A stretch of 64,000 bases of DNA, taken from positions 438,572-502,571 of the forward strand of contig CAYVFE010000001.1 of the NCBI GenBank assembly GCA_964450885.1. Reading direction: 5' to 3'. The DNA comes from an uncultured Gammaproteobacteria bacterium (GTDB lineage Bacteria > Patescibacteriota > Microgenomatia > Levybacterales > GWA1-39-11). The stretch's first letter is position 1. The number at the start of each line of letters is the position of its first letter. The position numbers and the translations under genes are program-made. This document shows, in pieces, positions 1-64,000 of this stretch. The notes beneath the pieces were generated by a model. That model had not been told where the DNA came from and made no database searches. It worked only from the letters and a program-made list of their open reading frames with translations.

Positions 1-727
1 AAAAGGAAAGTATTTACTTCTTATCAATAATGATGTTTGGGTAGGGAGGAACTTTGTTGATCAACTGATGACAATTTATAAAAAAGAAAAATTGTTTGTC
101 GTTTCACCAAAAGAAAAAAAGTATGACAAGTCTAATGTTGAAGGAGCAAATTATACTATTGATGTTACAGGTAGCCCGGCATCAGTTATTCCATTTAGGA
201 AGGACAAGCTCTTCTTTATGAGCGTATGTTATTTAATATCAAAAAAAGATTATCAAGATTCTAATGGATTTGATGAGAATCACTTTGCATACTATGAGGA
301 TGTGGATTGGTTTTGGAGATTACAGCTACTAAATAAAAAATTTGGCTATGCAGACGATGTATTCATATATCATGCCGGCGCAGGGAGTCTGGGGAAAGGT
401 ATAAAGTATAAAATGTTCTTATATAGAAATCAGAATACACTTCAGACGCTTATTAAGAACTATTCAGTTATGACGTTACTTTGGGTATTGCCTTTGTATG
501 TCTTGCAAAATTTGTTTGAGATACTTTTTTTCCTTCTTATTTTGAAATTTGATATAGCATTTTCTTATATCCAAGGCTGGTGGTTCAATATAATTAACAT
601 TAAAAAAATTCTTAGAAAAAGGGCATGGATACAAAAAAGAAGAAAAATAAGTGACGTAGAGATAATGAAAAAAATGTACTGGGGGCCTGCAAAGCTAAGA
701 ATGTTGATTAACTATAAAAGAGTATGA
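1..727 (+). CDS. glycosyltransferase family 2, 5'-partial (frame stays open to window start)
   Basis: The C-terminal GT2-type region ...NGFDENHFAYYEDVDWFWRL is present but the N-terminal DxD half is missing. There is no in-frame stop between position 2 and the first ATG at 68. Confidence 0.5.
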   Translation, partial: KGKYLLLINNDVWVGRNFVDQLMTIYKKEKLFVVSPKEKKYDKSNVEGANYTIDVTGSPASVIPFRKDKLFFMSVCYLISKKDYQDSNGFDENHFAYYEDVDWFWRLQLLNKKFGYADDVFIYHAGAGSLGKGIKYKMFLYRNQNTLQTLIKNYSVMTLLWVLPLYVLQNLFEILFFLLILKFDIAFSYIQGWWFNIINIKKILRKRAWIQKRRKISDVEIMKKMYWGPAKLRMLINYKRV

Positions 728-1713
728 GAAACAGTTTTAAGTTATCTATAGTTACTCCTACATTAAATAATGGTAAGGATATCGAATTTTTTTTGAAGTC
801 GATCCGAAGGCAAGATTTTCCGAAGAGTAGGCTTGAGATAATAATTTCAGATGGCGGATCAAATGATAATACAATCAAAATAGCTAAAAAATACAATGCA
901 AGAGTTATTAACAATCCACATGTTCTCGCAGATCCGGGGGTAAATATCGGAATCGAATCGGCAAAAGGAGAAATTCTGATGGTTCTGGCCTGCGATAATA
1001 TATATAAAGATAAGAAAGCACTACAGAAGATGGTTGACGTTTTTCAGGATAAAACAATAGTAGCTGCTTTCCCTGTGCATTCAAGTGAAAAGAGGGATTC
1101 TATTTTTACAAAATACATAAATACCTTCACGGACCCTTTTAATCATTTTGTTTATGGATATGCTGCAAACGGTAGGACATTTAGAAACATCTACAAAATA
1201 ATATCGTCTAATAAAGCCTATGACATATACGATTATTCATCTAGTCCAGACAAGCCTCTTATAGCTGTGGCGCAAGGATTTACGGTCAGAAGTGGTTTTG
1301 CAAGGAGCAGAAAAAGTAGATTTGACGACGTATTACCAGTGATAGAGCTGATCAAGAAAAATAACAAAATTGCTTTTGTGCACTCGGTTAAGCTCTATCA
1401 CCATACAGTAAGAGATTTAAGACACTTTGCAAAGAAGCAATCATGGGCGACTATTAATGCCCTGCAAAAGAAGAGTTATGGAATAGCTCACAGGGTTAAC
1501 TATCTCTCTGAGAAGCAGAAGTTAAGAAATAAAATATGGCCTTTCTATGCTCTTAGTTTTGTCTTCCCACTCATCAACAGTTTGTATCATATCGTAAGAG
1601 ACAGAGATCCTATGTGGATTTTCCACCCTTTTTTGTGTATGATTTCAGCCGTGGCAAGTATTTATGCTGCGTTCATCTACCTGTTAAATAAAAATTATGA
1701 ATTCAAAAGATAA
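724..1713 (+). CDS. glycosyltransferase family 2
   Basis: The N-terminus [26 protein letters not shown]...[13 protein letters not shown] is a typical GT2 (GT-A fold) start. It overlaps the upstream gene by 4 nt. Confidence 0.7.
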
Positions 1714-2647
1714 ATTTTTTAAACACCCCACAGCAATAGTTAGTACAAAAAAAATAGGTGATGGTACTAGGATATGGGCATTTTGCAATATACTTGAAAA
1801 GGCTTCAATCGGAAGGAGTTGTAATATTTGTGACCATGTATTCATCGAAAATGATGTAGTCGTAGGGGACAATGTAACTATTAAGTGTGGAGTTCAGCTC
1901 TGGGATGGACTCAGAGTAGAGGATGATGTATTTATAGGACCTAACGCGACATTTGCCAACGATAAGTATCCGAGGAGCAAAAAGTATCCAGAGAAATTTT
2001 TACAGACGATTTTAAAAAAGGGCGCATCCGTTGGTGCCAATTCTACTATACTTCCCGGCGTGGTCATTGGTGAAAACGCTATGGTCGGAGCAGGAGCGGT
2101 TGTGACTAAAAATGTTCCGCCAAACTCAGTTGTTGTAGGGAATCCCGCCCGCATTAAAGGTTATACCAATTCTACTAAAATAAAAAGCTTGAAGGGATTT
2201 TTTGAGCACGATAATAAGCAGGAAATCGCTCAGACAGGGATCGGCAAGGTAACCGTCCGTTTTCTTCCCAAAGTAAGTGATGTAAGGGGAGATCTTTCAT
2301 TTATGGAACATCAGAAAGAGATTCCTTTTGAGGTAAAAAGGTTTTTTATGGTTCATAATGTTCCAAGTAGGGAAGTTAGAGGTGAGCACGCCCACAAAAA
2401 ACTTCATCAATTCCTGTTTTGTCTCAATGGATCGCTAAGTGTTGTGGTGGACGATGGATCTAAGAGAATGGAAATTCCACTTTTACCTATGGAGGTTGGG
2501 ATTCATATACCTCCGAAGGTATGGAGTATTCAGTATAAATATTCGAAAGACGCAGTTCTGGGTGTTTTTGCATCTGATTTTTATGATGAAAAGGACTATA
2601 TAAGGGACTATGGAGAATTTAAGAAATATATCAAGGGAAAAAAATGA
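1697..2647 (+). CDS. bifunctional hexapeptide-repeat N-acetyltransferase (FdtC-like) fused to a WxcM/FdtA-like cupin domain (dTDP-4-keto-6-deoxyhexose 3,4-isomerase-like)
   Basis: The N-terminal half has left-handed beta-helix hexapeptide repeats ([16 protein letters not shown]...[32 protein letters not shown]). The C-terminal half ([36 protein letters not shown]...) looks like a WxcM/FdtA cupin. Confidence 0.6.
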
Positions 2648-3750
2648 GGGTACCATTTATAGATTTAGGATATAGTTACAGTCTTATTGATGACGAATTG
2701 CTTAATGCCTTTAAAAAAGTGCTAAAAAGTGGACAAGTTGTTCTGGGAAAAGAGGTAGATGGCTTTGAAAAAAAATACGCGAAGTTCTCAGACACTAAAT
2801 ATTGCTTGGGTGTTTCGTCCGGGCTTGATGCTCTTACTCTTTCTCTCGAATCACTTGATATTGAAAAAGACTCTGAGGTCATTATGGCTTCTAATTCTTA
2901 CATAGCAACGCTAAATGCAGCTGTTAGGTTAGGATTAAAACCAGTCTTAGTTGAGCCAAAAGAAGATACGTATAACATTAATCCAGATAATATTGGGCCG
3001 GTCATAAATTCAAGAACAAGAGCTATATTGCCTACGCATTTTTTTGGACAAGCCTGCGATATGGACCCGATCCTGCAGATTGCCAAGAAGAACGATCTTT
3101 ATGTAGTAGAGGATAATGCCCAGTCACAAGGATCAACGTATAAAGGGAAAAAGACTGGGAGTTTTGGCATATCAAATGCGACGAGCTTTTATCCTACCAA
3201 AAATATCGGCGCCATAGGGGAAGCAGGAGCTGTAACGACTAACGATCCAAAGATTTATAAAAAAATATCAATGCTAAGAAATTATGGAGAGGAGAGCCGT
3301 TATAGAAATAGTGTTATTGGATATAATTGCCGACTGGATGAGGTCCAGGCATCATTTTTAAATGTTAAGCTTAGAAAGATTGACCAGATGACAAAAAGAC
3401 GGATCAGAATAGCAAATATCTACATGAAAGAGCTAAATGGTGTGGGGGACATTATACTTCCGAAAATCGAGAAGGACGTTAAGAGCGTTTTTCATATTTT
3501 TCCTATCAGAACCAAATACAGAAATAAGCTTCGGGAATATTTAACTGGTAAAGAGATAGGCACATCCGTACACTATCCAATACCTCCCCACTTACAAAAA
3601 GCGTATAGTTATCTAGGGCATGAAAAGGGCGATTTTCCGATTGCAGAAAGACTCGCGGAAAGCTCTCTGTCTATTCCTATATATCCGGAAATGAAAGACA
3701 CGCAAATAGAATTTGTAGTTAAGCAAATAAAAAATTACTTCAAAGAATGA
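2644..3750 (+). CDS. DegT/DnrJ/EryC1/StrS-family PLP-dependent sugar aminotransferase (FdtB-like)
   Basis: The sequence shows an AAT fold-type-I pattern, including [21 protein letters not shown] with the lysine-bearing segment. It overlaps the FdtC/FdtA-like gene by 4 nt. Confidence 0.75.
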
Positions 3751-4700
3751 TAACTCCTCAGCTCGTATCCATAGTCATACCTACCTATAATAGGAAAAAA
3801 TCAGTCGAAAGACTAATAAAAAGCATTTTAAAAAGCACATATAAAAAAATCGAGATAATAGTAGTCGATGATTGTTCGCCAGACTCAACGTCGGAATATC
3901 TTAAAGTGAGATTTGGCAACAATTCAAAAGTCAGAACTTTTAGGAATAAAATAAATCTTTATACGGCTGGAACAAGAAATGTCGGACAGAAAAAAAGTTC
4001 GGGAGAGTTTATCTTTTTTATAGATGATGATAATGTGCTCGAATCTACTGCGATAGAGTATCTAGTAGGGGAATTTTCAAAAGATAATATGCTTGGTGCT
4101 GCAGGTCCCGTGAACTATAATTTTAATGACAAGAAAAAAATATTGTGGTTTCTGACTAGGCGAAATATGAGCACTACCAAAACTTTTCAGCCTAGAAATT
4201 TAGATGAAGTCAAAGGAAAAAGTAGTTGGGAGACAGCAGACATACCAAATGCCTTCATGGTCAGAAGTAAGATAGTTAAAGACAATAGAATAACCTTCAA
4301 GAAAGAGTTCGGGATAATGTACGAAGAGAGTGATTATGCTTATAGAATAAGAAAAGCAGGATTTTTAGTAAAAACAGTTAGGAATGCGAAGATCTATCAT
4401 GATATCGAAGTTACGGATGGTGGCAAAAAGGCAATGGATTATATGTATCACTTTATGAATGATAGTAGACGGCCATTTGTATTTGCGAGAAATAGAATAT
4501 TATTCCACAAATTATATTCAAATAGGCTCCAGCTGTTAGGAATACTTATTTTCTGGATATGGTTCTTTGCGGCCTACTATCTATATAGAATTATCTTTTA
4601 TAATGGTTATGGAGAGTTTTCCCTATTGAGACGGATCCGGTTATCAGCAAGTTATCTCATGGGGACTTTTAATGGACTCACGAAGGTAATTAATTTCTGA
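3747..4700 (+). CDS. glycosyltransferase family 2
   Basis: It has the GT2 pattern VSIVIPTYNRKKSVERLIKS...IEIIVVDDCSPDST and a DDD motif. Confidence 0.7.
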   Translation: MITPQLVSIVIPTYNRKKSVERLIKSILKSTYKKIEIIVVDDCSPDSTSEYLKVRFGNNSKVRTFRNKINLYTAGTRNVGQKKSSGEFIFFIDDDNVLESTAIEYLVGEFSKDNMLGAAGPVNYNFNDKKKILWFLTRRNMSTTKTFQPRNLDEVKGKSSWETADIPNAFMVRSKIVKDNRITFKKEFGIMYEESDYAYRIRKAGFLVKTVRNAKIYHDIEVTDGGKKAMDYMYHFMNDSRRPFVFARNRILFHKLYSNRLQLLGILIFWIWFFAAYYLYRIIFYNGYGEFSLLRRIRLSASYLMGTFNGLTKVINF

Positions 4701-4789
4701 TAGTAAAATAACATGGATAAATTGTGATTTGAACAGTGAAATCTAGTTTTCTATTATCATAGTATTTATGCTAGAATTAAAAATCAAAT

Positions 4790-6040
4790 ATGGCAAGTAA
4801 TTTAAAGAAAATTACAGAGTGTAGGATCTGTAAATCAAAAGATTTAATAGATGTAATTGATCTCACAGACCAGCCCATTCCGAATGGATTTCTTACCAAG
4901 GAACAATTAAAGCAGAAAGAAGAAAAGTATCCGCTCGTTGTATGTTTTTGCAATAATTGTTCTCTTATGCAACTTCGCTATCTTGTAAATGCGAAAGTCA
5001 TGTTTGATAACTATTTATATATTCCATCAGCTTCAAAGACCCGAGTAGAGCATTTCAAAGGACTTGCACAAGAGGTAAAAGAGATTACGGATTTTAATGA
5101 AAAATCATTAGTAATAGATATAGGAAGTAATGATGGAAGTCTTTTGATCACTTTTAAGAATCTAGGTGCCAGAACCCTTGGAATAGATCCGGCAGAAAAT
5201 CTGGTAAAAGTTGCGGCACTTTCTGGGATAGAAACAGTAAATGACTATTTTGATTCAAAGGTGGCTGCTAAAGTTGTAAAAAAATATGGGAAAGCGAAAG
5301 CGATGCTTGCAACAAATGTAATCGCACATATACATAATATTCATGAGGTTATAAGAGGAGGAGAGATCTTGCTTGAGAATGACGGTATATTTCTGATGCA
5401 ATTTCCATACTCTCTGGATTTAATAGAAAAAAATCTATTTGATACGATTTATCACGAGCACCTTTCCTACTTTTCGGTTAGATCCCTGTTGGTGCTGGCT
5501 CAGGATTCTGACTTGGAGATATTTAATATAGAGAAAAGCGATTTAGACGGTGGCTCTTTGAAGGTATATTGGAAGAAAAGATCCAATAAAAAGATAAAGA
5601 CAAATCAAGATAAATTGAACAAGATCCTGAAGGAAGAGGAGGATTTTGGACTTTATGATATCAAGACATATATGGAATTCACGAAAAGGGTCGAGAAGTT
5701 AAAAGATCAGGTAGTCAAAAAATTGAAAGAGTTAAAAAAGAAGAATAAATCGATCGTCGGTTACGGCGCTGCAGCGAAGGCAAATGTACTTCTTAATTAT
5801 TTCGGGATAGATAAGAAAACTATAGATTATCTTGTTGACTCAACTCCATATAAGCAGGGTAGGTTTACTCCGGGGTCGCATATTCCGATATATTCGGAGG
5901 ACGAAATATATAAGACAAATCCCGATTATGTGATCATATTTGCATGGAATTTCGCAAAAGAGATCATGGATAAAAATAGGAAATTCAAGAAAAGCGGTGG
6001 AAAATTTATATTTGTAGAACCAGAGCTAAAAATCATATAG
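4790..6040 (+). CDS. class I SAM-dependent methyltransferase of the sugar C-methyltransferase type (N-terminal Cys4 zinc ribbon, C-terminal C-MT domain)
   Basis: It has an N-terminal CRIC...CNNC zinc-ribbon-like segment and a Rossmann motif VIDIGSNDGS. The overall layout resembles TylC3-type NDP-hexose C-methyltransferases. Confidence 0.5.
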   Translation: MASNLKKITECRICKSKDLIDVIDLTDQPIPNGFLTKEQLKQKEEKYPLVVCFCNNCSLMQLRYLVNAKVMFDNYLYIPSASKTRVEHFKGLAQEVKEITDFNEKSLVIDIGSNDGSLLITFKNLGARTLGIDPAENLVKVAALSGIETVNDYFDSKVAAKVVKKYGKAKAMLATNVIAHIHNIHEVIRGGEILLENDGIFLMQFPYSLDLIEKNLFDTIYHEHLSYFSVRSLLVLAQDSDLEIFNIEKSDLDGGSLKVYWKKRSNKKIKTNQDKLNKILKEEEDFGLYDIKTYMEFTKRVEKLKDQVVKKLKELKKKNKSIVGYGAAAKANVLLNYFGIDKKTIDYLVDSTPYKQGRFTPGSHIPIYSEDEIYKTNPDYVIIFAWNFAKEIMDKNRKFKKSGGKFIFVEPELKII

Positions 6041-6055
6041 ATTATTTCCCCATAG

Positions 6056-8356
6056 ATGAAATTTAAAGTAATCTACCTTCTAACTATCATATTTCTATTG
6101 CTTCTTCCTTACTATATATTCGAAGGAAAATTATACTTAGGCGGAGATGACACACGACTGTTTTATTCTTACCCACTAGAATTTTTAAAGAATGCCACAT
6201 TTTTTTCATGGTACAAAGTATCTAGTTTGGGGATTAATGGTCCAAGTCAGTATCTAGCGCCTTTCTTAGTTGTTGTTTCCGCTTTGGATCTAGTGCTAGC
6301 AAACAAACTAGTATTAAATTGTCTGGCTTTATCGACTCCATTAATTTTGGGATTCATTTTTTTCCAGGAGTCTATAAAAGAGCTGTTTCAGTTAGACAAC
6401 GAGAAATCGTTCGAATTATTCGCGGGTAGTTTGTTTTATATACTTTCGCCAATATTATTAATTAATCAGTATTTCGTATTCTTGATTTCCATTTGGCTTC
6501 TTGGACTAATTCCGATTGTCGTTTATTATTTTTTGAAGTACCTCAGGACTTCTGATTTCAAATATGTATTCATTGCTTCATTGTGGTGTCTTTTTCTGTC
6601 ATTTGCCCTGTATACAGTGCCCTGGCTACTTGGATTTGTTATTCCTGTATCAATAGGATTAATTTGTACCTCATTTCTTTATAAGAGAAAAGAAGTATCT
6701 TTTTTTGTAAGACACATTGTGGTATTTTCTATTTTTATTTCTATATCTCAGGCATTTTGGTTAACAGGATTCATATCGACATATCTAAATCTTGGTCAGG
6801 ACAGCTTTGCTTCGAAGTTTTTGTCACAAGGGTTTGTCGATACATTTACTCCCACTATTCTTTCTACAGCTACGGGAAATATATTTTACCCATTGTTGAA
6901 TTTATTTCATAGGCAGATACCTTTTGATTTCGGATGGAAACTTAAAGACGTATTTATTGGTTATTATGACTTATCTTTCGCCCTAAATTCATTGTATGTT
7001 GTGCTTTTTACTTATGGACTAGTTAGCTTTAAGAAACACCTACCATCTAGAAGTATAAGATTGTTTATCTTATTGCTCGTCTCTTTCTTTTTTTCCATTT
7101 ACTTCTTTACTGTTAACATCGGGCCATTAAAGGATCTGTTCATTCTTTTTGGGCAAGTCCCTGGATTCACTATGTTCAGGAATTTTTACGATAAATTCGC
7201 TCCTGGTTACGTTATATTGTATGCGACTATCATCACGATGTGCCTTATTTTTGTGACATCAAAATTCGAAAAGTTCAGAAATCTAATTATTACCGTATTC
7301 ATTCTAGTCGTTCTCATTAATTTCGTGCCAGTAAAACAAATAGTGAATTCGCCCCTATGGACTACTAAAGATATCTATAAAACGGTCACAATCCCTGAAG
7401 AACATCTAGGTTTTATGAACGATATCAGTAATACGATTTCATCCACTAACAACATATTTAATTTTCCTTTTGGAAGTTCTGCATACTCAGTTATAGTTGA
7501 TCCAGATTCCAACAAGAATGTTTATGCTGGAGTTTCCCCAGTAAAAATATTTAGCGGAGTAAATGATATTTCAGGTCATTTATCTTTTAACTATACAGAG
7601 GTAGCAAATATTGTCGATGGAATGATAGTTAAGAGGGATTATGAAGGATTAAATAAGATCTTATATGAGCATAATATAAATTATGTTTTGGTCACAAAGA
7701 ACATACCGCGCGAATTGGCAGATTCTTACATCTATAACTCCGATTTATTTAGAGTTCAAGATAATGATTTTTTAGATGCAATTACTTCAGAGGAAGTTCT
7801 ATCAAGCTCTAAGGGAAATTACGAGTTATATAAGACAAGAGAAAAAAATAGCTTAATTAGCTCAAAGAATGTATTTTTTAAAAAAATCAACCAGGTAAAG
7901 TATAAGATCTATATCAAGAACATTAAGGATGAACAAGAATTGGTATTCTTAGACTCATTTCATAAAGGATGGAAGTTGTATCCAAAAGCAAACCCATCTT
8001 TGGATTTTTGTAAAGATCCGAAAGAAAATAAAACGACTAACACAAGAGAGTGCAGAGAGGAGCATACTATTTTCGAGTGGGAAGATTTGTCTTACTCATT
8101 TAGAGAGCCAGTTTTTGAAGACACGCAGGATGTCATTTATGACTATGCGAATAAGTGGGTTATTGACCCAGGATATATTGAAAGAGCCTTTGATGAAAAA
8201 TACTATAAGAGAAACGAAGATGGAAGTATAGATATTGAATTGATTTTATATTTTGCACCACAAAATTATTTTTACCTAGGATCAGCGATATCTCTTATTG
8301 TTTTTGTTGGGGGATTCACATATCTCATCATAAGAAAAAATGAAACTAAAAAATAA
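6056..8356 (+). CDS. large polytopic membrane protein, GT-C-like (about 12 TM helices plus a C-terminal extracytoplasmic domain)
   Basis: The N-terminal ~430 aa are highly hydrophobic. A GGDD motif follows the first TM helix (LYLGGDDTRLFYSYPLEF), as in the first loop of GT-C enzymes. Confidence 0.35.
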   Translation: MKFKVIYLLTIIFLLLLPYYIFEGKLYLGGDDTRLFYSYPLEFLKNATFFSWYKVSSLGINGPSQYLAPFLVVVSALDLVLANKLVLNCLALSTPLILGFIFFQESIKELFQLDNEKSFELFAGSLFYILSPILLINQYFVFLISIWLLGLIPIVVYYFLKYLRTSDFKYVFIASLWCLFLSFALYTVPWLLGFVIPVSIGLICTSFLYKRKEVSFFVRHIVVFSIFISISQAFWLTGFISTYLNLGQDSFASKFLSQGFVDTFTPTILSTATGNIFYPLLNLFHRQIPFDFGWKLKDVFIGYYDLSFALNSLYVVLFTYGLVSFKKHLPSRSIRLFILLLVSFFFSIYFFTVNIGPLKDLFILFGQVPGFTMFRNFYDKFAPGYVILYATIITMCLIFVTSKFEKFRNLIITVFILVVLINFVPVKQIVNSPLWTTKDIYKTVTIPEEHLGFMNDISNTISSTNNIFNFPFGSSAYSVIVDPDSNKNVYAGVSPVKIFSGVNDISGHLSFNYTEVANIVDGMIVKRDYEGLNKILYEHNINYVLVTKNIPRELADSYIYNSDLFRVQDNDFLDAITSEEVLSSSKGNYELYKTREKNSLISSKNVFFKKINQVKYKIYIKNIKDEQELVFLDSFHKGWKLYPKANPSLDFCKDPKENKTTNTRECREEHTIFEWEDLSYSFREPVFEDTQDVIYDYANKWVIDPGYIERAFDEKYYKRNEDGSIDIELILYFAPQNYFYLGSAISLIVFVGGFTYLIIRKNETKK

Positions 8357-9368
8357 GATAAGAAAAATTTTATCAAATAAGTTTTTGCGATGGATCATAA
8401 TTCCGATGGGGCTAATTACGATTGGAACTTTTATGGCTATACTATTTAATAATAGAATCAGCTTTAGTGTTTTGGAATACAGTCATAGAAATTCAATCAA
8501 TAACAGTGATATTTCAAAAAAATTAACCAAAGGAGAAAAAATAGTAGGGGAATTCAAGGCAAGAGAGAATCATCTGGGAATCGTATCGATTAAATTTAAG
8601 GATTTTGTTAAACCTGATTTTCGCGGTGAGGATGTGCTACAGTTTAGGATAAAAGAAAAAGGTGAACTCGACTGGTACTATCTTAATAATTACAGGTCTG
8701 GATTATTGAAAGATCAGCTGGTCTATCCATTTGGCTTTCCAGAAATTCCAAATTCTCAAGATAAAACCTATATATATGAAATCGAATCTCTATTTGGAAA
8801 CAATACAAATGCAGTAGGACTATCTGATAGAGAAATTTATACCGCTTATCAGATCCCTAAGGAATTCATAATGGGCGGTAAGATGAATTTAGTTAATTTC
8901 ATTTTTACGAAAGCTATTACTTCATTTACGAATATAAATTTCTTGCTATCTTCTACTACATATTTCCTACCTTTCATCTTTTATCTTATGTGGCAGCTAT
9001 TGTTATCGAGGTTTGATGTAGCGAAAAGGTTGTTATCTACGATAGCCTTAGCCCTAATAATTGCGAACATCTTCTTGATAAAAGAATATTATATTGGTGT
9101 TTTCCTCGTACTGTTGTTTTTGTGGATCGGATGTCTAAAGATCTACAAGCTTCATAGCTCTGTTTCCTTTATCTTGGCATTTATACTGCTTGTATTATGG
9201 TTAACACTGAATATATTTGGAATACGAGACTTTGAAAGCAAGCTGAATATATGGACATACACATTTTTGGGCATAGGTATCATCCAGCTATTGATAGAAG
9301 AAAAGACAAACAGCAAAAAAGGAGTTCGCTACAAGGAATTTATAGGTACCTTTGTTAAATTAAAATGA
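8340..9368 (+). CDS. hypothetical membrane protein
   Basis: It has one N-terminal TM helix, a soluble middle region and four or five C-terminal TM helices. I recognise no family. Confidence 0.3.
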   Translation: MKLKNKIRKILSNKFLRWIIIPMGLITIGTFMAILFNNRISFSVLEYSHRNSINNSDISKKLTKGEKIVGEFKARENHLGIVSIKFKDFVKPDFRGEDVLQFRIKEKGELDWYYLNNYRSGLLKDQLVYPFGFPEIPNSQDKTYIYEIESLFGNNTNAVGLSDREIYTAYQIPKEFIMGGKMNLVNFIFTKAITSFTNINFLLSSTTYFLPFIFYLMWQLLLSRFDVAKRLLSTIALALIIANIFLIKEYYIGVFLVLLFLWIGCLKIYKLHSSVSFILAFILLVLWLTLNIFGIRDFESKLNIWTYTFLGIGIIQLLIEEKTNSKKGVRYKEFIGTFVKLK

Positions 9369-10117
9369 AAAAATTCGATTATGAAAATCAACAATATCTA
9401 GAGAAGCTTAATGATCTAAATCTTCGATATTATTCGAAATATATAGAGTTTTTTAAAAAGTCGTTAAAAAGCAAGAAATCTTTATTTTTAGATGTCGGTT
9501 GTGGAAATGGTGAAGTTCTTTTGGAGTTAGAAAAGAAAGGGTTTGTAAATGGTTATGGTCTGGACGTCTCAAAGTTATTTGTTAAGGCGGCAAAATCAAA
9601 AGGCTTAGAAAATATTTATAGTTATAGCGGGAAAAAATTTCCCTTTAAGAATAGTTATTTTGACCTAGTGGGATCATTTAATGTTTTGGAGCACACGCAA
9701 GATCCAGAAGGTTTCTTGAAGGAACAGCTTTCTAAATTGAAAGAGGATGGCGTTCTGATAGTCGCGTGTCCTAATTTTCTATCATTCTTTTTCCCGAATC
9801 CACATCGCAGACTGAAAGGTTTTAATAATAAATTTAGGAACTTTAGGGTAGTCATAAAAAAGTTGATTAGTAAAAAAATAGATTTTGAAAAGATGGCCCC
9901 TGTGGTTAGAAAAAAATTCGAATATGACGATGATGCAATCGTCGTTACGAACCTAATTGATCTAAAGAACTTTTTTAGAGCGAATAATTGTGAAATAGTA
10001 TATGAGAGTGGCTTTATAAATTATGATAGTCAACTTTTTAGGATCGTGAATAATATCCCTTTTATTAGATATGGTCTACCTTCGTGTTTCGTTGTAGTTA
10101 AAAAAAATGAAAAATAA
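9365..10117 (+). CDS. class I SAM-dependent methyltransferase
   Basis: It has the SAM-binding motif I, LDVGCGNGEVLLELEKKGF. Confidence 0.6.
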   Translation: MKKFDYENQQYLEKLNDLNLRYYSKYIEFFKKSLKSKKSLFLDVGCGNGEVLLELEKKGFVNGYGLDVSKLFVKAAKSKGLENIYSYSGKKFPFKNSYFDLVGSFNVLEHTQDPEGFLKEQLSKLKEDGVLIVACPNFLSFFFPNPHRRLKGFNNKFRNFRVVIKKLISKKIDFEKMAPVVRKKFEYDDDAIVVTNLIDLKNFFRANNCEIVYESGFINYDSQLFRIVNNIPFIRYGLPSCFVVVKKNEK

Positions 10118-11885
10118 ACTAAGTATCATATTATTTTTGTTCTACCTTCTCCTCCTTTTCATGACTTTTAGGGTCTGGTTTTTGCCGGGAGTTATTACAG
10201 GCGGAGATCTTTGGTATTATTTCCCTTCCATGTTTGATAACCATCAGTTTTATCCTTCAGACTGGGCGTTTTTTTCAGGTAATGGATTCGGTGGGACAGC
10301 GATTCCTTTTATGGCGGTTAGTTTTTTTATGTCAATTCCATTTTTCTTTGGGAAAGCATTTGGAATTTCTTGGGAGATATTGCAAAGAGTATTTATCCTG
10401 TTCCCTTTCCTGATCGCCGTAAGTGTTTTTCCTTATTTATTTTTAAAAAAATTATTCCCCAATAATCTATTTGTAGTTATTTCCAGTCTGATTTTTTCTT
10501 TCAATTCATATATCTTGATGTTGGTATCGGGTGGTTTGGTGGTTATAGGGATTGCTTACTGCCTGATTCCCCTAGGATTCTTATTCACGATAAAGATTTT
10601 GGATCACAAAGGCGATAAAAGACAGCTGATATCTAACATTTTTTCACTAGGCATTATTTTCGGGATTCAGTCAGTGCTGGATGTCAGGGTAACATACATG
10701 ACTTTTGTTGGCATTTCAATTTTCTTTATATCCCGATTGTTGATAGAAAAAAACTTTCTTGAATTTTTTAAAAATGCAGTTAGTATATTCATAGTACCTT
10801 TATTGATTGCTGGACTCATTAATGCTTTTTGGCTCCTTCCTGCGCTTACTTTCGGCTCAAATGCACTCGACCAACTAGGAGAAAACTATACGACAGTAGA
10901 ATCTGTTAGATTCTTTAGTTTTGCAAAATTTGAAAATACCATCTCACTTCTTCATCCCAACTGGCCCGAAAATATTTTTGGAAAGACATATTTTCAGAGA
11001 CCAGAATTTCTAATTTTTACTTTTTTTGCTTTCATAAGTTTGTTATTTGTTAACAAAAACAATAGAAAGATAGTTTTGCCGTTTGTGATTATGGGAGTTC
11101 TTGCAAGTTTTCTGGCAAAGGGATCAAGCGATCCTTTTGGTGGTATTTATATTTTTTTGTTCGAAAATATTCCGGGTTTTGTTTTTTTTAGAGATCCCAC
11201 AAAATGGTATATGCTTATTGCTTTGTCTTTCTCGGTGCTCATTCCATTTTCCATATTTAAGCTATATAGCAAGTATAAGAAGGTTGGCTGGCTCGTCCCA
11301 GTATTTTTTGCTATTTATTTTCTAATAACAATTTTGCCAGCGTTATCAGGTAAGCTTCCTGGGACTTTTAAGACCTCTAATGTCCCAAGTGAATATGTGA
11401 GTTTTGAGGAGTTTATGTCTCAGCAGGATCCTGGAAGGATATTGTGGGTTCCCAGTCCTTCAAGATTTTCATATTTTTCTCAGGTTCATCCTGCTGTCTC
11501 TGGAAATAAATATTTTGATATGAACGACCCATCCGAAGTCGCGCAAAATCTGAGTAGTGAAGCGATCGATATTTTAGGACAACGAGGGGTTTCTTATGTC
11601 GCAGTCCCTTATGATAGTAGGGGTGAAATTTTTCTAAAAGACAGAGTGTATGATGAAAAAGAATATATAAAAACGATAGAAATTCTTGATTCAAACACAG
11701 AGCTGAAAAGAATTGATGGTTTGGGCAATTTAAGACTTTACAGTATTGAAGATAGTGATGTATCTAGTGTTCTGCCAAAGGAGAATATTGGTAGACCTCA
11801 AACAACCAATTTAGCCGCTGCTGTAAGTTTGGTAGCGTTTATTTTATCGATAATAACGGTTATTGCATTGAAATTAAAAAGATGA
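10107..11885 (+). CDS. polytopic membrane protein, GT-C-like (paralogous to the 6056..8356 protein)
   Basis: It is multi-TM, and the first-loop motif LPGVITGGDLWYYFPSMF parallels the GGDD loop of the 6056..8356 protein. Confidence 0.35.
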   Translation: MKNKLSIILFLFYLLLLFMTFRVWFLPGVITGGDLWYYFPSMFDNHQFYPSDWAFFSGNGFGGTAIPFMAVSFFMSIPFFFGKAFGISWEILQRVFILFPFLIAVSVFPYLFLKKLFPNNLFVVISSLIFSFNSYILMLVSGGLVVIGIAYCLIPLGFLFTIKILDHKGDKRQLISNIFSLGIIFGIQSVLDVRVTYMTFVGISIFFISRLLIEKNFLEFFKNAVSIFIVPLLIAGLINAFWLLPALTFGSNALDQLGENYTTVESVRFFSFAKFENTISLLHPNWPENIFGKTYFQRPEFLIFTFFAFISLLFVNKNNRKIVLPFVIMGVLASFLAKGSSDPFGGIYIFLFENIPGFVFFRDPTKWYMLIALSFSVLIPFSIFKLYSKYKKVGWLVPVFFAIYFLITILPALSGKLPGTFKTSNVPSEYVSFEEFMSQQDPGRILWVPSPSRFSYFSQVHPAVSGNKYFDMNDPSEVAQNLSSEAIDILGQRGVSYVAVPYDSRGEIFLKDRVYDEKEYIKTIEILDSNTELKRIDGLGNLRLYSIEDSDVSSVLPKENIGRPQTTNLAAAVSLVAFILSIITVIALKLKR

Positions 11886-12094
11886 GTATTCAAGATTTAT
11901 TTTTTATAGCAATTCTAGCTGTACTGTTGATTAAGCAAAGATACGAATGGCTGGTGGTAGCCGGGTTGGCCTGCGTAGTTATTTCGATCCCGCTATTTTA
12001 TTTTTGGATTTTCTTTACAGCGCAAAAATTGATATATTACTCGGCAGCATTTTTTTTAGTAGCAGCTATTCTATTTATAATAAAAAAACGGTAA
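11882..12094 (+). CDS. small two-TM membrane protein
   Basis: The 70-aa product is almost entirely hydrophobic and the gene sits in the operon context. Confidence 0.3.
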   Translation: MSIQDLFFIAILAVLLIKQRYEWLVVAGLACVVISIPLFYFWIFFTAQKLIYYSAAFFLVAAILFIIKKR

Positions 12095-12102
12095 CATAAC
12101 GT

Positions 12103-12633
12103 ATGCGTATTGGAATTGATATCAGTCAACTTGCCTATCAAAATACAGGGGTAGCAAATTATCTCTACGGGTTGGTTTCCCATCTGGTAGATAGCGATGA
12201 TAAAAACGAATACGTGCTTTTTTTCTCCTCATTAAGGAGAAACGTGGATTTAAGAGAACTTAGTTCAAAGAAGAATGTATCTGTGAAGAAATTCAAAATG
12301 CCACCAAGTTTTATGAATTTAATGTGGAATACGATGCATATAATGCCTATAGAAAACTTCATTGGAGATATTGATCTTTTTATAACATCAGACTGGACAG
12401 AGCCGCCTACAAAAAAAGCTAAAAAGGCAACAATAATTTATGACCTAATCGTGTATAAGTATCCGAGTGAGACAAACGAAAAGATAATCTACACGCAAAA
12501 GAAAAAACTATCATGGGTGAAAAAAGAGTCAGATATTGTTTTTTGTATCTCAGAGTCAACAAAAAAAGATGCAGTAGAAATTTTAAAACTAGATAAGAAT
12601 AAAATAAGTGTAATTTATCCTGGAATTATATGA
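12103..12633 (+). pseudogene. truncated glycosyltransferase family 1 (N-terminal Rossmann half only)
   Basis: It starts MRIGIDISQLAYQNTGVANYLYGL, like the following full-length GT1 (MRIGINGF...). It ends at ...ISVIYPGII, the point where a GT1 C-domain would begin. Confidence 0.4.
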
Positions 12634-13751
12634 GAATTGGAATAAATGGATTTGAGGCTGTAGTTCCTCGATTCGGTTATGATCACAAAGGATTTCCTAA
12701 AAGAGTGGGGAGTTCTGAGTTTTGCTTTCAACTTTTAAATAGAATAAATAAAATAGATGAAAAAAATGACTATCTGATTTTTCTCCCTCAGAATCCAACA
12801 GCTGACTTACCTGAAGAGACAGATCGATGGAAGTATAAGGTTATTCCAAACAAAAGGCTCTGGACTATCTTTGGATTGACTCGTGAAATAATTAAGCCAC
12901 ATAATTTGGATGTATTTTTTTCTCCAACGCATTACGGTCCGTTATATGCTCCATGTCCTCAAATAATATCGATTTTGGACGTTTCTTATAAACACTTTCC
13001 CGAGATGTTTCCCAAAAAAGATCTCCTAAAATTGGCGCTATGGGGTAAGTATTCTATCAACAATGCGCAAAAGATAATAACAATTAGTGATAGTTCCAAG
13101 AATGATATAATGAACGAATACCATGTCTCAGCCGACAAGGTGGATGTTGTCCCTTTGGGCATAAAGGATGTAAAAGTCTCTAAGATGAATAAGAGCGATT
13201 TTATAAAAAAGTATGATTTAAAAAATCCCTATGTTCTTTTTGTGGGGACTCTCCAGCCTAGAAAAAACATCGAAAAACTTATTGAGGCATTTTCTTTGAT
13301 AAAAGATGAAAATATAGATTTGGTTATTGTTGGCAGACGGGGATGGGATTTCCAAAAGATTCTGGACGCACCTGAAAAATATGGGATTTTAGAAAGAGTC
13401 AAATTTTTGGAGAATGTAACAAATGAAGATTTGCCATTATTTTATAAACATGCTGAGCTTTTTGTATTGCCTAGCCTGTATGAGGGGTTTGGATTGCCAA
13501 TTCTTGAGGCGATGCAATATGATTGTCCAGTCATAACAAGTGATGTTTCATCTCTCCCCGAAGCAGGAGGAGATGCTGCGCTTTACTTTAATCCCAATGA
13601 TGCTAAAGATATTGCAGACCGGATAGAAAAAGTTTTAAATGATGAAAAGCTAAAAAAGCAGATGGTAGCCAAAGGACATGAACAGATTAAGAAATTTTCC
13701 TGGGATAAAAGCGCGAAAGAAGTTATAAAAATATTTGAATCAATAAAATGA
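12630..13751 (+). CDS. glycosyltransferase family 1 (GT4-type)
   Basis: The C-domain motif EGFGLPILEAMQYDCPVITSDVSSLPEAGGDAALYF is typical of GT4-type enzymes. Confidence 0.75.
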   Translation: MRIGINGFEAVVPRFGYDHKGFPKRVGSSEFCFQLLNRINKIDEKNDYLIFLPQNPTADLPEETDRWKYKVIPNKRLWTIFGLTREIIKPHNLDVFFSPTHYGPLYAPCPQIISILDVSYKHFPEMFPKKDLLKLALWGKYSINNAQKIITISDSSKNDIMNEYHVSADKVDVVPLGIKDVKVSKMNKSDFIKKYDLKNPYVLFVGTLQPRKNIEKLIEAFSLIKDENIDLVIVGRRGWDFQKILDAPEKYGILERVKFLENVTNEDLPLFYKHAELFVLPSLYEGFGLPILEAMQYDCPVITSDVSSLPEAGGDAALYFNPNDAKDIADRIEKVLNDEKLKKQMVAKGHEQIKKFSWDKSAKEVIKIFESIK

Positions 13752-14299
13752 ATAGAGCAGAAAGAAGAATATCAACAGTTCTGTTGGAGTTGGAAAACTT
13801 TATATTGAAAGTAGTCGGATGTGTCCCATCGCATTATGTGAGAAGATTTTTCTATAAATTGTTTGGAGCGAAAATAGGTAGTGGATCGACTCTGCATACA
13901 GGTGCTATTTTCTATAACATCAGTAATCTAAGAATCGGGGAAGATACAATAATCGGTGAAAATGTCGTTATAGATGGCAGAGATAAAATAACCATAGGAA
14001 ATCATGTAGATTTTGCATCGGAGGTTATGGTCTATAACGCGGAGCATGACATACACAGCGATAACTTTAAAGCTATAACGGCACCGGTTGAAATCGGGGA
14101 CTATGTTTTTATAGGTCCTAGAGCGATTATCCTGCCAGGAGTCAAAATCGGAAAGGGTGCAGTGGTTGCTGCGGGCGCTGTAGTCACTAAAAACGTAGGC
14201 GAATTTAAAATAGTGGGAGGAGTTCCTGCCAAGGAAATTGGAGAGAGGGAAAATACCGATCCTAAATATAGACTAGGTCGCGCTGCCTGGTTCAGATAA
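13748..14299 (+). CDS. hexapeptide-repeat acetyltransferase (WcaF/NeuD-like O-acetyltransferase)
   Basis: It has left-handed beta-helix repeats IGEDTIIGENVVIDGRDKITIGNHV...[29 protein letters not shown]. Confidence 0.6.
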   Translation: MNRAERRISTVLLELENFILKVVGCVPSHYVRRFFYKLFGAKIGSGSTLHTGAIFYNISNLRIGEDTIIGENVVIDGRDKITIGNHVDFASEVMVYNAEHDIHSDNFKAITAPVEIGDYVFIGPRAIILPGVKIGKGAVVAAGAVVTKNVGEFKIVGGVPAKEIGERENTDPKYRLGRAAWFR

Positions 14300-14307
14300 A
14301 TTTACTT

Positions 14308-15171
14308 ATGCCCAAAATTTCAATAGTTATTCTCACTTACAACTCCTCAAAATATATAGAAGAACTACTACAGGGTCTGTTGAAAAAATATTCTCAAGAG
14401 CTAAAGGATGATGAGCTGGAAATAGTAGTAGCCGATAACCTTTCGCATGATGACACCCTCGTAAAGGTAAATAAATTTAAAGAGAAAGTAAGACTAATTG
14501 AGAACAAGGGAAACGTTGGATTTGCCAAGGGGAATAATCTTGCTGCAAAAAAAGCACGTGGAGATTTTTTAATCTTCATAAATCCAGATGCGCGAATAAA
14601 ATCCGGAGACATATTTAAGTTGGCTTCCATATTTGACGACGAAAAGGTAGGGATTGTGGGAGGCGAAATTATTTCTTTTCAAGGGGAAAAAGAGTTATCT
14701 TGCGGTAGATTCTACAATCCATTTAATACTTTGGTGTTGGCTTTGGGTATTGAGGAAAAAATAGGACTTCGATTTTCTCCGAAGCAGGATAGAAACGTAG
14801 ACTTTGTGAGTGGAGGATTTTTAATGATAAGAAAAAATCTATTTGATAGGCTCAATGGGTTTGATGAAAATTATTTCATGTATCTGGAGGATGCAGATTT
14901 ATGCTTTCAAGCGCGCAAGAAAGGATTTAAGGCCAGATACAGTAAAATGGCAACAATACAACATGTTGGACAGGGTAGTTCAAATAGGACTTTTGCAGTA
15001 ATTAATATCTATAAAGGTCTTATGTACTTTAATAAGAAGAATTATGGGAAAATAGCCCACGCTTTTGTAAGGCTGGTACTGAGAGCGAAGGCTGCTTTTC
15101 TTGTATTGACGGGCAAAATGGTTAATAATAAATATTTGGTAGAGACTTACACAGAAGCGCTAAAGGTATGA
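14308..15171 (+). CDS. glycosyltransferase family 2
   Basis: It has the GT2 pattern ISIVILTYNSSKYIEELL...VVADNLSHDDT and a DAD motif. Confidence 0.7.
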   Translation: MPKISIVILTYNSSKYIEELLQGLLKKYSQELKDDELEIVVADNLSHDDTLVKVNKFKEKVRLIENKGNVGFAKGNNLAAKKARGDFLIFINPDARIKSGDIFKLASIFDDEKVGIVGGEIISFQGEKELSCGRFYNPFNTLVLALGIEEKIGLRFSPKQDRNVDFVSGGFLMIRKNLFDRLNGFDENYFMYLEDADLCFQARKKGFKARYSKMATIQHVGQGSSNRTFAVINIYKGLMYFNKKNYGKIAHAFVRLVLRAKAAFLVLTGKMVNNKYLVETYTEALKV

Positions 15172-18100
15172 AGAAATTAATATCGTGGTTAGGAAACAAC
15201 TTGCTTTTTTTGAGCACACTATTCTTGCTCGTGTTTATTCCCCTGTATCCGAAGATTCCTTTAGTGGATATTCAAAATACCTGGGTATATGTGCGAGCCG
15301 AGGATTTTTTCGTATTTATAGTTCTTGGAATATGGGCCATTTTTTTGTTCAGAAAGAAAATAACACTCAAAACCCCGCTCACCATACCTATACTTACATT
15401 TTGGCTCGTGGGAGCAGTTGCGACCATACATGGAATAATACTTATATTCCCTAATATCGCCAATGTATTTCCTAATGTCTCGTTTTTGAGTTACCTACGG
15501 AATATCGAGTATCTAAGCGTCTTTTTTGTTGCATTTTCTGGAATTCGCGATAAGAAATTCTTAAAGATTGTAATCGTCTTTTTGATCGGTACGTTTTTGG
15601 CCGTTGTATTTTACGGATTCGGGCAGAGGTTTTTGAGCTTTCCAGCATTTCTTACTATGAATGAGGAATTCGCGAAAGGAATACCCATTCAGTTATCAGC
15701 CTTATCCAGGGTGCCATCGACTTTTGCTGGACATTACGATTTGGCTGCGTATCTAGTCTTAATAATCCCAATTATAGTTAGTCTAATTTTTGGTTTTAGG
15801 AATTGGTTTATGAAAGTGTTTCTAGTGGGGGCATCGATTTTGGGTTTTATTTTGCTTTTCATGACCGTGTCGCGTGTATCATTTGCCGTTTTGATAATCT
15901 CACTTCTCATAGTTCTATTTTTCCACAAAAGAAGACTTTTGTTGTATTCGATCCCCTTGTTTGCTTTGTTCGGTTTTGTCTTTTTGCTGTTAAAGCCTAC
16001 AACCCTCCTACAGAGATTTACAGATACAGTCAATGAAGTAAATGTGCTAGTTGATGCAAAGACTGGTGTCGCAATAGGCCACGTGCAGTACGTGGACCCT
16101 GAGTATTTTGATGATAAGATAATCGGTCAGCAAAATATTGAGGACAAAGATGAGCTAGATGGTGCACTCGAGGGCGAATTTGAGGATGACAATGAAGCAA
16201 CACCGTCTGCACTTCTTCCAGTCACTCTTTTTCCGGAAGAGGTCCCACTGGTTCTTGATGCGAATATTTCTACAGGTGAGGAGTTGGTTCAGGGAACTGG
16301 ATATATAAATCTTTCTCTTTCTCCAGTCGACAGGAAATTAGGGAGTTTTTTCTATGAGATAACAGAAGATCCCGACTCGACTGACTCTGCACAGGTCCTT
16401 ATTTTCCACGGGGATTTTATAGTGAAAAGAGCTGCTGCATATGACTTGTCGTTTACGACAAGATTTCAGGGTGGATGGCCAAATGCTATTGAGTCTTTCG
16501 AGAGAAATGTATTTTTAGGTAGCGGTTACGGAACAGTAAGTCTTGCTGTCGACAATAATTATTTGCGGATATTGGGAGAGATTGGGATATTTGGTCTTAT
16601 CTCTTTTGTAGGGATATTCTTGACTTTAGGTATATATATCGTAAAAGTGTTGCCAAAAACGAACTCAAAGCTTCTCAGGAGTTTTGTCATAGGATTTGGC
16701 GCAGGTGTTATAGGTCTTGCGCTTAATGCCACGTTGATCGATGTTTTTGCAGCATCGAAAGTAGCCTTCGTTTTGTGGGTTTTGACAGGTATCGTAGTGG
16801 GACTTCTTTCCTTATATCAAGAGGGAAATATAAACCTAGGTATAGAGTTGAAAAAAGCTGCTTCATCGCCATATGCGGTAGTCATCTATCTTTTAGTATT
16901 TAGCTTTCTGATCTACCTGCCAATTCTAAATAACTATTTTATCGGTGACGATTTTACATGGTTTCGATGGGCAGCCGATTGCAAATATGGTGGACTCAGC
17001 TCGTGTCCGGGTATGGTGCAGAGAATTATAGATTACTTTGTTCATTCTGATGGATTTTTCTATAGACCTGGCACTAAATCTTACTTTCTCTTGATGTATT
17101 CGGTCTTTTGGTTGAACCAGGTGGTTTTCCATATAGCTTCCATAGTCCTGCATTTTGTTGTGGCGGCATTGTTCTATCTACTTTCTAGGAAAGTGTTAAA
17201 AAGCAATGCGCTGGCGGTATTGGGGAGTATGCTTTTTATTATAATGAGCGGCTACGCAGAAATGGTTTTCTGGATTTCCGCCACGGGTCATCTATTCAAT
17301 GCTGCATTTATTCTAGCCTCATTATTGTTGTTTATTCTTTATGACGAGAAAAAGAAGACATACTTTTTACTAGCGTCTGTAGTCTCGATATTTATAGCAA
17401 CTCTTTTCCACGAGCTAGGAGTAGTAGCGCCATTGCTTATTATTGCTTATAAGATTTTTATCGCTCCAGGATTTAGTTTAAAAAAGATCATAAAAAGCTA
17501 CGAGTACTATTTGCTAATGTTTCCCGTTGCAATCTATCTATTGTTAAGATTTATGTCTCAAAGTCATTGGAGTGGGGGAGACTATAGTTATAATTTAGTA
17601 AATCTCCCATTCAATATAATAGGAAATTCATTCGGGTATGGGCTCTTAACGCTCTTTGGATCAGTCTCCCTTCCCTTCTATCAAACACTACGGGAAGGAC
17701 TAAGGCAGAATGTCCCGTTAGCTTTACTTGGGGGGACAGTTATTTTGGTAGCCATTTATTTTGGTTATAGATTTGCAGGTAAAAAAATTGAGAGAGATGG
17801 AAAAAGAGCAATTCTTTTTGGGGTTTCATTTTTCCTTATTTCATTACTTCCCTTCATAGGTCTTGGAAATATTACCTCAAGATATAGCTATCTAGCATCA
17901 TTGGGGATTATTATTGTTTTGGTCTATATACTATCGAAGCTATACAATAGCCTAAAACTATATGGGGTAGGTATTGCTTTAGGTGCTATGGGTGTTGTTA
18001 TATCTACTTTTGCTTTGCTTCACATAATCCAAGTGCAACAGCTTCACAAGGATTGGAAAACTGCAGGAAATAAAGTGGAAGAATTCATTATTTCGATGGA

Positions 18101-18404
18101 TTCTTTATATAGAAATACGTGGTCTAATCCCGATACTCAACTGCACTTTGTTAATGTCCCAATAAAACATAACGACGCCTGGGTATTTCCTGTTGGGATC
18201 CAGGATGCAATATGGCTTACTTTCCAGAATAATAATCTACAAGTCTATATCCATCCTAATCTGGAAGACGCATTGGATGCCGTTGCTCTTTCGTCGAACA
18301 AATTTATCCTTATGTTTGAAGATGATGGAGGCGTTAGGGAAATTGTGCGTTACAGAAATAGGATTACAGGTGAAATGGAGTATGATTCGGGGATAGATAA
18401 TTAG
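15168..18404 (+). CDS. giant membrane protein: an O-antigen ligase/polymerase-like (Wzy_C) domain fused to a C-terminal GT-C-like domain
   Basis: The N-terminal ~560 aa are multi-TM, with a Wzy_C-like segment (MTVSRVSFAVLII...) and the motif GSGYGTVSLAVDNNYLRILGEIGIFGL. An acidic insert (EFEDDNEATPSA) sits in the large loop. The C-terminal ~500 aa form a multi-TM domain with a GDD loop (YFIGDDFTWFRW). Confidence 0.45.
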   Translation: MKKLISWLGNNLLFLSTLFLLVFIPLYPKIPLVDIQNTWVYVRAEDFFVFIVLGIWAIFLFRKKITLKTPLTIPILTFWLVGAVATIHGIILIFPNIANVFPNVSFLSYLRNIEYLSVFFVAFSGIRDKKFLKIVIVFLIGTFLAVVFYGFGQRFLSFPAFLTMNEEFAKGIPIQLSALSRVPSTFAGHYDLAAYLVLIIPIIVSLIFGFRNWFMKVFLVGASILGFILLFMTVSRVSFAVLIISLLIVLFFHKRRLLLYSIPLFALFGFVFLLLKPTTLLQRFTDTVNEVNVLVDAKTGVAIGHVQYVDPEYFDDKIIGQQNIEDKDELDGALEGEFEDDNEATPSALLPVTLFPEEVPLVLDANISTGEELVQGTGYINLSLSPVDRKLGSFFYEITEDPDSTDSAQVLIFHGDFIVKRAAAYDLSFTTRFQGGWPNAIESFERNVFLGSGYGTVSLAVDNNYLRILGEIGIFGLISFVGIFLTLGIYIVKVLPKTNSKLLRSFVIGFGAGVIGLALNATLIDVFAASKVAFVLWVLTGIVVGLLSLYQEGNINLGIELKKAASSPYAVVIYLLVFSFLIYLPILNNYFIGDDFTWFRWAADCKYGGLSSCPGMVQRIIDYFVHSDGFFYRPGTKSYFLLMYSVFWLNQVVFHIASIVLHFVVAALFYLLSRKVLKSNALAVLGSMLFIIMSGYAEMVFWISATGHLFNAAFILASLLLFILYDEKKKTYFLLASVVSIFIATLFHELGVVAPLLIIAYKIFIAPGFSLKKIIKSYEYYLLMFPVAIYLLLRFMSQSHWSGGDYSYNLVNLPFNIIGNSFGYGLLTLFGSVSLPFYQTLREGLRQNVPLALLGGTVILVAIYFGYRFAGKKIERDGKRAILFGVSFFLISLLPFIGLGNITSRYSYLASLGIIIVLVYILSKLYNSLKLYGVGIALGAMGVVISTFALLHIIQVQQLHKDWKTAGNKVEEFIISMDSLYRNTWSNPDTQLHFVNVPIKHNDAWVFPVGIQDAIWLTFQNNNLQVYIHPNLEDALDAVALSSNKFILMFEDDGGVREIVRYRNRITGEMEYDSGIDN

Positions 18405-18466
18405 ACAATAATCTTCTGACAAATTGATAATATATATCGCTTAGATTAAAATTATAACTATAATTC

Positions 18467-19903
18467 ATGAATAGAGTCGGTCTACTAATCTTATTTTTAC
18501 TTTTGGCTTTGGGTTTTTTTGTTCGCCTCTATAAATTTTCCGAACCAATAGCAGATTGGCATTCTTTCAGGCAATCAGACACCGCCGCTGTATCACAAAT
18601 ATTTGCAAAGGAGGGGTACGATCTTTTGTATCCTAAGTATTATGACATCTCCAATGTTCAATCAGGCCTGGACAATCCAAGGGGATATAGATTTGTAGAA
18701 TTTCCTATTTATAACCTGCTGCACGCCTTTATGGCCGAGTCCATAGGCGGATTGTCATTTACGCAGTGGGGTAGAATGCTAAATATCGTAGCGTCTCTTA
18801 TTACGGCAGTTGTAGTATTTGCTTTACTCAAAAAGTATGCAAATAATTTTGCTGCATATTCGGGATTGGTAGCGTTTCTTTTTTTGCCTTACTCTATCTT
18901 TTATAGCAGGGTTATATTACCGGATGTAATGATGACAACATCCTTGATGCTGGGGATATATTTTTTCGATAAGTTTTTGTCTTATAAAAAAATGACAAAA
19001 AAAACCTTCATCTTCTATGCTTTGTCTTTGTTGTTCATAAGCTCTTCTTTTCTATTAAAGCCTTTCTCCCTATTTTTTATTTTACCGATCATATATTTAG
19101 CATATAAAAAGTTCGGCACGAAAATGTTTCTTAAATGGTATCTATATCTATTTGCCATAGTATCTGTCGTGCCATTATATCTGTGGAGAAGTTGGATAGT
19201 GCAGTTCCCAGAAGGAATCCCTGTTTCTGACTGGTTATTTAATGGAAATGGGATCCGCTTTCGCCCATCATTTTTCAGATGGATATTTTTTGAAAGAGTC
19301 ACAAAATTGATACTGGGATACTTTGGTGCGTTTGCTATTGCGGCAAGCGTATTCTCATATAAAGATAAAAATATTTTATTTTTTGTCTCCTTTGCTTTTT
19401 CTTCGCTCTTGTATCTTTTTGTAATAGCCACAGGAAATGTACAGCATGATTACTATCAAATATTAATAATTCCGACGGTGGTGATGTTTGTCGGAATAGG
19501 AATGAGCAAAATTTATGAAATTGCTACAAAGAAATTTAATCGCGTTGCTGGGTGTTTATTGGTAGTAATAGTATTTGTATTATCTTTTTATTTTTCGTGG
19601 ATTCAGGTTAAAGACTACTTCAACATAAACGATAGAGGAATGGTCGAGGCTGCAGAAAAAGCAAATGAGATCTTGCCTAAAGATGCGTTAATCATTGCTC
19701 CATATGATGGGAGTACAACATTTTTAAACCTGATCCAAAGACGTGGGTGGCCTGTTTTCCAGCAACCCATAGAGGAGTTAATTGATAAAGGTGCTCAATA
19801 TATGGTTATAGCAAACCCTACAGAAAATGATTTTACTGGATTTGGCACAGAATACGATGTGATTGATTCTTCAAATACTTATTTAATCCTCAAACTCAAA
19901 TGA
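18467..19903 (+). CDS. GT-C family glycosyltransferase (ArnT/PMT-like)
   Basis: The first-loop motif IADWHSFRQSDTAAVSQIFAKEGYDLLYP is ArnT/PMT-like, and the protein is ~11 TM overall. Confidence 0.45.
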   Translation: MNRVGLLILFLLLALGFFVRLYKFSEPIADWHSFRQSDTAAVSQIFAKEGYDLLYPKYYDISNVQSGLDNPRGYRFVEFPIYNLLHAFMAESIGGLSFTQWGRMLNIVASLITAVVVFALLKKYANNFAAYSGLVAFLFLPYSIFYSRVILPDVMMTTSLMLGIYFFDKFLSYKKMTKKTFIFYALSLLFISSSFLLKPFSLFFILPIIYLAYKKFGTKMFLKWYLYLFAIVSVVPLYLWRSWIVQFPEGIPVSDWLFNGNGIRFRPSFFRWIFFERVTKLILGYFGAFAIAASVFSYKDKNILFFVSFAFSSLLYLFVIATGNVQHDYYQILIIPTVVMFVGIGMSKIYEIATKKFNRVAGCLLVVIVFVLSFYFSWIQVKDYFNINDRGMVEAAEKANEILPKDALIIAPYDGSTTFLNLIQRRGWPVFQQPIEELIDKGAQYMVIANPTENDFTGFGTEYDVIDSSNTYLILKLK

Positions 19904-21084
19904 TAAAAGTACTTTTTGTTACATATGATTTTCCATATCCGCTTACATCTGGAGGAAAAAATCGTGCCTACAATATGATGAAATTTGCAAAAAGTAGCAG
20001 TGTGTCTATAGATCTACTTTCATTTGTGAGAGAGGGATTTGATCCAAAAGATATCGATAGAATCAGGAAGATAGGAGTGAGTGATATTCAAGTCTATAAG
20101 CGTAGAAAATTAAAATCCGCGCTAACTCTTAGTAAAAATATGTTTTCTGCTGGGTCTATATTTAAGACATTATATTATGATAAGGATTTTGAAAAACTGC
20201 TTATCGAAATTATCAAAAAAAACAATATCGATATAGTACACTTTGAATCGAGCTATGTGGGATATTATATTTCAGATAAGCTAAGAAGAATGGGGGTAAA
20301 GCAAATCTTAGGGACAGAAAATATAGAGCATCTTTTATATAAAGAATTTTTGGATAATTCAAAAAACATCCTTAAAAAATCAGCCCTTTCTTACCAGGTG
20401 AATAGATTTAAGAAGGAGGAGCATGACATGATGGAAAAAGCCGATATATGTATTGCGGTAACAAAGAATGAAGCGGACTATATATCAGAAGTAACTGGTA
20501 AAAAAAGCTACCTAGTGGAAAATGCTATTAGTGTAAAGGATTTAAAGTTCAAGTTTGAAGATAATGTGAAACATAATATTCTGTTTGTTGGTAACTTTGC
20601 CTACATGCCTAATATCCAGGCTATAAATTATTTTGTAGGCAAGGTGTTACCACTTTTGGATCACAAGATTACATTGACAATAGTAGGAAAGAGGGTTAGG
20701 GAAATCGTGCCTGACTCTAGGCAAATTATTGCGCTTGAATATGTTGATGATTTGATTGAAGAATATAGAAAAGCAGATCTGATGGTGTTTCCTATAAAAA
20801 TCGGTGGTGGGACAAATTATAAAGTTTTGGAGGCAATGGCACTGGGGATACCGGTCGTAGCTTTTCCCGACAAGGTTAATAGTATTGGAGCTAAAGAGAA
20901 TATCGATTATTTCAAAGTAGTCAATGAGTCGGAGTTTGCTGAGAAAATTGAATTGATAATGAAAAATAAGACTATAGCAACTAAAATAGTAGAAAGCGCA
21001 AGAAGATTAGTTGAAGAAAATTATTCTTGGGAAGTAGTTGGTTTGAAACTTTCTAAAGTATGGAAGGACCTAGCAAATGGCTAA
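19900..21084 (+). CDS. glycosyltransferase family 1 (GT4-type)
   Basis: It has the GT1 pattern KVLFVTYDFPYPLTSGGKNRAYN... and a C-domain with EAMALGIPVVAF. Confidence 0.7.
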   Translation: MIKVLFVTYDFPYPLTSGGKNRAYNMMKFAKSSSVSIDLLSFVREGFDPKDIDRIRKIGVSDIQVYKRRKLKSALTLSKNMFSAGSIFKTLYYDKDFEKLLIEIIKKNNIDIVHFESSYVGYYISDKLRRMGVKQILGTENIEHLLYKEFLDNSKNILKKSALSYQVNRFKKEEHDMMEKADICIAVTKNEADYISEVTGKKSYLVENAISVKDLKFKFEDNVKHNILFVGNFAYMPNIQAINYFVGKVLPLLDHKITLTIVGKRVREIVPDSRQIIALEYVDDLIEEYRKADLMVFPIKIGGGTNYKVLEAMALGIPVVAFPDKVNSIGAKENIDYFKVVNESEFAEKIELIMKNKTIATKIVESARRLVEENYSWEVVGLKLSKVWKDLANG

Positions 21085-21991
21085 AATAGATTTATCGATA
21101 ATTATCGTAACTTACAAATCTGAGACCTTGATTGAAAAATGTTTGGACTCTATTTATAGTACTGTGGGAAATTTAACCTTCGAGGTAATAATTTCCGACA
21201 ATAGTCCAGATACAAATACGAAAAATGTCATCAGTAAGATAAAAAACAAATACAAAAATCTCATCTTTATAAAAAACGAAAAGAACGAAGGATTTTCCAA
21301 AGGGAATAACATAGCAGTCAAAAAGGCAAGTGGACGGTATGTTCTTTTCCTAAATCCAGATATGGTCCTTGCGAATAAGACGCTTGATGGAATGTATGAA
21401 TTTTTGCAGGAAAGTCCAAACGTTGGAGCAGCTACATGTAGGGTTGATTTACTTGATGGTAGATTAGATGATTCATGTCATAGAGGATTTCCAACTCCCT
21501 GGAGGGCCTTTTGTCATTTTTCTAAATTAGCTAAGCTTTTTCCTAAAAGTAGACTTTTTTCAGGCTATAATTTAACTTATATGGATTTTTCGAAAACTCA
21601 TGAGATAGATGCTCTTGCTGGGTCGTTTATGATTATGCCATTTGAGCTGGGGAAAAAATTGAATTGGTGGGATGAGGACTATTTCTTTTATGGAGAGGAT
21701 ATAGACTTTTGCTATCGAATAAAAAAATCTGGTATGAAAATCTATTTTGTTCCTAAGTATAAAGCCCTTCATTATAAAGGGGTTTCAAGTGGAATTAAAA
21801 AAATTTCAAAAGAATTCTCTACTGCAAATAGGGAAACCAGAAAATGGGTGACGGAGCAAAGATTTAAGGCAATGCAGATTTTTTACGATAAGCATTACAA
21901 AGATAAATATCCTTATTTTGTAAGGAATATTGTTCTTTTGGGTATAAAAGTGAGATTTAACTTAGCAAAAATAAGCAACAGATTAAACTAA
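21077..21991 (+). CDS. glycosyltransferase family 2
   Basis: It has the GT2 pattern LSIIIVTYKSETLIEKCLDS...VIISDNSPDT and an EDIDF motif. Confidence 0.7.
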   Translation: MAKIDLSIIIVTYKSETLIEKCLDSIYSTVGNLTFEVIISDNSPDTNTKNVISKIKNKYKNLIFIKNEKNEGFSKGNNIAVKKASGRYVLFLNPDMVLANKTLDGMYEFLQESPNVGAATCRVDLLDGRLDDSCHRGFPTPWRAFCHFSKLAKLFPKSRLFSGYNLTYMDFSKTHEIDALAGSFMIMPFELGKKLNWWDEDYFFYGEDIDFCYRIKKSGMKIYFVPKYKALHYKGVSSGIKKISKEFSTANRETRKWVTEQRFKAMQIFYDKHYKDKYPYFVRNIVLLGIKVRFNLAKISNRLN

Positions 21992-23103
21992 TGAAGGTAG
22001 GAATAGATGCGAGACTTTATTATGAGAGTGGTGTTGGCAGGTATATAAGAAATACATTATTTGAGCTGGATAAATATTGCTCTGAGAGCAAGACCGAAAA
22101 CAAATTCTATATTTTTCTTTCTAAAAAAGGTTTTGCCAGCGTTAATTTTAAAAGTGAAGCTCTAGTAAAGATAGAAGCAAATGTTCCATGGCATTCTTTA
22201 GGTGAGCAAATAGGCTTCGTAAAAATACTCAATCATTATGATCTGGATCTTATGCATTTTACTTATTTCTCTTTACCGATTTTTTACAAGAGAAAATTTA
22301 TTGTCACGATTCACGATTTAATAATCAATAAGCTGGATACGGGAAAAGCGACGACTCTGCCGAAGCCAATCTATAGATTGAAGAGGATCGCCTACCATAA
22401 AGTCATAAAGCATGCCATATTGAAATCTAAATTTATAATTAGCCCTTCGGAAAGCACGAAAAAAGAGATCTTGAATGCGTACAATATTGATGAATCAAAG
22501 ATAGTCGTAATCCCCGAAGGGATAGACCCCAATTTTTATCATAAAACCACAAAACCAAAAGAAAACGTGCCTAGCAAATTTATTCTATATGTAGGGAATG
22601 CTTATCCTCACAAAAATCTCGAGCGATTAGTGAAAGCATATGGAAATGTGCAAGATAAGATTGATGAGGATTTAGTTCTAGTCGGAAGAAGTGATTATTT
22701 TTACAAACGGCTCTACGGTAAAACACGAAACAACAAGAGGATTAAGATTTTTCATTCGATAAATGACAGTGAGCTTTCATATCTTTACGAAAAGGCTAGC
22801 TTTTTAGTTGCCCCCTCACTTATGGAAGGTTTTGGGCTAACCCCTTTGGAAGCAATGGGGCATGGGTGCTTGCCGGTGGTGTCTTCGATTGATGCATTTC
22901 GTCAAGTATGCGATAATGCTGCATTGTATTTTGATCCAGAGAGTGTGAGCGACATTTCGGCTGTTTTACAAAAGGCAGCGCAGCTGCATAAAGATAAAAA
23001 AAATGAATTAAAAGAGTTATTTAAAAAGAGGGTGAACTTTTTTTCCTGGAAAAAATCTTTTGAGAAAACATTGGAGACATATGAAAGTTGCTATAGTTTA
23101 TGA
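21991..23103 (+). CDS. glycosyltransferase family 1 (GT4-type)
   Basis: The C-domain motif EGFGLTPLEAMGHGCLPVVSSIDAFRQVCDNAALYF is typical of GT4-type enzymes. Confidence 0.7.
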   Translation: MKVGIDARLYYESGVGRYIRNTLFELDKYCSESKTENKFYIFLSKKGFASVNFKSEALVKIEANVPWHSLGEQIGFVKILNHYDLDLMHFTYFSLPIFYKRKFIVTIHDLIINKLDTGKATTLPKPIYRLKRIAYHKVIKHAILKSKFIISPSESTKKEILNAYNIDESKIVVIPEGIDPNFYHKTTKPKENVPSKFILYVGNAYPHKNLERLVKAYGNVQDKIDEDLVLVGRSDYFYKRLYGKTRNNKRIKIFHSINDSELSYLYEKASFLVAPSLMEGFGLTPLEAMGHGCLPVVSSIDAFRQVCDNAALYFDPESVSDISAVLQKAAQLHKDKKNELKELFKKRVNFFSWKKSFEKTLETYESCYSL

Positions 23104-24169
23104 CAGGGTAAACAAATGGGGAGGAGCGGAGCGTGTTTTATTAGAGCTTCATAAGATGTTTCCGGAGGCGCCCCTCTACACCTCCCTATATTCCCCAAAA
23201 AGAGCTAAATGGGCATCGGTATTTAAGGTTAAGACTTCATTTTTACAAAAGATAAAATTTCTGCGTGACAAACACGAGCTCTTGGGAGTTTTCATGCCGA
23301 TTGCCTTCGAGTCATTCGACTTTAATAATTATGATCTTGTTATTTCTGTTACTAGTGAGGCAGCAAAAGGGGTAATCACATCTGCGAGAACAAAACACAT
23401 ATGCATTTGCCTTACTCCCACACGTTATTTATGGAGCGATTATGAGAAATATTTCCAAGGTTGGTTATTTAGAAAAATCTCGTACCCCGCCGTTTTTTAT
23501 CTAAGAACTTGGGAAAAAATTGCGGCAAAACGTCCGGATGTATTGATCGCAATCTCTTCAAGTATTCAGCAGAAGATAAAAAAGTACTATGGTATAGATA
23601 GTGTCGTTATTTATCCACCAGCAAGCAGCATCCTGGATACAAAAACAGTAGAAAAGCCCAAAGAAAAAGATTATTACCTAATCGTATCGCGTCTTGTCCC
23701 GTATAAGAATATAGACATTGCAGTAAAGGCAGCGACTAAACTCAATCTCCGACTTATTGTTGTGGGTAGGGGTGTTGAGAGAAAAAATCTGGAATCCATT
23801 TCTGGAGAATCAATAGAATTTATAGATTTTGTATCAGATGAGCAGTTGAGGGGATATCTAAAGGGGGCTACAGCTCTTATATACCCTTCAATCGAGGATT
23901 TTGGAATCGGAATGGTCGAGGCGCAAATTCATGGGATTCCCGTTATAGCACCAAATCAAGGAGCAGCCAAAGAGATAGTCGTGAATGGTAAAACAGGAGT
24001 GTTATTTAGAGATTTATCAGTTCACTCTCTTATCTCTGTATTGAAAAACTTCAAAAAGGACAAGTATAATGAAAAAGATTGTTATGATAATGGAATGAGA
24101 TTTTCTAATAAAATATTTAGGGAAAAATTATCCGAATATATAGAAAATGCTATAATTAACAATTCTTAA
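23081..24169 (+). CDS. glycosyltransferase family 1 (GT4-type)
   Basis: It starts MKVAIVYDRVNKWGGAERV (the ATG start is 7 codons inside the listed ORF). The C-domain has EDFGIGMVEAQIHGIPVIA. Confidence 0.7.
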   Translation: MKVAIVYDRVNKWGGAERVLLELHKMFPEAPLYTSLYSPKRAKWASVFKVKTSFLQKIKFLRDKHELLGVFMPIAFESFDFNNYDLVISVTSEAAKGVITSARTKHICICLTPTRYLWSDYEKYFQGWLFRKISYPAVFYLRTWEKIAAKRPDVLIAISSSIQQKIKKYYGIDSVVIYPPASSILDTKTVEKPKEKDYYLIVSRLVPYKNIDIAVKAATKLNLRLIVVGRGVERKNLESISGESIEFIDFVSDEQLRGYLKGATALIYPSIEDFGIGMVEAQIHGIPVIAPNQGAAKEIVVNGKTGVLFRDLSVHSLISVLKNFKKDKYNEKDCYDNGMRFSNKIFREKLSEYIENAIINNS

Positions 24170-24172
24170 TTT

Positions 24173-25258
24173 ATGAAAGTCGTATTTTTTGCAGGAGGCG
24201 TAGGAACCAGGCTTTGGCCACTATCTAGGAAAGAAAAGCCTAAGCAGTTCGGACATATAGTAGGCGATAAAACCATGCTTCAGATCGTAGTCCAGAAGTT
24301 ATTTCCAGAATTCCGTTGGGAGGATCTCTATATCTCTACAGGTGAACAATATAAAAAAGTAGTCGTAGATCAGCTGCCCGAGATTCTAAATGAAAATATC
24401 ATAGTTGAGCCTGAAATGAGAGATGTGGGACCAGCAGTAGGGTATGTGACTGCGCATTTTGCTAAAAGAACTCCTTATGAACCGATTGCGCTACTTTGGG
24501 GTAGTGACCATTTGGTTAAGAACGAAGAGGTTTTTAGACAGGCATTGAAAGCGGGAGAGAGATTGATAGAAGAGGATCCAAACAAGATAGTATTTATTGG
24601 ACAAAAGCCCAGGTTCCCAAACCAAAATTTGGGGTATATCGAATATGGTGATGAGGTAAATAAGATTGGTGACTTTTCGATATTCTCATTTACCGGATTT
24701 AAATATAGACCAGATCCGGAGCTTGCGCAGAAATTTTTCGAAAGCGGTCAGCATGCATGGAATTTAGGATATTTCGTTACCACTCCACAATTTCTATGGA
24801 GTCAATTTGAAAAATTCTCACCGGAGTTATTCAAAGAGCTAAAAAAGATATATGATGCGATCGATACTCCTGACTATGAAAAAGTATCAAATGAGGTGTA
24901 TCCAAAACTCGAAAAGATCTCTTTTGATGATGCGATTTTGGAAAAAATGGATTTTTCTGATGCGCTCGTCATTTCATGTGATATTGGATGGAGTGATATT
25001 GGAGCTTGGGAGGCACTAAAAGAGGCACTTTCGGAGAGCATAGATGAAAATGTTACTAGAGGAAAGGTTATATTGAAGGATTCCAGAGATTCTCTCGCTT
25101 TTAACTATACTGATCAATTATTAGTGGGTATTGATATGGACGAGCTTCTGGTGGTAGCTACCGATGATGTTTTATTGATTTGTCCTAAAAATTCTGTCCC
25201 TAAAATCAAAAAACTTGTCGAGTCGTTGAAAGGAACCGAACACGAGAGTCTTACATAG
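24173..25258 (+). CDS. sugar-1-phosphate nucleotidyltransferase (mannose-1-phosphate guanylyltransferase-like)
   Basis: It has the N-terminal nucleotidyltransferase signature FFAGGVGTRLWPLSRKEKPKQF, and its size matches ManC-type enzymes. Confidence 0.6.
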   Translation: MKVVFFAGGVGTRLWPLSRKEKPKQFGHIVGDKTMLQIVVQKLFPEFRWEDLYISTGEQYKKVVVDQLPEILNENIIVEPEMRDVGPAVGYVTAHFAKRTPYEPIALLWGSDHLVKNEEVFRQALKAGERLIEEDPNKIVFIGQKPRFPNQNLGYIEYGDEVNKIGDFSIFSFTGFKYRPDPELAQKFFESGQHAWNLGYFVTTPQFLWSQFEKFSPELFKELKKIYDAIDTPDYEKVSNEVYPKLEKISFDDAILEKMDFSDALVISCDIGWSDIGAWEALKEALSESIDENVTRGKVILKDSRDSLAFNYTDQLLVGIDMDELLVVATDDVLLICPKNSVPKIKKLVESLKGTEHESLT

Positions 25259-25296
25259 ACATGAATTTATTCACTTATTTTATCCAGATATAATAT

Positions 25297-25935
25297 ATGT
25301 TCTACGATATTTCAAAAAGATTTTTCGATGTGCTCTTATCCATAATTCTTTTGGTCCTTTTTTCACCGATTCTTTTAGTCACGGTTATTGCGATAAAGCT
25401 TAATTCCCCAGGACCAGTTCTGGCAGATACTCCCCAAAGGGTGGGTGAGAAGGGAACAAAATTTAGGATGTATAAATTCAGGTCTATGGTCCAAAATGCT
25501 CATGATATCTTAACTACAGATCCTAAGTACAAGCATTTATTTGAAGAATATAAAAAAAGCGGATACAAGTTGCGTAATGATCCAAGGATCACTAAAGTAG
25601 GGAGATTTATCAGAAAGTATTCAATCGATGAAATGCCACAATTTTTTAATGTTATAAAGGGGGATATGAGTATAGTGGGGCCAAGAGCTTATTATTATGA
25701 TGAGCTCAAAGATCAGCAGAAAAAATTCCCCCACACAAAAGATGCTGTAAAAGTGGTATTATCTGTAAAGCCTGGAATTACAGGTGTATGGCAAGTAACC
25801 GGTAGAAGTGATATCAAATTCGATACACGTATTCAGCTGGACGCTGATTATGCAATTAAGCGTTCCGTTATCTATGATTTTTATTTAATTTTACGTACTC
25901 CATTTGCAATGTTGTCAGGAAAAGGCGCATTATAA
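25297..25935 (+). CDS. polyprenyl-phosphate sugar phosphotransferase (Bac_transf / WbaP-EpsL family), the initiating enzyme
   Basis: It has one N-terminal TM helix and the conserved motifs KFRMYKFRSM...DEMPQFFNVIKGDMSIVGPRA. Confidence 0.8.
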   Translation: MFYDISKRFFDVLLSIILLVLFSPILLVTVIAIKLNSPGPVLADTPQRVGEKGTKFRMYKFRSMVQNAHDILTTDPKYKHLFEEYKKSGYKLRNDPRITKVGRFIRKYSIDEMPQFFNVIKGDMSIVGPRAYYYDELKDQQKKFPHTKDAVKVVLSVKPGITGVWQVTGRSDIKFDTRIQLDADYAIKRSVIYDFYLILRTPFAMLSGKGAL

Positions 25936-25979
25936 TTATTTGCAAATAAAAAAAGTTTTATGGTTTAATATATAAGTTT

Positions 25980-27944
25980 ATGGACACGGAAGGGTTTAAA
26001 AAGATAGAATTAAATAGTGAGGTAAAAAAAGATAGGGTCATCCGCGAAGAAAGCAAAGATAATACTATGGGAAGAAAAAAGAGAAGACTTTCAATTTCAC
26101 TAAAGAGCCGCAAATCAAAAATAATCTTGGGGGTTATAGTTGTTTTGATTGGTCTTGCAATTTATACAACTTTTACTGCAGTGGGAGTTTATAATCAGGC
26201 ACGCATTACGGAGACAAAAGCAAGGCTTGCGATGGATGCGATTAAGCAGCAAAACATAGAGGAATTTAGGAAGAACCTTTCCGATACCCAAAAGGAAGTG
26301 AAGGTGCTGTCTTCTAGAGTAAAGGGGCTGGCGTATATAGGATTTATTCCATTTCTAGGAAGTTACTATCATGATCTAGATCACTTGGTTAAGGCTGCAG
26401 ATCATGGTATTGAAGCAGGTCTTATCACTTCGGACACTCTTATACCGTACGCAGATCTTCTGGGGCTTAAGGGAGAGGGTACTTTTGTGGGCGGTACCGC
26501 ACAGGATAGGATAAGACTTGCTGTTCAGTCTATGGGAAAGGTTGTTCCAGAGATCGACAGAATTGAGGAGCAGATTCTTATAGCAAAAGACGAAATAGAC
26601 GAAGTTGACCCTAACCGTTATCCGGAGATCGGAAAAATAAAAGAAATAAAAAGCTTGTTGACTCAGCTTAAAACTGGAATAGATGGAGCAGTTGTTGCTG
26701 TCGGTGAAGGTAAGCCTTTGATCAAAGCTTTGCCAGAACTTCTAGGCGAATCAGAACCGAAGCGATATTTGGTATTGTTCCAGAATGATGCTGAGCTGCG
26801 TGCGACTGGCGGATTTTTGACTTTCTATTCTATATTTAAGGTAGATGAGGGAGTTATAGAAGTTGAGGATTCATCAGATATATATGAGCTTGATGACAGT
26901 ATTCCAAATCATCCTGCAGCACCTCAAATCGTTCGGGATTATCTCGAGGTAAATAGGCTCTATATAAGAGACAGTAACCTTTCTCCTGATTATGTCGAAT
27001 CTATGGATGCTTTTATGGAGCAGTATGAAAATTCCAGCAAAGAGCAGGAGATAGATGGAATTATTGCTTTGGATACGAATGTGCTGGTTGGGGCTATAAG
27101 TATTTTGGGAGAAGTGAGTGCTTCTGGACTTACATTCACCGCAGAGCAAGATGAGAGATGTGATTGTCCTCAGGTCGTATACCTATTGGAAGACCAGATT
27201 TCCCGCCCAGTGAATTACATCAGAACTAATAGAAAAGGTCTTATCTCAGAGCTAATGCTTGCTCTTATGAACAAGGCACTGTCTTCATCTCCTGGGCAGT
27301 ATTGGGGTCCACTTTTTCAACAGTTTGTAGTTGATGCGCAGGAAAAGCACATTCTTTTCTATGTATTTAATGATGATGCCCAAAAAGGTCTAGATGCGTT
27401 GAATTGGTCAGGGAGGATTAGGGAATATGAGGGTGACTATATTCATGTTAACGATGTAAATTTGGGTGGTAATAAATCAAACCTTTTTATCACACAAAGT
27501 CTTAATATGGATTATATGATTTCAGATAGCGGCGAGATTAAGAAGAAGGTTACGATTGAGTATAGAAACTCCCGGGAGCATTCGGATTGTAACCTGGAAC
27601 GCGGGGGACTTTGTCTAAATGCCCAAACAAGAGATTTTCAAAGGGTTTACGTTCCCAAAGGATCAGTTCTTGATGATGTAAAGGGTTCGGAAATAAAGAC
27701 CACCACAAAAGAAGAGCTTGGGAAATCATACTTTGAATCATTTTTGACGATAAATCCTTTAGGTAAGGCAGAGATCGTATATGATTACACTTTGCCATTT
27801 AGGCTAAGTGATAATTCCGTGCTGCCTGTTCTTATCCAAAAGCAGCCCGGAGTAGAGTCGGTAAGCGTAAGCATAAGCGTAAATGGAGAGAAAGTTGATG
27901 AGTTTGAGTTAAGATCCGATAGAGAGCTAGAGCTTAATATCTAA
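25980..27944 (+). CDS. membrane-anchored extracytoplasmic protein, DUF4012-like
   Basis: It has a basic N-terminus, a single TM helix (ILGVIVVLIGLAIYTTF), a coiled-coil segment and a large soluble domain. The motif NDAELRATGGF is reminiscent of DUF4012. Family assignment is from memory only. Confidence 0.35.
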   Translation: MDTEGFKKIELNSEVKKDRVIREESKDNTMGRKKRRLSISLKSRKSKIILGVIVVLIGLAIYTTFTAVGVYNQARITETKARLAMDAIKQQNIEEFRKNLSDTQKEVKVLSSRVKGLAYIGFIPFLGSYYHDLDHLVKAADHGIEAGLITSDTLIPYADLLGLKGEGTFVGGTAQDRIRLAVQSMGKVVPEIDRIEEQILIAKDEIDEVDPNRYPEIGKIKEIKSLLTQLKTGIDGAVVAVGEGKPLIKALPELLGESEPKRYLVLFQNDAELRATGGFLTFYSIFKVDEGVIEVEDSSDIYELDDSIPNHPAAPQIVRDYLEVNRLYIRDSNLSPDYVESMDAFMEQYENSSKEQEIDGIIALDTNVLVGAISILGEVSASGLTFTAEQDERCDCPQVVYLLEDQISRPVNYIRTNRKGLISELMLALMNKALSSSPGQYWGPLFQQFVVDAQEKHILFYVFNDDAQKGLDALNWSGRIREYEGDYIHVNDVNLGGNKSNLFITQSLNMDYMISDSGEIKKKVTIEYRNSREHSDCNLERGGLCLNAQTRDFQRVYVPKGSVLDDVKGSEIKTTTKEELGKSYFESFLTINPLGKAEIVYDYTLPFRLSDNSVLPVLIQKQPGVESVSVSISVNGEKVDEFELRSDRELELNI

Positions 27945-27945
27945 T

Positions 27946-28470
27946 ATGCAGTTTATTTCCGATCAAGGATTTATAATACGCAGAAGAAATTTTGGTGAAG
28001 CAGACAGGATAATAACTATTTTTTCAAAGAATAATGGGAAAATTACAGTAACCGCAAAAGGTGTACGTAAGATCACGAGCCGTAGGGGCGCACTCCTAGA
28101 ACCCCTCAATCATATAAAATTCCATACTGTGCAGTCATATTCCCGAAAAATTTTAACAGAGGTTGAGCTAATAAGCTCGTTTGATGCCGACAAGGCAAGC
28201 TCAGATAATTATCAGAAGGTATTTGTCGCATGTGAGCTTTTAGATACGCTTTGTGGTGAAGATTTGCCGTTAGGATCATTGTACGACAAGATTGCCGATT
28301 TTGTTTATTCCAAAAGCGAAAAGAATTCCTTAGTAGATTTTAAGATGGACCTTTTGATTAATCTAGGTTATTGGGAGCAGGATAAGAAATTTATCAGTGA
28401 GGATGACTCTTATAGATATATAGAAAGCATAATCGAAAAAAAGTTAAAATCACGGACAATTATCTTCTAG
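27946..28470 (+). CDS. recO: DNA repair protein RecO (short form lacking the C-terminal Zn module)
   Basis: GFIIRRRNFGEADRIITIFSKNNGKITVTAKGVRKITSRRGALLEPLNHIKF aligns with the RecO N-terminal OB-fold region. Confidence 0.6.
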   Translation: MQFISDQGFIIRRRNFGEADRIITIFSKNNGKITVTAKGVRKITSRRGALLEPLNHIKFHTVQSYSRKILTEVELISSFDADKASSDNYQKVFVACELLDTLCGEDLPLGSLYDKIADFVYSKSEKNSLVDFKMDLLINLGYWEQDKKFISEDDSYRYIESIIEKKLKSRTIIF

Positions 28471-28512
28471 GCAGTTTCGAGTGAGGTTAAATTCTGATAT
28501 ACTACGGATTAA

Positions 28513-29898
28513 ATGAGCAATACTCCTATTACAATGCAAAAGGTTACGGCGCTTGCTAAAAGGCGCGGTTTTATTTATCCCGGTTCGGAGATCTATGGGG
28601 GACTTGCTAATACTTATGATTATGGTCCTGTCGGAATTGAGCTTTTGAGAAATATTAAAAATCTGTGGTGGGATAATTTTATACATCGCCGCGATGATAT
28701 AGTGGGTCTTGAGGCGAGTCTTATATCTCATCAGGAAATCTGGAAGGCGTCGGGCCATACATCCGGTTTTGCAGATGCTTTAGTTGATTGTAAAAATTGT
28801 AAGCTCAGAATGCGTGCAGACCATCTCATAGAGGATAGTTTGGACGGTAAAAATGTAGAGGGCATGTCAAATGACGAGCTAGACGAAATAATTTCAGAGA
28901 ATAAGTTAAAGTGTCCGAACTGTGGTAAAAGTGATTGGACCAAAGTTCGTAAGTTCAACCTTTTATTTCCGGTAAATCTAGGTATAGTAGAGGGTGATCA
29001 GGGTCTTGCTTATCTTCGAGGTGAAACAGCGCAAGGTATGTTCGTGAACTTTAAAAATGTTATAGAATCCACCCGCGTAAGACTCCCTTTTGGTATTGCT
29101 CAGCTGGGAAAAAGCTTCCGAAATGAAATAACACCGGGAAATTCAGTATTTAGGACTCTCGAATTCGAGCAAGGGGAAATAGAATATTTTTTTAACCCCG
29201 AAGAGTCTGATTGGGAAAAATTATTTGCTGATTGGAAAGAATCTATTTGGAACTTTATTACAAAAAAAATAGGGATTAACGAAAAAAATCTTAGATGGCG
29301 TGAGCATAACGAAAAGGAGCGCTCGTTCTATAGTAAAAAAACTGAGGATCTCGAGTACAAATTTCCATTTGGTTTTAAGGAGCTATGGGGGCTTGCATAT
29401 AGGACTGATTACGATTTGTCTTCTCATGAAAAGGGATCAGGAAAAGAATTGAGGCTGGTCGATCCAAAGGACAATAAAAAGATCCTGCCTCATGTTATCG
29501 AGCCTGCTGTTGGAATAAACAGGATATTTCTTATGGTGCTTTGCGATGCGTATCGTGAAGAAGAAGGAAGAGTTTATCTATCCCTTAATCCAAAGCTTGC
29601 CCCATATAAAGCAGCGGTATTTCCGCTACTTGCGAATAAACCAGAACTGGTTGACAAGGCAAAGAAAATCTATGAAGACTTAAGGGAGGATTTTCTCGTT
29701 GCGTTTGACGACAGAGGAAATATAGGAAAGAGATACCTTTATCAGGATGAAATAGGAACCCCCTTTTGTATAACTGTTGATTTTGACTCGCTAGACGACG
29801 AAAGCGTAACGATAAGGCACAGAGATACTACAAAACAAGAAAGAGTCAAAATCTCTGAGTTAAGCAGCTATATCAAGTCAAATCTAAATCTTTCATAA
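28513..29898 (+). CDS. glyQS: glycine--tRNA ligase (dimeric class II GlyRS)
   Basis: ALAKRRGFIYPGSEIYGGLANTYDYGPVGIELLRNIKNLWW is a near-canonical GlyQS N-terminus, and the full-length ORF is 461 aa. Confidence 0.9.
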   Translation: MSNTPITMQKVTALAKRRGFIYPGSEIYGGLANTYDYGPVGIELLRNIKNLWWDNFIHRRDDIVGLEASLISHQEIWKASGHTSGFADALVDCKNCKLRMRADHLIEDSLDGKNVEGMSNDELDEIISENKLKCPNCGKSDWTKVRKFNLLFPVNLGIVEGDQGLAYLRGETAQGMFVNFKNVIESTRVRLPFGIAQLGKSFRNEITPGNSVFRTLEFEQGEIEYFFNPEESDWEKLFADWKESIWNFITKKIGINEKNLRWREHNEKERSFYSKKTEDLEYKFPFGFKELWGLAYRTDYDLSSHEKGSGKELRLVDPKDNKKILPHVIEPAVGINRIFLMVLCDAYREEEGRVYLSLNPKLAPYKAAVFPLLANKPELVDKAKKIYEDLREDFLVAFDDRGNIGKRYLYQDEIGTPFCITVDFDSLDDESVTIRHRDTTKQERVKISELSSYIKSNLNLS

Positions 29899-29900
29899 TA

Positions 29901-29930
29901 TTGACATATTTTTCCTAAGTCTAGTAGAAT
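29901..29930 (+). promoter_or_regulatory. candidate sigma70-type promoter (TTGACA-18-TAGAAT) for the 29940 gene
   Basis: TTGACA lies at 29901-29906 and TAGAAT at 29925-29930. The ATG at 29940 would make the transcript nearly leaderless. Confidence 0.25.
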
Positions 29931-29939
29931 TAAAAAGGT

Positions 29940-30416
29940 ATGAATAAGAAAGTCTTAATAATCAGTGGTATAGTCCTTTTGGTATTGGTTGTTTTGGGAG
30001 GCGTGCTTTTGTTTGTTAATAATAATGCTTCAGATCCAGAGGATTCCCCAAATCCATTTAATGAAAATCTGATTGAAATGTCTGCGGAGGATGTTGGACT
30101 TACTCTTTCGAGTCAGCAAAATAATCAGCAGATTGTGATGGAAATTACAAAGCTTGATGAGGTAGATTCTTTTGAATACGAATTATCCTATGATGCAGTC
30201 GAGAATGGCGAAGTCGTATCTAGAGGAACATTCGGATCTGGGCCAAATCCGGATGAGAAGGGGAGCTCGATAATCAAAAGGGTTATGGACCTGGGAACCT
30301 GTTCGGCAGGTAAGTGTAAGTACGACAAAGGTGTAGGCGAGGTTGTTTTGTCTCTGAGGATCAACCTCAAGAATGGCGAAGTAGGTATAATAGAAGAAGT
30401 TTTTGTAATTGAGTAA
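29940..30416 (+). CDS. hypothetical secreted/membrane-anchored protein
   Basis: It has an N-terminal signal anchor (VLIISGIVLLVLVVLGGVLLFV). I recognise no family. Confidence 0.35.
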   Translation: MNKKVLIISGIVLLVLVVLGGVLLFVNNNASDPEDSPNPFNENLIEMSAEDVGLTLSSQQNNQQIVMEITKLDEVDSFEYELSYDAVENGEVVSRGTFGSGPNPDEKGSSIIKRVMDLGTCSAGKCKYDKGVGEVVLSLRINLKNGEVGIIEEVFVIE

Positions 30417-30464
30417 TCTCCATATTTAGCGTTTTCTTTTCCGTAAAAATAGTATATGTAGTAG

Positions 30465-30520
30465 TTGACTTTTCACGGTTTCTTGTTCAAAATGGTGAAA
30501 GGTGGTGAAAAGTGGTGAAT
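30465..30520 (+). promoter_or_regulatory. putative mraZ promoter (TTGACT-17-CAAAAT) followed by three 10-bp-phased MraZ-box-like direct repeats
   Basis: TTGACT lies at 30465-30470. The repeats are aaTGGTGAAAg / gTGGTGAAAa / gTGGTGAAta at 30491-30520, directly upstream of the ATG at 30521. Confidence 0.4.
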
Positions 30521-30952
30521 ATGTTAGGGCAGCATGAAGGATCGGTTGGAGAAAAAGGAAGGATAGCCCTGCCAAAAAAAGTCAGACAAGAATTAGGGGA
30601 GAAAATAATAATTACATACGGATTTGAGCATTCATTAATAATAGTGTCACAACAGAATTGGGAGAGACTGGTAAATGAGCTAAAGGACTCATCACTTTTT
30701 GCGAGTAATGCACGCGATACAAAAAGATTTCTTTTTGGAGGCGCTGTGTCACTCGAGCTTGATAAGCAAGGGAGGTTTATCCTTCCCGATTATCTGAGAA
30801 AGTATGCTCAAATAGGCGAGGAAGTAGTATTTTTGGGATTGTCATCTTACGCAGAACTTTGGGACAAGAAAAGATGGAGTACACATTCTGGAGCACTAGA
30901 GAAAGAAATAGAAAATATTGCCGAGTCGCTAATTAAAAAAATTGAAGAGTAA
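30521..30952 (+). CDS. mraZ: transcriptional regulator MraZ
   Basis: It carries a KGRIALPKKVRQELG...YGFEHSLIIVSQQNWERL segment and a second SpoVT/AbrB-like repeat (GRFILPDYLRKYA). The listed ORF starts at GTG 30512; ATG 30521 is the likelier start. Confidence 0.8.
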   Translation: MLGQHEGSVGEKGRIALPKKVRQELGEKIIITYGFEHSLIIVSQQNWERLVNELKDSSLFASNARDTKRFLFGGAVSLELDKQGRFILPDYLRKYAQIGEEVVFLGLSSYAELWDKKRWSTHSGALEKEIENIAESLIKKIEE

Positions 30953-31817
30953 TAATAGTTACCACACAACAGTTCTTTTACAAGAAGCAGTTAACGCCTT
31001 GCAGATAAAAAAAGCTGGGAAGTATATCGACGGGACTTTTGGAGGAGGAGGACATAGTGAGGAGATACTCAAGAGAGGAGGAGTTGTTTTAGGAATAGAC
31101 CAAGATATCGATGCCATAGAGCAATCACAGCAAGTATCGAAGAATAATTTAAAAATCGTAAAAGGTAATTTTAAAAATATAAAGGAGATTGCATCGGAGA
31201 ACGACTTTGACCCGTGTTCAGGAATTTTGCTTGATTTAGGTACATCAGTGCACCAGATAAAAGAATCTCAAAGAGGATTTAGTTTTACAGGACATTTTAG
31301 GCTGGATATGAGAATGGATCTGGATGGGAGTTTGAAGGCTGAGGAGATAATTAATAAATGGTCAAAGAATGATCTAGCGGAAATCTTTGAGAAGTTCGGG
31401 GAAGAGAGTGATGCAAGGATAATTGCTGAGGAAATCTCAAATGCAAGAAAGAGTAAGGAGATTATGTTCGCAGATGAACTTTCTAATCTGGTTTTAAAAG
31501 TGAAGAAAAATAAGCAGCCAGGTATTCATCCAGCGACTAAAGTCTTTCAGGCATTGAGAATTGTAGTGAATGATGAGATGAATGCCCTGAAAGACGTAAT
31601 CGAACAGGGAGCGTTACTGCTTGAGGAGAATGGGCGCTTTGTCATAATAAGTTTTCATTCGTTAGAGGATAGGATAGTTAAGCAGAAATTTATAGAACTT
31701 GAAAATAAAGGTTTGGGTAGAATAGTCAATAAAAAGCCAATTAGAGCGGGGGATGAGGAGATTAGGATGAATAAAAAATCGAGAAGCGCAAAGATGCGTA
31801 TATTTGAAAAGAAATAA
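30942..31817 (+). CDS. rsmH: 16S rRNA (cytosine1402-N4)-methyltransferase RsmH/MraW
   Basis: It has the RsmH pattern YHTTVLLQEAVNAL...YIDGTFGGGGHSEEIL. Confidence 0.85.
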   Translation: MKSNNSYHTTVLLQEAVNALQIKKAGKYIDGTFGGGGHSEEILKRGGVVLGIDQDIDAIEQSQQVSKNNLKIVKGNFKNIKEIASENDFDPCSGILLDLGTSVHQIKESQRGFSFTGHFRLDMRMDLDGSLKAEEIINKWSKNDLAEIFEKFGEESDARIIAEEISNARKSKEIMFADELSNLVLKVKKNKQPGIHPATKVFQALRIVVNDEMNALKDVIEQGALLLEENGRFVIISFHSLEDRIVKQKFIELENKGLGRIVNKKPIRAGDEEIRMNKKSRSAKMRIFEKK

Positions 31818-32106
31818 CATGAAAAAGGTATATTTATTAGCATTATTATTATTCGTCATTGTTGCAGTTGGTCAGATTGTCTATCTAGCGCAGTCTAACT
31901 TGCTAGCATCAGAGAGCGTGAGGGCAGAAGAGATAAAAAGCGTGATTGAAAAAATCGAAGAGGACAACAAGATACTGGAATCGGAGATTCTTTCATATTC
32001 CTCATTAGTTGTTGTTGCTTCACGAGCAGCGGAAGTGGGTTTTGAAAAACCAAAGGAATATATTACACTAAAGAACACTAACTCGATTGCCCTAAAGCAT
32101 GAATGA
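31804..32106 (+). CDS. ftsL: cell division protein FtsL-like (single TM plus coiled coil)
   Basis: It is 100 aa with an N-terminal TM helix and heptad-like repeats, and it sits between rsmH and ftsI. Confidence 0.5.
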   Translation: MKRNNMKKVYLLALLLFVIVAVGQIVYLAQSNLLASESVRAEEIKSVIEKIEEDNKILESEILSYSSLVVVASRAAEVGFEKPKEYITLKNTNSIALKHE

Positions 32107-33788
32107 AGTATCAAAAGGTTTCAGGTAGAATCATCTCCATAGTCGGTATAATTTTCCTTTTATATTTGGTTTTGGTTGGAAAGTTATTTTACTGGCAGAT
32201 CGTTAAGGCCCAGGAGATCAAAGAAATCCGCGATAGGCAGAGTACTGAGTCGCTCGAGCTGGTTCCGGAAAGAGGCGATATATTATTTCAGGATAGTTTC
32301 CCCATAGCGACAAATAATATTAACTATTTAACTTACGCTAACCCCAAAGTAATTACAGATATACCTTTATACTCTAACGCCATTGCTTCAATACTTGATT
32401 ATGATGCTGCTTCTATATCCGCCAGACTAAATCAAGATCTGTATTGGGTGAGGCTTGGTGTTTTTGACCACGAGACAAAAGAGAAAATAGAGGATTTGGA
32501 TCTTAAAGGAATAGGTTTTCAGATAGAAACGAGTAGATTTTATCCCGAAGCGTCAATGGCAGCCCATTTAGTGGGGTTCGTTGGAAAAAATGATGAAGGA
32601 GAAAATCAAGGATATCTGGGACTTGAGGGTTATTATGACAGACAGCTTAAGGGAAAGTCGGGCAAGCTTTATGTAGTAAAGGATGCGTTGGGAAATCCAA
32701 TAGTTACAGATGTACGAGAAGAAAAAAAGATAGACGGTAGATCCCTTTTGACAACAATAGACAGGACTGTCCAGTATATAGCTGATGAAGCTCTAAAAGA
32801 GGGGATAAAAAAGTATGATGCAGAAGGTGGAAGCGTTATCATAATGGAGTCATCCACAGGAAAGATTTTGGGAATGAGTTCTGTCCCGAAATTTGATCCT
32901 CAAAAATATTATGAATACGAAGGTTCTTCGTACCAAAACCCCGCAATATCAGATCTATACGAACCGGGATCGACATTTAAAGTATTGGTAATGGCTGCGG
33001 CATTGAACGAAGGACTAGTTAAAGCAGATACTAAGTGTGATATTTGTGATAAGCCTGTTCAAATGAGTGGTTTTACCATAAAGACGTGGAACGATGAGTA
33101 TCATGCAAACTCTACCATGACTGAGGTGATCCAGAATTCGGACAATACGGGAATGGTCTTTGTTGGTCAAAAATTAGGAATAGGTAGAATGGTCGATTAC
33201 CTTGAGCAGTTTGGCTTTGGAGAGCCAACTGGGATCGATTTACAGGCAGAAGTATCGGGACAGATAAGACGCGACTCTCAATGGTTGCCGATAGATCTTG
33301 CAACTGCTAGCTTTGGTCAGGGTATATCGGTGACCCCCATTCAGCTTTTAACTGCTGTAAATTCTATTGCGAATAATGGATATTTGGTAAGACCCCATAT
33401 GGTTGAGAAAATATTCGAGGGTGATGGTGAAGAGATTACTATAAAACCAGAGAATAGACGCAAGGTGCTATCGGATAGCGCAGCAGAGGTCATGAAGTGG
33501 ATAATGGTAAATGCTGTCGAAAATGGTGATTCCAGATGGGTTACACTAGATCCTATCGCAGTAGCTGGAAAGACAGGTACTGCGCAAATCCCAGTTGCAG
33601 GTCGCTATGACCCAAGTCAAACGATCGCATCTTTTGTAGGATTTTTTCCTGCGCAAAGGCCTCAAGTATCTATGTTAGTTCTGGTGAATAAACCTAAAAC
33701 TTCAATTTATGGGTCAGAAACAGCTGCTCCGATATTCTTCTCGATAGCCCGAGACGTTGTGAGGTATTATGATATATCTTCCGAATAA
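32103..33788 (+). CDS. ftsI: penicillin-binding protein 2 / FtsI transpeptidase
   Basis: It has the three PBP motifs: SxxK (STFKVL), SxN (NSDNTG) and KTG (KTGTAQ). Confidence 0.85.
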   Translation: MKYQKVSGRIISIVGIIFLLYLVLVGKLFYWQIVKAQEIKEIRDRQSTESLELVPERGDILFQDSFPIATNNINYLTYANPKVITDIPLYSNAIASILDYDAASISARLNQDLYWVRLGVFDHETKEKIEDLDLKGIGFQIETSRFYPEASMAAHLVGFVGKNDEGENQGYLGLEGYYDRQLKGKSGKLYVVKDALGNPIVTDVREEKKIDGRSLLTTIDRTVQYIADEALKEGIKKYDAEGGSVIIMESSTGKILGMSSVPKFDPQKYYEYEGSSYQNPAISDLYEPGSTFKVLVMAAALNEGLVKADTKCDICDKPVQMSGFTIKTWNDEYHANSTMTEVIQNSDNTGMVFVGQKLGIGRMVDYLEQFGFGEPTGIDLQAEVSGQIRRDSQWLPIDLATASFGQGISVTPIQLLTAVNSIANNGYLVRPHMVEKIFEGDGEEITIKPENRRKVLSDSAAEVMKWIMVNAVENGDSRWVTLDPIAVAGKTGTAQIPVAGRYDPSQTIASFVGFFPAQRPQVSMLVLVNKPKTSIYGSETAAPIFFSIARDVVRYYDISSE

Positions 33789-33797
33789 GTTGAATTA

Positions 33798-33983
33798 ATG
33801 CTTATTCAACCTTATAATTTCAGTATGACACAAGTTTTGTTGGCGTTTGTAACAGGGGCTGTAGTTGGTATTATTTTTGGTTTAATAAAACTTCCTCTGC
33901 CTGCACCTGCAACCGTCGCAGGGGTAATGGGTGTTGTAGGTCTGTTTTGTGGATATCTAGTAGTATCACACTTTTTAAATTAA
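33798..33983 (+). CDS. small membrane protein, XapX-domain-like
   Basis: MTQVLLAFVTGAVVGIIFGLIKLPLPAPATVAGVMGVVGLF has two TM helices around a P-x-P-A-P turn, as in XapX-domain proteins. Confidence 0.4.
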   Translation: MLIQPYNFSMTQVLLAFVTGAVVGIIFGLIKLPLPAPATVAGVMGVVGLFCGYLVVSHFLN

Positions 33984-35227
33984 TGACCTTACCCCCTCTT
34001 TCCATAAGAAAAATCAAGAATATCGGGCACTTTATCCTTGCTGTGACCGCAATTAGCTATTATCGAAACCCCTCAAGGAAAGTAAAGGTAATAGGGGTTA
34101 CAGGTACCGATGGCAAGACAACAACGGCAAATTATATATATCAACTTCTTGAACTTTCAGGAAAAAGGTCGGCATTGATATCAACAGTTGGGTTTTTTAT
34201 GGATGGCGAGAAGAAGAACTTGGGATTTCATGTAACGACTCCTCCCACATTTACATTAAATAGGTATCTTAAGAAGGCAATAGAGAAAAAGGTTGAATAT
34301 ATAGTTTTGGAAGTATCCTCTCATGCATTAGATCAGTTTAGAGTGTTGGGTGTGAGATTTACAGTTGGGATGATTACGAATGTCAGCAAGGAGCATTTGG
34401 ATTACCACAAAAACATCGAGAATTATTTGAATACAAAAGTAAAACTATTAAATCTTTCAGATAAGATTTTGCTTAACAAGAGCGATCCTTTCTTTAAGAA
34501 AATTAAAGCAAAACTACCAAACAAGAAAATATATACATATTCACTAGATGATGATCAAGTCGACCTGTCTTACAAATCCATAAAGAATTTAGATACGGAA
34601 AGTTTGACTCAGTATAATAAAAAAAACCTTCTAGCAGCAGTATTGACCCTCCAACTTCTAGACATAGATACAGAATTAACTAAGGATAAGCTCGGAAAGC
34701 TAAAGCTTCCATCTGGCAGACTGGAATATATACAGAAAAAACCATTTAGTGTAATTGTGGATTTCGCCCATACTCCAAATGCTTTCAGTTCTTTACTTCC
34801 AGAAATCAAAAAAGAGGCAGGAGGTAGGATAATACACGTTTTTGGGAGTGCGGGGAAAAGAGATTCTTCCAAAAGACCTGACATGGGAAACATTTCCTCA
34901 AAGTTTTCGGACTTAATCATATTAACTGGAGAGGATTCCCGAGGAGAAAATATAGATAAGATAAATAGTGATATCAGAAAAGGAATAGATGAAGATTTTA
35001 AGTTAATTTCTACAGTCGGAATCGATAAGAGTACGATAGCAAATAAATCTATAATTCAAATAGAAGATAGGAAGCAAGCGATCGAATTTGCCCTCAGCAT
35101 GGCAAAGAAAAATGATGCGGTGGTGATAACCGGCAAAGGTCCTGAAGAGTCTATGAATATGGGCAAGGGGGAGATATTGTGGAATGATATAGAAATAACG
35201 AAGAGTATTCTCAAGAAAATATCATGA
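33947..35227 (+). CDS. murE: UDP-N-acetylmuramoyl-L-alanyl-D-glutamate--2,6-diaminopimelate ligase (MurE), with a reduced N-terminal domain
   Basis: It has the MurE motifs VIGVTGTDGKTTT, TTPP, LEVSSHALDQFRV and NVSKEHLDYH. The ORF overlaps the small upstream ORF, so the start is uncertain. Confidence 0.7.
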   Translation: MWISSSITLFKLMTLPPLSIRKIKNIGHFILAVTAISYYRNPSRKVKVIGVTGTDGKTTTANYIYQLLELSGKRSALISTVGFFMDGEKKNLGFHVTTPPTFTLNRYLKKAIEKKVEYIVLEVSSHALDQFRVLGVRFTVGMITNVSKEHLDYHKNIENYLNTKVKLLNLSDKILLNKSDPFFKKIKAKLPNKKIYTYSLDDDQVDLSYKSIKNLDTESLTQYNKKNLLAAVLTLQLLDIDTELTKDKLGKLKLPSGRLEYIQKKPFSVIVDFAHTPNAFSSLLPEIKKEAGGRIIHVFGSAGKRDSSKRPDMGNISSKFSDLIILTGEDSRGENIDKINSDIRKGIDEDFKLISTVGIDKSTIANKSIIQIEDRKQAIEFALSMAKKNDAVVITGKGPEESMNMGKGEILWNDIEITKSILKKIS

Positions 35228-36690
35228 ATAACACAAAAGAGAAAATTGACTGGGAAAATATAAAAAAAGTTTTTTTTGTAGGAATAAAAGGAGTAGGAAT
35301 GATGCCCCTTTCACTTATTGCCAATGAGTATGGATATGAAGTCGAAGGATCGGATATCGCGGAAGAGTTTATAACAGACGAAGTCTTGATAGAAAACAAA
35401 ATAAAGGTTCATGAAGGCTTTGAGGAAAACATTGTAATGAAATTTTTTGAAGGTCTTGATGTTAAAAATTATCTTGTTATAACAACAGGGGCACATGGTG
35501 GATACAATAACCCACAGGTCAGAAAAGCTAAGGATATGGGCATAAAATATCTCAATCAGGGTCAGGCGTTGGGATTTTTTATGACAGGTGTCCCTTTTCA
35601 TAAAAAAACAAAGGGCATTACTGTAACAGGTTCTCATGGAAAAACTACGATTTCCGCTATGTGTGCGGTGGTTTTGTCCGAGCTGGGACTTGATCCAAGT
35701 TATTCTGTGGGCACCAGTAGAATAATGCCTCTGGGGCCGTCTGGGCATTTAGGAAATGGTGAGTTATTTGTAGCAGAAGGTGATGAGTATGTGGGAGAGC
35801 CGGTATTTGATAAAACTCCCAAAATCTTATATCAACATCCAGATTACGCGATCATTAATAATATTGATTTTGACCATCCTGATATTTACAAAGATATGGA
35901 AGATGTAAAGAACGTAATGAAGCAATTTATCATGGGAATGAATGAGGGGGGGAAATTGTTTTTAAATGCTGATGACTCTGAGCTTATGAATATTAAGAAT
36001 CAGCTGGAAAGGAATATTGAAATCATCACATATGGTGAGGTGGAATCAGATTTTAGAATTATCAATATCCAAGAGAGTGTTGGGTCGTTAGATTTTTCTG
36101 TAGTAAAGAATGGAAACTATTATGGAGAGTTTTCCTTGCAGATTCCTGGGATACATAACGCCAAAAATGCGGTTCCTGTGATAGCACTACTAGATTCCTT
36201 AGGAAAGTCCTATCAAGAAGTAAAAAAAGCAATCTTCTCGTATAAAGGAAGTAAAAGACGGATGGAAAAGGTAGGAACGACTTCTGGTGGCGCTTTGATA
36301 ATAGATGACTATGGTCATCATCCTGTTGAGATAAGGTCGACTATAGATGCAGTTAAGAATTTTTATAATAAAAAGATTGTATGTGTCTTTCAATCTCACA
36401 CATATTCACGCACGAGAAATTTTTTGGATGATTTTTCCAATTCTTTTTCTGAAGTAGATGAATTAGTTCTGCTGCCTATTTTTAAATCTGCACGCGATAC
36501 AGAATCAGATATAATATCAGACGAAGACTTCCTAAGTCCTTTTAACGATAAGCTTGATAAGGTATTTATGGCAAAGAGTATCGAGGATGCTGCATCTTAC
36601 ATTAAGAGCCAGTCGTATGGGAGTGATTTTTTGGTTCTTACAATAGGTGCTGGAGATGTATATAAAGTAGGATATGAAATAAAACTATGA
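35224..36690 (+). CDS. murC: UDP-N-acetylmuramate--L-alanine ligase
   Basis: It has the MurC motifs FFVGIKGVGMMPLSLIANEYGYEVEGSDI and ITVTGSHGKTT. Confidence 0.8.
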   Translation: MNNTKEKIDWENIKKVFFVGIKGVGMMPLSLIANEYGYEVEGSDIAEEFITDEVLIENKIKVHEGFEENIVMKFFEGLDVKNYLVITTGAHGGYNNPQVRKAKDMGIKYLNQGQALGFFMTGVPFHKKTKGITVTGSHGKTTISAMCAVVLSELGLDPSYSVGTSRIMPLGPSGHLGNGELFVAEGDEYVGEPVFDKTPKILYQHPDYAIINNIDFDHPDIYKDMEDVKNVMKQFIMGMNEGGKLFLNADDSELMNIKNQLERNIEIITYGEVESDFRIINIQESVGSLDFSVVKNGNYYGEFSLQIPGIHNAKNAVPVIALLDSLGKSYQEVKKAIFSYKGSKRRMEKVGTTSGGALIIDDYGHHPVEIRSTIDAVKNFYNKKIVCVFQSHTYSRTRNFLDDFSNSFSEVDELVLLPIFKSARDTESDIISDEDFLSPFNDKLDKVFMAKSIEDAASYIKSQSYGSDFLVLTIGAGDVYKVGYEIKL

Positions 36691-38012
36691 AAAAATATGT
36701 AATTAAAGGAGGTAACTCTCTTTCTGGTAAAGTTGATATAGCAGGAGCAAAGAACGTCGTTCTAAAGGCGATAGTTGCTGCTTGTTTGACAGACGAAGAA
36801 GTCATTCTTGAGAATGTTCCTCAGATCAGCGATGTCTACTATATGGTAGAAATGGTCAGAGATTTTGGTGGAGAAGTCGATCAGACAGGTAATACTTTGA
36901 AGATAAGAGTTGAGGATATAAAAAGTCCCAGATTGAAGTTGGAGACAGCTGTTAAGATGCGTGCATCTTCACTTTTTTTTGCTCCTTTTATAGTCCGTTG
37001 CGGTCGAGCAGAAATCCCTAATCCTGGAGGAGACAGAATAGGTGCGAGGAGAATAGATATGCATATAGACGGATTAAGAAAAATCGGAGTGGAGGTTGAG
37101 AACAAGAATGATGGGTATTTTTATGCAACCGCAAAAACTCTCAGAGGAGCAAGTTATAGGTTCACGAAGAACACTCATACGGGTACAGAGCAAATGATAC
37201 TTGCAGGAGTTATGGCAGATGGACAGACTGTCCTTACAAATTGTGCACAGGAGCCGGAAGTTGATGAGCTAATTGAGCTTTTGAATTTGATGGGTGCAGA
37301 TATAAAAAGGACAGCATCACGAACTATAACTATAAATGGAGTAAAAAGGCTAAATGGAGCGAGGTACAAGATTCGGTCAGACAGAAATGAAGCAGTAACT
37401 TTTGCTATAGCATCGGCATTGACCGGCGGGAAGATTTGGTTAAAGAATGTGAACGTTGACGTATTAAAAGAATTTATTGAGGAATTTAAGAAAGCGGGTG
37501 GAGAGGTAGAGAGTAGTGATGATAACGGGATTAGATTTTATATCGTAGACAGAATAAAGCCTACTGATATTATGACAGAGATATATCCCGGATTTATGAC
37601 CGACTGGCAGGGTCCATGGTGCGTGCTGATGACTCAGGCTGATGGTGAGTCCAGCATTCACGAAACGATTTATGAAGATAGATTCCAGTATGTAAATGAA
37701 CTAAAAAAAATGGGCGCTGACATAGAGCTTTATAACCCAAAGGTTGTTAACCCAGAAGAGTTTTACAATTTTAACTATGATGACTGTACAGCAGAAACAA
37801 AGCATGCGATAAAGATAAAGGGGAAAGTTGATTTAAATAATGCTGTGCTTACTATGATGGATCTGCGTGCGGGTGCAACCTTAGTTCTAGGTGCGCTTAT
37901 AGCAAATGGTGAATCGACAATATATGGAGTTGAGCAGATAGAGAGAGGATACGAGAATTTCGACGCAAGGTTGAAAAAACTTGGCGCTGATATAGAATAT
38001 ATTGAAGAATAA
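36687..38012 (+). CDS. murA: UDP-N-acetylglucosamine 1-carboxyvinyltransferase
   Basis: It has an EPSP-synthase-like fold and the MurA N-terminus MKKYVIKGGNSLSGKVDIAGAKN. Confidence 0.85.
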   Translation: MKKYVIKGGNSLSGKVDIAGAKNVVLKAIVAACLTDEEVILENVPQISDVYYMVEMVRDFGGEVDQTGNTLKIRVEDIKSPRLKLETAVKMRASSLFFAPFIVRCGRAEIPNPGGDRIGARRIDMHIDGLRKIGVEVENKNDGYFYATAKTLRGASYRFTKNTHTGTEQMILAGVMADGQTVLTNCAQEPEVDELIELLNLMGADIKRTASRTITINGVKRLNGARYKIRSDRNEAVTFAIASALTGGKIWLKNVNVDVLKEFIEEFKKAGGEVESSDDNGIRFYIVDRIKPTDIMTEIYPGFMTDWQGPWCVLMTQADGESSIHETIYEDRFQYVNELKKMGADIELYNPKVVNPEEFYNFNYDDCTAETKHAIKIKGKVDLNNAVLTMMDLRAGATLVLGALIANGESTIYGVEQIERGYENFDARLKKLGADIEYIEE

Positions 38013-38751
38013 AATGGACAAAATTGGTGGAATTATTTTAGCAGCTGGAAAAGGCACGAGGATGAACTCGACTGAAATTAACAAGGTTGCATTGAGCGTT
38101 GGTGATAGGCCTTTAATTTTAAGGACAATAGATATATTAAAAAGCGCTGGACTGAGCGAAATTGTAGTGGTTGTTGGTTTTGCAAAAGAGTCTGTAATTA
38201 AATTACTAACTCCAGATATCAAGATTGCAGTTCAATCTGAGCTTTTAGGGACAGGAGATGCTGAAAGAGTAGGACTTGAGAAGATATCTCCCGAAATAGA
38301 GAATGTGTTGAGTGTATCTGGAGACGATTCTTTCTTATATACTCGAGAAATCTTAAATGAGATGGTGGCTGTGCATAATGATATGAAGGCCTCTATGACT
38401 TTTATTACTGTCAATCTGGATAATCCGACAGGTTACGGCAGGATAATACGAGATGAGAGCGGAAAAATCATAAGAATAGTAGAGGAGCTAAATGCTACCG
38501 AAGAAGAGAGAAAGATATCTGAGGTGAATACCGGGTGTTATTTATTCAATAAAAAAATCCTTGAGGAGAACATAAATAAAATAAAAGTAAATAGTTTGAA
38601 AAAAGAATTTTATCTTACGGATATTCTAGAGATATTTTTGGAAAATAAATTTACTATTGCATCAATTAATATTCCAAGTGCAAATTGGCGTGGAATAAAC
38701 ACTCCAGAAGAGCTCATGTTGGCCGAGGAGGCTATAAGAAAAAATGGATAA
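38002..38751 (+). CDS. sugar-1-phosphate nucleotidyltransferase, the N-terminal half of a split GlmU
   Basis: It has the GlmU-like start GGIILAAGKGTRMNS. Confidence 0.55.
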   Translation: MKNKMDKIGGIILAAGKGTRMNSTEINKVALSVGDRPLILRTIDILKSAGLSEIVVVVGFAKESVIKLLTPDIKIAVQSELLGTGDAERVGLEKISPEIENVLSVSGDDSFLYTREILNEMVAVHNDMKASMTFITVNLDNPTGYGRIIRDESGKIIRIVEELNATEEERKISEVNTGCYLFNKKILEENINKIKVNSLKKEFYLTDILEIFLENKFTIASINIPSANWRGINTPEELMLAEEAIRKNG

Positions 38752-39352
38752 TATAGAGATCAAAAGTCTGTTTGATGTGGAAGATTTTTATCAAAAGGAT
38801 TTGCTTAATAAACACTTGTATCCGTGGGAAGTTATATCAGCATTGGATGCGTATGTCGATGAGCTTGCTGGCGGCGAAAAAATCATAATGGGGGAGGGTA
38901 GCAGTATCGACCCCTCGGCAAAAGTTGAAGGAAAGGTTATAGTCGGAAAAAACGTTACCATCTGTGATGGGGTTCTTATCAGAGGGAATTGTATCATCGG
39001 TGACAATGTTCGTGTGGGCCACTGTGTAGAGCTAAAGCATTCTGTGATAATGAACAACACTGCTCTTTCGCACTTCAACTATGTTGGAGATAGTATAGTG
39101 GGTAATAATGTAAACATCGGTGGCGGCGCGATAGTCGCAAATTGGAGATTTGATAAAAAAAACATAATGATAAAACTGGAAAATGAAAAAATTGATACTG
39201 GTCTAGAAAAATTCGGCGCTGCAATAGGTGACCGCTCAAGCATCGGGGTTAATAGTGTATTAAATCCCGGTACGATCTTAGGAAAAAGCAGTACAGTCTA
39301 TCCTCTCGTGTCGGTTTCTGGTGTAAATTCTTCGGGTAGTGTCCTCAAATGA
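38744..39352 (+). CDS. hexapeptide-repeat acetyltransferase, the C-terminal half of a split GlmU
   Basis: HCVELKHSVIMNNTALSHFNYVGDSIVGNNVNIGGGAIVANWRFDKK aligns well with the GlmU C-terminal LbH domain. Confidence 0.6.
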   Translation: MDNIEIKSLFDVEDFYQKDLLNKHLYPWEVISALDAYVDELAGGEKIIMGEGSSIDPSAKVEGKVIVGKNVTICDGVLIRGNCIIGDNVRVGHCVELKHSVIMNNTALSHFNYVGDSIVGNNVNIGGGAIVANWRFDKKNIMIKLENEKIDTGLEKFGAAIGDRSSIGVNSVLNPGTILGKSSTVYPLVSVSGVNSSGSVLK

Positions 39353-39405
39353 GCCGTCTGGGCGTTTGGTTGAAGCAGTTTTAAGTGATATAATTAGATT
39401 TCGTT

Positions 39406-40419
39406 ATGGAAAGAATATTTGGATTTGCGATTCTCTCACTTTTTATCACGTCGATTCTGATCGTGCCATTTATAGATTTTTTATACAAGATAAAATTCTT
39501 GAGGAAGAAGCAGAAGACACTTAATTTATTTAACGAACCGGCAAAAGTTTTCGATCAGTTAAGCGCCGGAAAGGTTGGTACTCCTGTTGGTGGCGGACTG
39601 CTGATTATTGTTGTGGTAAGCATACTGTCCCTCTGGGCCTTTGGATTATTCCGAATAGAAGTTAGGCTTTGGGAATTGTTTGTTCTTTTATTCACATTTG
39701 TGGGGTTTGGGGCACTAGGTCTTTATGACGACTTTAAGAAAATGTTTTCCTCAAAAGAAAAAAAGAATATTTTTTTCGGACTGAGATTTAGAGCAAAATT
39801 TATTATTCAATGCATCATAGCACTGATTGCCGGTTCGGTAATGTATTATTTCGGCGGATATGATTTTATATATTTACATTGGTTTGGGCAATTTAACTTA
39901 GGATTATTCTATATTCCTTTTGCAACATTTGTAATAGTTGCTTTTGTTAATGCCTTTAATATAACCGATGGGCTCGATGGACTTTCATCGGGTGTTTACC
40001 TTATATGCCTTAGTGCCTTTTTGGTAATCTCGAGTGCTCTTTTGGACACTTTTTTGGCGATCTATATAGCGATTTTGATGGGATCTGTTGCTGCATTTTT
40101 ATACTTTAATGTATTTCCGGCAAGAATCTGGCTTGGCGATGTCGGATCACTTTCGCTTGGAGCATCTCTTGCGGTCATAGGGCTTCTTACCGGAAAGCCA
40201 GCAGCGGTGGCACTTATAGGAGGAGTATTTGTGATAGAGGTTGCATCATCCTTGGTACAAATCTTATCAAGAAAATTTTTAGGAAAGAAGTTGCTGCCGA
40301 TTGCTCCCCTGCATCTTTATTTTCTTAAAAAAGGCTGGGGTGAGCCTAAGATTGTTATGAGAGGATGGCTTCTTGCTTTTGTGTTTGCACTTTTTGGACT
40401 TTACCTTGCTTTTATATAG
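39406..40419 (+). CDS. mraY: phospho-N-acetylmuramoyl-pentapeptide transferase
   Basis: It has the MraY motif NAFNITDGLDGLSSG and a polytopic membrane profile. Confidence 0.85.
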   Translation: MERIFGFAILSLFITSILIVPFIDFLYKIKFLRKKQKTLNLFNEPAKVFDQLSAGKVGTPVGGGLLIIVVVSILSLWAFGLFRIEVRLWELFVLLFTFVGFGALGLYDDFKKMFSSKEKKNIFFGLRFRAKFIIQCIIALIAGSVMYYFGGYDFIYLHWFGQFNLGLFYIPFATFVIVAFVNAFNITDGLDGLSSGVYLICLSAFLVISSALLDTFLAIYIAILMGSVAAFLYFNVFPARIWLGDVGSLSLGASLAVIGLLTGKPAAVALIGGVFVIEVASSLVQILSRKFLGKKLLPIAPLHLYFLKKGWGEPKIVMRGWLLAFVFALFGLYLAFI

Positions 40420-40430
40420 AATATATATAA

Positions 40431-41507
40431 ATGAATAAAGTTGCTGTCCTTATTTTTCTACTAACAATACTCCTTTCATCAATCGGGCTGTTCATCTTGT
40501 ATGAGAGCTCATCTTATACGGCACTTCTGAATCTTGATGATAGATTTTATTTCATTAAAAATCAGGCGATATATCTTCCGATCGGAATAGTCTTGGCTTT
40601 GATAGTAAGCAAATTTCCAGAGAAGAAGCTTTATGCATTGTCCCTGCCATTTTTACTTGCGACATTTATACTTTTAATTGCTGTGTTTTTACCAGGACTT
40701 GGTTTAGAGCTTAAGGGTTCTCATAGATGGATAGACTTAGGCTTTACTGTATTCCAGCCCTCCGAGCTTTTGAAAATCTCTATGACGCTTTATCTTGCCG
40801 CCTGGTTTTCTAGTAAGGAGAAGGGAAGAGTCTTTGCTTTTCTTATACTTCTCGGAGTATTTTGTGGTCTAGTCATGCTTCAACCTGATTTAGGAACCAC
40901 TTTTATTATCTCGATTACTGCAATTTCGCTGTTCTTTTTATCTGGAGCCAAGATTAAGGAAATGCTTTTGATAGGCGCTATCTTGTCGGCAGGGGTCATA
41001 TTTTTTATAGGCACTGCTTCTTATAGGTTGGAAAGATTTTCTTCTTTTAGAGAATTTTCTATAGAAAACCCTACAGATAACACATATCACTTGAGGCAAA
41101 TTATCCTAGGAATAGGGTCTGGGGGGCTATTGGGTGTGGGTCCCGGTAATTCCATACAAAAATATGCCTACTTACCTGAAAATACGACTGATTCGATTTT
41201 CGCGATCTACGCAGAAGAGACGGGTTTTATAGGGTCGTTATTTCTGATATCTTTGTATCTTGGTTATACTTTGTTGGGTTTTTTAATTGCAGTTCGATCA
41301 AAAGATATGTTTGGACGTCTTCTCGCCTCAGGTATTACTATTTTTATTTCTGCCCAGGCCTTGATAAATCTTTCCTCACAAGCGATAATAGTGCCCTTGA
41401 CAGGAGTTCCACTGCCTTTTATATCATTTGGAGGAAGCTCAATGATCATAAATTTTATAGCGGTGGGACTTTTGATGAATGTAGCAAATCATTCAAATAA
41501 AAAATGA
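40431..41507 (+). CDS. ftsW: SEDS-family peptidoglycan glycosyltransferase FtsW
   Basis: It has the SEDS motifs FQPSELLKISMTLYLAAW and VPLTGVPLPFISFGGSS. Confidence 0.8.
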   Translation: MNKVAVLIFLLTILLSSIGLFILYESSSYTALLNLDDRFYFIKNQAIYLPIGIVLALIVSKFPEKKLYALSLPFLLATFILLIAVFLPGLGLELKGSHRWIDLGFTVFQPSELLKISMTLYLAAWFSSKEKGRVFAFLILLGVFCGLVMLQPDLGTTFIISITAISLFFLSGAKIKEMLLIGAILSAGVIFFIGTASYRLERFSSFREFSIENPTDNTYHLRQIILGIGSGGLLGVGPGNSIQKYAYLPENTTDSIFAIYAEETGFIGSLFLISLYLGYTLLGFLIAVRSKDMFGRLLASGITIFISAQALINLSSQAIIVPLTGVPLPFISFGGSSMIINFIAVGLLMNVANHSNKK

Positions 41508-42580
41508 AAGTAGTTATAACAGGTAGTCACTTTTCACCGGCTTATGCTGTGATCAAAAAAAGTACGTGGAAAATCACGGTAGTTGGTAGAAAGTATGCAC
41601 TATCAAATACTCAAACTGAGTCTTACGAATACAAACTTTGTATGGAAAAGAAAATTCCATTTAAAGTCCTGGACGTTCCCAGATTTTTGAGGGTTTCGCC
41701 TATAAAATCAATATTATCTTCTTCGGCGCTTTTGAGATCGATAAAAAAAGCTAGAAAAATATTAAAAGAAGTAGATCCTGATGTCATACTTTCATTTGGT
41801 GGATATACAGCACTGCCTGTTGTGATTGCAGCATTCACATTAAAAAAACCTATCGCTATTCATGAGCAGACTTTGGAAGCAGGGCTTTCTAATAGATTAT
41901 CAAGTCTTTTTGCAAATAAGGTTTTTATTTCATTCAACTCCTCAAGAAAATTTTTTTCAAAAAATAAAACCTTCCTTACGGGGAATCCGATAAGAGACGA
42001 AATAATGAATTCGGAAAATATTTCTCCGGTAGTTACAACAACAAAGAAAATAATATATGTTACTGGAGGAAGTACAGGATCTATGGCGGTAAATGATTTA
42101 CTGGGGAAGATTATTCCATCACTCTCTGATTATTTTATAGTGCACCAGTATGGTGCATCGAGTAAAAATACATTTCATAAAAATGACAATTATCTAGGAA
42201 AGCCCTTCTTCTCTCCGCAAGAGGTTGCATGGATAATGAACAATGCATCGCTTATCATCTCAAGATCAGGAATAAATACAGTTAGTGAAATTTTGTATTT
42301 GGGTACTCCAGCTATATTTATCCCACTACCATATGGACAGAAAAATGAACAGTTGAAAAATGCCAGATATGCTCAAAAGCATGGAAGGACTCAATATTTT
42401 ATACAGGAAAAAGTAACTGCTGCTGCGCTACTTAAAGCCGTACGTGATATGATAAAAAAAGGTAAGACTAAAAAGCCTACAGAGATAATGCGCAGGAGCG
42501 CTTTAGCAACGGATGCAATAATAAATGAAACTGAAGAACTTGATAAAAAAGCCACCAAGACAAAATCCAAAGGAAAATAA
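41504..42580 (+). CDS. murG: undecaprenyldiphospho-muramoylpentapeptide beta-N-acetylglucosaminyltransferase
   Basis: It has the MurG motifs MKVVITGSHFSPAYA and GGYTALPVVIAA...IHEQ. Confidence 0.8.
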   Translation: MKVVITGSHFSPAYAVIKKSTWKITVVGRKYALSNTQTESYEYKLCMEKKIPFKVLDVPRFLRVSPIKSILSSSALLRSIKKARKILKEVDPDVILSFGGYTALPVVIAAFTLKKPIAIHEQTLEAGLSNRLSSLFANKVFISFNSSRKFFSKNKTFLTGNPIRDEIMNSENISPVVTTTKKIIYVTGGSTGSMAVNDLLGKIIPSLSDYFIVHQYGASSKNTFHKNDNYLGKPFFSPQEVAWIMNNASLIISRSGINTVSEILYLGTPAIFIPLPYGQKNEQLKNARYAQKHGRTQYFIQEKVTAAALLKAVRDMIKKGKTKKPTEIMRRSALATDAIINETEELDKKATKTKSKGK

Positions 42581-43046
42581 AACCTTCCGTACTTCGATAA
42601 AGTCTAAAAAAAAGCATACGCGTATAGATCAGAGAGAAAAAAACAAATCCAGCAAGAGTATAAAAATATTAGCGGTAGTGATCTTAGGAGTATTTGCTGC
42701 AGTTGTGATACTCTTTCTTATGGCTTCTCTATACAACTCGATTATTCTGAAAAGTCTTAATTCGAAAAAGATAATTTCCCCAGGTGTGCAAAATATTATA
42801 ACGATCGATGAGGCTAGGCGGATTCTAATTGAGAAGGATATACGCATCAAGACACTGGAGTATTCTTCGGGTTCTGCAGCATTAAGTTTGACCATAGAGA
42901 ATGGTCCAGTTGTATACTTTTCAAGCGGCGTTTTATTTGAAGAGCAGGCGGATATATTATATAGGTTGCTTTCTAGCCTCAAAATGGAAGGCAGAAGTGC
43001 AAGAATTATCGATCTTAGGTATAATAGACCTATTGTAAAATTTTAG
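42525..43046 (+). CDS. ftsQ: cell division protein FtsQ/DivIB-like (minimal form)
   Basis: It has one TM helix and a C-terminal ...RIIDLRYNRPIVKF segment matching the conserved FtsQ VDLRY end. It lies between murG and ftsA. Confidence 0.5.
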   Translation: MKLKNLIKKPPRQNPKENKTFRTSIKSKKKHTRIDQREKNKSSKSIKILAVVILGVFAAVVILFLMASLYNSIILKSLNSKKIISPGVQNIITIDEARRILIEKDIRIKTLEYSSGSAALSLTIENGPVVYFSSGVLFEEQADILYRLLSSLKMEGRSARIIDLRYNRPIVKF

Positions 43047-43070
43047 TACTTATACTAAGCTTAAAACAGT

Positions 43071-44351
43071 ATGAAGACCTCAGACTTGGTAGTTGGTGTG
43101 GATATCGGTTCATCGAAAATTGCGACTGTTATAGGTCGAGTTGAGGACGAAACGATAAATATCCTTGGTGTCTCCGAAGTTCCGTCAAAAGGTATAAAAA
43201 AGGGCCAGATAGTAAATATCGATGAAGCCGCAAATGTAATCAACGCGGGTCTTGATGCTGCAGAGCGTATGGCAGGGCTTTCTGCCGAACGTGCTTTCGT
43301 TTCTATCAGTGGAGTTAACATCGAAGGGGAAAATTCTAAAGGTGTAGTTGCTGTATCACAACCAGATGGTGAGATATCAGACTATGACGTTGAAAGAGTG
43401 CTCGAGGCGGCTGGTGCTGTCTCTCTGCCCACTACTAGGGAAATAATACACGTTGTTCCTAAAACCTTCACAGTCGATGGTGAGGGTGGAATCAAAGATC
43501 CTGTGGGTATGTCTGGAGTCAGGCTTGAGGTTGATACACATATTATTACAGCAAACAATGCGACTATTAAAAATATAGAAAGGATCCTGACCCAAGAGGC
43601 AGGAGTTGAAGTGCAGGCCTTGGTATTCTCAGGACTTTCATCATCACTTGCGACCCTCTCCGATACTGAAAAAGAGCTGGGGGTGATTCTTGCTGATATA
43701 GGAGCAGGGGTAACGAATATCGCGGTGTATGTAGATGGGTCGTTAAGCTATACAAGTGTTATCCCTATAGGCGCGCGGCATATCACAAACGACCTGGCGA
43801 TCGGATTGAGGATTTCTTTGGAAAGCGCAGAGAAAGTAAAGCTATTTTTATCGCAGCAGAAAAGAAGAAAGGGAGAATTGCCTAAAAAGGAAGATGACGA
43901 GTTAGACTTAGAGCACCTACATATACCTGAGGATGTGCGAAAGGTATCCAGGAAAACTTTGACAGAGGGTATCATAAGGCCGAGACTTAACGAGTTATTT
44001 ACTATGATAGCGATAGAAATTAAAAAAAGTGGATTTGCTACCCAGACACCAGCAGGAATTGTAGTTACTGGTGGAGGTGCAAAAACTGTCGGCGTAGAGG
44101 ATGCTGCAAAGAGAATGCTGTCTATGCCTGTAAGAGTGGGAATACCTACAAATATAACAGGTCTTATTGATGATGTGGAAACCCCTACATTTGCAACTGC
44201 TGTGGGTCTCTTGAGATCGGCCGAAAGCTACAAAGTTATGGAACCATCATTCTCGATGGGAAACATGTTCGGGAACTTCAACTTTAATTTTGGAGGTAAG
44301 GATATAATGAAAAAGGCCAAAAAATTCATAAGTAAATTTATCCCTCTTTAG
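43071..44351 (+). CDS. ftsA: cell division protein FtsA
   Basis: It has the actin-fold start VVGVDIGSSKIATVIGRV...GIKKGQIVNIDEAANVI. Confidence 0.85.
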   Translation: MKTSDLVVGVDIGSSKIATVIGRVEDETINILGVSEVPSKGIKKGQIVNIDEAANVINAGLDAAERMAGLSAERAFVSISGVNIEGENSKGVVAVSQPDGEISDYDVERVLEAAGAVSLPTTREIIHVVPKTFTVDGEGGIKDPVGMSGVRLEVDTHIITANNATIKNIERILTQEAGVEVQALVFSGLSSSLATLSDTEKELGVILADIGAGVTNIAVYVDGSLSYTSVIPIGARHITNDLAIGLRISLESAEKVKLFLSQQKRRKGELPKKEDDELDLEHLHIPEDVRKVSRKTLTEGIIRPRLNELFTMIAIEIKKSGFATQTPAGIVVTGGGAKTVGVEDAAKRMLSMPVRVGIPTNITGLIDDVETPTFATAVGLLRSAESYKVMEPSFSMGNMFGNFNFNFGGKDIMKKAKKFISKFIPL

Positions 44352-44410
44352 TAATAAAATTTAATTGAAAAGCCATTTTTTTTATGGTAGGATAACTTAC
44401 CGTAACTAAT

Positions 44411-45550
44411 ATGCTCATAAGACCTCAAGCTTCCACATTTGCCAAAATAAGAGTCGTCGGTATCGGCGGGGGAGGAGGAAATTCTACGGATTCGATGATC
44501 TCAGAGGGTCAAATCCAAGGAGTTGACTTCATAGCGTTAAATACTGATGCACAGGCTCTTTTAAAGAATAAAGCTACAACAAAGCTTCAGATTGGTGAAA
44601 ATCTAACTCGTGGGCTTGGCTCTGGTGGAAATCCAGACATAGGACGAGCTGCAGCAGAGGAAAGTGCAGAGAAGATAAAACAGCTTCTGGAGGGATCCGA
44701 CATGGTTTTTCTTACAGCAGGAATGGGCGGTGGAACTGGTACAGGTGCAACCTCGATCGTAGCACAAGCAGCAAAAGAAGCAGGCGCTCTAACTATAGCT
44801 GTCGTTACAAAGCCTTTCAGCTTCGAGGGGGCACGAAGAAAGGTCTCAGCAGAAGAGGGAATTGAGGAGCTTAAGGATAAGGTCGACACACTTATAACTA
44901 TACCTAATCAGAGGATTCTTGAGGCGGTTGATAAAAAACTTTCTCTTATTGAGGCATTCAAGGTGGCGGATTCGGTTCTTGGGCACGGCGTAAAAGGGAT
45001 TTCAGATATCATTACAGTCCCCGGACTTATAAACGTCGACTTTGCTGATGTTAAGGCAATCATGAACGAGGCAGGAAGCGCACTTATGGGGATAGGTGTC
45101 GGTGTTGGTGAGAACCGTGCACAACTTGCAGCACGTCAGGCGACTTCATCACCGCTTCTTGAAGTATCTATGGATGGTGCACGTGGAGTCCTATTTAACA
45201 TAACAGGGGGCGCTGATATGACTATGCAGGAAGTAGAGGATGCATCTCGTGTTATCTCAAAGTCTGCAGACCCAGATGCAAATATCATATTTGGAGCTGC
45301 AATCAATGAGGAGCTAAAAGATGAAATCCGCATTACACTTATTGCGACAGGATTTGATGAGTCACGTGTCAGGCTCCAGCAGATGGTAGAAGATACAGTC
45401 GACAATATGCAGGGTGGAAATAGCAGCAATAACGATGATGATAGACGTGATCAGTATAGAGACTCAGGAAATGGCAATTCAAATGAAAGATCTAATGACG
45501 ATGACGAGGACATATTCGAGATCCCCGCATTTCTCAGGCAAAAGAATTAG
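44411..45550 (+). CDS. ftsZ: cell division protein FtsZ
   Basis: It has the tubulin signature GGGTGTGA. The C-terminus ...EIPAFLRQKN is the conserved FtsA-binding peptide. Confidence 0.95.
   Translation: MLIRPQASTFAKIRVVGIGGGGGNSTDSMISEGQIQGVDFIALNTDAQALLKNKATTKLQIGENLTRGLGSGGNPDIGRAAAEESAEKIKQLLEGSDMVFLTAGMGGGTGTGATSIVAQAAKEAGALTIAVVTKPFSFEGARRKVSAEEGIEELKDKVDTLITIPNQRILEAVDKKLSLIEAFKVADSVLGHGVKGISDIITVPGLINVDFADVKAIMNEAGSALMGIGVGVGENRAQLAARQATSSPLLEVSMDGARGVLFNITGGADMTMQEVEDASRVISKSADPDANIIFGAAINEELKDEIRITLIATGFDESRVRLQQMVEDTVDNMQGGNSSNNDDDRRDQYRDSGNGNSNERSNDDDEDIFEIPAFLRQKN
45521..45550. repeat. left direct repeat (attL-like), identical to the ftsZ 3' end
   Basis: atccccgcatttctcaggcaaaagaattag also occurs at 54319-54348, with 24 of 30 positions identical. 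Confidence 0.7.
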
Positions 45551-45573
45551 TCTTAAAAACTTCAATTACGAGT

Positions 45574-45597
45574 AGCACCGCAAGGTGCTTTTTTTAT
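45574..45597 (+). terminator. intrinsic terminator downstream of ftsZ
   Basis: The hairpin agcacc-gcaa-ggtgct is followed by a run of seven T. Confidence 0.7.
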
Positions 45598-45711
45598 GTC
45601 TTGCTGAGAGTAGCAAGGATGAAGATTGAATTATAGGTTCAGTTTTGCTAGACTGATTATAGTTCCTCGTAAGAACCCACTTCATTCTACAAGCTACTCC
45701 CGAAAGGGAGT

Positions 45712-46725
45712 ATGAAAATACAAGAACAGGATTTTGTTCAATTCTTAACCATAAAGGGAAAGCTGGCAAAAAAGACTATTGATACATATAGGATTAGGTT
45801 TCGTATTATAAATAGATGGCTTGAAACGAATAAGATTGAGCTTGATAAATATGCATTTGAAAAGTTCCTCTATGAGCTAAGGGAAAAAGACTTAAGCAAT
45901 TCCGCTATAAACACATATATTCAAACAGCGAAGCATATTGAAGGATACTGCAAAGACAGGGGTTTGCCTACTGGCTTTTCTGAGGGTATTGAAAGCATGC
46001 CAAAAACTCACCCCGAGATAAATCCATTAACTCATGATGAAGTTGAACAGCTATTCAACACACATTTGGAATATAAGAATAGAAATGGTGTAAATTGTGA
46101 TAGTCTAGATTTGAAGTATGTTACGCTTACAAAATTTCTTGCGTTGACTGGTAGTAGGATTGAGGAAGCCGCTTCACTAAAAATAAAAAGACTTGATATA
46201 GATAATGGGCAAGCATATTTAGTGAACACAAAAAATAAACAAAATAGATATGTGTTTTTTGACGGTGAAATTAAGTTTGCTCTCACAGAACTTGTAAAGG
46301 GCAGAAAAGATGATGATTTGGTTTTTACAAACAGTAAAGGTGAGCATATTAAGAATGGAGATTTTAATAAAGATTTGCAGTTAAGAGCAAAAAAAGCAGG
46401 TATTACAAAACGGGTACACGCCCATTTGTTAAGACACTCTTTTGGGACGAGTCTTTATAAAAGCAGTCATGATGTAGTTGCAGTGAAAGAGCTTATGGGA
46501 CACAAGGATATTAAATCAACAATGATATATGTGAGTTTAGACACAGAATATTTGAAAAAATCTGCTCAAAGACACCCTTTATTAAGAAAATACATAAAGC
46601 CAATAGAGCGGATTAAGGAGGTAAAAGAATGCATTCAAGCACTTAACTTAGATGATGACAATAGGTTGGATTTTTCACTTTTGGAACATAGTGGAACTCT
46701 GAAATTTGAAGTCAAAATAAAATAA
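45712..46725 (+). CDS. tyrosine-type site-specific recombinase / phage integrase
   Basis: It has an N-terminal SAM-like domain. The catalytic region has R...HLLRHSFGTSL...MGHKDIKSTMIYVSL, the R-H-R-Y signature. Confidence 0.85.
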   Translation: MKIQEQDFVQFLTIKGKLAKKTIDTYRIRFRIINRWLETNKIELDKYAFEKFLYELREKDLSNSAINTYIQTAKHIEGYCKDRGLPTGFSEGIESMPKTHPEINPLTHDEVEQLFNTHLEYKNRNGVNCDSLDLKYVTLTKFLALTGSRIEEAASLKIKRLDIDNGQAYLVNTKNKQNRYVFFDGEIKFALTELVKGRKDDDLVFTNSKGEHIKNGDFNKDLQLRAKKAGITKRVHAHLLRHSFGTSLYKSSHDVVAVKELMGHKDIKSTMIYVSLDTEYLKKSAQRHPLLRKYIKPIERIKEVKECIQALNLDDDNRLDFSLLEHSGTLKFEVKIK

Positions 46726-46727
46726 CT

Positions 46728-47141
46728 ATGGCAGAAGCAATTCAAAACGATGGCATCAAGGCAAGAATTTTAGAATACCTCAAAGATGGGGTGTCAAAAA
46801 AAGATAGTGCTGTTCTATCAGGAATAAGTGAGGCAACTCTTTATCGTTGGGTTGAAGAAGATGACAGTTTTAAGAGCCAGATTGAGGCTAGTATACTTGA
46901 ATACAAACATACGCTTGTTAAGAACCTAGTGGCTAATGCTGAAAAAGATGGAAGGCTTGCATTGGAAATACTTTCAAGACGATACCCTAACGAATGGGGA
47001 GTAAATGCAGTCAATAACGACAGAACTGAAGCACTTAGGAAAGAAAGAATAGATGTAGTAAGGTGGTATGAAAAAATATTGCAAAAAGAACATGAGCGCG
47101 CGATAGAAGGAAAAGTTGAAGAAGAAAGCTCTATATCTTAA
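46728..47141 (+). CDS. small HTH-containing protein (possible excisionase / small-terminase-like DNA-binding protein)
   Basis: VSKKDSAVLSGISEATLYRWVEEDD has an HTH pattern, and the gene is directly downstream of the integrase. Confidence 0.3.
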   Translation: MAEAIQNDGIKARILEYLKDGVSKKDSAVLSGISEATLYRWVEEDDSFKSQIEASILEYKHTLVKNLVANAEKDGRLALEILSRRYPNEWGVNAVNNDRTEALRKERIDVVRWYEKILQKEHERAIEGKVEEESSIS

Positions 47142-47343
47142 ACAGTTCTGAAAGTGGCACGCCTAAAGCCCGTGAGATTTTGTAAGCGGTTTTGACTGAA
47201 ATATTTCTTCCGTTCTCTATATCCCAGAAATAGGCTCTATGTAGACCTGCTTTTTCTGCTAATTCCTCTTGTGTTAACCCTTTCTGTTTTCTTAACTGCT
47301 CAATTCTGGTTGCCAATTTTTGGTAAAGAAAATTGTAGTTCAT
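47131..47343 (-). CDS. XRE-family HTH transcriptional regulator
   Basis: LRKQKGLTQEELAEKAGLHRAYFWDIENGRNISVKTAYKISRALGVPLSELF matches the XRE HTH. I place the start at MNYNF (47343), not at the upstream ATG of the listed ORF. Confidence 0.75.
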   Translation of the reverse strand: MNYNFLYQKLATRIEQLRKQKGLTQEELAEKAGLHRAYFWDIENGRNISVKTAYKISRALGVPLSELFKI

Positions 47344-47363
47344 ACCAATCAAAACTATCAAAT

Positions 47364-47396
47364 TGCAGGATATTTCTTTACCAGATATATCTTGCA
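47364..47396. promoter_or_regulatory. inverted repeat TGCAGGATAT-N13-ATATCTTGCA in the divergent XRE/SHOCT promoter region (candidate operator)
   Basis: The 10-bp arms are reverse complements with one mismatch. Confidence 0.35.
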
Positions 47397-47452
47397 TTAT
47401 TCAAGAACAGGTTGTAATATTAAGATTAATTGGCATAGTATCAATTAACACT

Positions 47453-47821
47453 ATGGACGCTGAAAAGACATTATTTGAAACGAGCTTTGCGGGATTTTGG
47501 ATTAAAATATATCCAAGTAGAGTTGAGTTTAAAGCTGGAGCTGGTTCAGAAATAATTCCAATTAGTCAGATTTCCAGTATTCATACAGGAATGTTGGGAT
47601 ATAGCCAAATAACAATAGAAACAACAGGAGGCAAGAAATATAATATTCCATGTGGTAAGAAGAACGAAGTAAAACAGGCTATTTTCCAAGCACAAGCAGG
47701 AAATGGACAACAAGCAGTGCTGAGCATTGCTGACGAATTGTTAAAGTTAAAACAATTAAAAGATAGTGGAATATTAACCGAAGAGGAATTTAATAAACAA
47801 AAAGAAAAACTAATCTCCTAA
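47453..47821 (+). CDS. SHOCT-domain protein (PH-like N-terminal domain plus C-terminal SHOCT)
   Basis: The C-terminus LLKLKQLKDSGILTEEEFNKQKEKLI is a SHOCT motif. The start is taken at MDAEK; the listed ORF begins at a TTG upstream. Confidence 0.5.
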   Translation: MDAEKTLFETSFAGFWIKIYPSRVEFKAGAGSEIIPISQISSIHTGMLGYSQITIETTGGKKYNIPCGKKNEVKQAIFQAQAGNGQQAVLSIADELLKLKQLKDSGILTEEEFNKQKEKLIS

Positions 47822-47997
47822 ATTACTGCAGGGTCTTGCACTAGACCCGTAGTTAAAACTTGTCAACCCCCAAAATGGAAAAATTACATACTAATTATGA
47901 ACCTAAGTTCATAGAAATATATATATGAAATAAACTTATAGTCAGAAAACCATATGATATTCTCTACTCAACCAAATGATTGGGTGGAGAATAAAGA

Positions 47998-48034
47998 CTC
48001 CTGTTAGGGACTCCACCCAAGACAGGAGTTTTTA
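47998..48034 (+). promoter_or_regulatory. SD-sequestering hairpin plus U-run immediately upstream of the 48036 start
   Basis: The stem ctcctgt(47998-48004)/acaggag(48022-48028) is followed by ttttta and then ATG. The aggag SD sits in the 3' arm. The loop ctccaccc can pair with the upstream gggtggag (47982-47989). Confidence 0.35.
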
Positions 48035-48035
48035 T

Positions 48036-48407
48036 ATGGAAAAAGTTGGAGATATCCTATCCGTAAATGGAAAAACAGTTAACAGTAAGTATAAATCTTT
48101 AACTACAGTAAACAGTAATACTGTTAACAGTAATGTGTGGGAAGAGGTTGAGAATTTAATTCAAATTCACAATATTAAGCCAGAGGGAATAGCAAAGCAT
48201 ATAGCAGAACAGCTAAGTGATGAGAAAAGTCTTCATTATTACTCACTCCTTGTAAAAGAACATAGCTACGAGAAGCTTTTTGAAGCCATGTATTTAACCG
48301 TAGAGTCATGGAAAAATGGCAAAATTAGAACATCAAAACCAATTTACTTTATTGCTATTTTGAGACACTGGGGATTTAGAACAAATTTCAAGGAGGACAA
48401 AAGTTGA
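48036..48407 (+). CDS. hypothetical protein with repeated TVNS motif
   Basis: The ORF has an SD 7 nt upstream of its start. I recognise no family. Confidence 0.4.
   Translation: MEKVGDILSVNGKTVNSKYKSLTTVNSNTVNSNVWEEVENLIQIHNIKPEGIAKHIAEQLSDEKSLHYYSLLVKEHSYEKLFEAMYLTVESWKNGKIRTSKPIYFIAILRHWGFRTNFKEDKS
48075..48134. repeat. three copies of a 15-bp repeat ACWGTWAACAGTAAK (two in tandem), including the perfect 12-bp palindrome ACTGTTAACAGT
   Basis: The copies lie at 48075-48089, 48105-48119 and 48120-48134, inside the 5' end of the 48036 ORF. Confidence 0.5.
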
Positions 48408-48631
48408 AAAGTAGACTTGTTAACAAAAATTCTACATTTCATGCTCGTATTGATAAGGGTTGGTGGAAAATACTTTCTCAATTGCGAACTGAGACAGGAA
48501 AGGGCTTTAAAGAGCTTATAGAGGACGCTCTAATAAACACCTACTATATTGGTGATGATGGAAAACCAGAAGTATATAGCAAGCCCAAGAGTGGACAAGC
48601 AAAAATAGATTTAAATCTTACGAGGAATTAA
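48404..48631 (+). CDS. hypothetical small protein (possibly ribbon-helix-helix-like)
   Basis: The 75-aa ORF overlaps the upstream stop by 4 nt. Any family assignment is weak. Confidence 0.3.
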   Translation: MKSRLVNKNSTFHARIDKGWWKILSQLRTETGKGFKELIEDALINTYYIGDDGKPEVYSKPKSGQAKIDLNLTRN

Positions 48632-48658
48632 GTCTGGAGTAGCTTGTAGATTGAGAGT

Positions 48659-48680
48659 AGGGGCTAGTTTATCTAGCCCT
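48659..48680. terminator. hairpin between convergent genes (ggggctag-tttat-ctagccc)
   Basis: It lies between the stops at 48631 (+) and 48697 (-). There is a weak T-run on the + strand. Confidence 0.3.
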
Positions 48681-48696
48681 TACAAATGAGATCGCG

Positions 48697-49302
48697 TTAG
48701 CCTTGCCTTAAAAGACCTACAAATTTTCCCCGAATTTCAATTTCACCTGGAAAAAAAAATTTGGACTGCAATGAGGAATTTCGTGGACGAAGTTCAATCT
48801 TGTTTCCTTGATTATAAAACCTTTTAACGCTGGCAAGTTGAGCACCGCTTTTATCAAAGAATAAAGCAATTACAACATCTCCATTATCTGCATAGTTTTG
48901 TTGTCTTACTAGAATAATGTCTTCAGGAAGTATCCCATCCTCCACCATGCTTTCTCCTTGGACTTTAAGTGCAAAGTGTTGACCGGTGGGAGAAATTAGA
49001 GATTTTTGCACTTTAATTGGTTCTGGGTTTTCAATATTCTCCAATCCTCCTCCAGCTGAAATTGTTCCTATGAGAGGTATTCTTACTACCTCTTCGTAAG
49101 GATCTAGGATTCCGATGCTACGTGCATTAGTAGTTGGTAATTTCAGAAAACCCTTTCTTCGTAAAACTTGAATATGCTGATGAATCGTTGGGACAGATTT
49201 TTCAAAAGCTCGTGCAATTTCATCAAGCGTAGGACCATGCCCGCTTTTTGCTTGATAATCATTTATGAATTTTAAGATCTCCTTTTGCTTTGGTGATAGC
49301 AT
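48697..49302 (-). CDS. lexA: LexA-type repressor (winged HTH plus S24 peptidase)
   Basis: MLSPKQKEILKFINDYQAKSGHGPTLDEIARAFEKSVPTIHQHIQVLRRKGFL is a LexA DNA-binding domain. The C-terminus has GESM (the catalytic Ser) and a downstream Lys (VKRF). Confidence 0.8.
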   Translation of the reverse strand: MLSPKQKEILKFINDYQAKSGHGPTLDEIARAFEKSVPTIHQHIQVLRRKGFLKLPTTNARSIGILDPYEEVVRIPLIGTISAGGGLENIENPEPIKVQKSLISPTGQHFALKVQGESMVEDGILPEDIILVRQQNYADNGDVVIALFFDKSGAQLASVKRFYNQGNKIELRPRNSSLQSKFFFPGEIEIRGKFVGLLRQG

Positions 49303-49351
49303 GATTTTTGCTCCTTGCAATACCTAATAGTTTAAGGTATATTTTACATAA

Positions 49352-49370
49352 ATGCAACGTGCATATAAAT
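49352..49370. promoter_or_regulatory. palindrome ATGCA-ACG-TGCAT overlapping a TATAAAT -10-like box, 1 nt upstream of the 49371 ATG (candidate operator/promoter)
   Basis: It lies in the 68-bp divergent region between lexA and the downstream operon. A second palindrome, tacct-N9-aggta, lies at 49321-49339. Confidence 0.3.
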
Positions 49371-49889
49371 ATGAATATGGAATTTATAAATGGTTTCTTT
49401 AGTATCCAGTCTGCTACAAGTTTCCTTGTAGTCTCAATTCCGGTAGGGATTTTTATATATAAATTTACAATTTTCCGCATCAGAAAAGATATGCGTCTAT
49501 TTAAGAACCTCCAACGCACGATTTATCTTATGTCAACAGATTCAACTACTGTCCTTCAAAGGGAGAAAACAATGTTTCATATGAACGGGCTATACCACGT
49601 CAGTCCAGACATAGTACATCTTTCTGATCTGGGGCATTTGGAAACAGTAAAAGATTTCTCTATTTTTGTAGTAGGATACACAAGAGGATTTGGGCATTAT
49701 AAAGAAGTCATTGATAGGGCAAAAAGGAATAGTATTCCAGTAGTTGTACTTGCCGGTCCTAGAGATATTACCGACGAAGATATGGCAATTTTTAAAGAGT
49801 ATCCTTACTTTGAGATGTGTAATACATCTTCGCGTTTATTAACTACCATTTTTAGTCTTTCTGCCGTAACACCAAATGATAAAAAATGA
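49371..49889 (+). CDS. membrane-anchored protein with a C-terminal Rossmann-like domain (candidate effector/sensor)
   Basis: It has an N-terminal hydrophobic segment (FLVVSIPVGIFIYKFTIF) and a C-terminal FVVGYTRGFG...IPVVVLAGP. Its stop overlaps the next start (ATGATAAAAAATGA). Confidence 0.4.
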   Translation: MNMEFINGFFSIQSATSFLVVSIPVGIFIYKFTIFRIRKDMRLFKNLQRTIYLMSTDSTTVLQREKTMFHMNGLYHVSPDIVHLSDLGHLETVKDFSIFVVGYTRGFGHYKEVIDRAKRNSIPVVVLAGPRDITDEDMAIFKEYPYFEMCNTSSRLLTTIFSLSAVTPNDKK

Positions 49890-51192
49890 TTTTAACAGTA
49901 CGTTTAGAGTCCACGCAAAAAATTCCCTTTCTCCACTGCAAAGGGAAAGGGATTTTGTAACCGCGGTCTACGACCATATTTGTAAGGCATTAGGCGATAA
50001 TTGTATACAAATTGGCTCTTATCCCAGATTTACATCAACAACTCCGCTTCACGATTTAGATGTGCTATATATTTTGGGAGATATGAGTAGTTTTCTTGAA
50101 AACCCCAGCGAGATACTTACGCGGTTGCAAGCTACTCTCAAGGATTACTTCTTAAAAAATACTAACTACAAGGTAATAATAAGCCTGCAAACGCACTCCG
50201 TAACAGTTAGCTTCGTGGATGGAACTGGAAAAGAAGATTTTGGCATTGACGTTGTGCCTGCATTTGTAAATGGAGTAAATGAATTTGGATTGGATATGTA
50301 TGTGGTGCCGGAAATTATTAAGATAAAAAGAAGCAAGCGTCATTCATATTATTCAGAAAAAAAAGCTGAAAACAAAGCAGTCCAATGGGTAAAATCCGAT
50401 CCCAGAGGCTACATTAAAATAGCCTCTAATATCAATGAAAAGAATGGAGATTATCGTAAGACCGTTAAGTTTATAAAAAAATGGAAGCACAATTTAGCAC
50501 ACAAAAATGAACAAGTTAAATTGAAATCATTTCATATAGAGCAGATCGTTGTGGGTATATTTCAGAAAAATCCTGACGCTTCTATGTTTGATGCCGTCTT
50601 TGAATTTTTTACAAAACTCCCGCAGCACATTGAAAAACCACAGATTCCAGACAGGGCAAATGCAGACGTTTTTATAGATGCTTACCTGGCAGACTTAACG
50701 GATGAACAACGTGCACTAATACTACAAGCAAGAGACCACTTCCTAATTGGGCTTGAAGAATTTACTCCTAGTAAGTCTGTTCACGAGTTACTTTCTGCGG
50801 ATTTTTATAAAAGATTTTCCTCCACAGAGGCATACTTATTTGACAGCTATATTCCGGTTCTCACAGAACCTCAACACACATTTAAGATTAACGGCTGGGT
50901 GAGAAAGAAGCCGGGATTTAGACATGGGTGGTTAAGCCAAATTCCTTGGAAACTTGAGTATTTAAGGTATATTGATTTTTCTGTTTCCCAGGATAATACA
51001 CAGGCACATCTATACAAGTGGAAAGTTAAAAACCATAATTCTTCTCCGCAACCCCGTGGAGAGATAACAGATCATAGAACAAGTCAAAGTCCGGAATCTA
51101 CAAGATATTCAGGTGCTCATTACGTAGAGTGTTTTGCCGTCAAAAATAACGTATGTATAGCAAGACATAGGATTAATGTCCCCATTGCTTAA
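49876..51192 (+). CDS. CD-NTase/SMODS-like nucleotidyltransferase (Pol-beta superfamily)
   Basis: IGSYPRFTSTTPLHDLDVLYIL matches the GS...hD-h-D Pol-beta signature. The third acidic residue is in FGIDVVPAF. The downstream KTVKFIKKWKH resembles the conserved helix of cGAS/DncV-like enzymes. Confidence 0.5.
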   Translation: MIKNDFNSTFRVHAKNSLSPLQRERDFVTAVYDHICKALGDNCIQIGSYPRFTSTTPLHDLDVLYILGDMSSFLENPSEILTRLQATLKDYFLKNTNYKVIISLQTHSVTVSFVDGTGKEDFGIDVVPAFVNGVNEFGLDMYVVPEIIKIKRSKRHSYYSEKKAENKAVQWVKSDPRGYIKIASNINEKNGDYRKTVKFIKKWKHNLAHKNEQVKLKSFHIEQIVVGIFQKNPDASMFDAVFEFFTKLPQHIEKPQIPDRANADVFIDAYLADLTDEQRALILQARDHFLIGLEEFTPSKSVHELLSADFYKRFSSTEAYLFDSYIPVLTEPQHTFKINGWVRKKPGFRHGWLSQIPWKLEYLRYIDFSVSQDNTQAHLYKWKVKNHNSSPQPRGEITDHRTSQSPESTRYSGAHYVECFAVKNNVCIARHRINVPIA

Positions 51193-51472
51193 GGCTTTAT
51201 GGATATAAAAGAAGCAAAGAAAATTTTAGGTAGTGAAGCAGATGGAATTTCTAATGAACAACTAGAGAAAGAAATTGATACAGCAAACTTGCTCAAAAAT
51301 ATATTTTTCAGTCTTCAAAAAAAGGCAAATAAATAACCCATAGTAGAACTGCTAGGCACAAGACAATTTTTGTTGTCATCTATTAGCCTCAAATCCATGT
51401 CGTAATATCAACCTTGTGCGACATAACGACACTTTTCTATCAAATTTTTTCTCCAAGTAGTAAAATTGAAAT

Positions 51473-51865
51473 ATGATAATTGTTGTTGGAGCATTAATAG
51501 TTCAGGGCGGTAAGTTTTTGTTAGCAGAGCGGTCCCATGGAGAGTTAAAAGGGAAATGGGAATTTCCCGGGGGGAAGCTTGAGAAAGGCGAGACAGAGGA
51601 AGAAGCTCTCGTAAGAGAGATTGAGGAGGAGTTAGGTGTTCAAGTCGTTATTGAAGAAAAAATCAAAGTCTTTACGCATAAGTATAGCTTCGGCGACATA
51701 CACTTAACATTGCTTAGGTGTAATTTATCTGATGACGTACAACACATTGGTTTACGTGGAAGCCATGAAAAATTTGACTGGGTAGATTATAATACCAGAG
51801 ACATCAATTTTGCCCCTCTTGATAGGAAAATCTTTACATACTTAAAAAAACATTATGTTATCTGA
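51473..51865 (+). CDS. NUDIX hydrolase (MutT-like)
   Basis: It has the Nudix box GGKLEKGETEEEALVREIEEELGV. Confidence 0.8.
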   Translation: MIIVVGALIVQGGKFLLAERSHGELKGKWEFPGGKLEKGETEEEALVREIEEELGVQVVIEEKIKVFTHKYSFGDIHLTLLRCNLSDDVQHIGLRGSHEKFDWVDYNTRDINFAPLDRKIFTYLKKHYVI

Positions 51866-52865
51866 ACTAATTGTCAAATTTGCAACAAATTACTTAGCGG
51901 CAACATCAACACCGTTTGCTGGAAATCGTGAAGCAGACGTTATTCGTTATGAACTCCCCGAATTGATAAGAAAGCTTGCTGCAATACCACTAAATTACAA
52001 AGTGTATGGCTCCGTTGGTCAAGGGCAATGGGCAGAAGTTCCTTGGTTTGCAATTCTTGACAAAGATATTACAACATCAACACAAAAAGGATATTATGTT
52101 GTTTTTCTATTTTCTGCGGATATGAAATACGTATATCCTTCCCTTGGTGTTGGTTGGCAACAGTTTGAAGAAGAGTATGGGGTCCGGGAAGGAAGGATTG
52201 CAATAGAGCAAGTTGTTAGGGAATTACAAAGGATTTTGAGGTCGCCCCTTGATGACTTTTCTTTTGCAAAAAGGGACCTAAAGGCAACTTCAATTTTGGG
52301 AAAAGGATATGAGAGCGGAGGGGTATGCCATAAAGTTTATGAAATAGAAAAAATGCCTTCAGACGAGGTGATTGTAAATGATGTTAGAAATCTTATGGGA
52401 GTGTATCGCGAACTGAAAGGATTAGTGGGGAAAAATGTTTTAAATCTTGAAATTCCTGAGGAGCAAATTGCAGACGAAGAATTTAACAGAAAGGTTATTG
52501 AGGAAAGTGAAGATGTAGCCTCTCCAGAGGTAGCAAAAGAAAAAATCAAAGCTCTAACAAAAATAATTGAAACAGCACCGGCTCAGGAGAGAACAAAGAT
52601 GGCGCGGTATGTGGCAAGAAATAGGAAATTTGCAGAATTAGTGAAGCAGGCAGCTAATTATACTTGCCAGATTTGCGGAATGCCTCCATTCAAAACCAAA
52701 TCAGGAGAACTATATGCAGAAGCACATCATACTTTAGAGCTAGCAACTCACAGAATAGACCACCCTGATATAATGATATGTGTATGCGCTCAGTGTCATC
52801 GTGTTATTACATATGGTTCCGAAGCAGAAATAAGCAAGCGAGAAGATATGGGTAGACAAAATTAA
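51855..52865 (+). CDS. HNH endonuclease with an N-terminal MrcB-N (DUF3578)-like DNA-binding domain, a type IV restriction-like enzyme
   Basis: The N-terminal KVYGSVGQGQWAEVPWFAILDK...GYYVVFLFSADMKYVYPS resembles the MrcB/McrB N-domain. The C-terminus CQICGMPP...AHHTLELATHRIDHPDIMICVCAQCH is an HNH motif. It overlaps the Nudix gene by 11 nt. Confidence 0.5.
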   Translation: MLSELIVKFATNYLAATSTPFAGNREADVIRYELPELIRKLAAIPLNYKVYGSVGQGQWAEVPWFAILDKDITTSTQKGYYVVFLFSADMKYVYPSLGVGWQQFEEEYGVREGRIAIEQVVRELQRILRSPLDDFSFAKRDLKATSILGKGYESGGVCHKVYEIEKMPSDEVIVNDVRNLMGVYRELKGLVGKNVLNLEIPEEQIADEEFNRKVIEESEDVASPEVAKEKIKALTKIIETAPAQERTKMARYVARNRKFAELVKQAANYTCQICGMPPFKTKSGELYAEAHHTLELATHRIDHPDIMICVCAQCHRVITYGSEAEISKREDMGRQN

Positions 52866-52869
52866 GGTT

Positions 52870-53145
52870 ATGGATAAGACATTAATAACAATTATTATAA
52901 TCGGGGCACCAACCCTATTAATTGCAATTTGTTGGGTTTCGTTGATGATTACAATGAGAAAAACAACGGGTGAATTAAAGCTTTTTCTTAGTCCTGACAA
53001 CTTAGTTAAGGTATTCGCAATATATTTAGTTTTAATCGGCACAATTTTATTTGGGCTACTTGGGATAATTAACGGTGAAGCTATAGGAGTTATTTTTAGT
53101 GGTGTGATTGGGTATACAGTTGGAACGAAGTTTAATAAGAATTAA
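52870..53145 (+). CDS. small two-TM membrane protein
   Basis: It is 91 aa with two hydrophobic helices. Confidence 0.35.
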   Translation: MDKTLITIIIIGAPTLLIAICWVSLMITMRKTTGELKLFLSPDNLVKVFAIYLVLIGTILFGLLGIINGEAIGVIFSGVIGYTVGTKFNKN

Positions 53146-53417
53146 TAAATTGCTAAGCAGTTTATAAGGTCAAATTTTTGTTTGTGAGTTAAAGTCTTCA
53201 ATTCCTTTTCTCTCTGCATAGCAAAGCTTCTTGTTTGATAGGGTTCAATATGAACAATTTTTACTGGGCGTCTGTATTTTGTCCATTTGGCTCCTGGATA
53301 TTTCCCAAGTCCGTTATGTTCTTTTTCTCTTTCTTCAATGTTGTTGGTTTGTCCAGTATAATATGTTCCATCCCCACATTCTGCAATATAAACATAATAA
53401 ACCGGTGGTTTTAACAT
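53142..53417 (-). CDS. GIY-YIG nuclease family protein (UPF0213/YhbQ-like)
   Basis: VYYVYIAECGDGTYYTGQTNNIEEREKEHN has the GIY-YIG core with the conserved Arg, Glu and Asn. Confidence 0.7.
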   Translation of the reverse strand: MLKPPVYYVYIAECGDGTYYTGQTNNIEEREKEHNGLGKYPGAKWTKYRRPVKIVHIEPYQTRSFAMQREKELKTLTHKQKFDLINCLAIY

Positions 53418-53469
53418 TCTTAAATTATAGCAAGAACAGATGAAGTAAGGGGTGGTATAATACCGAGAT

Positions 53470-53652
53470 ATGACTAAACTAATTCGTCAAAAAAGAGGAG
53501 ATACTTTGGTAAAGACAATTGAAAAAAAATATAAGGTTGATTTAGGCTACCGAGCTGATGCAAAGTTATCAACCGTTTTAAAAAAAACAGGGGCTCCTTC
53601 TCTATCAAAGCTAGTTAAGCTTGCAGATACGACTAGGAAAAAAACCAAGTAA
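53470..53652 (+). CDS. hypothetical small basic protein
   Basis: It is a 60-aa ORF and may not be coding. Confidence 0.2.
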   Translation: MTKLIRQKRGDTLVKTIEKKYKVDLGYRADAKLSTVLKKTGAPSLSKLVKLADTTRKKTK

Positions 53653-53658
53653 TATCCG

Positions 53659-54195
53659 ATGCAGCCGACTGACCTATTATTTATATCCGATATCCCATTA
53701 AGGAAAAAAATAATTAACGCCATTGATACGATTTCCGGTTTATACCTTATTGAGAAAGATACGAATTATCCTCGTGAATTATCAAAAGAAATAAGAAGAA
53801 CTATCGTTTTATATGCTGCCTCAATAATAGAAGCTTCTCTTTTGTTTTTGTATAAAAGGAAAGCATCACCAATTTTGAAAACTGAATATGCAGACGTTCA
53901 TACATTGCCTTTGTCTTTGCAAAATGGCTCACAAAATAAATTAGTTATTGCAAGACAGGTACAAAGTCCTAGAGACGAAAGAGAGTTGATGTTGGATGTT
54001 TTGTTAAAATTCTATACCTCTAAAGAAAAAATCATACCTAAAAGCTTAGCTGAAAAAATAATAAAAGCCAAAGATATTAGAAATACTTTTCATCTTTCTA
54101 AATCTAGGTCTGGTCTTGTAGTTAGTGCTAAAGTAATGCAATTATCAACGGATGCTGTTTATGAAACAATTGTTATCGTTAAGAACAGTTTGTAA
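53659..54195 (+). CDS. hypothetical protein
   Basis: It is a 178-aa ORF at the right end of the island. I recognise no family. Confidence 0.35.
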   Translation: MQPTDLLFISDIPLRKKIINAIDTISGLYLIEKDTNYPRELSKEIRRTIVLYAASIIEASLLFLYKRKASPILKTEYADVHTLPLSLQNGSQNKLVIARQVQSPRDERELMLDVLLKFYTSKEKIIPKSLAEKIIKAKDIRNTFHLSKSRSGLVVSAKVMQLSTDAVYETIVIVKNSL

Positions 54196-54318
54196 GCGAA
54201 TTGTTATTGACCATTCCTCTTAAAAGGTTTATATTCATTACGGAAGACATAAGAATACCTTTTATTACGAGGTGCTTATTAAAGGAAATTGAAGCTACAA
54301 GCGGGTTATGTCTATAAA

Positions 54319-54348
54319 ATACCCGCATTTCTACGGCAGAAGAACTAA
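54319..54348. repeat. right direct repeat (attR-like): an orphan copy of the ftsZ 3' end encoding IPAFLRQKN-stop
   Basis: atacccgcatttctacggcagaagaactaa. The same frame hits a stop only 13 codons upstream, so this is a gene tail without a gene. Confidence 0.7.
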
Positions 54349-55793
54349 TCAGCATTGTACACTTCCCAAAAGGTTAGATCATTCACCCTGTCAACTTTCC
54401 TGTAGTTTTTTATAATATATTCATTAACAATATCTTCCGGATTACTATTCAGATCGTGAGTGACTATTAGTCTTACTTTTTCTTTACTCAGGCTTTCTAG
54501 AAGTTTTCTTTTAGATTCCTCCGATAATGCAGATGGTGACAGGTAGTCATAAGCGGTGGGATTGTCTCTTTCTATTAGAAAATACAGCATCGGTGCGTAG
54601 TAATTAATAAAGACTTTGTCTCCGGGGTTTGTTTTTTCATCAACAATTTTTAAGACTTCTGGGACTTCACGTTGATATTTATCGTTTAGCCAAATATAAA
54701 CCCTTGGATTTGCAACTAATTGATGAGACGAAGACAGTGGTGCTTCCCATCGATAGTATCCGTAGAAAAGCGCTGTATAAAATCCCATTATGATAAGTAA
54801 TCCTGCATATACAAAAACAAACTTGCGTCTTAATCTATCTTTCTCAAGTAAAAAAATAGGCAGTAGTGATAATCCTGTCGCGGCGATAAGTGGCGAAAGA
54901 TGGACGTAGTCTGTTACAGGACGAAATCCGGCCAGATAGAAAAAAGTCGTAAATAGGGGAAGGAGCGCTAGGTTTGATCTCTGTTTAAAAGTAATTATTA
55001 GGGAATAGATACCAACTAGAAGTGGTGAGAGGTAAAAAGCTAACTTCATGTAGGAGTAGATAGAATCAGAATACAAAATGGGCGTATCGATGGTTTTTTC
55101 TATTACAATTTTTAATATGACATTGTGGTAGAAGTTAGTTATGAATGGATTTAAAGAGTTTGTTGTTATTAGATAAAAGAAAAAAACACCAATTCCTGCA
55201 AAAACTCCCAACAAAAATTGCTTGAGTATCTTTGAGTCTTTTTGAACCAATATATAAGTAAAAAATGCTAGAATAACTGCGATTCCTAAGTTTTGCTTGG
55301 TCATAAAAACCAAAAAAGCGAAAAAACCTGACAAAACGATAGTTTTGGGTTTGTTATACAGAAAAGCAGCAAGCGCAATAGTGCCAATCGTGAGGCTTAC
55401 AATGCTCGGCCAGATGAAGTTTATATGACTAGGTCCCCATGAAAGATAGATAAGTATTACAAAAAGTGAATAATACTTTTTTTTAGTTAGGATTTTTGTA
55501 ATGAAAAATATAGACGTTACGGTCGTGAGAGATAGTAAGAGTGCAATGAGCCTGGAAGAAAATATACTTTCACCAAATAGACTAAATCCGAATACCATTA
55601 TAAATGGTGCAAGAGGAGTATAAACGAAATCAAAATCGCTATACAGGGCTTGTCCGCCTATAATCCTTTGAGCAGTATTTAGGACGTAGCCTTCGTCTGG
55701 GTAGAAGATTCCCCGAAAGTGAAAAAAAGAAAGAACAAATATTATAAGAATTAAAACAGTTATTGTGATTTTGTTTTCCAATAATAACTTCAT
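54345..55793 (-). CDS. GT-C family membrane glycosyltransferase (ArnT/PMT-like)
   Basis: The first-loop motif FRGIFYPDEGYVLNTAQRIIGG has the DE residues, and there are ~12 TM helices. Confidence 0.45.
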   Translation of the reverse strand: MKLLLENKITITVLILIIFVLSFFHFRGIFYPDEGYVLNTAQRIIGGQALYSDFDFVYTPLAPFIMVFGFSLFGESIFSSRLIALLLSLTTVTSIFFITKILTKKKYYSLFVILIYLSWGPSHINFIWPSIVSLTIGTIALAAFLYNKPKTIVLSGFFAFLVFMTKQNLGIAVILAFFTYILVQKDSKILKQFLLGVFAGIGVFFFYLITTNSLNPFITNFYHNVILKIVIEKTIDTPILYSDSIYSYMKLAFYLSPLLVGIYSLIITFKQRSNLALLPLFTTFFYLAGFRPVTDYVHLSPLIAATGLSLLPIFLLEKDRLRRKFVFVYAGLLIIMGFYTALFYGYYRWEAPLSSSHQLVANPRVYIWLNDKYQREVPEVLKIVDEKTNPGDKVFINYYAPMLYFLIERDNPTAYDYLSPSALSEESKRKLLESLSKEKVRLIVTHDLNSNPEDIVNEYIIKNYRKVDRVNDLTFWEVYNAD

Positions 55794-55823
55794 GTAGTTA
55801 TTATAGTATAGGGAGTGAATGAA

Positions 55824-57638
55824 TTAGTTCGATTTTGACTGTGAGCGCATGCGGCGTGCTTCTACCTCATCGAGAATAGTTTTTCTTATTCTGATATTCT
55901 TTGGGGTTACTTCAACGAGCTCATCATCGGCAATATACTCTAGTGCGTCTTCAAGCCCCATTACTTTTGGAGTCCTGAAATACTCTGTAACTCCATCTCC
56001 TTTTGAGCGCATATTCGTTAGATGTTTTGTTTTGCAGACATTTATACTTAGGTCGTCATTTCGGGCATTTTTTCCTACAACCTGGCCTTTGTATACTGGA
56101 GTTTGCGGACCTATAAAAAGTAGTCCTCTGTCCTGAATATTTGCCAGGCCATATTGGTTGGCAACGCCCGTCTCGTGCGCTACAAGTGATCCCTGTTCTC
56201 TTTCATGGGTATATCCATTGTCTGGAGCATATTCGTGAAATAGGGTGTTTATAATTCCCAACCCCTTTGTGTCGGTGACGAATTCACCACGATATCCAAA
56301 GAGTCCTTTTGAGGAGATTATAAAATCAAGGGATGCGATTCCGTTGTCCGAACGCATATCCTTGAGCTCTCCACGTCTCGTTCCCATTTTTTGGATTACA
56401 GCTCCTGAATATTCCTCGGGAACCTCAATGAATACTTGTTCATATGGAGTCATTTTTTTACCATCTACGATTTTATCGATGACCTGCGGACGACCCACCT
56501 GGAACTCGTATCCTTCACGGCGCATCCGTTCAATAAGGATTGCTAGATGTAATTCTCCGCGTCCTGATACAATCCACCCTCCTACTTGATCATTCTCGAC
56601 GCGCAGCGCCATATCCGTTTCTGTTTCTTTGTAGAGCCTTTCCTGAATTTGTCGGGATGTCTTAAATTCTCCCTCTTTGCCGGCAAATGGAGAATTATTC
56701 ACCATGAATTGCGCGCGGATAGTAGGTTCTTCGATTTTTAGAAGGGGTAGCGCTATCGGATTATTCGGATCGGCTATCGTTTCTCCGATAACAGGATCGG
56801 GGATTCCTGCAATCGCTACTATGTCTCCAGCTTGAGCTTCGTTAACCTCTTGTTTTCCCAGCCCCACGAATGTCATTAGTGAACTGATCTTTGCCTTTTT
56901 TACCTCCCCATCTCGATTAATGTGGGCAATTTCTTGTGCCGCTTTAATTGTTCCGTTGTAGATTCTACCTATGGCGATTCTACCTTTGTGGGTGTCGGCC
57001 GCAAGTGTTGTTATAAGCATTTGGAGCGGTGCATCAGGATCGACTTTAGGTGCTGGAATTTCCTTTAGTAATGTATCAAAGACTGGAGTTATATCTGTCA
57101 TTTCTTCAATGTTCTCTGTAAGACCTGCCTTACCATTCTTTGCTGATGCATAGATTATGGGAAAGTCAGCTGTTGCGTCGTCTGCACCGAGTTCTAGAAA
57201 AAGATCGAGCGTTTTGTCTAATACATAGTGGATTCTAGCATCTGGTTTGTCTATTTTGTTTACGACTACAATAATTTTGTGTCCCATCGCTAAAGCTTTT
57301 TTTAGAACAAATCTGGTCTGAGGCATAGGTCCTTCTTTTGCATCAACCAAAAGTAGGCATCCATCTGCCATTTTCAAAACCCTTTCGACCTCTCCTCCAA
57401 AATCAGCGTGTCCTGGGGTGTCGATGATATTTATTTTTGTATCATTCCACATAACCGACGCATTTTTGGAAAAAATTGTTATACCGCGTTCGCGTTCCAG
57501 CTCATTGCTATCCATGATAAGAGAATCGGCACTGTCCTTATGCATCTGCGTTTTTGACTGAGTTAAGAGAGCATCGACCAAGGTTGTTTTCCCGTGGTCA
57601 ACGTGCGCGATAATTGCTATGTTTCGTATGTTATTCAT
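55824..57638 (-). CDS. typA: translational GTPase TypA/BipA
   Basis: It has IRNIAIIAHVDHGKTTLVDALL and an EF-G-like architecture. The start is taken at MNNIR. Confidence 0.9.
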   Translation of the reverse strand: MNNIRNIAIIAHVDHGKTTLVDALLTQSKTQMHKDSADSLIMDSNELERERGITIFSKNASVMWNDTKINIIDTPGHADFGGEVERVLKMADGCLLLVDAKEGPMPQTRFVLKKALAMGHKIIVVVNKIDKPDARIHYVLDKTLDLFLELGADDATADFPIIYASAKNGKAGLTENIEEMTDITPVFDTLLKEIPAPKVDPDAPLQMLITTLAADTHKGRIAIGRIYNGTIKAAQEIAHINRDGEVKKAKISSLMTFVGLGKQEVNEAQAGDIVAIAGIPDPVIGETIADPNNPIALPLLKIEEPTIRAQFMVNNSPFAGKEGEFKTSRQIQERLYKETETDMALRVENDQVGGWIVSGRGELHLAILIERMRREGYEFQVGRPQVIDKIVDGKKMTPYEQVFIEVPEEYSGAVIQKMGTRRGELKDMRSDNGIASLDFIISSKGLFGYRGEFVTDTKGLGIINTLFHEYAPDNGYTHEREQGSLVAHETGVANQYGLANIQDRGLLFIGPQTPVYKGQVVGKNARNDDLSINVCKTKHLTNMRSKGDGVTEYFRTPKVMGLEDALEYIADDELVEVTPKNIRIRKTILDEVEARRMRSQSKSN

Positions 57639-57748
57639 AAAAAAAACCGCCTCATTCGCGGTTATATATATTATAACAGAAATACTATAGAATATGTCAA
57701 AAATTTTGAGTTTGAACAAATAGCCTCACTTCACTATAATATCCTCAT

Positions 57749-60559
57749 ATGTTCAAACCAGTAGATCCTAAAGCCAGTTTTCCAGAGATCGAAGAAAAGA
57801 TAATAAGATTTTGGAAAGAAAATAAAGTTTTTGAAAAATCTGTAGATAAAGACTACGGAGGCCGAAAGTGGACTTTTCTGGACGGTCCGCCATTTGTAAC
57901 TGGAATGCCTCATTATGGATCACTTCTATCTTCGCTTCCGAAGGATGTTTTTGGTCGTTATTGGACAATGAAAGGATATAAGGTTAGGCGTGTTTGGGGT
58001 TGGGATGGCCATGGGTTACCTATCGAAAATAAAGTTGAAGGGGCACTTGGAGTCGAGCGAAAAAAAGACATTGAGGATAAAATAGGGGTCGATAAATTTA
58101 TAGAAGAATGTAGAAAATATGTGAACGATATTTCTTCGGAATGGGAGTGGTACATAGATCATATCGGACGTTGGGTTGATTTTAAAAATGCTTATAAGAC
58201 ATGGGATACAGATTATATGGAGTCTGTTATGTGGGTTTTTAAAAATCTTTATGATAAGGGACATATATATAAGGGTTTGAGAATAGGTCTTTATTGTCCC
58301 CATTGTTCTACTCCTATCTCAAATTTTGAGGTAGCGATGGATGTTGATAACTACAAGGAGATCGCTGATTTTGCAACTACATATAAGTATCTTCTGGAAG
58401 GCGAGAAGAATACATATATATTAGCTTGGTCGACGACTCCGTGGAATAAGATAGTAACACCGGCTTTAGCTGTAAATCCAAAGCTCACATATGTAAAAGT
58501 TGAACAGAAGGGTGAATTTTATATTCTAGCGAAATCTACACTAAAGACTTTGGGAAGTGAAGATTCTTACAAAATAATAGAAGAGTATCAGGGAAGCGAT
58601 CTTGTAGGTAGGAAATTTGTTCCGCACTTCGACTACTATGCAGACAAAGTAAAAGATGGGGAAAAGATATTTGAAATAGTCGATGGCGACTTTGTAGAGG
58701 CTGAGGAGGGAACGGGAGTCGTGACGATAGCTGCATATGGTGAAGAAGACTTAAAATTGATGAAAGACAAGAACATTCATATGGAGATGCATTTGGATGA
58801 AGAGGGAAATGTCAAAAACGACGTTCCTCAATTTGGAGGAATGTATTATCTTAAAGCGAACAAAGCGGTTAACGAGCACCTTGCGGAGAAAGGACTAATT
58901 TATGCAGATACTCAGCGAACTCATAGTGTGCCACTGTGCTGGAGATGTCATACTAGGCTTTACTATGCTCCCCTTGATGCGTGGTTTGTAGATGTGCAGA
59001 GCATGAAGGAAAAGTTAAAGTCTGTTAACGAAGGCATAAATTGGTTCCCCAAGCATTTTAAGACCGGAAGGTTTCTAAAAAGTCTTGAAAATGCTCCAGA
59101 TTGGAACATTTCGAGGAATAGGTATTGGGGGAGCCCAATTCCTGTATGGGAGTGCTCGTGCGGTAATAGAATTGTTGCAGGATCTATTGCGGAAATAGAG
59201 GAACTATCTGGTATTCGAGTAAAAGATTTGCACAAACCGGAGATTGATGAGGTTAAAATAACGTGTAAAAAATGTGGACAATTAGCAAATAGAGTACCAG
59301 AAGTACTCGATAGTTGGATTGAAGCCGGCAGTGCTTCATTTGCCGAAAGACATTTTCCTTTTTCAGAAGAAAAGCTGGAAGAATTCTTCCCCCCAGATTT
59401 TATTGCCGAATATACAGGGCAGATAAGGGCTTGGTTTTACGTGTTACATGTTATAGGCGTGGGACTTTATGATACAAAAGCTTTTAAAAATGTTCTGGTT
59501 GAGGGGGTAATTTTGGGTACTGATGGCAGAAAGATGAGTAAAAATTTCAGAAATTACCCAGATCCTAGAGAAATGTTGGGTCAATATGGGGGCGATGCGC
59601 TGAGACTTTATCTTTTAGGTAGTAATGTCATGCGTGGTGAGGATATAAGGATCTCGCAGGATGAATATAAAGATCAGGTAAAAGGCACGATGCTTATTTT
59701 GTGGAATATCTATAACTTCTTTGTTTCGAATGCTATTCTTTATAATTCGGATGGTGGTAATTTAAGTTCAAAATCTGAGAATATTCTCGATGAGTGGATA
59801 TTGAGTAGGGTTGAGGGGTTGAGGAATACGATGACCAAATCATTGGATGCATATGACACGGTTTCTTCCATATCTGCCGTAAAGGTATTTATTTCCGATT
59901 TTTCGACATGGTATATACGTCGTAGTAGGGAAAGGCTCTATTCAGAAGAAAAAGACGATATAGACGCGTTTTTTGCGACTACAAGCCATGTTCTTATCAA
60001 ATTGTCAAAGTTAATTGCACCAATCATGCCGTTTATCTCGGAAGAGATGTATAAAAATATTACTGATGGCGAGTCCGTTCACCTAGAACCGTGGCCACAA
60101 GAAGAAAAGGAATTCTTTAATCCTGATCTTGAAAGAGAAATGGAGATAGCAAGAGAAGTTGTTGAGGTAGGACATTTTGAAAGAAAGAAGGCGCAGGTAA
60201 AAGTCAGGCAACCGCTTGCAAGCATAAAAATAATTTCCGAGGTAGAAATTTCTGAGAAAATTAGAGAGGTTATAGCTGCAGAGTTAAATGTTAAGAAGGT
60301 TGAAGTTATTGTAGGAGGGAGTACGAAAGTAGAGCTAGATATATCTATAACTGAGGATTTGAAGGCGGAAGGCGTTGCAAGAGAAATAATCCGAAGCATA
60401 CAGCAAGAAAGGAAAAAGCTTGGCACAAAACGAGACGAGTTTGTAAATGTTTATTTGCCTTCTTGGCCTAAAAAATTTGAAGAAGAAATAAAAAAGAGGA
60501 CACTGACACAAAAACTAGAAGAATCAGACGAATTTAGAGTGGAAAAGATAGATGGATAA
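57749..60559 (+). CDS. ileS: isoleucine--tRNA ligase (type 2, eukaryote-like)
   Basis: It has DGPPFVTGMPHYGS...WGWDGHGLPIE and the KMSKS-region GRKMSKNFRNYPDP. Confidence 0.85.
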   Translation: MFKPVDPKASFPEIEEKIIRFWKENKVFEKSVDKDYGGRKWTFLDGPPFVTGMPHYGSLLSSLPKDVFGRYWTMKGYKVRRVWGWDGHGLPIENKVEGALGVERKKDIEDKIGVDKFIEECRKYVNDISSEWEWYIDHIGRWVDFKNAYKTWDTDYMESVMWVFKNLYDKGHIYKGLRIGLYCPHCSTPISNFEVAMDVDNYKEIADFATTYKYLLEGEKNTYILAWSTTPWNKIVTPALAVNPKLTYVKVEQKGEFYILAKSTLKTLGSEDSYKIIEEYQGSDLVGRKFVPHFDYYADKVKDGEKIFEIVDGDFVEAEEGTGVVTIAAYGEEDLKLMKDKNIHMEMHLDEEGNVKNDVPQFGGMYYLKANKAVNEHLAEKGLIYADTQRTHSVPLCWRCHTRLYYAPLDAWFVDVQSMKEKLKSVNEGINWFPKHFKTGRFLKSLENAPDWNISRNRYWGSPIPVWECSCGNRIVAGSIAEIEELSGIRVKDLHKPEIDEVKITCKKCGQLANRVPEVLDSWIEAGSASFAERHFPFSEEKLEEFFPPDFIAEYTGQIRAWFYVLHVIGVGLYDTKAFKNVLVEGVILGTDGRKMSKNFRNYPDPREMLGQYGGDALRLYLLGSNVMRGEDIRISQDEYKDQVKGTMLILWNIYNFFVSNAILYNSDGGNLSSKSENILDEWILSRVEGLRNTMTKSLDAYDTVSSISAVKVFISDFSTWYIRRSRERLYSEEKDDIDAFFATTSHVLIKLSKLIAPIMPFISEEMYKNITDGESVHLEPWPQEEKEFFNPDLEREMEIAREVVEVGHFERKKAQVKVRQPLASIKIISEVEISEKIREVIAAELNVKKVEVIVGGSTKVELDISITEDLKAEGVAREIIRSIQQERKKLGTKRDEFVNVYLPSWPKKFEEEIKKRTLTQKLEESDEFRVEKIDG

Positions 60560-61649
60560 AAATAGCAAAGGCTTGAGGGGGTTTTTGAGAAGAATCGACC
60601 CCTTTCTACTTATTCCAGTGTTGATAATTATAGCGATTAGCTTGCTTACACTGCTTTCAATAAATCCTGTTTTTTTCAGGCAGCAGTTTATTTCGCTAAT
60701 CTTAGGAATAGTCTTATTTTTGCTTTTTATACGGATTGACCTCGTAGCATTAAGAAGTTTATCAAAAATATTTTATGGAATCGCTATAGCGCTTTTTATT
60801 ATGCTTATGCTTTTTGGGGTCGAAGTGGGAGGAGAAAAAAATTGGTTTGATCTTTTTGGATTGCGATTTCAGGTATCGGAGATGATAAAACCCTTTTTTA
60901 TAATTATACTTTCGTCATATCTTTTTTTGGATATCAAACAAAGAATAACCAAATTTTTTGGAGCACTTCTTATATCCATGCCTATTATTTTCCTTGTTAT
61001 CAGATCAGATTTTGGGACAGGGGTTATTTATTCTGTAATAACATTTTCGTTGATTCTTCTTGCTGGTTTTCCAAAAAGATATATTTTGGGTTCAATTTTA
61101 GGAGCTGTTGCCATTTTTCCCTTGGTATTTCTTTCTTTTGAGCAATATCAAAAAGATAGGATTATGACTTTTCTGGATGTAACAAGTGACCCAACGGGTG
61201 CCTCTTACAATGCTATACAGTCATTGATTTCTATCGGGAGTGGGGGTTTTTTCGGGAAGGGATTTGGTCAAGGGACACAGTCGTTATTGAGATTTTTGCC
61301 TGAACAGCATACTGATTTTATCTTTGCAACAATCTCTGAGGACTTGGGATTTGTAGGTTCATTTGTGGTCCTGGGCTTATTTGTAGTTCTTCTCTATAGG
61401 ATTTATAAAGTCTCGATCTCAAGTCGGAACACATATAACTACCTTTTGTGCATGGGAGTCTTTGCGATGCTTTTTTTTCAAATACTTTTTAATGTGGGAA
61501 TGAATCTGGGGCTTATGCCAGTTATCGGTATAACTTTGCCTTTTGCATCCTACGGAGGGAACTCGCTAATCGCAAGTCTTATTGCCGTTGGGATAGTTTC
61601 AAATATATCTACCGAGAACAAAAGGCAGCAATCTATGGAAATAGCTTAA
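60552..61649 (+). CDS. rodA: SEDS-family protein (RodA/FtsW-like), the second copy in the window
   Basis: It has the SEDS motifs SEMIKPFFIIILSSYLF and GITLPFASYGGNS. Confidence 0.7.
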   Translation: MDKNSKGLRGFLRRIDPFLLIPVLIIIAISLLTLLSINPVFFRQQFISLILGIVLFLLFIRIDLVALRSLSKIFYGIAIALFIMLMLFGVEVGGEKNWFDLFGLRFQVSEMIKPFFIIILSSYLFLDIKQRITKFFGALLISMPIIFLVIRSDFGTGVIYSVITFSLILLAGFPKRYILGSILGAVAIFPLVFLSFEQYQKDRIMTFLDVTSDPTGASYNAIQSLISIGSGGFFGKGFGQGTQSLLRFLPEQHTDFIFATISEDLGFVGSFVVLGLFVVLLYRIYKVSISSRNTYNYLLCMGVFAMLFFQILFNVGMNLGLMPVIGITLPFASYGGNSLIASLIAVGIVSNISTENKRQQSMEIA

Positions 61650-61672
61650 TTTTTTTGTTACAATATGTGACT

Positions 61673-62008
61673 ATGAACTACGCAGTTATTAAATCAGGCG
61701 GAAAACAGTATGTTGTACGCCCAAATGAAAGCTTTAAAACAGATAAGATTGAGGGAAATCCTGGAGATAAAGTCTCTTTTGACGAGGTGTTATTGATTGT
61801 AGATGGAGAGAAAATGACAGTTGGAGCACCTGTTATCAAGGGAATGAGTGTTTTAGGAAAGATCGTAGATCAGAAGTCTGGAGATAAAGTGCGCGTTGCT
61901 AAATTTAAAGCAAAGGCACGATACAGAAAAGTTAGGGGTTTTCGAGCAAAAATAACAGAAGTTATGGTAGAATCCATAAAAGAAGCAAAAAATAAAGGAG
62001 AAAAATAA
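61673..62008 (+). CDS. rplU: 50S ribosomal protein L21
   Basis: It starts MNYAVIKSGGKQYVV. Confidence 0.9.
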   Translation: MNYAVIKSGGKQYVVRPNESFKTDKIEGNPGDKVSFDEVLLIVDGEKMTVGAPVIKGMSVLGKIVDQKSGDKVRVAKFKAKARYRKVRGFRAKITEVMVESIKEAKNKGEK

Positions 62009-62254
62009 ATGGCACATACAAAATCACAAGGAGCTGTTAAGGGAAATCGAGACTCGATAGCAAAAAGGCTAGGGGTTAAGATTTATGGCGGATCAAAAGT
62101 TAACGCTGGAAATATCATTATACGCCAAAAAGGAACACATTTCGGGGTAGGAAGTGGGGCATCGCTAGGGAATGATTACACCATATTTGCCCTAAAGAGC
62201 GGAATCGTTAATTTTATTACCCGAAAGGGAAAAAAGATCGTGGAGGTAATATAA
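62009..62254 (+). CDS. rpmA: 50S ribosomal protein L27
   Basis: It has MAHTKSQGAVKGNRDSIAKRLGVK. Confidence 0.9.
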   Translation: MAHTKSQGAVKGNRDSIAKRLGVKIYGGSKVNAGNIIIRQKGTHFGVGSGASLGNDYTIFALKSGIVNFITRKGKKIVEVI

Positions 62255-62255
62255 A

Positions 62256-63065
62256 ATGGCAGAAACTAAAGTTATTGACTTGGAGCTAACAATGCTTCAA
62301 CCAAATCCACTTCAGCCCAGAGGTCTTATTTCTCCTGAATCACTTACAGATCTAGTCAACTCTATTCGCGAGCAAGGAATACTTGAGCCTATTGTCGTTG
62401 CAGAAACTCCTGCAGGATTTCAGATAATTGCAGGTGAGAGGCGATGGCGAGCGGCAAAAATTTTAGGATTAGAGTTCGTTCCTGTAATAGTAAAGCAGAC
62501 TACTCCTCAACAGATGCTTGAGATGTCTATTGTAGAGAATGTTCAAAGAGAAGATTTGAATCCGATTGAGCGCGCACAGGCATACAAAAGACTTATTGAT
62601 GAGTTTAATCTTTCTGTCACAGAGGTCGCAAAGAGGGTCGGTAAGAGTCTTCCTTATATCTCAAATAGCATTCGACTTTTGACCCTTCCAGATGCAATAA
62701 AAGACGCTTTGGCTGCGGGAGTTATCTCCGAAGGTCATGTGAGGCCACTCATATCAATAGGTGACCCAAAACTTATGCTCCAGGCATTTAGAAAGATATT
62801 GGTTGAGGGAATTAGCGTAAGAGGCGCTGAGGATGTAGCAAGACAAGTTAAGGCCGAGGTTCAGAAAAAGGAGCCTCAAAAGAGGGCAGACAGGATATAT
62901 ATTCCAGAACAGGACGAAATGGCAAAGAATTTGTCTCAAAAGCACGGTTGGAATGTGAAGTTTGATCAATCTAGGGTAAACGGCAAGATAACCATAGTTA
63001 TCAAAGGTGATCAGGAGAAAACTACCGAAGAACTGCGTAAGATATTCGAAAAACTCTCCAATTAG
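62256..63065 (+). CDS. parB: chromosome partitioning protein ParB/Spo0J
   Basis: It has the ParB box GERRWRAAKILGLEFVPVIV. Confidence 0.8.
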   Translation: MAETKVIDLELTMLQPNPLQPRGLISPESLTDLVNSIREQGILEPIVVAETPAGFQIIAGERRWRAAKILGLEFVPVIVKQTTPQQMLEMSIVENVQREDLNPIERAQAYKRLIDEFNLSVTEVAKRVGKSLPYISNSIRLLTLPDAIKDALAAGVISEGHVRPLISIGDPKLMLQAFRKILVEGISVRGAEDVARQVKAEVQKKEPQKRADRIYIPEQDEMAKNLSQKHGWNVKFDQSRVNGKITIVIKGDQEKTTEELRKIFEKLSN

Positions 63066-63622
63066 TCAATTTCAGCGTGCTCAACGACCCTAATACTCGA
63101 AAGGGGCCAGTATACGAAGAAAGATTTACCTATAATTTCACTTTTTTGGACAAAACCCCATTCTCTTGAATCTGAGCTATTGGATCTATTATCGCCCATT
63201 ACGAAATAATTCCCCTCGGGAACATTTATTTGGGAGCCTTCAGGCAGGAAATTGCCTCCGTTTGTGACATAATTTGAGGGTAAATAATCCTCAATCAGTA
63301 GATTGCCATTTAGGTAGACTTTTCCTTCACTAACTGACACTGTATCTCCCGCAGATCCTATAATTCTTTTTATAAAGTCTTTATTGTCCTCGGTGGGTGC
63401 ATGAAAAACTACGACATCGCCTCTTTCATAGTCGGAGAATCTTTGAGAAATAAGGTTTGTGAGGACGTATTCTCCGTTGTCGAAAGTGGGATACATAGAT
63501 AGACCATTTACCTGATAGGGACGAAAGAGAAAAGCGTATATGACAACGAATATCGCTCCAGCAAATACTAAAGTCTGGATTAGATCAAATAAAACATAAT
63601 AGATTTTTCTGAGAATATTCAT
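63062..63622 (-). CDS. lepB: signal peptidase I
   Basis: It has GLSMYPTF (the Ser nucleophile) and GDNRSNSSDSREWGFV (box E). Confidence 0.85.
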   Translation of the reverse strand: MNILRKIYYVLFDLIQTLVFAGAIFVVIYAFLFRPYQVNGLSMYPTFDNGEYVLTNLISQRFSDYERGDVVVFHAPTEDNKDFIKRIIGSAGDTVSVSEGKVYLNGNLLIEDYLPSNYVTNGGNFLPEGSQINVPEGNYFVMGDNRSNSSDSREWGFVQKSEIIGKSFFVYWPLSSIRVVEHAEID

Positions 63623-63920
63623 TTGTATATTTTCTCTACTATTGTCTTTATTGTCAAATGTAAAAATAGTAAAAAATAAGTTAATTTGGTAAAATAGGAA
63701 AGTTGGATTTAGGTTGTAGTTGCTGAAATAACAAGATTATTTAGTAAGGGGCCGTAAAAAGGATTGCCTCTTAATACAATTAGCAGTCAAGGGAATCGAG
63801 TGATAATAGGGTATAATATTCATTTTATCCCGTTAAATCAATCTAAATGTAATTATTTTAAGTGTATATTACTGATATTATTTATATCAAACAGTATCTA
63901 AGAATATTTTTTTAAACTTC

Positions 63921-64000
63921 ATGAAAAAAGGCACTAGCAGAAAAAAAATACTTTTTCTCGCCAGGCTTTATCATCCACATATAGGAGGAGTAGAGAAGCA
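63921..64000 (+). CDS. glycosyltransferase family 1, 3'-truncated by the window end
   Basis: It begins MKKGTSRKKILFLARLYHPHIGGVEK, a typical GT4 N-terminus. Confidence 0.35.
   Translation, partial: MKKGTSRKKILFLARLYHPHIGGVEK

Follow-up and report, generated by a model that had tools for sequence, protein, structure and literature searches.

Mobile elements are known to integrate at the 3' ends of housekeeping genes and to restore the coding sequence. In E. coli the lambdoid phage 21 and e14 are said, from the work of Campbell and of Hill, to integrate in this way into the 3' end of icd. Islands and prophages also occupy the 3' ends of tRNA and tmRNA genes, where tandem accretion can occur, as with ICESt1/CIME in Streptococcus thermophilus, and PICIs and other phage satellites can carry defence systems. 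In streptococci, ICEs and IMEs whose tyrosine integrases are site-specific use the 3' ends of rplL, rpsI, lysS, rpmG and guaA (Ambroset et al. 2016, PMC4701971). The 18 targets in that paper do not include ftsZ; ftsK is among them and is used at its 5' end.

A 64,000-nt stretch of DNA (the window) from a Candidatus Levybacteria (Microgenomates, CPR) genome was analysed. The segment 45535-54332 is very probably an integrated, phage-derived mobile element belonging to a family that uses the tail of ftsZ. The first-pass annotation had called it an integrative element that targets the 3' end of ftsZ and carries a replacement end. Target and replacement end are supported by the repeats, the integrase and a family-wide association with ftsZ; the mobile-element part of the name stands, but 'phage-derived' fits better than the generic label.

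As with phage 21 and e14, a tyrosine integrase targets a housekeeping protein gene at its 3' end and the element brings a substitute end that leaves the protein intact; the differences between the copies are largely synonymous. Here, however, the target is the FtsA-binding C-terminal peptide of ftsZ, the duplication is about 30 nt rather than the 165 nt or so in icd, the host belongs to the CPR, the integrase is Xer-like with two domains, and the element also brings a conserved terminator hairpin past the stop codon. The streptococcal ICEs and IMEs are conjugative or mobilisable, whereas the ftsZ family consists of phages or phage-derived elements without relaxase or T4SS genes. With the tRNA and tmRNA islands the family shares an ultra-conserved 3' gene end as attB, restored by the element and reused by different elements, as well as tandem arrays, hybrid att sites and int-less remnants that look cis-mobilisable; the window target differs in being protein-coding, and ARAGORN found no tRNA genes in the 64-kb window. 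The resemblance to PICIs lies in a small int-bearing island with a repressor and Cro-like regulator, a small-terminase-like gene, defence cargo and an att site common to full phages, but the window element has no recognised replication module or capsid-redirecting genes and is only a candidate PICI.

The target gene, ftsZ, occupies 44411-45550 on the + strand (Pfam Tubulin and FtsZ_C; NCBIfam TIGR00065, 428.7 bits against a cut-off of 295.2). Its last 30 nt (45521-45550, ATCCCCGCATTTCTCAGGCAAAAGAATTAG) recur at 54319-54348 (ATACCCGCATTTCTACGGCAGAAGAACTAA) with 24/30 positions identical, or 26/32 when 2 more bases are included, which gives attL (45521-45552, +), the FtsZ tail joined to ftsZ, and attR (54319-54350, +), an orphan FtsZ tail. 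Both copies encode IPAFLRQKN-stop, and all six differences are synonymous, with no indels; recomputation from the window returned the coordinates, the match and the synonymous-only pattern exactly as first described. The identical 11-nt core claimed inside the repeat, CCCGCATTTCT, occurs only twice in the 64 kb with both strands scanned, at 45524-45534 in attL and 54322-54332 in attR, and in the whole window the right copy alone matches the ftsZ tail at 21 or more of 30 positions. This copy is indeed a tail without a gene: a stop lies 13 codons upstream and a domain search found no FtsZ domain nearby. Its TAA (54346-54348, + strand) shares 2 nt with the stop of a minus-strand ORF at 54345-55793, so the reported overlap with a convergent gene stands, but the 'GT-C' label given to that gene is weak, the PMT_2 match being 23.9 bits and thus under the Pfam cut-off of 26.1. 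Across the family, the runs of identity between att copies centre on (ATY)CCNGCATTY, the I-P-A-F codons.

The probability that six random substitutions would all be synonymous is about 1.5e-5. Among 11 int-bearing att pairs every nucleotide difference is synonymous (60/60), and among 24 att pairs overall the figure is 136/164. The selection on the element-borne copy that had been proposed from the window pair therefore holds family-wide. The two tail versions would differ only synonymously because at every stage each had to specify a functional FtsZ end; as the target is protein-coding, it is conserved through the genetic code and drifts synonymously.

From about 45535 rightwards, the window sequence continues into a P' arm (45553-45711, +) with hairpins and GAGTAGC repeats (45570, 45608, 45693 on the minus strand), which is also present in the L081 element of a different host. 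The right part of attL (CAAAAGAATTAGTCTTA..CTTCAATT..AGCACC) is homologous to the L081 P' arm, and on this comparison of sequences the element provides the final ftsZ codons, those that follow the crossover. A terminator scan found a terminator-like hairpin with a T-run in the P' arm (AGCACC-GCAA-GGTGCT, 45574-45596); this hairpin is kept after the ftsZ stop in the window and at L009, L020, L038, L044, L081, L083, L084, L085, L101, L102 and L104. Two further hairpins (45661-45677 and 45695-45712) lie in the int leader, where compensatory changes are seen. At the other end, the conserved non-coding P arm (54243-54318, +), which ends ..GAAGCTACAAGCGGGTTATGTCTATAAAAT and has a motif common to other elements, matches its counterparts in L081 and L085 at 87-88% identity, whereas the integrase proteins reach only 60%. 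To the right of the core at 54322-54332, attR is predicted to be the original 3' end of the host ftsZ, displaced, since orphan tails elsewhere match the tail variant of their own host.

The integrase ORF (45712-46725, +) lies directly inside the left copy, as first noted, and starts 161 nt past the ftsZ stop. It encodes a Xer-like tyrosine integrase (Pfam Phage_integrase, 1.9e-33; SAM-like N-terminal domain) in which R149, K174, H238, R241, H264 and Y273 are invariant across alignment A1. The closest solved structures are XerH, XerA and XerD, and the protein falls under the cut-off of all NCBIfam Xer equivalogs. It is followed by a terminase-small-subunit-like HTH protein (46728-47141, +; PHROG phrog_4102, 2.9e-12; Pfam HTH_23; weak Sf6_terminase match), a Cro/C1-type HTH regulator (47131-47397, -; Pfam HTH_3, 2e-17; PHROG transcriptional repressor families), a SHOCT-domain protein (47453-47821, +; Pfam SHOCT; start taken from the L143 gene call) and two ORFs of 143 and 75 aa (47976-48631, +). 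Homologues of the 143-aa protein adjoin int in L020 and L082 (tblastn, 45% identity to L020 12547-12918). A scrambled copy of the int leader is present at 48616-48662.

The remainder of the element bears out the earlier description of regulators and defence-type cargo. Besides the Cro-like gene there is a LexA/CI-like repressor with a self-cleaving S24 peptidase domain (48697-49320, -; Pfam Peptidase_S24, 3.5e-22, and LexA_DNA_bind; PHROG CI-like families), then a CBASS-type pair (49308-51192, +; PADLOC, Pfam SMODS and AGS_C) made up of a transmembrane effector (49308-49889, start uncertain, +; PADLOC TM effector models, 4.6e-12 and 2.6e-6) and an oligonucleotide cyclase (49876-51192, +; PADLOC Cyclase, 8.5e-175). 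A NUDIX hydrolase (51473-51865, +; Pfam NUDIX) and a type IV restriction enzyme with MrcB_N and HNH domains (51855-52865, +; Pfam MrcB_N, 7.9e-50) together match PADLOC PDC-S07 (1.2e-34) and mREase_IV/HNH models over 51473-52865. A small membrane ORF (52870-53145, +), a GIY-YIG nuclease (53142-53417, -; Pfam GIY-YIG, 2.2e-13) and a 178-aa ORF (53659-54195, +) complete the map. The 143-aa, 75-aa and 178-aa ORFs of unknown function and the small membrane ORF gave no family matches in Pfam, PADLOC, PHROG or NCBIfam. Pfam and PHROG gave no confident matches to virion or structural, replication or conjugation genes in the element, and no excisionase was recognised in it. Given this gene content, with no structural genes, the element is a prophage remnant or else an island of satellite-like type.

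The integrase clade comprises 93 relatives. Of 23 informative metagenome loci, 20 have ftsZ or a copy of its tail no more than about 300 nt from the int 5' end. Relatives at L009, L020, L038 and L044 adjoin ftsZ, and the association is seen again at L145-L149, where the integrases are 35-44% identical. As a check on att use, relatives of 35-66% identity were found to adjoin ftsZ or an orphan tail in nearly all contexts examined; no FtsZ tail was found in the available flanks of L086, L097 and L098. Orphan tails are present at 16 or more of the 76 species-level ftsZ loci from Levybacteria/Microgenomates, all downstream of ftsZ and none upstream, each being its own host's variant (QKN, QRN, NRN, HRN, NKN or QQR), and the tail is present in triplicate at L020, L031, L036 and L038. 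The ftsZ flanks of L081 and L085 are near-identical up to CCCGCATTT and diverge right after it, which would place the crossover at CCCGCATTT.

Complete phages use the same site. L111 is a complete tailed prophage with the order ftsZ, int, terminase subunits, portal, protease and major head protein, and in L106 a small element and a tailed prophage stand in tandem within one ftsZ-tail array. In L144 and L150/L151 phage genes flank int on both sides, and the intergenic region upstream of int contains EFDIPAFLRQKK-stop or VVDIPAFLRQRN-stop together with a terminator hairpin. We read this FtsZ tail and terminator beside int as a putative attP. The L144 and L150 sites could still conceivably be junctions of two tandem prophages instead, and a junction of that kind is present in L106. 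No attP-type junction pattern was found in IMG/VR, and an exact-FtsZ look-up for alternative contexts had none on record. The family spans complete tailed temperate phages, small islands of 5.6-10 kb and int-less remnants.

Related genomes without the segment were also found. In L001, the closest genome (FtsZ 89% identical), the element is absent; L001 is collinear with the window over 34719-45402, up to ftsZ, and over 55840-63637, from BipA onward; between these blocks there are 0.9 kb in L001 and 10.4 kb in the window. At the position of the GT-C-like gene L001 has a DUF45-like gene, and a convergent GT-C-like gene, 57 nt past ftsZ, is seen only in the more distant L003. The pre-insertion arrangement proposed in the first-pass annotation, with ftsZ and the GT-C gene convergent, is only a possibility. 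As the right flank is not syntenic with L001, the pre-insertion attB of the window genome is a reconstruction. A 6-kb insertion in L020 is missing from L016 and L021, which are equivalent to empty sites, and its attR aligns to the ftsZ tail of L016. The same element was found in separate assemblies.

It might be argued that there is no mobile element at all, the right copy being a chance or low-complexity match, a relic of host duplication or part of a second ftsZ paralogue. A 26/32 nucleotide match is unexceptional among the imperfect repeats of a 12-kb AT-rich region, but only 3.8e-8 chance occurrences of IPAFLRQKN-stop are expected in a six-frame translation, and none of 200 Markov-1 random 64-kb sequences reaches 24/30 (best 22). 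A generic repeat is also at odds with a core found at two places only, no second paralogue was found, an integrase lies alongside, and dozens of genomes repeat the arrangement with tail variants that match their hosts. The host-matched orphan tails, the integrase-ftsZ loci and the chance statistics refute this reading, to which we give practically no weight. It is improbable, though less remote, that the FtsZ tail acts like an integron site, capturing and shuffling single-gene cassettes in trans with read-through from ftsZ as an expression platform. Recombinase-less units of one or two genes do lie between tail copies at L029, L031, L037, L043, L045 and L063, triple tails occur at several loci and the integrase is partly similar to integron integrases. 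That similarity, however, covers common catalytic motifs only (76.6 bits against an IntI cut-off of 265), no two arrays were seen to share an identical cassette, and the int-less units retain the P-arm motif without the P' hairpin, as expected if a larger element had lost its int-proximal end.

Two narrower accounts of the element have more to recommend them, each being possible but doubtful. It may be a grounded remnant, a full prophage that has lost its structural genes and is immobile, with the att repeats as scars. The absence of virion genes is consistent with this when set beside the complete prophage L111 at the same site, as is the decay evident at many loci, where int-less units of 1-3 genes keep just a P arm and an orphan tail, and the scrambled leader at 48616-48662 suggests internal rearrangement. 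Against it, the int ORF and catalytic residues are intact, conservation is good in the core and in both arms (87-88% for the P arm, as noted above), the six att differences are all synonymous without indels, and int-bearing elements of 5.6-10 kb with different cargo recur (L009, L020, L081, L085, L147 and L148), which looks like a stable size class and not random decay. Equally tentative is a PICI-like satellite that uses its helper's ftsZ att site, is induced through the LexA/CI-like repressor and is packaged by the helper via its own small-terminase-like protein. The 8.8-kb content of int, small-terminase-like gene, Cro-like and S24 regulators and defence cargo points this way, as do the 5.6-kb L147 element, which likewise encodes only a Terminase_2 small subunit, the full phages with related integrases at the same site and the tandem in L106. 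Yet L081 and L085, the closest small elements, show no sequence conservation of the small-terminase-like protein, and neither a replication/primase module nor a capsid-remodelling gene nor a cos/pac site was identified.

For the integrated phage-derived element that we favour, the following mechanism is proposed. The element's own Xer-like tyrosine integrase would recombine its attP with an attB formed by the last 10 or so codons of ftsZ. These codons specify the conserved C-terminal peptide of FtsZ, which binds FtsA. Strand exchange would take place inside the identical Ile-Pro-Ala-Phe codons (CCCGCATTT), at a position that is approximate. After integration the L-R-Q-K-N-stop codons and the terminator hairpin would be element-derived, and the host's own tail, now 8.8 kb further downstream and without a gene, would be the orphan copy (attR). 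The terminator may block read-through from ftsZ into int, the element may presently be able to excise, and a helper phage may transfer it.

Judged from the sequence, the FtsZ protein is unchanged by an 8.8-kb insertion although its last ten codons have been rewritten by the element. In this clade the region downstream of ftsZ has become, through successive insertions and decay, a hot spot where defence and accessory genes gather. A family of phages and phage-derived islands at the ftsZ tail appears to be previously undescribed, both the ftsZ target and the CPR family appearing to be new.

The last nine codons and the stop codon of ftsZ (45521-45550) recur at 54319-54348 with 24 of 30 positions identical (26 of 32 if two more bases are included), just where the first-pass annotation had placed them. 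Both copies translate to IPAFLRQKN followed by a stop, and all six differences are synonymous, an outcome with a probability of about 1.5e-5 for six random substitutions. The direct repeats (45521-45552 and 54319-54350) share an identical 11-nt core, CCCGCATTTCT, which is absent from the rest of the 64 kb, and no other match of at least 21/30 to the ftsZ tail was found on either strand of the window. The best match in 200 Markov-1 random 64-kb sequences was 22/30, short of the observed 24/30, and the chance expectation for IPAFLRQKN plus stop in a six-frame translation is 3.8e-8. The right copy (attR) is an orphan tail, i.e. a coding copy without an ftsZ gene, as had been proposed: there is a stop 13 codons upstream and an FtsZ domain was not found nearby. 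Its TAA shares 2 nt with the stop of a convergent ORF (54345-55793), whose 'GT-C' label is a PMT_2 match under the Pfam cut-off.

The left copy (attL) ends a division cluster of MurG, FtsA and FtsZ (TIGR00065, 428.7 bits against a cut-off of 295.2), and the right flank consists of the GT-C-like gene, BipA and IleRS. The first gene inside attL, starting 161 nt from it, is int, encoding a tyrosine integrase (45712-46725; Pfam PF00589, 1.9e-33), and beside it is a gene for an HTH protein resembling terminase small subunits (phrog_4102, 2.9e-12). Two regulators, one of Cro/C1 type and the other a LexA/CI-like S24 repressor, also lie between the repeats, together with a SHOCT protein, a GIY-YIG nuclease, a small membrane ORF and three ORFs without assigned function, one of them of 178 aa. 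The defence-type cargo includes a CBASS-type pair, in which a transmembrane effector (PADLOC, 4.6e-12) lies upstream of a cyclase (PADLOC Cyclase, 8.5e-175; Pfam SMODS and AGS_C), so that a CD-NTase-type cyclase adjoins an effector as in CBASS. A NUDIX gene (PADLOC candidate family PDC-S07) and a type IV restriction enzyme (MrcB_N and HNH) complete the set. Pfam, PADLOC and PHROG searches gave no confident matches to virion, replication or conjugation genes in the element. Its GC content (0.33-0.39) does not distinguish it from the window average (0.369), and no RNA families (Rfam) or tRNA genes (ARAGORN) were found in the window. A 45-aa ORF (51199-51336) lies between the CBASS cyclase and the NUDIX gene; the DNA around it (51244-51425) is ~74% identical to positions 7754-7933 of L081, a related island, which points to a small gene or element common to the two.

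A scan with the FtsZ protein, taking one genome per species, gave 80 loci, most of which carry the labels Candidatus Levybacteria/Levyibacteriota, other Microgenomates or Patescibacteria. L001 is the closest, its FtsZ being 89% identical. It is collinear with the window in two stretches, 34719-45402 and 55840-63637, between which it has 0.9 kb, comprising the ftsZ tail and a DUF45-like gene, against 10.4 kb in the window. The expected relative without the element was thereby found, with an empty site between conserved ftsZ and BipA-IleRS, in a comparison between species. The proposal that ftsZ converged on the GT-C gene before insertion was not confirmed, as L001 lacks the GT-C-like gene too; a convergent GT-C-like gene, 57 nt past ftsZ, was seen only in the more distant L003. 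A second occupied/empty pair is provided by L020 and its relatives L016 and L021, which are collinear through ftsZ, after which L020 has a 6-kb insertion whose attR region aligns to the L016 ftsZ tail. Downstream of attR, no protein synteny was found between L020 and L016, L021 or L009 past the 88-bp att region. A search for empty-site contigs of the same population by exact match to the window FtsZ found nothing on record. The element is present in some relatives and absent from others with the flanks conserved, between species rather than strains.

The ftsZ end has been used repeatedly. At least 16 of the 76 species-level loci with a complete ftsZ tail carry a further FtsZ-tail copy, always downstream; none was found in the 10 kb upstream of ftsZ among these 76 loci. 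The orphan is always the host's own variant (QKN, QRN, NRN, HRN, NKN or QQR), as expected if it is the displaced host 3' end. Three tail copies in L020, L031, L036 and L038 indicate successive insertions, and degenerate copies were seen in L002 and L048. The sole inverted orphan, in L026 (12868, minus strand), lies 1.7 kb downstream of ftsZ, with genes for a membrane protein and an aminotransferase-like protein in the interval. A homologous integrase is present, as in the window, at only four of these ftsZ loci (L009, L020, L038 and L044), the L044 contig ending before any attR is reached. Between the tail copies of the other occupied loci are one to three genes of accessory or defence type, which by sequence inspection only include genes that are Fic/Doc-like, NYN-like, T5orf172-like, TIR-like, MrcB_N-like and kinase-like; the L009 integrase-bearing element has, on the same basis, a reverse-transcriptase-like gene. 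As these integrase-less units keep the P-arm motif beside the orphan and lack the hairpin found past the ftsZ stop where an integrase is present, they are read as probable deletion derivatives. A mini-insert of 46-58 bp (tail, CGAAGTTCGGCGAGGC.., second tail) was also observed in L016 (11078-11150), L021 (11078-11151), L020 (17119-17203) and L002 (~11040-11100); its position in L020, past the 6-kb element, makes it older than that insertion.

The integrase itself is tied to this site. A profile built from five integrases retrieved 25 metagenome loci (36-60% identity), 23 of them with usable flanks, and in 20 of these 23 ftsZ or an FtsZ-tail copy lies within ~300 nt of the int 5' end. In 13 of the 20, int directly follows ftsZ and has the same orientation; six have an opposite-strand orphan tail beside int with IleRS beyond, and the remaining one has an upstream tail copy without an ftsZ gene on its left, which looks like a hybrid att site. 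No FtsZ tail was found in the available flanks of the other three (L086, L097 and L098). A search of 5.8 billion proteins gave 93 integrase relatives at E <= 1e-20, one of which, on a 588-kb contig, is 100% identical and was recovered again in an independent Logan assembly. The more distant contexts sampled (35-44% identity) are again ftsZ-bounded islands, so the suggestion that relatives of this integrase would be found using the 3' end of a protein gene holds, with ftsZ as that gene. In L147 int converges on ftsZ with the orphan 5.6 kb off, and in L148/L149 int comes after ftsZ and the orphan lies at a distance of 5.7 kb. The L148 element also carries a Phage_CRI-type replication initiator (12682-13731), of the filamentous phage/plasmid kind, from which the family integrase appears to have been combined with other kinds of backbone. 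The island in L145/L146 is 9 kb long, and its int adjoins the orphan tail. The two tails there (L145 9700 and 18969; L146 the same) differ: the FtsZ tail in use ends IPAFLRKGR and the orphan is NPAFLRQK, each followed by a stop. Either the orphan has decayed or integration exchanged the residues at the variable end of FtsZ for others.

The catalytic residues R149, K174, H238, R241, H264 and Y273 (the R-K-H-R-H/W-Y set) are intact and invariant in the integrase alignment. The protein has the two-domain Xer-like architecture, a SAM-like core-binding domain and a catalytic domain, and its closest solved structures are XerH, XerA and XerD. A lambda-type heterobivalent integrase was rejected, as Pfam detected no N-terminal arm-type DNA-binding domain and the best matches are two-domain Xer proteins. 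A chromosomal XerC/XerD/XerA dimer-resolution recombinase would share that architecture; the integrase falls under every NCBIfam Xer equivalog cut-off (150.5, 129.7 and 125.1 bits against 220, 335 and 330), homologues occur at only 4 of the 80 related public-genome loci, and they occur in phage genomes too, and this assignment was also rejected. Repeats bounding accessory genes might suggest an integron, for which the score is 76.6 bits against a TIGR02249 cut-off of 265, and the repeats are FtsZ tails rather than attC sites. An integron-like cassette model was likewise set aside as the main reading, the integrase-less units having no P' arm (the element end beside attL). Judged from its sequence, the window element is an integrated member of an ftsZ-targeting integrase family.

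The crossover can be placed within the tail. The ftsZ flanks of L081 and L085 are nearly identical to each other up to CCCGCATTT and diverge directly after it, which puts the host-to-element boundary in the Pro-Ala-Phe codons; over 24 att pairs the longest run of identity is usually (ATY)CCNGCATTY. The predicted attB is 45471-45534 joined to 54333-54400 (...GAGATCCCCGCATTTCT/ACGGCAGAAGAACTAATCAGC... at the junction) and the predicted attP is 54241-54332 joined to 45535-45620 (...TATAAAATACCCGCATTTCT/CAGGCAAAAGAATTAGTCTTAAAAAC...). From the right part of attL onward (CAAAAGAATTAG TCTTA..CTTCAATT..AGCACC-loop-GGTGCTTTTTT) the window is homologous to the arm of L081, which is in a different host, so the last codons of the window ftsZ are of element origin. 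The hairpin after the stop (45574-45596) scores as an intrinsic terminator and is kept after the ftsZ stop in integrase-bearing elements; it would shield int from read-through of the division cluster. The P arm, beside attR (54243-54318), is 87-88% identical to the arms of L081 and L085, whereas the integrases are only 60% identical, implying strong constraint on a non-coding site.

Both arms of the predicted attP contain TTACGAG..GTGCTT (45566-45590 and 54263-54277), about equally far from the core, with the 5' half of the terminator hairpin interrupting the P' copy. GAGTAGC occurs five times in the 64-kb window, always inside the element and three times between attL and int. Counted over the whole window, GAGTAGC and GGTGCTT are about as frequent as expected by chance, and they were not accepted as established arm-type sites; only their clustering in the arms and their conservation are suggestive. 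GAGTAGC and the arm repeats are candidate accessory-protein sites, and the repeated arm motifs may be bound by a factor other than the integrase.

A hairpin in the int leader, TACTCCC-GAAA-GGGAGTA, ends on the int start codon (45655-45712) and is preceded by a second hairpin, GTTCCTCG(C/T)AAGAAC. The former is conserved in 18 leaders (the window, L009, L020, L038, L044, L081, L083, L084, L086, L087, L091, L093, L097, L101, L102, L105, L106 and L148), with compensatory changes in 3 of 7 pairs. Its GGGAG arm is too near the ATG to be an ordinary Shine-Dalgarno sequence; the hairpin could provide translational control of int or be a protein-binding site. Between a 75-aa ORF and the LexA-like gene there is a scrambled, inverted copy of the leader (48616-48662; blocks TAATTCCTCGTAAGA and CTACAAGCTACTCC), adjoined by a hairpin at 48663-48685. 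That 45660-45703 and 48616-48654 bound an invertible int segment was considered and rejected, because the order of the two blocks does not fit one contiguous inverted repeat. The copy was therefore treated as a rearrangement scar, and is probably the mark of an internal rearrangement or of a former integrase position.

The proposal that selection on the element-borne copy keeps FtsZ intact was borne out by the wider set of att pairs. Over the last ten codons of 24 pairs, 136 of 164 nucleotide differences are synonymous, and in the 11 pairs that retain an integrase the proportion is 60 of 60, so that host and element copies have both evolved as working FtsZ tails. Non-synonymous changes and indels are found in integrase-less, evidently older copies (L002, L037, L043 and L063), which shows that orphans decay once displaced.

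Phages also use the site. In L111, an IMG/VR contig with a complete tailed prophage at the ftsZ site, int (39% identical) comes after ftsZ, and beyond it are genes for a ParB-methyltransferase, both terminase subunits (small and large), the portal, a protease and the major head protein. In L106 the elements are arrayed in tandem: a hybrid FtsZ-tail copy separates a small element (integrase 42% identical) from a second integrase (25% identical) and tail genes. This second integrase (6012-7385) lies ~290 nt from the hybrid copy, beside the phage tail genes, and a more distant integrase lineage may thus use the ftsZ att site. In L144 (36%) and L150/L151 (40%, two independent assemblies) int has phage genes on both sides and an orphan FtsZ tail (EFDIPAFLRQKK or VVDIPAFLRQRN, each with its stop) in the intergenic region upstream, followed in L144 by a terminator hairpin. 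This is the layout expected for attP on a non-integrated phage genome; these are partial contigs, and a tandem-prophage junction may also account for it. A degenerate pattern for the attP junction of the window element had no match in IMG/VR. A single-protein FtsZ scan of IMG/VR gave no matches, and a profile scan gave 32 viral contigs, of which L111 alone has the conserved tail and an integrase. About 30 of these contigs (L112-L142) have FtsZ homologues whose GTPase core is 51-56% identical to that of the window FtsZ. The scan did not find the conserved C-terminal peptide in these homologues, and they may represent FtsZ/tubulin-like proteins encoded by phages.

What the window element itself is can be narrowed to two possibilities, a satellite-like island and a prophage remnant. 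An intact temperate tailed prophage is ruled out, since the element has none of the genes for the large terminase subunit, portal, major capsid or tail that its relatives L111 and L106 possess. An island is favoured by int and arms that are intact, by the small-terminase-like gene and by the recurrence of integrase-bearing elements of 5.6-10 kb with differing defence cargo; the cargo of L081 includes an AAA ATPase, an S8 subtilase and an RnlA-like protein, that of L085 a restriction-enzyme-like protein. A PICI-like satellite would be a small island with int, a master repressor, a replication module and a packaging-hijack gene; in the window element int, the Cro-like regulator, the S24 repressor and the small-terminase-like gene are present, and a replication module was not recognised. 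The lack of recognisable replication or packaging functions is what a remnant would show, and the scrambled leader copy at 48616-48662 points the same way.

The 3' ends of conserved genes are familiar insertion sites at which the element supplies a replacement end, as in tRNA and tmRNA genes and in icd (phage 21 and e14). Streptococcal ICEs target the 3' ends of rplL, rpsI, lysS, rpmG and guaA; ftsZ is not in that list (PMC4701971). A literature search found no description of ftsZ as an att site or of att sites of Microgenomates phages. The mechanism is therefore familiar; what appears to be new is the gene targeted, the clade of the hosts and how far the family extends. A broader reading, which we hold to be possible and rather doubtful, is that the coding sequence of the FtsZ C-terminal peptide would be the dedicated att site of a whole Microgenomates lineage of temperate phages, satellite-like islands and their remnants, and the region downstream of ftsZ the principal hot spot for defence and accessory genes in these reduced genomes. 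Since the element rewrites the last FtsZ residues, lysogeny would on this reading occasionally alter the variable end of FtsZ (e.g. L145/L146), giving phage a handle on cell division.

To our knowledge, the mobile elements and phage biology of the Candidate Phyla Radiation (CPR) are poorly known, and the present family provides a defined attachment site with a cognate integrase family for CPR phages and islands. An orphan FtsZ tail past ftsZ is a marker of present or past integration that can be mined for and that delimits defence islands. The small Xer-like integrase, with its attB of ~30 nt that is near-universal in the clade, is a candidate tool for site-specific integration in Patescibacteria once these are cultured. 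The family would also be a natural case of att-site selection, in which an element-borne gene end appears to stay recombination-competent and to drift at synonymous positions only.

Follow-up and report, generated by a model that had tools for sequence, protein, structure and literature searches.

Here, we describe a locus that is probably a Type I CBASS module gated by DNA damage, which has a LexA-family repressor of its own and resides on an integrative island of 8.8 kb. What is new is the LexA regulatory variant, the core CBASS system being already known. CBASS effectors kill the cell, which makes it a question of current interest how a host holds back their expression until infection and then increases it. 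If the proposed gating is true, cGAS-like immunity has on many occasions been armed by recruiting the classical SOS switch, including in the ultra-small Patescibacteria, and the locus offers a readily testable system, with a cleavable repressor, a single palindrome and a control region of 68 bp.

The module was found in a 64-kb window (the whole stretch of DNA analysed), which represents a dcw/cell-wall cluster and the open reading frames of which read through with code 11. As the first-pass annotation had it, a lexA-type repressor gene (48697..49302, minus strand, 201 aa) is divergent to a two-gene operon, with a control region of 68 bp between them (49303..49370). The operon encodes a CBASS membrane effector (49371..49889, plus strand, 172 aa) and a cyclase (49876..51192, plus strand, 438 aa), and the overlap of the effector stop codon with the cyclase start codon, also recorded at that stage, amounts to 14 nt when read from the open reading frames and sequence (49876..49889, plus strand), so that the two genes are translationally coupled. 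A direct repeat and an integrase define the surrounding island of ~8.8 kb (45521..54350), the ends of which are an imperfect 32-nt repeat with one copy in the 3' end of ftsZ (45521-45552) and the other at 54319-54350 (81% identity, spacing 8798). The tyrosine integrase is encoded at 45712-46725 (Pfam, 1.9e-33) and a separate XRE-type HTH gene (47131-47397, minus strand) lies beside the integrase module. The FtsZ gene spans 44411-45550, housekeeping genes flank the island on both sides, and no tRNA genes are present in the 64-kb window. Within the island the module is neighboured by lexA, a 45-aa ORF and NUDIX, MrcB_N/HNH and GIY-YIG genes, and the same island holds further defence-type cargo. 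On an independent 7.2-kb contig (L001), the genes between integrase and NUDIX are in identical order, and this contig breaks off within the following gene. Judged by these features, the island is integrase-bounded, with att-like repeats, and the lexA gene it carries was horizontally acquired with it.

The 438-aa protein had been proposed to be a CD-NTase, and several lines of evidence agree with this. The PADLOC model Cyclase PDLC00785 matches residues 1-437 with an E-value of 8.5e-175, and the Pol-β nucleotidyltransferase signature (G-S, [DE]-x-[DE] and a third acidic residue) is present as G47-S48, D60-x-D62 and D125, all of which are invariant across 23 homologues. The CD-NTase (SMODS) catalytic core, delineated by PADLOC, PDB profile and AF2/Foldseek matches, occupies residues 1-316 (49876..50823, plus strand), and the nearest solved relatives in the PDB profile search are CdnD (6p82, 7.3e-16) and CdnC (6p80, 2.1e-10). 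The AF2 model (pLDDT 86.4) has a cGAS/DncV-like fold, with CdnC (6u7b/6p80), CdnD (6p82) and cGAS as its top Foldseek matches (E 6e-12 to 1e-9), so that the top matches are all CD-NTases or cGAS. Two family models score under their curated cutoffs, namely Pfam SMODS (21.3 bits, cutoff 26.5) and NCBIfam CBASS_cyclase_b (103 bits, cutoff 200). A grouping with MNT-type toxin–antitoxin components or antibiotic nucleotidyltransferases had been named beforehand as the outcome that would count against a CD-NTase; such an identity was rejected, no MNT, ANT or KNTase family occurring among the Pfam, NCBIfam, PADLOC, PDB and Foldseek matches. The C-terminal ~100 aa, initially called unassigned, are in fact a known domain: Pfam AGS_C covers residues 317-437 (E 1.1e-16), the corresponding segment, with the last residue and stop codon, being 50824..51192 (plus strand), and the AF2 model is all-β over this Ig-like β-sandwich. 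AGS-C is an Ig-like fusion found on ~40% of Type I CBASS cyclases (bioRxiv 10.1101/2023.05.21.541620). From profile matches and the model, the 438-aa protein is thus a CD-NTase/CBASS cyclase with a sensor-like AGS-C domain, for which cyclic nucleotide synthesis is predicted.

The 172-aa partner, described at first as a membrane anchor joined to a Rossmann-like C-terminal domain, does have a membrane anchor and an α/β C-terminal domain and belongs to a conserved family. Its start is probably the second Met of the open reading frame (49377, MEFI...), as in all close homologues, giving a likely length of 170 aa. In the model, an N-terminal transmembrane helix spans about residues 12-46 and leads into a cytoplasmic (β/α)5 domain that is CheY/flavodoxin-like, and R42, R49, I133, N151, R155 and L156 are invariant across the family. 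We flag this family, which numbers at least 1,597 proteins and for which there is no Pfam model; a Pfam search with 32 homologues returned no match even at E ≤ 1. The same search led to the rejection of a SLATT, S-2TMβ/Cap15 or S-4TM identity (0/32 family members at E ≤ 1). The effector domain had been described as unrecognised, but PADLOC already models the protein as a CBASS '1TM' effector; its only matches to the protein are this generic 'Effector 1TM' model, weakly (2.3e-6), and 'C3a59 TM' (3.5e-12). Structural matches are also generic, consisting of REC and SIS domains, and no solved defence effector is among them. A two-component receiver (REC/CheY) was considered and rejected, the conserved phospho-acceptor Asp with its acidic pocket being absent from the effector.

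The regulator combines an N-terminal winged-helix LexA DNA-binding domain (Pfam LexA_DNA_bind, 9.1e-12) with a C-terminal S24 autopeptidase domain (Peptidase_S24, 3.3e-22). It scores 155.1 bits against the NCBIfam TIGR00498 lexA equivalog model, the cutoff of which is 110.95, and its best PDB match, over the full length, is the LexA repressor 3k2z (2.6e-33). An Ala-Gly site (ISAGGG), a catalytic Ser (GESM) and a catalytic Lys (VKRF) align to A84-G85, S119 and K156 of E. coli LexA, respectively. Upstream of its ATG at 49302 lies AAGGAG, and the LexA homologues of two related loci, L084 and L092, likewise begin MLS(P/Q)KQKE. The earlier reading of a genuine single-chain LexA is borne out by the equivalog score, the two domains and the retained Ala-Gly and Ser-Lys residues; by these signatures it is a true member of the LexA family, and RecA-stimulated self-cleavage is predicted.

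Two palindromes in the intergenic region had been put forward as control elements, of which the first is conserved over a promoter and the second, along with its TATAAAT box, is not conserved. The first, TACCT-N9-AGGTA, extends to ATACCT-N9-AGGTAT and constitutes a candidate LexA operator (ATACCT-aatagttta-AGGTAT, 49320..49340, no strand assigned). It overlaps the conserved -35/-10 of the CBASS promoter, lying in the spacer and -10 of a promoter-like element of putative function, identified by a consensus scan (TTGCAA-17-TATATT, 49315..49343, plus strand). A lexA promoter-like element was predicted in the same manner (TTTATA-17-TAAAAT, 49341..49369, minus strand), from which transcription of the divergent lexA gene would begin within the palindrome. 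At the same place, L084 retains the palindrome as ATACCTTAAA-g-TTTAAGGTAT and L092 has the counterpart AATACC-N10-GGTATT; the operon promoter hexamers and their spacing are identical in L084 and read TTGAAA/TATTGT in L092. A palindrome with 6-bp arms occurs in 30% of shuffles of a 68-nt AT-rich stretch and in 18% of all 68-nt windows, so that on its own the element is within chance expectation and it is significant only because it is conserved in related loci. Repeats of the half-site TACCTA(A/G)AG are found in L013 and L061, the LexA proteins of which share a PT[IV]H/YQH recognition helix. Classical LexA boxes are CTGT-N8-ACAG in E. coli and GAAC-N4-GTTC in Gram-positive bacteria, and ATACCT-N9-AGGTAT differs from both. 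Across the 64-kb window there is one exact TACCT-N9-AGGTA site, plus four with 1 mismatch, none of which coincides with a convincing promoter; no SOS genes are present in this window, so that these counts are uninformative about a regulon. Taken together, the first palindrome behaves like a conserved operator over a promoter and is a candidate for LexA binding.

The second palindrome, ATGCA-ACG-TGCAT (49352..49364, no strand assigned), is followed by the TATAAAT box (49364-49370). It is not kept as a palindrome in L084 or L092, where only its left part (AAATGCAA) is conserved, and its role is doubtful; the pair was rejected as operator and promoter, neither being conserved in the relatives. 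ATGCA-N3-TGCAT has one exact site in the window, along with a 1-mismatch copy inside lexA (49115-49127). Separately, a perfect DnaA box (TTATCCACA) is present in the same promoter of some relatives.

Co-occurrence of the two operon genes in other genomes had been put forward as a check, and their synteny is indeed seen in nearly all of ~150 related loci, where the effector precedes the cyclase, usually with the 14-nt overlap; this same overlap (-14) is found in most of the 80 genome loci. The coupled effector-then-cyclase order, at first considered a peculiarity, is hence the norm for this CBASS family, and neither is the lineage context unusual, as had been supposed, with 37 of the 80 genome loci of the cyclase family coming from Patescibacteria/CPR. 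Almost no literature on CBASS in Patescibacteria was found. The make-up is that of Type I CBASS, namely cyclase and effector only, with no matches to Cap2/Cap3, HORMA/TRIP13 or other ancillary CBASS families among the neighbours of the module. From gene content and distribution, the effector–cyclase core is a known Type I CBASS, common in Patescibacteria, and the module is a predicted anti-phage defence system. A phage origin of the module was rejected, the cyclase family being carried by only 2 of 2.9 million viral contigs.

Adjacency of a LexA-like gene to the effector–cyclase pair recurs in 15 of 63 genome loci, in 9 of the 51 metagenome loci that have enough upstream sequence, in each of the six nearest relatives (with 53-70% cyclase identity) and on one IMG/VR contig (L082). 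The repressor gene occurs in both orientations, either divergent or at the head of the effector–cyclase operon, the latter with 2-3 nt between LexA and effector in L045, L052, L081 and L087. The LexA-linked loci are scattered over at least six distinct positions in the cyclase tree, and the genes flanking them vary (aromatic amino-acid, ParB-methylase and RM genes). Several relatives have an extra small DUF2188 gene between lexA and effector, and recombinases are near several relatives, including a serine recombinase near the module in L084. All 21 of the adjacent LexA-like proteins examined keep the Ala/Cys-Gly site, Ser and Lys for self-cleavage, which argues that RecA-stimulated autocleavage is under selection. 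Their recognition helices are very divergent, falling into at least four classes that do not follow host taxonomy, and the four have their own palindrome classes: TACCT; AGAAC...GTTCT, an AGAAC-N10-GTTCT box being shared by three relatives from different Patescibacteria classes; TACGC; and GTCAA/TTGAC. This last class, which shares sequence with the -35 consensus, could be trivial to some degree. Conservation of the LexA–CBASS pairing goes well past what chance would give. With roughly 20% of this CBASS family LexA-adjacent and about 80% without LexA, the repressor is optional. No description of a LexA–CBASS link was found in the open-access and bioRxiv literature searched.

The recurring pairing suggests a DNA-damage switch for CBASS, with repression and SOS induction by LexA as the mechanism we infer. 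A LexA dimer would bind ATACCT-N9-AGGTAT and repress both its own gene and the effector–cyclase operon, so that healthy cells would contain little of a membrane effector that could kill them. RecA-ssDNA filaments, arising upon DNA damage or as phage replicate, would stimulate LexA self-cleavage and thereby de-repress the operon. A phage cue would then activate the cyclase, possibly via AGS-C, to make a cyclic (oligo)nucleotide, and binding of this nucleotide to the cytoplasmic domain of the effector may cause it to oligomerise and damage the membrane, aborting the infection.

Other accounts of the pairing are available. The LexA-like protein could be a maintenance and induction repressor of the island itself, like phage CI or SetR of SXT, controlling excision and transfer after DNA damage with CBASS as mere cargo. 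The integrase-bounded island with att-like repeats, the recombinases near several relatives such as that in L084, and the locus on the IMG/VR viral contig would all fit. Yet LexA stays with the effector–cyclase pair while the flanks change, in many loci it shares the orientation of the effector at a distance of 2-3 nt and is hence the first gene of the CBASS operon, the island already has its separate XRE-type gene by the integrase module, and the cyclase family is nearly absent from viral contigs, leaving this account improbable. We find it unlikely too that the island LexA is simply the only housekeeping SOS regulator of the cell, with CBASS one member of a genome-wide SOS regulon. The repressor does pass the LexA equivalog model, a single lexA is frequent in small genomes, and the AGAAC-N10-GTTCT box of the three relatives could be a lineage-wide SOS box; however, the gene is on a horizontally acquired island, the divergent helix and operator classes do not track host taxonomy, and an adjacency of ~20% is far above chance for one or two lexA genes per genome.

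A guarded bait, in which phage antirepressors or proteases remove the repressor and so unleash CBASS, could draw indirect support from the diverse repressor classes beside the same system and from the interposed DUF2188 gene, but we regard it as very improbable given the self-cleavage residues kept in every adjacent LexA-like protein and that no candidate phage partner is known. Functional coupling could also be lacking altogether, lexA and CBASS simply lying side by side in divergent orientation and the palindromes arising by chance in AT-rich DNA, for which the frequency of such palindromes in intergenic shuffles and the loss of the second one in relatives could be cited. This has the slightest probability in our estimation, since two independent collections and all six nearest relatives show the adjacency, conservation extends to the first palindrome and to the promoter hexamers, and the operator class changes along with the recognition-helix class.

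Beyond the damage-gated module itself, we tentatively entertain a broader reading, to which we give somewhat less than even credence. LexA-family proteins would form a third class of dedicated CBASS regulator beside CapH/CapP and CapW, the only CBASS-associated regulators found in the open-access and bioRxiv literature searched. Recruited repeatedly and independently, they would link RecA/SOS directly to about one fifth of a Type I family that is very large and rich in Patescibacteria; the effector would sense its nucleotide through an uncharacterised CheY/flavodoxin-like domain on a single transmembrane helix, and the DnaA box of some relatives would add a replication-stress input.

Among known systems, the closest in layout are Type I CBASS with AGS-C cyclases, such as the SLATT effector and AGS-C cyclase on the Lactococcus plasmid pUCCL631 (PMC11381338), with the EcCdnF04-SLATT6 and CdnB-Cap15 operons as related examples (bioRxiv 10.1101/2023.05.21.541620). 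As in the AGS-C systems, a small membrane effector is directly upstream of an AGS-C cyclase in a two-gene module, located in a defence island and without Cap2/Cap3 or HORMA/TRIP13. The effector here differs from those of SLATT, Cap15 and S-4TM systems in having one transmembrane helix and a CheY/flavodoxin-like domain, and the module differs from those AGS-C systems in the attached LexA gene.

With respect to regulation, a precedent is CBASS controlled by CapH/CapP, with which the proposed logic would be shared: proteolysis inactivates an adjacent repressor once DNA is damaged, and CBASS expression rises (Lau et al., bioRxiv 10.1101/2022.04.27.489752). A CapH/CapP pair at the present locus was rejected, the regulator being a single LexA/S24 protein and the island having no metallopeptidase gene. 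Whereas CapH/CapP comprises an HTH repressor and a separate Zn-metallopeptidase/GAF protease, here winged helix and S24 domain are in one chain, and the RecA filament, not the ssDNA that CapP senses, is predicted to be the trigger. CapW and BrxR, the ligand-sensing, uncleaved wHTH-WYL regulators of CBASS and BREX (PMC9122588, PMC9122589), are similarly dedicated repressors beside a defence operon with a palindrome over its promoter, binding to which is predicted in our case; they differ in fold and signal, the repressor here having no WYL domain. Finally, the protein resembles canonical LexA (TIGR00498; 1jhh, 3jso, 3k2z) in architecture, Ala-Gly site, Ser-Lys dyad and the autoregulation predicted from a palindrome in its promoter, but unlike canonical LexA it is encoded by a mobile-island gene paired with a defence operon.

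The lexA-type gene (201 aa; 48697-49302, minus strand, with AAGGAG ahead of its ATG at 49302) is divergent from the gene for a 172-aa effector (49371-49889, plus strand), with 68 bp between the two starts, and the ATG of the 438-aa cyclase gene (49876-51192, plus strand) overlaps the effector stop by 14 nt; all three ORFs are present as the first-pass annotation gave them. The true start of the effector is probably its second Met, at 49377, because close homologues begin MEFI or MDFI. Directly 3' of the cyclase gene is a 45-aa ORF (51199-51336), which is kept on an independent contig (L001) and weakly matches (E 5e-6) an ORF situated approximately 1 kb 5' of the effector in another related locus (L076).

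LexA_DNA_bind and Peptidase_S24 domains are both present in the 201-aa protein, whose score of 155 bits exceeds the cutoff (111) of the LexA equivalog model. It can be aligned along its entire length with two LexA repressors, 3k2z and 7b5g, which we take to be those of Thermotoga maritima and E. coli, and it keeps the Ala-Gly site, Ser (GESM) and Lys (VKRF), confirming it as a genuine single-chain LexA. The cyclase is matched end to end by the PADLOC CBASS cyclase model PDLC00785 (E 8.5e-175) and, in both cases under curated cutoffs, by Pfam SMODS and NCBIfam CBASS_cyclase_b. All 23 full-length homologues compared share its residues G47, S48, D60, D62 and D125, and a PDB search with the profile of these homologues returned CD-NTases only (CdnD 6p82, 7e-16; CdnC 6p80, 2e-10), with CdnC, CdnD and cGAS as the top Foldseek matches of its AlphaFold model (pLDDT 86.4, pTM 0.87). 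The CD-NTase identity proposed for it therefore holds, and the same profile and model matches rule out an MNT or antibiotic nucleotidyltransferase, neither of which the protein groups with. Its C-terminal extension, at first taken as unassigned, is an AGS-C domain (Pfam AGS_C, residues 317-437, E 1.1e-16), an Ig-like fusion found in approximately 40% of Type I CBASS cyclases (bioRxiv 10.1101/2023.05.21.541620); weak antibody-VH matches of the cyclase are consistent with this Ig-like nature. The CBASS core of the module is of an already known kind.

The effector has no match in Pfam or NCBIfam and is matched by PADLOC membrane-effector models (C3a59 'TM', 3.5e-12; CBASS Effector '1TM', 2.3e-6). 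Across 80 genome loci carrying a relative of the cyclase, an ORF of 165-185 aa, bearing one or two hydrophobic segments at its N-terminus, precedes almost every cyclase, most often with the same 14-nt overlap, so the effector-then-cyclase order and coupling, initially read as a peculiarity, are family traits. These ORFs fall into two clearly homologous subfamilies (hhalign probability 98.8%, E 7e-17) within a family of at least 1,597 members by profile search, all without annotation, and this large uncharacterised family is of secondary interest. The same arrangement is seen in a validated lactococcal Type I CBASS, with a SLATT protein as its effector (PMC11381338). Three Acidobacteriota-type loci keep the LexA-like gene and cyclase with the usual TM effector replaced, L017 having a 240-aa ORF that lacks any hydrophobic segment (L017:5266-5988) and L131 and L132 having no effector detected in a 1.5-kb gap, a pattern that suggests effector swapping within LexA-linked systems.

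The association of LexA with these genes extends well beyond the window. A LexA-like gene lies immediately upstream of the effector-cyclase pair in 15 of 63 genome loci (those whose effector could be recognised and whose upstream sequence was long enough), beside the pair in 9 of 51 loci of an independent metagenome sample, and in all six of the nearest relatives looked up (cyclase 53-70% identical). With just one or a few lexA-like genes per genome, adjacency at around 20% cannot be due to chance. The gene is divergent in the window and in the related loci L084, L090, L092 and L013, yet in L045, L052, L081 and L087 it opens the same operon and stops 2-3 nt short of the effector; flanking genes vary by locus, LexA-linked loci occupy at least six separate places in a neighbour-joining cyclase tree, and the Ala/Cys-Gly site, Ser and Lys are kept in 21/21 adjacent LexA-like proteins. 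A pairing that survives such rearrangement points to a functional unit. The lineage had been thought unusual for CBASS, an argument that fails because Patescibacteria, going by record titles, supply 37 of the 80 genome loci of this family. Several close relatives have a small gene of 79-103 aa between lexA and effector (L086:5207-5473; L090:3272-3511; L092:4236-4475; L061, ~5240-5480; L088:5189-5500), a DUF2188 gene in L086, L090 and L092; the window has none.

Both palindromes and the TATAAAT box proposed for the intergenic region are there: the first, ATACCT-N9-AGGTAT, at 49320-49340 and the second, ATGCA-ACG-TGCAT (ATGCAACGTGCAT), at 49352-49364. The region is AT-rich, and an inverted repeat with 6-bp arms is not unusual alone, occurring in 30% of shuffles and 18% of the window's 68-nt stretches. 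A consensus scan placed promoter-like elements on the plus strand (TTGCAA-17-TATATT, 49315-49343) and the minus strand (TTTATA-17-TAAAAT, 49369-49341). Because the first palindrome occupies both the spacer and the −10 of the former and covers the predicted lexA transcript start, one LexA dimer could shut both promoters. As control sites, the two palindromes fare differently: the first is conserved over the promoter, with identical promoter hexamers around a perfect ATACCTTAAA-g-TTTAAGGTAT in L084 and AATACC-N10-GGTATT as its counterpart in L092, whereas the second is not kept as a palindrome in the related loci compared. That the palindromes may be cognate LexA operators is best supported by the co-variation of recognition helix and site. 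Helix PT[IV]H/YQH, as in the window, occurs in L013 and L061 with two copies of TACCTA(A/G)AG flanking a TATACT −10; SSPSV..HHI pairs with AGAAC-N10-GTTCT (L002, L023, L046), SSVQRH with TTTTACGC-N5-GCGTAAAA or TACGCTAT-N12-ATAGCGTA (L045, L052, L082, L088), and a fourth helix class with GTCAA/TTGAC repeats.

A one-mismatch copy of the second palindrome, ATGCTACGTGCAT, lies 237 bp away inside the lexA coding region (49115-49127) and may be chance, 2.3 such matches being expected per 64 kb. Among the related loci, a perfect DnaA-box consensus, TTATCCACA, stands no more than approximately 120 nt ahead of the effector start in 9 of 32 LexA-linked versus 5 of 115 LexA-less loci, against a background expectation of ~0.016 hits per region (L013:3105; L023:4764; L032:5438; L046:5445; L156:2068; L061, ~5206). 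The box is absent from the window's own control region; in relatives it may make the same promoters responsive to replication stress through DnaA.

The module is carried on an island of ~8.8 kb whose insertion point is the ftsZ 3' end, where the dcw cluster ends. Imperfect direct repeats of 32 nt flank the island (45521-45552 and 54319-54350; 81% identity, 8798 bp apart), the first copy being the ftsZ 3' end. The island opens with a tyrosine integrase (45712-46725), and the flanking repeats look like the attL and attR sites of an integrative defence island. The integrase and a small HTH protein are followed directly by an XRE-type HTH gene (47131-47397, minus strand) that is divergent from a SHOCT-domain gene (47363-47821, plus strand) and overlaps its extended ORF, a candidate regulatory switch separate from lexA. 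A 143-aa ORF (47976-48407) contains a 26-nt imperfect tandem-like repeat (48063-48133, spacing 45) encoding a repeated V-N-S-x motif. Directly downstream of the CBASS pair, a NUDIX hydrolase (51473-51865; PADLOC 'phage defence candidate' PDC-S07, E 1.2e-34) overlaps by 11 nt a 336-aa protein (51855-52865) with an MrcB-like N-domain (MrcB_N, E 7.9e-50) and a C-terminal HNH/type IV restriction-like region, and the two may form a second defence module. The distal island encodes a 91-aa hydrophobic protein (52870-53145, plus strand), a stand-alone GIY-YIG nuclease-domain protein (53142-53417, minus strand) and a 178-aa protein that matches no family (53659-54195, plus strand). Two FtsW/RodA-family paralogues, one inside the dcw cluster (40431-41507) and one after ileS (60552-61649), are ordinary housekeeping context and show that the island sits in the core chromosome.

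Comparison establishes what the three proteins are, and that the effector-cyclase coupling, the LexA adjacency and the palindrome over the promoter are conserved. In the mechanism we propose, LexA would repress its own gene and the effector-cyclase operon until DNA damage or phage replication, through RecA-ssDNA, led to LexA self-cleavage and de-repression; on a phage cue the cyclase, perhaps via AGS-C, would make a cyclic nucleotide that would bind the α/β domain of the effector, which, once bound, would damage the membrane. The identities of the parts are near certain, repression of the operon by LexA is likely and RecA-dependence of de-repression plausible, and the full sequence from repression to membrane damage we hold to be moderately probable. 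The open-access and bioRxiv full texts searched yielded no description of a LexA or S24 repressor linked to CBASS, and we rate the pairing as new regulation of a known system. CapH/CapP, the HTH repressor and protease pair of damage-induced CBASS, follows the same logic, whereas the regulator here is a single-chain serine autopeptidase repressor.

Follow-up and report, generated by a model that had tools for sequence, protein, structure and literature searches.

Why should the gene for a small Nudix hydrolase overlap the start of the gene for a predicted type IV restriction endonuclease? Type IV restriction enzymes are usually regarded as stand-alone, their sole safeguard being the absence of the modification from the host. 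In the window considered here (the whole stretch of DNA that was analysed, 64,000 nucleotides), two such genes occupy 51473-52865, and a first-pass annotation made from the letters alone had described them as a type IV restriction-like module in which an MrcB-N/HNH nuclease is coupled to a nucleotide pyrophosphatase, a description that the domain matches and conserved adjacency reported below support. The locus comprises:

51473-51865, forward strand: Nudix hydrolase gene, 130 aa, a MutT/NudG-like (d)NTP pyrophosphohydrolase by homology (Pfam, PADLOC PDC-S07, 5X1X).
51572-51640, forward strand: Nudix box GKLEKGETEEEALVREIEEELGV (aa 34-56), in which every catalytic position of the canonical GX5EX7REUXEEXGU is intact.
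51855-51865, forward strand: 11-nt overlap of Nudix stop and nuclease start, ATGTTATCTGA, suggesting translational coupling.
51855-52865, forward strand: gene of 336 aa for a single-chain MrcB_N-HNH protein, predicted to be a modification-dependent restriction endonuclease of type IV (Pfam, PADLOC, AF2 model, fold search).
51882-52418, forward strand: MrcB_N (DUF3578) modified-base reader domain, aa 10-188 (Pfam MrcB_N, 7.9e-50; 3SSC profile alignment; Foldseek).
52419-52583, forward strand: helical linker from reader to nuclease, aa 189-243 (AF2 helices in aa 170-254; no family match).
52584-52826, forward strand: McrA-type HNH (beta-beta-alpha-Me) domain, aa 244-324 (matches to 6GHC, 6GHS and 5ZMM; PADLOC mREase_IV, 5.3e-7).

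Both open reading frames and their 11-nt overlap lie exactly where they had been placed from the letters, the ~280 bp estimated to the next operon upstream is 280 nt between the CD-NTase stop (51192) and the Nudix start on the same strand, and the motifs picked out earlier are all present (the Nudix box; KVYGSVGQGQWAEVPWFAILDK...GYYVVFLFSAD in the N-domain; CQICG...AHH...CVCAQCH in the HNH domain). Neither frame is a chance one, given the Pfam and PDB family matches for the Nudix, N-domain and HNH parts. Methyltransferases are absent among the neighbours from 47363 to 54195 in a Pfam scan, none is called beside the pair in related loci L022-L025, and the window holds no tRNA genes that might mark an integration site. 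A 91-aa membrane ORF directly downstream (52870-53145) was rejected as a member of the system, its homologue being absent from every related locus. A search of 2.9 million viral contigs gave just 2 distant matches, at 29% identity, which makes a phage origin of the system unlikely.

The proposed resemblance of the nuclease's N-terminus to MrcB-N withstood a profile check against MrcB_N/DUF3578, and the AF2 model of the protein (pLDDT 88.5) has the McrB-N fold in this region (Foldseek probability 1.00, TM 0.54-0.60 to 3SSC, 6GCD and 6GCE). In the profile alignment to 3SSC, residues W64, Y81 and L85 align with W49, Y64 and L68 of EcoKMcrB-N, whose roles in the flipped-base pocket have been described (PMC3874153); W64 is invariant in the family, and Y81 and L85 are at least 90% conserved. 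The N-domain of EcoKMcrB (DUF3578; 3SSC, 6GCD) thus shares Pfam family, fold and pocket residues with the window reader, but the latter is fused directly to a nuclease rather than to an AAA+ GTPase working with McrC, and EcoKMcrB Y41, which fills the gap of the flipped base, is replaced in the window family by a variable Gln or other residue.

The C-terminal HNH nuclease, also named in the first-pass annotation, proves to be of EcoKMcrA type (6GHC; 2.5e-6 for the sequence by itself, 1.4e-16 for a profile of its family), with further matches to TagI (6GHS, 1e-8) and ScoMcrA (5ZMM, 1.9e-8). The CxxC...CxxC zinc site (C271/C274 and C311/C314) is invariant, as are H292, D302 and H315. A feature that had escaped the earlier reading is the replacement of the central HNH Asn by I306 (PDIMIC); the five closest relatives have Ile or Val at this position, other family members have Asn, and the central Ile could leave the window protein with reduced or altered nuclease activity. 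EcoKMcrA, TagI and ScoMcrA, which are NTP-independent type IV HNH enzymes, likewise combine an N-terminal reader and a C-terminal HNH domain on one chain with no NTPase. They differ from the window protein in their reader (McrA N-domain (NEco), SRA or SBD, rather than McrB-N/DUF3578), and the window protein is further set apart by its central Ile and its coupled pyrophosphatase.

The Nudix protein matches Pfam NUDIX (4.9e-18), NUDIX_4 (2.5e-16) and PADLOC PDC-S07 (1.2e-34, with partner Nudix proteins reaching up to 2.5e-47). Its box contains G34, E40, R48, E49, E52, E53 and G55, and across the partner Nudix proteins E40, R48, E49, E52 and E53 show either no variation or at least 90% conservation. 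The best solved relative is 5X1X (2.3e-23, 38% identity), which is identical to the Nudix protein linked to SauUSI in S. aureus, where the Nudix stop lies 2 nt ahead of SauUSI; our literature search found no paper on this structure. The next solved relative of 5X1X is 3GWY (2.2e-22), the Bacteroides fragilis protein Q5LBB1, which hydrolyses 5-Me-dCTP at 4.8e6 and 5-hydroxymethyl-dCTP at 4.4e6 M-1 s-1, with much lower values for canonical NTPs, and 5-methyl-dCTP is also the preferred substrate of E. coli NudG (Orf135). Q5LBB1 and NudG belong to the same small MutT/NudG-like Nudix class as the window protein, and their preference is the activity that we propose for it, but they have been described as general anti-mutagenic pool sanitisers with no link drawn to restriction. 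The window protein itself matches 3GWY (1.5e-10) no better than it matches E. coli MutT (3.4e-10), and it falls below the NCBIfam equivalog cut-offs for both NudG (PRK10546, 68.5 vs 156) and MutT (TIGR00586, 64.2 vs 97.9). By these scores it is related to both enzymes and an orthologue of neither, and its substrate is not fixed by sequence alone.

Whether the two genes belong together at all can be judged from other genomes. The survey shows that the adjacency is not unique to this genome: a Nudix gene lies directly upstream of the nuclease gene in seven other loci, all in distinct neighbourhoods (L022, L025, L024, P0004, L023, L027 and L028). The overlap is 11 nt in L022, L025, L024 and the P0004 locus and 4 nt in L023 and L027, while the Nudix copy of L028 is frameshifted. 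Across 21 pairwise comparisons, Nudix identity tracks nuclease identity (r = 0.91), and the pair is found across unrelated neighbourhoods and phyla, plasmids included; the nuclease family is common in CPR/Patescibacteria. In Paenibacillus polymyxa, a single 487-aa fusion protein contains both an HNH and a Nudix domain. Because the overlap is conserved in distinct neighbourhoods, identities co-vary and a fusion exists, we treat the two genes as a mobile unit.

Could the adjacency nevertheless be meaningless, the Nudix protein being a housekeeping MutT (8-oxo-dGTPase) beside which the nuclease gene landed by chance? MutT-type models do score on par with NudG-type ones, and some Nudix relatives at ~40% identity belong to housekeeping sanitation operons that also encode Ham1, dCMP deaminase and UDG, but a chance arrangement is contradicted by a pair that travels together through such varied surroundings, keeps its overlap, co-diverges and has its domains fused in one lineage, and we regard it as very improbable. 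Since relatives at ~40% identity (P0065, P0098) occupy housekeeping or unrelated contexts, the link to nucleases is a trait of particular Nudix lineages and not of all MutT-like genes.

The association is not obligatory. Close relatives of the nuclease (P0006/L085 and P0007/L026) have no partner, and about one third of nuclease-family loci carry neither a Nudix nor a MazG gene; the partner is thus dispensable and not an obligatory immunity factor. No Nudix gene lies within 6 kb of nuclease homologues at ~40% identity, and sister clades have a MazG-like partner instead.

The genes upstream offer a different partner. They encode a genuine transmembrane effector and CD-NTase (PADLOC Cyclase 8.5e-175, AGS_C), and the first-pass annotation had suggested that the Nudix enzyme might tune the product of this nucleotidyltransferase; more broadly, the Nudix protein could belong with CBASS, degrading or tuning the cyclic-oligonucleotide signal. 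The two operons share a strand, the gap is short and no terminator is predicted within it, although a promoter and terminator scan of 49000-53600 returned counts no higher than in shuffled sequence, with nothing between the CD-NTase and Nudix genes. Against such a connection, 90 related loci, among them the seven other Nudix-nuclease pairs, contain no homologue of either the CD-NTase or the transmembrane effector. The Nudix gene moreover overlaps the nuclease gene and not the CBASS genes, and its relatives are (d)NTP pyrophosphohydrolases. These comparative contexts largely refute a role in CBASS, to which we attach almost no weight, and leave the tuning idea unsupported.

More informative as to function is what replaces the Nudix gene elsewhere. 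In sister clades (loci L031, L033, L034, L005, L038 and L039), the gene that overlaps the nuclease start encodes a MazG-like protein, of a different fold from Nudix, whose closest solved relatives are DCTPP1/RS21-C6 (6e-21) and in which W47, E63, E66, W73, E95 and D98 are conserved, the Trp residues of the pocket among them. DCTPP1 prefers 5-methyl-dCTP and restricts its incorporation into DNA. Because a DCTPP1-like MazG protein occupies the same upstream slot, we infer that the required activity is that of a dCTP-type pyrophosphatase. Limiting 5-methyl-dCTP incorporation is the logic that we propose for the window Nudix as well, although DCTPP1, an all-alpha MazG-like dCTP pyrophosphatase, differs from it in fold, has no MazG-like counterpart in the window, and serves epigenetic fidelity in eukaryotes rather than protection from a nuclease. 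Of the three roles first suggested for the Nudix enzyme (hydrolysis of a modified dNTP, hydrolysis of a signalling nucleotide, or tuning of the upstream product), the shared slot and the activity of 3GWY favour the first, with a modified dCTP as the probable substrate.

The interchange of folds also bears on whether the Nudix protein might instead control the nuclease through a physical complex, as an antitoxin-like inhibitor or a nucleotide-sensing activator, rather than by cleaning the nucleotide pool. The conserved gene overlap suggests stoichiometric co-expression, a fusion of HNH and Nudix exists, and an active HNH domain, taken on its own from a related enzyme, has been published as too toxic for expression in E. 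coli. On the other hand, an unrelated fold in the same slot argues for shared catalysis and not for a specific protein interface, the Nudix box is catalytically intact in every intact partner, the nuclease occurs naturally partner-free, and nucleases of unrelated structure (the PLD-helicase SauUSI, McrBC and EVE-HNH) have Nudix companions from this same family. Control at the protein level is on this evidence improbable.

This last association extends well beyond the MrcB_N-HNH family. PDC-S07 Nudix genes adjoin SauUSI in S. aureus, an McrB-like ATPase and McrC in B. cereus, VcaM4I-like EVE-HNH proteins (6YEX, 1.1e-19) in gut-metagenome homologues, and other HNH proteins in Priestia and Sphingomonas. 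Among the sampled plasmid loci, five of six have a PDC-S07 Nudix gene adjacent to such a nuclease, and the sixth encodes an HNH-Nudix fusion. The characterised nuclease partners of the family read 5mC/5hmC. PADLOC treats PDC-S07 as a single-gene candidate of unknown function, whereas in these contexts it behaves, as far as gene neighbourhoods indicate, as an accessory of type IV nucleases.

Two of these systems invite closer comparison. SauUSI with SAUSA300_2432 (5X1X; Xu et al. 2011, PMC3141236) resembles the window pair in that a type IV enzyme, dependent on 5mC/5hmC, has a Nudix gene of the same family conserved beside it, but SauUSI combines a PLD nuclease, a helicase and a DUF3427 reader and requires ATP. 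Xu et al. guessed that the linked Nudix protein handles pyrophosphate from ATP hydrolysis (PMC3141236); such a role is inapplicable to the window Nudix because the window nuclease has no NTPase. The EVE-HNH enzymes VcaM4I and TspA15I (6YEX) share the architecture of a reader joined to a McrA-like HNH domain, but their reader is an EVE/PUA domain and the Nudix gene is convergently oriented rather than overlapping upstream; published work on them does not mention Nudix. The first-pass annotation had not recognised the pairing as a described one, and indeed we did not find a MrcB_N-HNH/Nudix pair in the literature searched. Its kind, by contrast, is known from SauUSI, whose linked Nudix gene was remarked on by Xu et al. 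2011 and again in a figure legend of Bell et al. 2020, and from PDC-S07.

Our preferred reading, to which we assign a probability of roughly 0.55, is that the pair consists of a type IV restriction enzyme and its own modified-dCTP pyrophosphatase, with self-protection as the main role. The EcoKMcrB-N-type domain would flip out and recognise a 5-substituted cytosine (of 5mC/5hmC type) in invading DNA, and the C-terminal McrA-type HNH domain would cut without needing an NTP. The co-translated Nudix enzyme would meanwhile convert 5-methyl-dCTP and 5-hydroxymethyl-dCTP, which arise when methylated or restricted DNA is salvaged or are synthesised by an infecting phage, to monophosphates. With modified dNTPs removed, the host chromosome would stay free of modified cytosine, and the nuclease would attack foreign DNA only. 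Phages whose genomes are made with modified dCTP would be starved by this Nudix activity as well.

That side effect could instead be the main function. The Nudix enzyme would then be a second offensive arm, destroying the phage pool of 5hm-dCTP and 5m-dCTP and so blocking replication of genomes that escape cleavage, with protection of host DNA incidental. Defences that deplete nucleotides, such as dCTP deaminase and dGTPase, set an established precedent. Hydrolysis of 5-hydroxymethyl-dCTP by a family relative runs close to the diffusion limit, PADLOC lists the Nudix as the stand-alone candidate PDC-S07, genes of this type occur in defence islands, and the nuclease's tolerance of partner loss is more in keeping with an additive arm than with an immunity factor. 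Tight translational coupling and domain fusion, however, would sooner be expected of a safety partner than of an effector that acts independently. Nothing points to regulation triggered by infection, and a small constitutive Nudix enzyme may lag behind the high flux of phage nucleotide synthesis. We consider an offensive main role unlikely, while giving it appreciable weight.

If type IV enzymes often come with a modified-dNTP pyrophosphatase, nucleotide-pool policing joins the self/non-self logic of restriction, and its importance may be greatest in bacteria that depend on salvage, such as CPR/Patescibacteria; a two-pronged defence against phages with 5mC/5hmC genomes is also suggested. A broader possibility, tentative and in our estimate somewhat short of even odds, is that modification-dependent restriction follows a general design principle of carrying a dedicated modified-dNTP pyrophosphatase, two unrelated folds (PDC-S07 Nudix and DCTPP1-like MazG) having been recruited repeatedly to SauUSI, McrBC, EVE-HNH and MrcB_N-HNH enzymes. 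Without such an enzyme, the recycling of modified DNA that had been restricted or scavenged would place the forbidden mark in the host's own chromosome, and the nuclease would turn on its owner. Such a principle would be a bacterial counterpart of epigenome guarding by DCTPP1. Were type IV enzymes commonly to carry such a pyrophosphatase, the unexplained SauUSI gene linkage of 2011 would gain a testable function; SauUSI is a major transformation barrier in S. aureus, and its Nudix partner may affect genetic tractability. Literature searches on DUF3578, HNH, Nudix, MazG, DUF2075 and type IV restriction found no mechanistic explanation of the Nudix/type IV pairing, a 2025 review of restriction-modification mentions neither Nudix, MutT nor MazG, and unannotated 'Group 23' HNH proteins beside MazG genes have been reported.

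Some loci carry both pyrophosphatases. Nudix and MazG genes co-occur in L023, L024, L028, the P0004 locus and Priestia L089, an apparent redundancy if, on a simple model, a single substrate is assumed. In four of these (L023, L024, the P0004 locus and Priestia L089) they form part of a four-gene cassette of Nudix, MrcB_N-HNH, MazG-like and SLFN-g3 (DUF2075) helicase genes. Homologues of the MazG-like protein and the helicase are absent among the window ORFs, and the window carries a reduced two-gene form of this cassette. Under a general principle of the kind proposed, the PADLOC single-gene candidates PDC-S07 and a PDC-S41-like helicase would become parts of one multi-gene type IV system, and defence annotators could merge PDC-S07 with adjacent type IV genes. 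Tractable cultured examples are available in Priestia plasmids and S. aureus.

Both open reading frames proposed in the first-pass annotation lie exactly where it placed them, one of 130 aa at 51473-51865 and one of 336 aa at 51855-52865, and the 11-nt overlap claimed between them is present (sequence ATGTTATCTGA). Its Nudix call and its McrB-like N-domain were both borne out by profile search, the former including a canonical Nudix box.

Features of the window around the Nudix-nuclease pair
48697-49320, minus strand: LexA-like protein (LexA_DNA_bind and Peptidase_S24), divergent from the CBASS effector, its 5' end overlapping the effector ORF
49308-49889, plus strand: one-TM effector (PADLOC 1TM Effector / C3a59), overlapping the CD-NTase gene
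49876-51192, plus strand: CD-NTase, 438 aa, C-terminal AGS-C sensor domain (PADLOC Cyclase 8.5e-175)
51473-51865, plus strand: Nudix gene, 130 aa (Nudix box aa 34-56; Pfam NUDIX 4.9e-18, NUDIX_4 2.5e-16)
51855-52865, plus strand: MrcB_N-HNH nuclease gene, 336 aa (Pfam MrcB_N aa 10-188, 7.9e-50; C-terminal HNH)
52870-53145, plus strand: predicted membrane ORF, 91 aa, beginning 5 nt past the nuclease stop
53142-53417, minus strand: small GIY-YIG protein, adjoining the nuclease gene

The C-terminal HNH, also called correctly at first pass, has its best match in the EcoKMcrA HNH domain (6GHC; 2.5e-6, improving to 1.4e-16 when a 37-member family profile is used), followed by TagI (1e-8) and ScoMcrA (1.9e-8). 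An AlphaFold model built from the 37-member alignment is confident (pLDDT 88.5); in Foldseek its N-domain matches the EcoKMcrB DNA-binding domain (probability 1.00, TM 0.54-0.60 on target) and its C-domain McrA, ScoMcrA and TagI. In McrB the pocket for the flipped methylcytosine is lined by W49, Y64 and L68, and EcoKMcrB-N accommodates m5C, hm5C and m4C (PMC3874153). By profile alignment these residues correspond to W64, Y81 and L85 of the window nuclease, each either invariant in the family or conserved in at least 90% of it, and HNH residues C271/C274, H292, D302, C311/C314 and H315 are invariant. The nuclease family is of modest size, with 146 representatives (E <= 1e-30 among 1.84 billion). 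We conclude that the 336-aa protein is probably an NTP-independent type IV restriction endonuclease, predicted to read 5-substituted cytosine. A weak point of reading the pair as such a nuclease with a Nudix partner is the central Asn of the H-N-H motif, which is Ile in the window nuclease, Ile or Val in its five nearest relatives and Asn elsewhere in the family.

Six lines of evidence support the Nudix and the nuclease as one unit. A survey of other genomes, as the first-pass annotation suggested, finds the Nudix directly upstream of the nuclease in loci with differing neighbourhoods (Obg and FKBP genes; protein kinase and zeta toxin; staphylococcal-type nuclease; AAA_14 ATPase). Among the closest nuclease homologues (48-75% identity) it is immediately upstream in L022, L025, L024 and the locus of homologue P0004 (11-nt overlap), and the overlap is 4 nt in L023 and L027. 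Nudix and nuclease identities co-vary over seven pairs (r = 0.91 from 21 comparisons, which are not independent), and all intact partner Nudix proteins keep the catalytic box. In L028 (1721-2113) the Nudix is in frame only at residues 73-127, 85% identical to L027, its N-terminal half being frameshifted through partner decay or assembly error. The partner is not obligatory, since two nucleases are without it: P0006/L085 (59% identity) and P0007/L026 (49%), the latter carrying a serine recombinase insertion on its upstream side. A chance, meaningless adjacency with a housekeeping MutT is highly improbable and poorly supported against this conservation; Nudix relatives at ~40% identity, drawn from protein search rather than nuclease neighbourhoods, do occur in housekeeping surroundings, alongside Ham1, dCMP deaminase and UDG.

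Several neighbours deserve mention in their own right. Several unrelated loci (L024 6947-7612; L093 1321-2388; P0004 locus gene 50-718) carry a staphylococcal-type (thermo)nuclease, an Excalibur-domain protein or both a short way upstream of the Nudix; speculatively, a scavenging nuclease there would fit salvaged DNA as a source of modified nucleotides. At the P0011 locus (L088 2-1011) a MutH-like endonuclease gene and an ORF resembling a DNA methyltransferase fragment (...VLDPFAGSSTTG...) lie ahead of the nuclease gene, and an AIPR (abortive-infection) gene comes after it, a different partner set for the same nuclease family. Two genes upstream of the small Nudix P0098, a 194-aa protein (L083 4911-5495) carries RelB antitoxin and NUDIX_4 domains.

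Directly upstream of the pair, the one-TM effector and CD-NTase (49308-51192) constitute a type I CBASS, which comparative context shows to be independent of the pair. That the Nudix might tune the product of this nucleotidyltransferase, as first suggested, is not supported: no CBASS occurs in the other Nudix-nuclease loci, and the window's CD-NTase and effector, searched against all 90 fetched loci, matched the window alone. A Nudix serving the CBASS is thus poorly supported and extremely improbable; consensus scans of the interval between them found no promoter or terminator and are uninformative on co-transcription either way. Half of that 280-nt gap is occupied by a 45-aa ORF (51199-51336, plus strand, MDIKEAKKILGSEADGISNEQLEKEIDTANLLKNIFFSLQKKANK). 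The LexA-like gene may encode the host's own LexA, or else a regulator through which the island responds to damage. The 91-aa membrane ORF probably lies outside the system because no homologue was found in related loci. In L085, where the nuclease gene has no Nudix, a GIY-YIG homologue (3.6e-16; 5410-5712) sits a short way upstream of that gene, which may reflect an insertion site of common descent or a neighbour that recurs; past the window's GIY-YIG gene come housekeeping genes, including a putative translational-GTPase-like ORF of 631 aa.

The Nudix matches PADLOC's single-gene defence candidate PDC-S07 at 1.2e-34, and among solved structures its best match is 5X1X (2.3e-23, 38% identity), whose sequence is identical over 130 residues to the S. 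aureus Nudix whose gene stops 2 nt before SauUSI (7CLG, E = 0). Xu et al. noticed this neighbour and guessed that it disposes of pyrophosphate released by ATP hydrolysis, without settling its function (PMC3141236); a figure legend in Bell et al. 2020 notes the neighbour again. The guess is inapplicable to the window because, whereas SauUSI uses ATP, the window nuclease lacks an NTPase. After the S. aureus protein, the nearest solved structure to 5X1X is B. fragilis Q5LBB1 (3GWY; 2.2e-22 to 5X1X, 1.5e-10 to the window Nudix), which in a screen of 74 Nudix substrates turned over 5-Me-dCTP (4.8e6 M-1 s-1), 5-hydroxymethyl-dCTP (4.4e6) and 5-Me-CTP (6.7e6), with canonical NTPs much lower (PMC5158307). 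E. coli NudG also prefers 5-methyl-dCTP. Sequence evidence for a modified-dCTP substrate is ambiguous in the window Nudix, which scores under the NCBI cut-offs for MutT and NudG alike, so that its substrate can only be inferred.

The same family accompanies other nucleases, including classical McrBC systems, to which L094 extends the partnership.

Six plasmid-borne Nudix family members, sampled from 114 matching tblastn records
L091, P. megaterium: Nudix overlaps HNH endonuclease by 4 nt
L092, P. megaterium pBM700: Nudix divergent from HNH_2 protein
L096, Sphingomonas: Nudix 20 nt ahead of HNH_2 protein
L094 3474-7357, B. cereus plasmid NZ_CP085502.1: Nudix directly upstream of 876-aa McrB-like AAA_5 ATPase and McrC family protein
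L095, S. aureus: Nudix precedes SauUSI
L093 2415-3878, Paenibacillus polymyxa pSb31l: single 487-aa protein, unassigned N-terminal 270 aa, then EcoKMcrA-type HNH (6GHC, 9.8e-23), then C-terminal Nudix

The L093 protein is, judged by its domains, a natural fusion of predicted HNH and Nudix activities. In five gut-metagenome loci (L066, L068, L070, L071, L073) a PDC-S07 Nudix (3.8e-45) is paired with a full-length VcaM4I homologue (EVE-HNH, 6YEX, 1.1e-19). The characterised partners, SauUSI (PMC3141236) and EVE-HNH enzymes, all target 5mC/5hmC.

A nuclease clade at ~40% identity, with HNH motif AEADH instead of AEAHH, has no Nudix within 6 kb. At six of its loci (L031, L033, L034, L005, L038, L039) the gene for a MazG-like protein (PF12643) meets the nuclease start, with a 4-nt overlap or no gap, and in four of these (L033, L005, L038, L039) a Schlafen-group-3/DUF2075 helicase gene overlaps the nuclease stop; L036 likewise has the helicase downstream, its upstream flank being cut by the contig end. 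These four, in CPR relatives, are three-gene operons of overlapping or abutting genes (L039 503-3717) encoding DCTPP1-like MazG, MrcB_N-HNH nuclease and helicase, the last weakly matching the PADLOC PDC-S41, Nhi and AbiO models. The arrangement has the look of a type IV system, NTP-dependent and not described before. The closest solved relatives of the MazG-like protein are DCTPP1/RS21-C6 (dCTP pyrophosphatase 1; 6e-21), and W47, E63, E66, W73, E95 and D98 are conserved. DCTPP1 prefers 5-methyl- and 5-halo-dCTP, sets the cellular 5-methyl-dCTP level and limits how much 5-methyl-dCTP enters DNA (PMC4491611; PMC13291643). Upstream Nudix and MazG-like gene are both present beside the pair in L023, L024, L028 and the P0004 locus, all except L028 also having the helicase. 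The window has neither MazG nor helicase homologue and therefore represents a reduced two-gene form.

We conclude that the window Nudix is probably the nuclease's accessory modified-dCTP pyrophosphatase, and favour self-protection of the host as its main role. The enzyme would remove 5m- and 5hm-dCTP formed when methylated or restricted DNA is salvaged, and the host chromosome would thus stay free of the mark attacked by its own nuclease. The same logic is established for DCTPP1, and it fits the tight gene coupling, the HNH-Nudix fusion and the abundance of nuclease relatives in CPR bacteria, which are salvage-dependent. Against it, Nudix and MazG together in some loci look redundant. The main rival, unlikely though of appreciable weight, is that Nudix activity starves phages replicating with modified dCTP, as would suit a partner that is dispensable for the nuclease and that PADLOC lists as a stand-alone candidate. 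Regulation of the nuclease by the Nudix at the protein level is quite improbable and poorly supported.

The first-pass annotation did not recognise the pairing as described: this stands for the MrcB_N-HNH/Nudix pair, absent from the searched literature, but not for the Nudix/type IV linkage, already noticed for SauUSI. The components are of known kinds and PDC-S07 is an already listed candidate. The searched literature likewise held no parallel recruitment of DCTPP1-like MazG and helicase, no HNH-Nudix fusion and no tie to the measured 5-Me-/5-hydroxymethyl-dCTP activity of a Nudix family member. The pair is experimentally approachable, clearly and inexpensively, in Priestia, S. aureus or E. 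coli. A tractable model is the cassette on a plasmid of the cultured bacterium Priestia aryabhattai (L089 3458-7364, NZ_CP083270.1; 32% nuclease identity), which has the same four-gene order as L023, L024 and the P0004 locus: mutT, DUF3578-HNH, MazG-like and DUF2075 helicase. Beside it lie another restriction endonuclease, an ABC-three-component protein and an N6 methylase.
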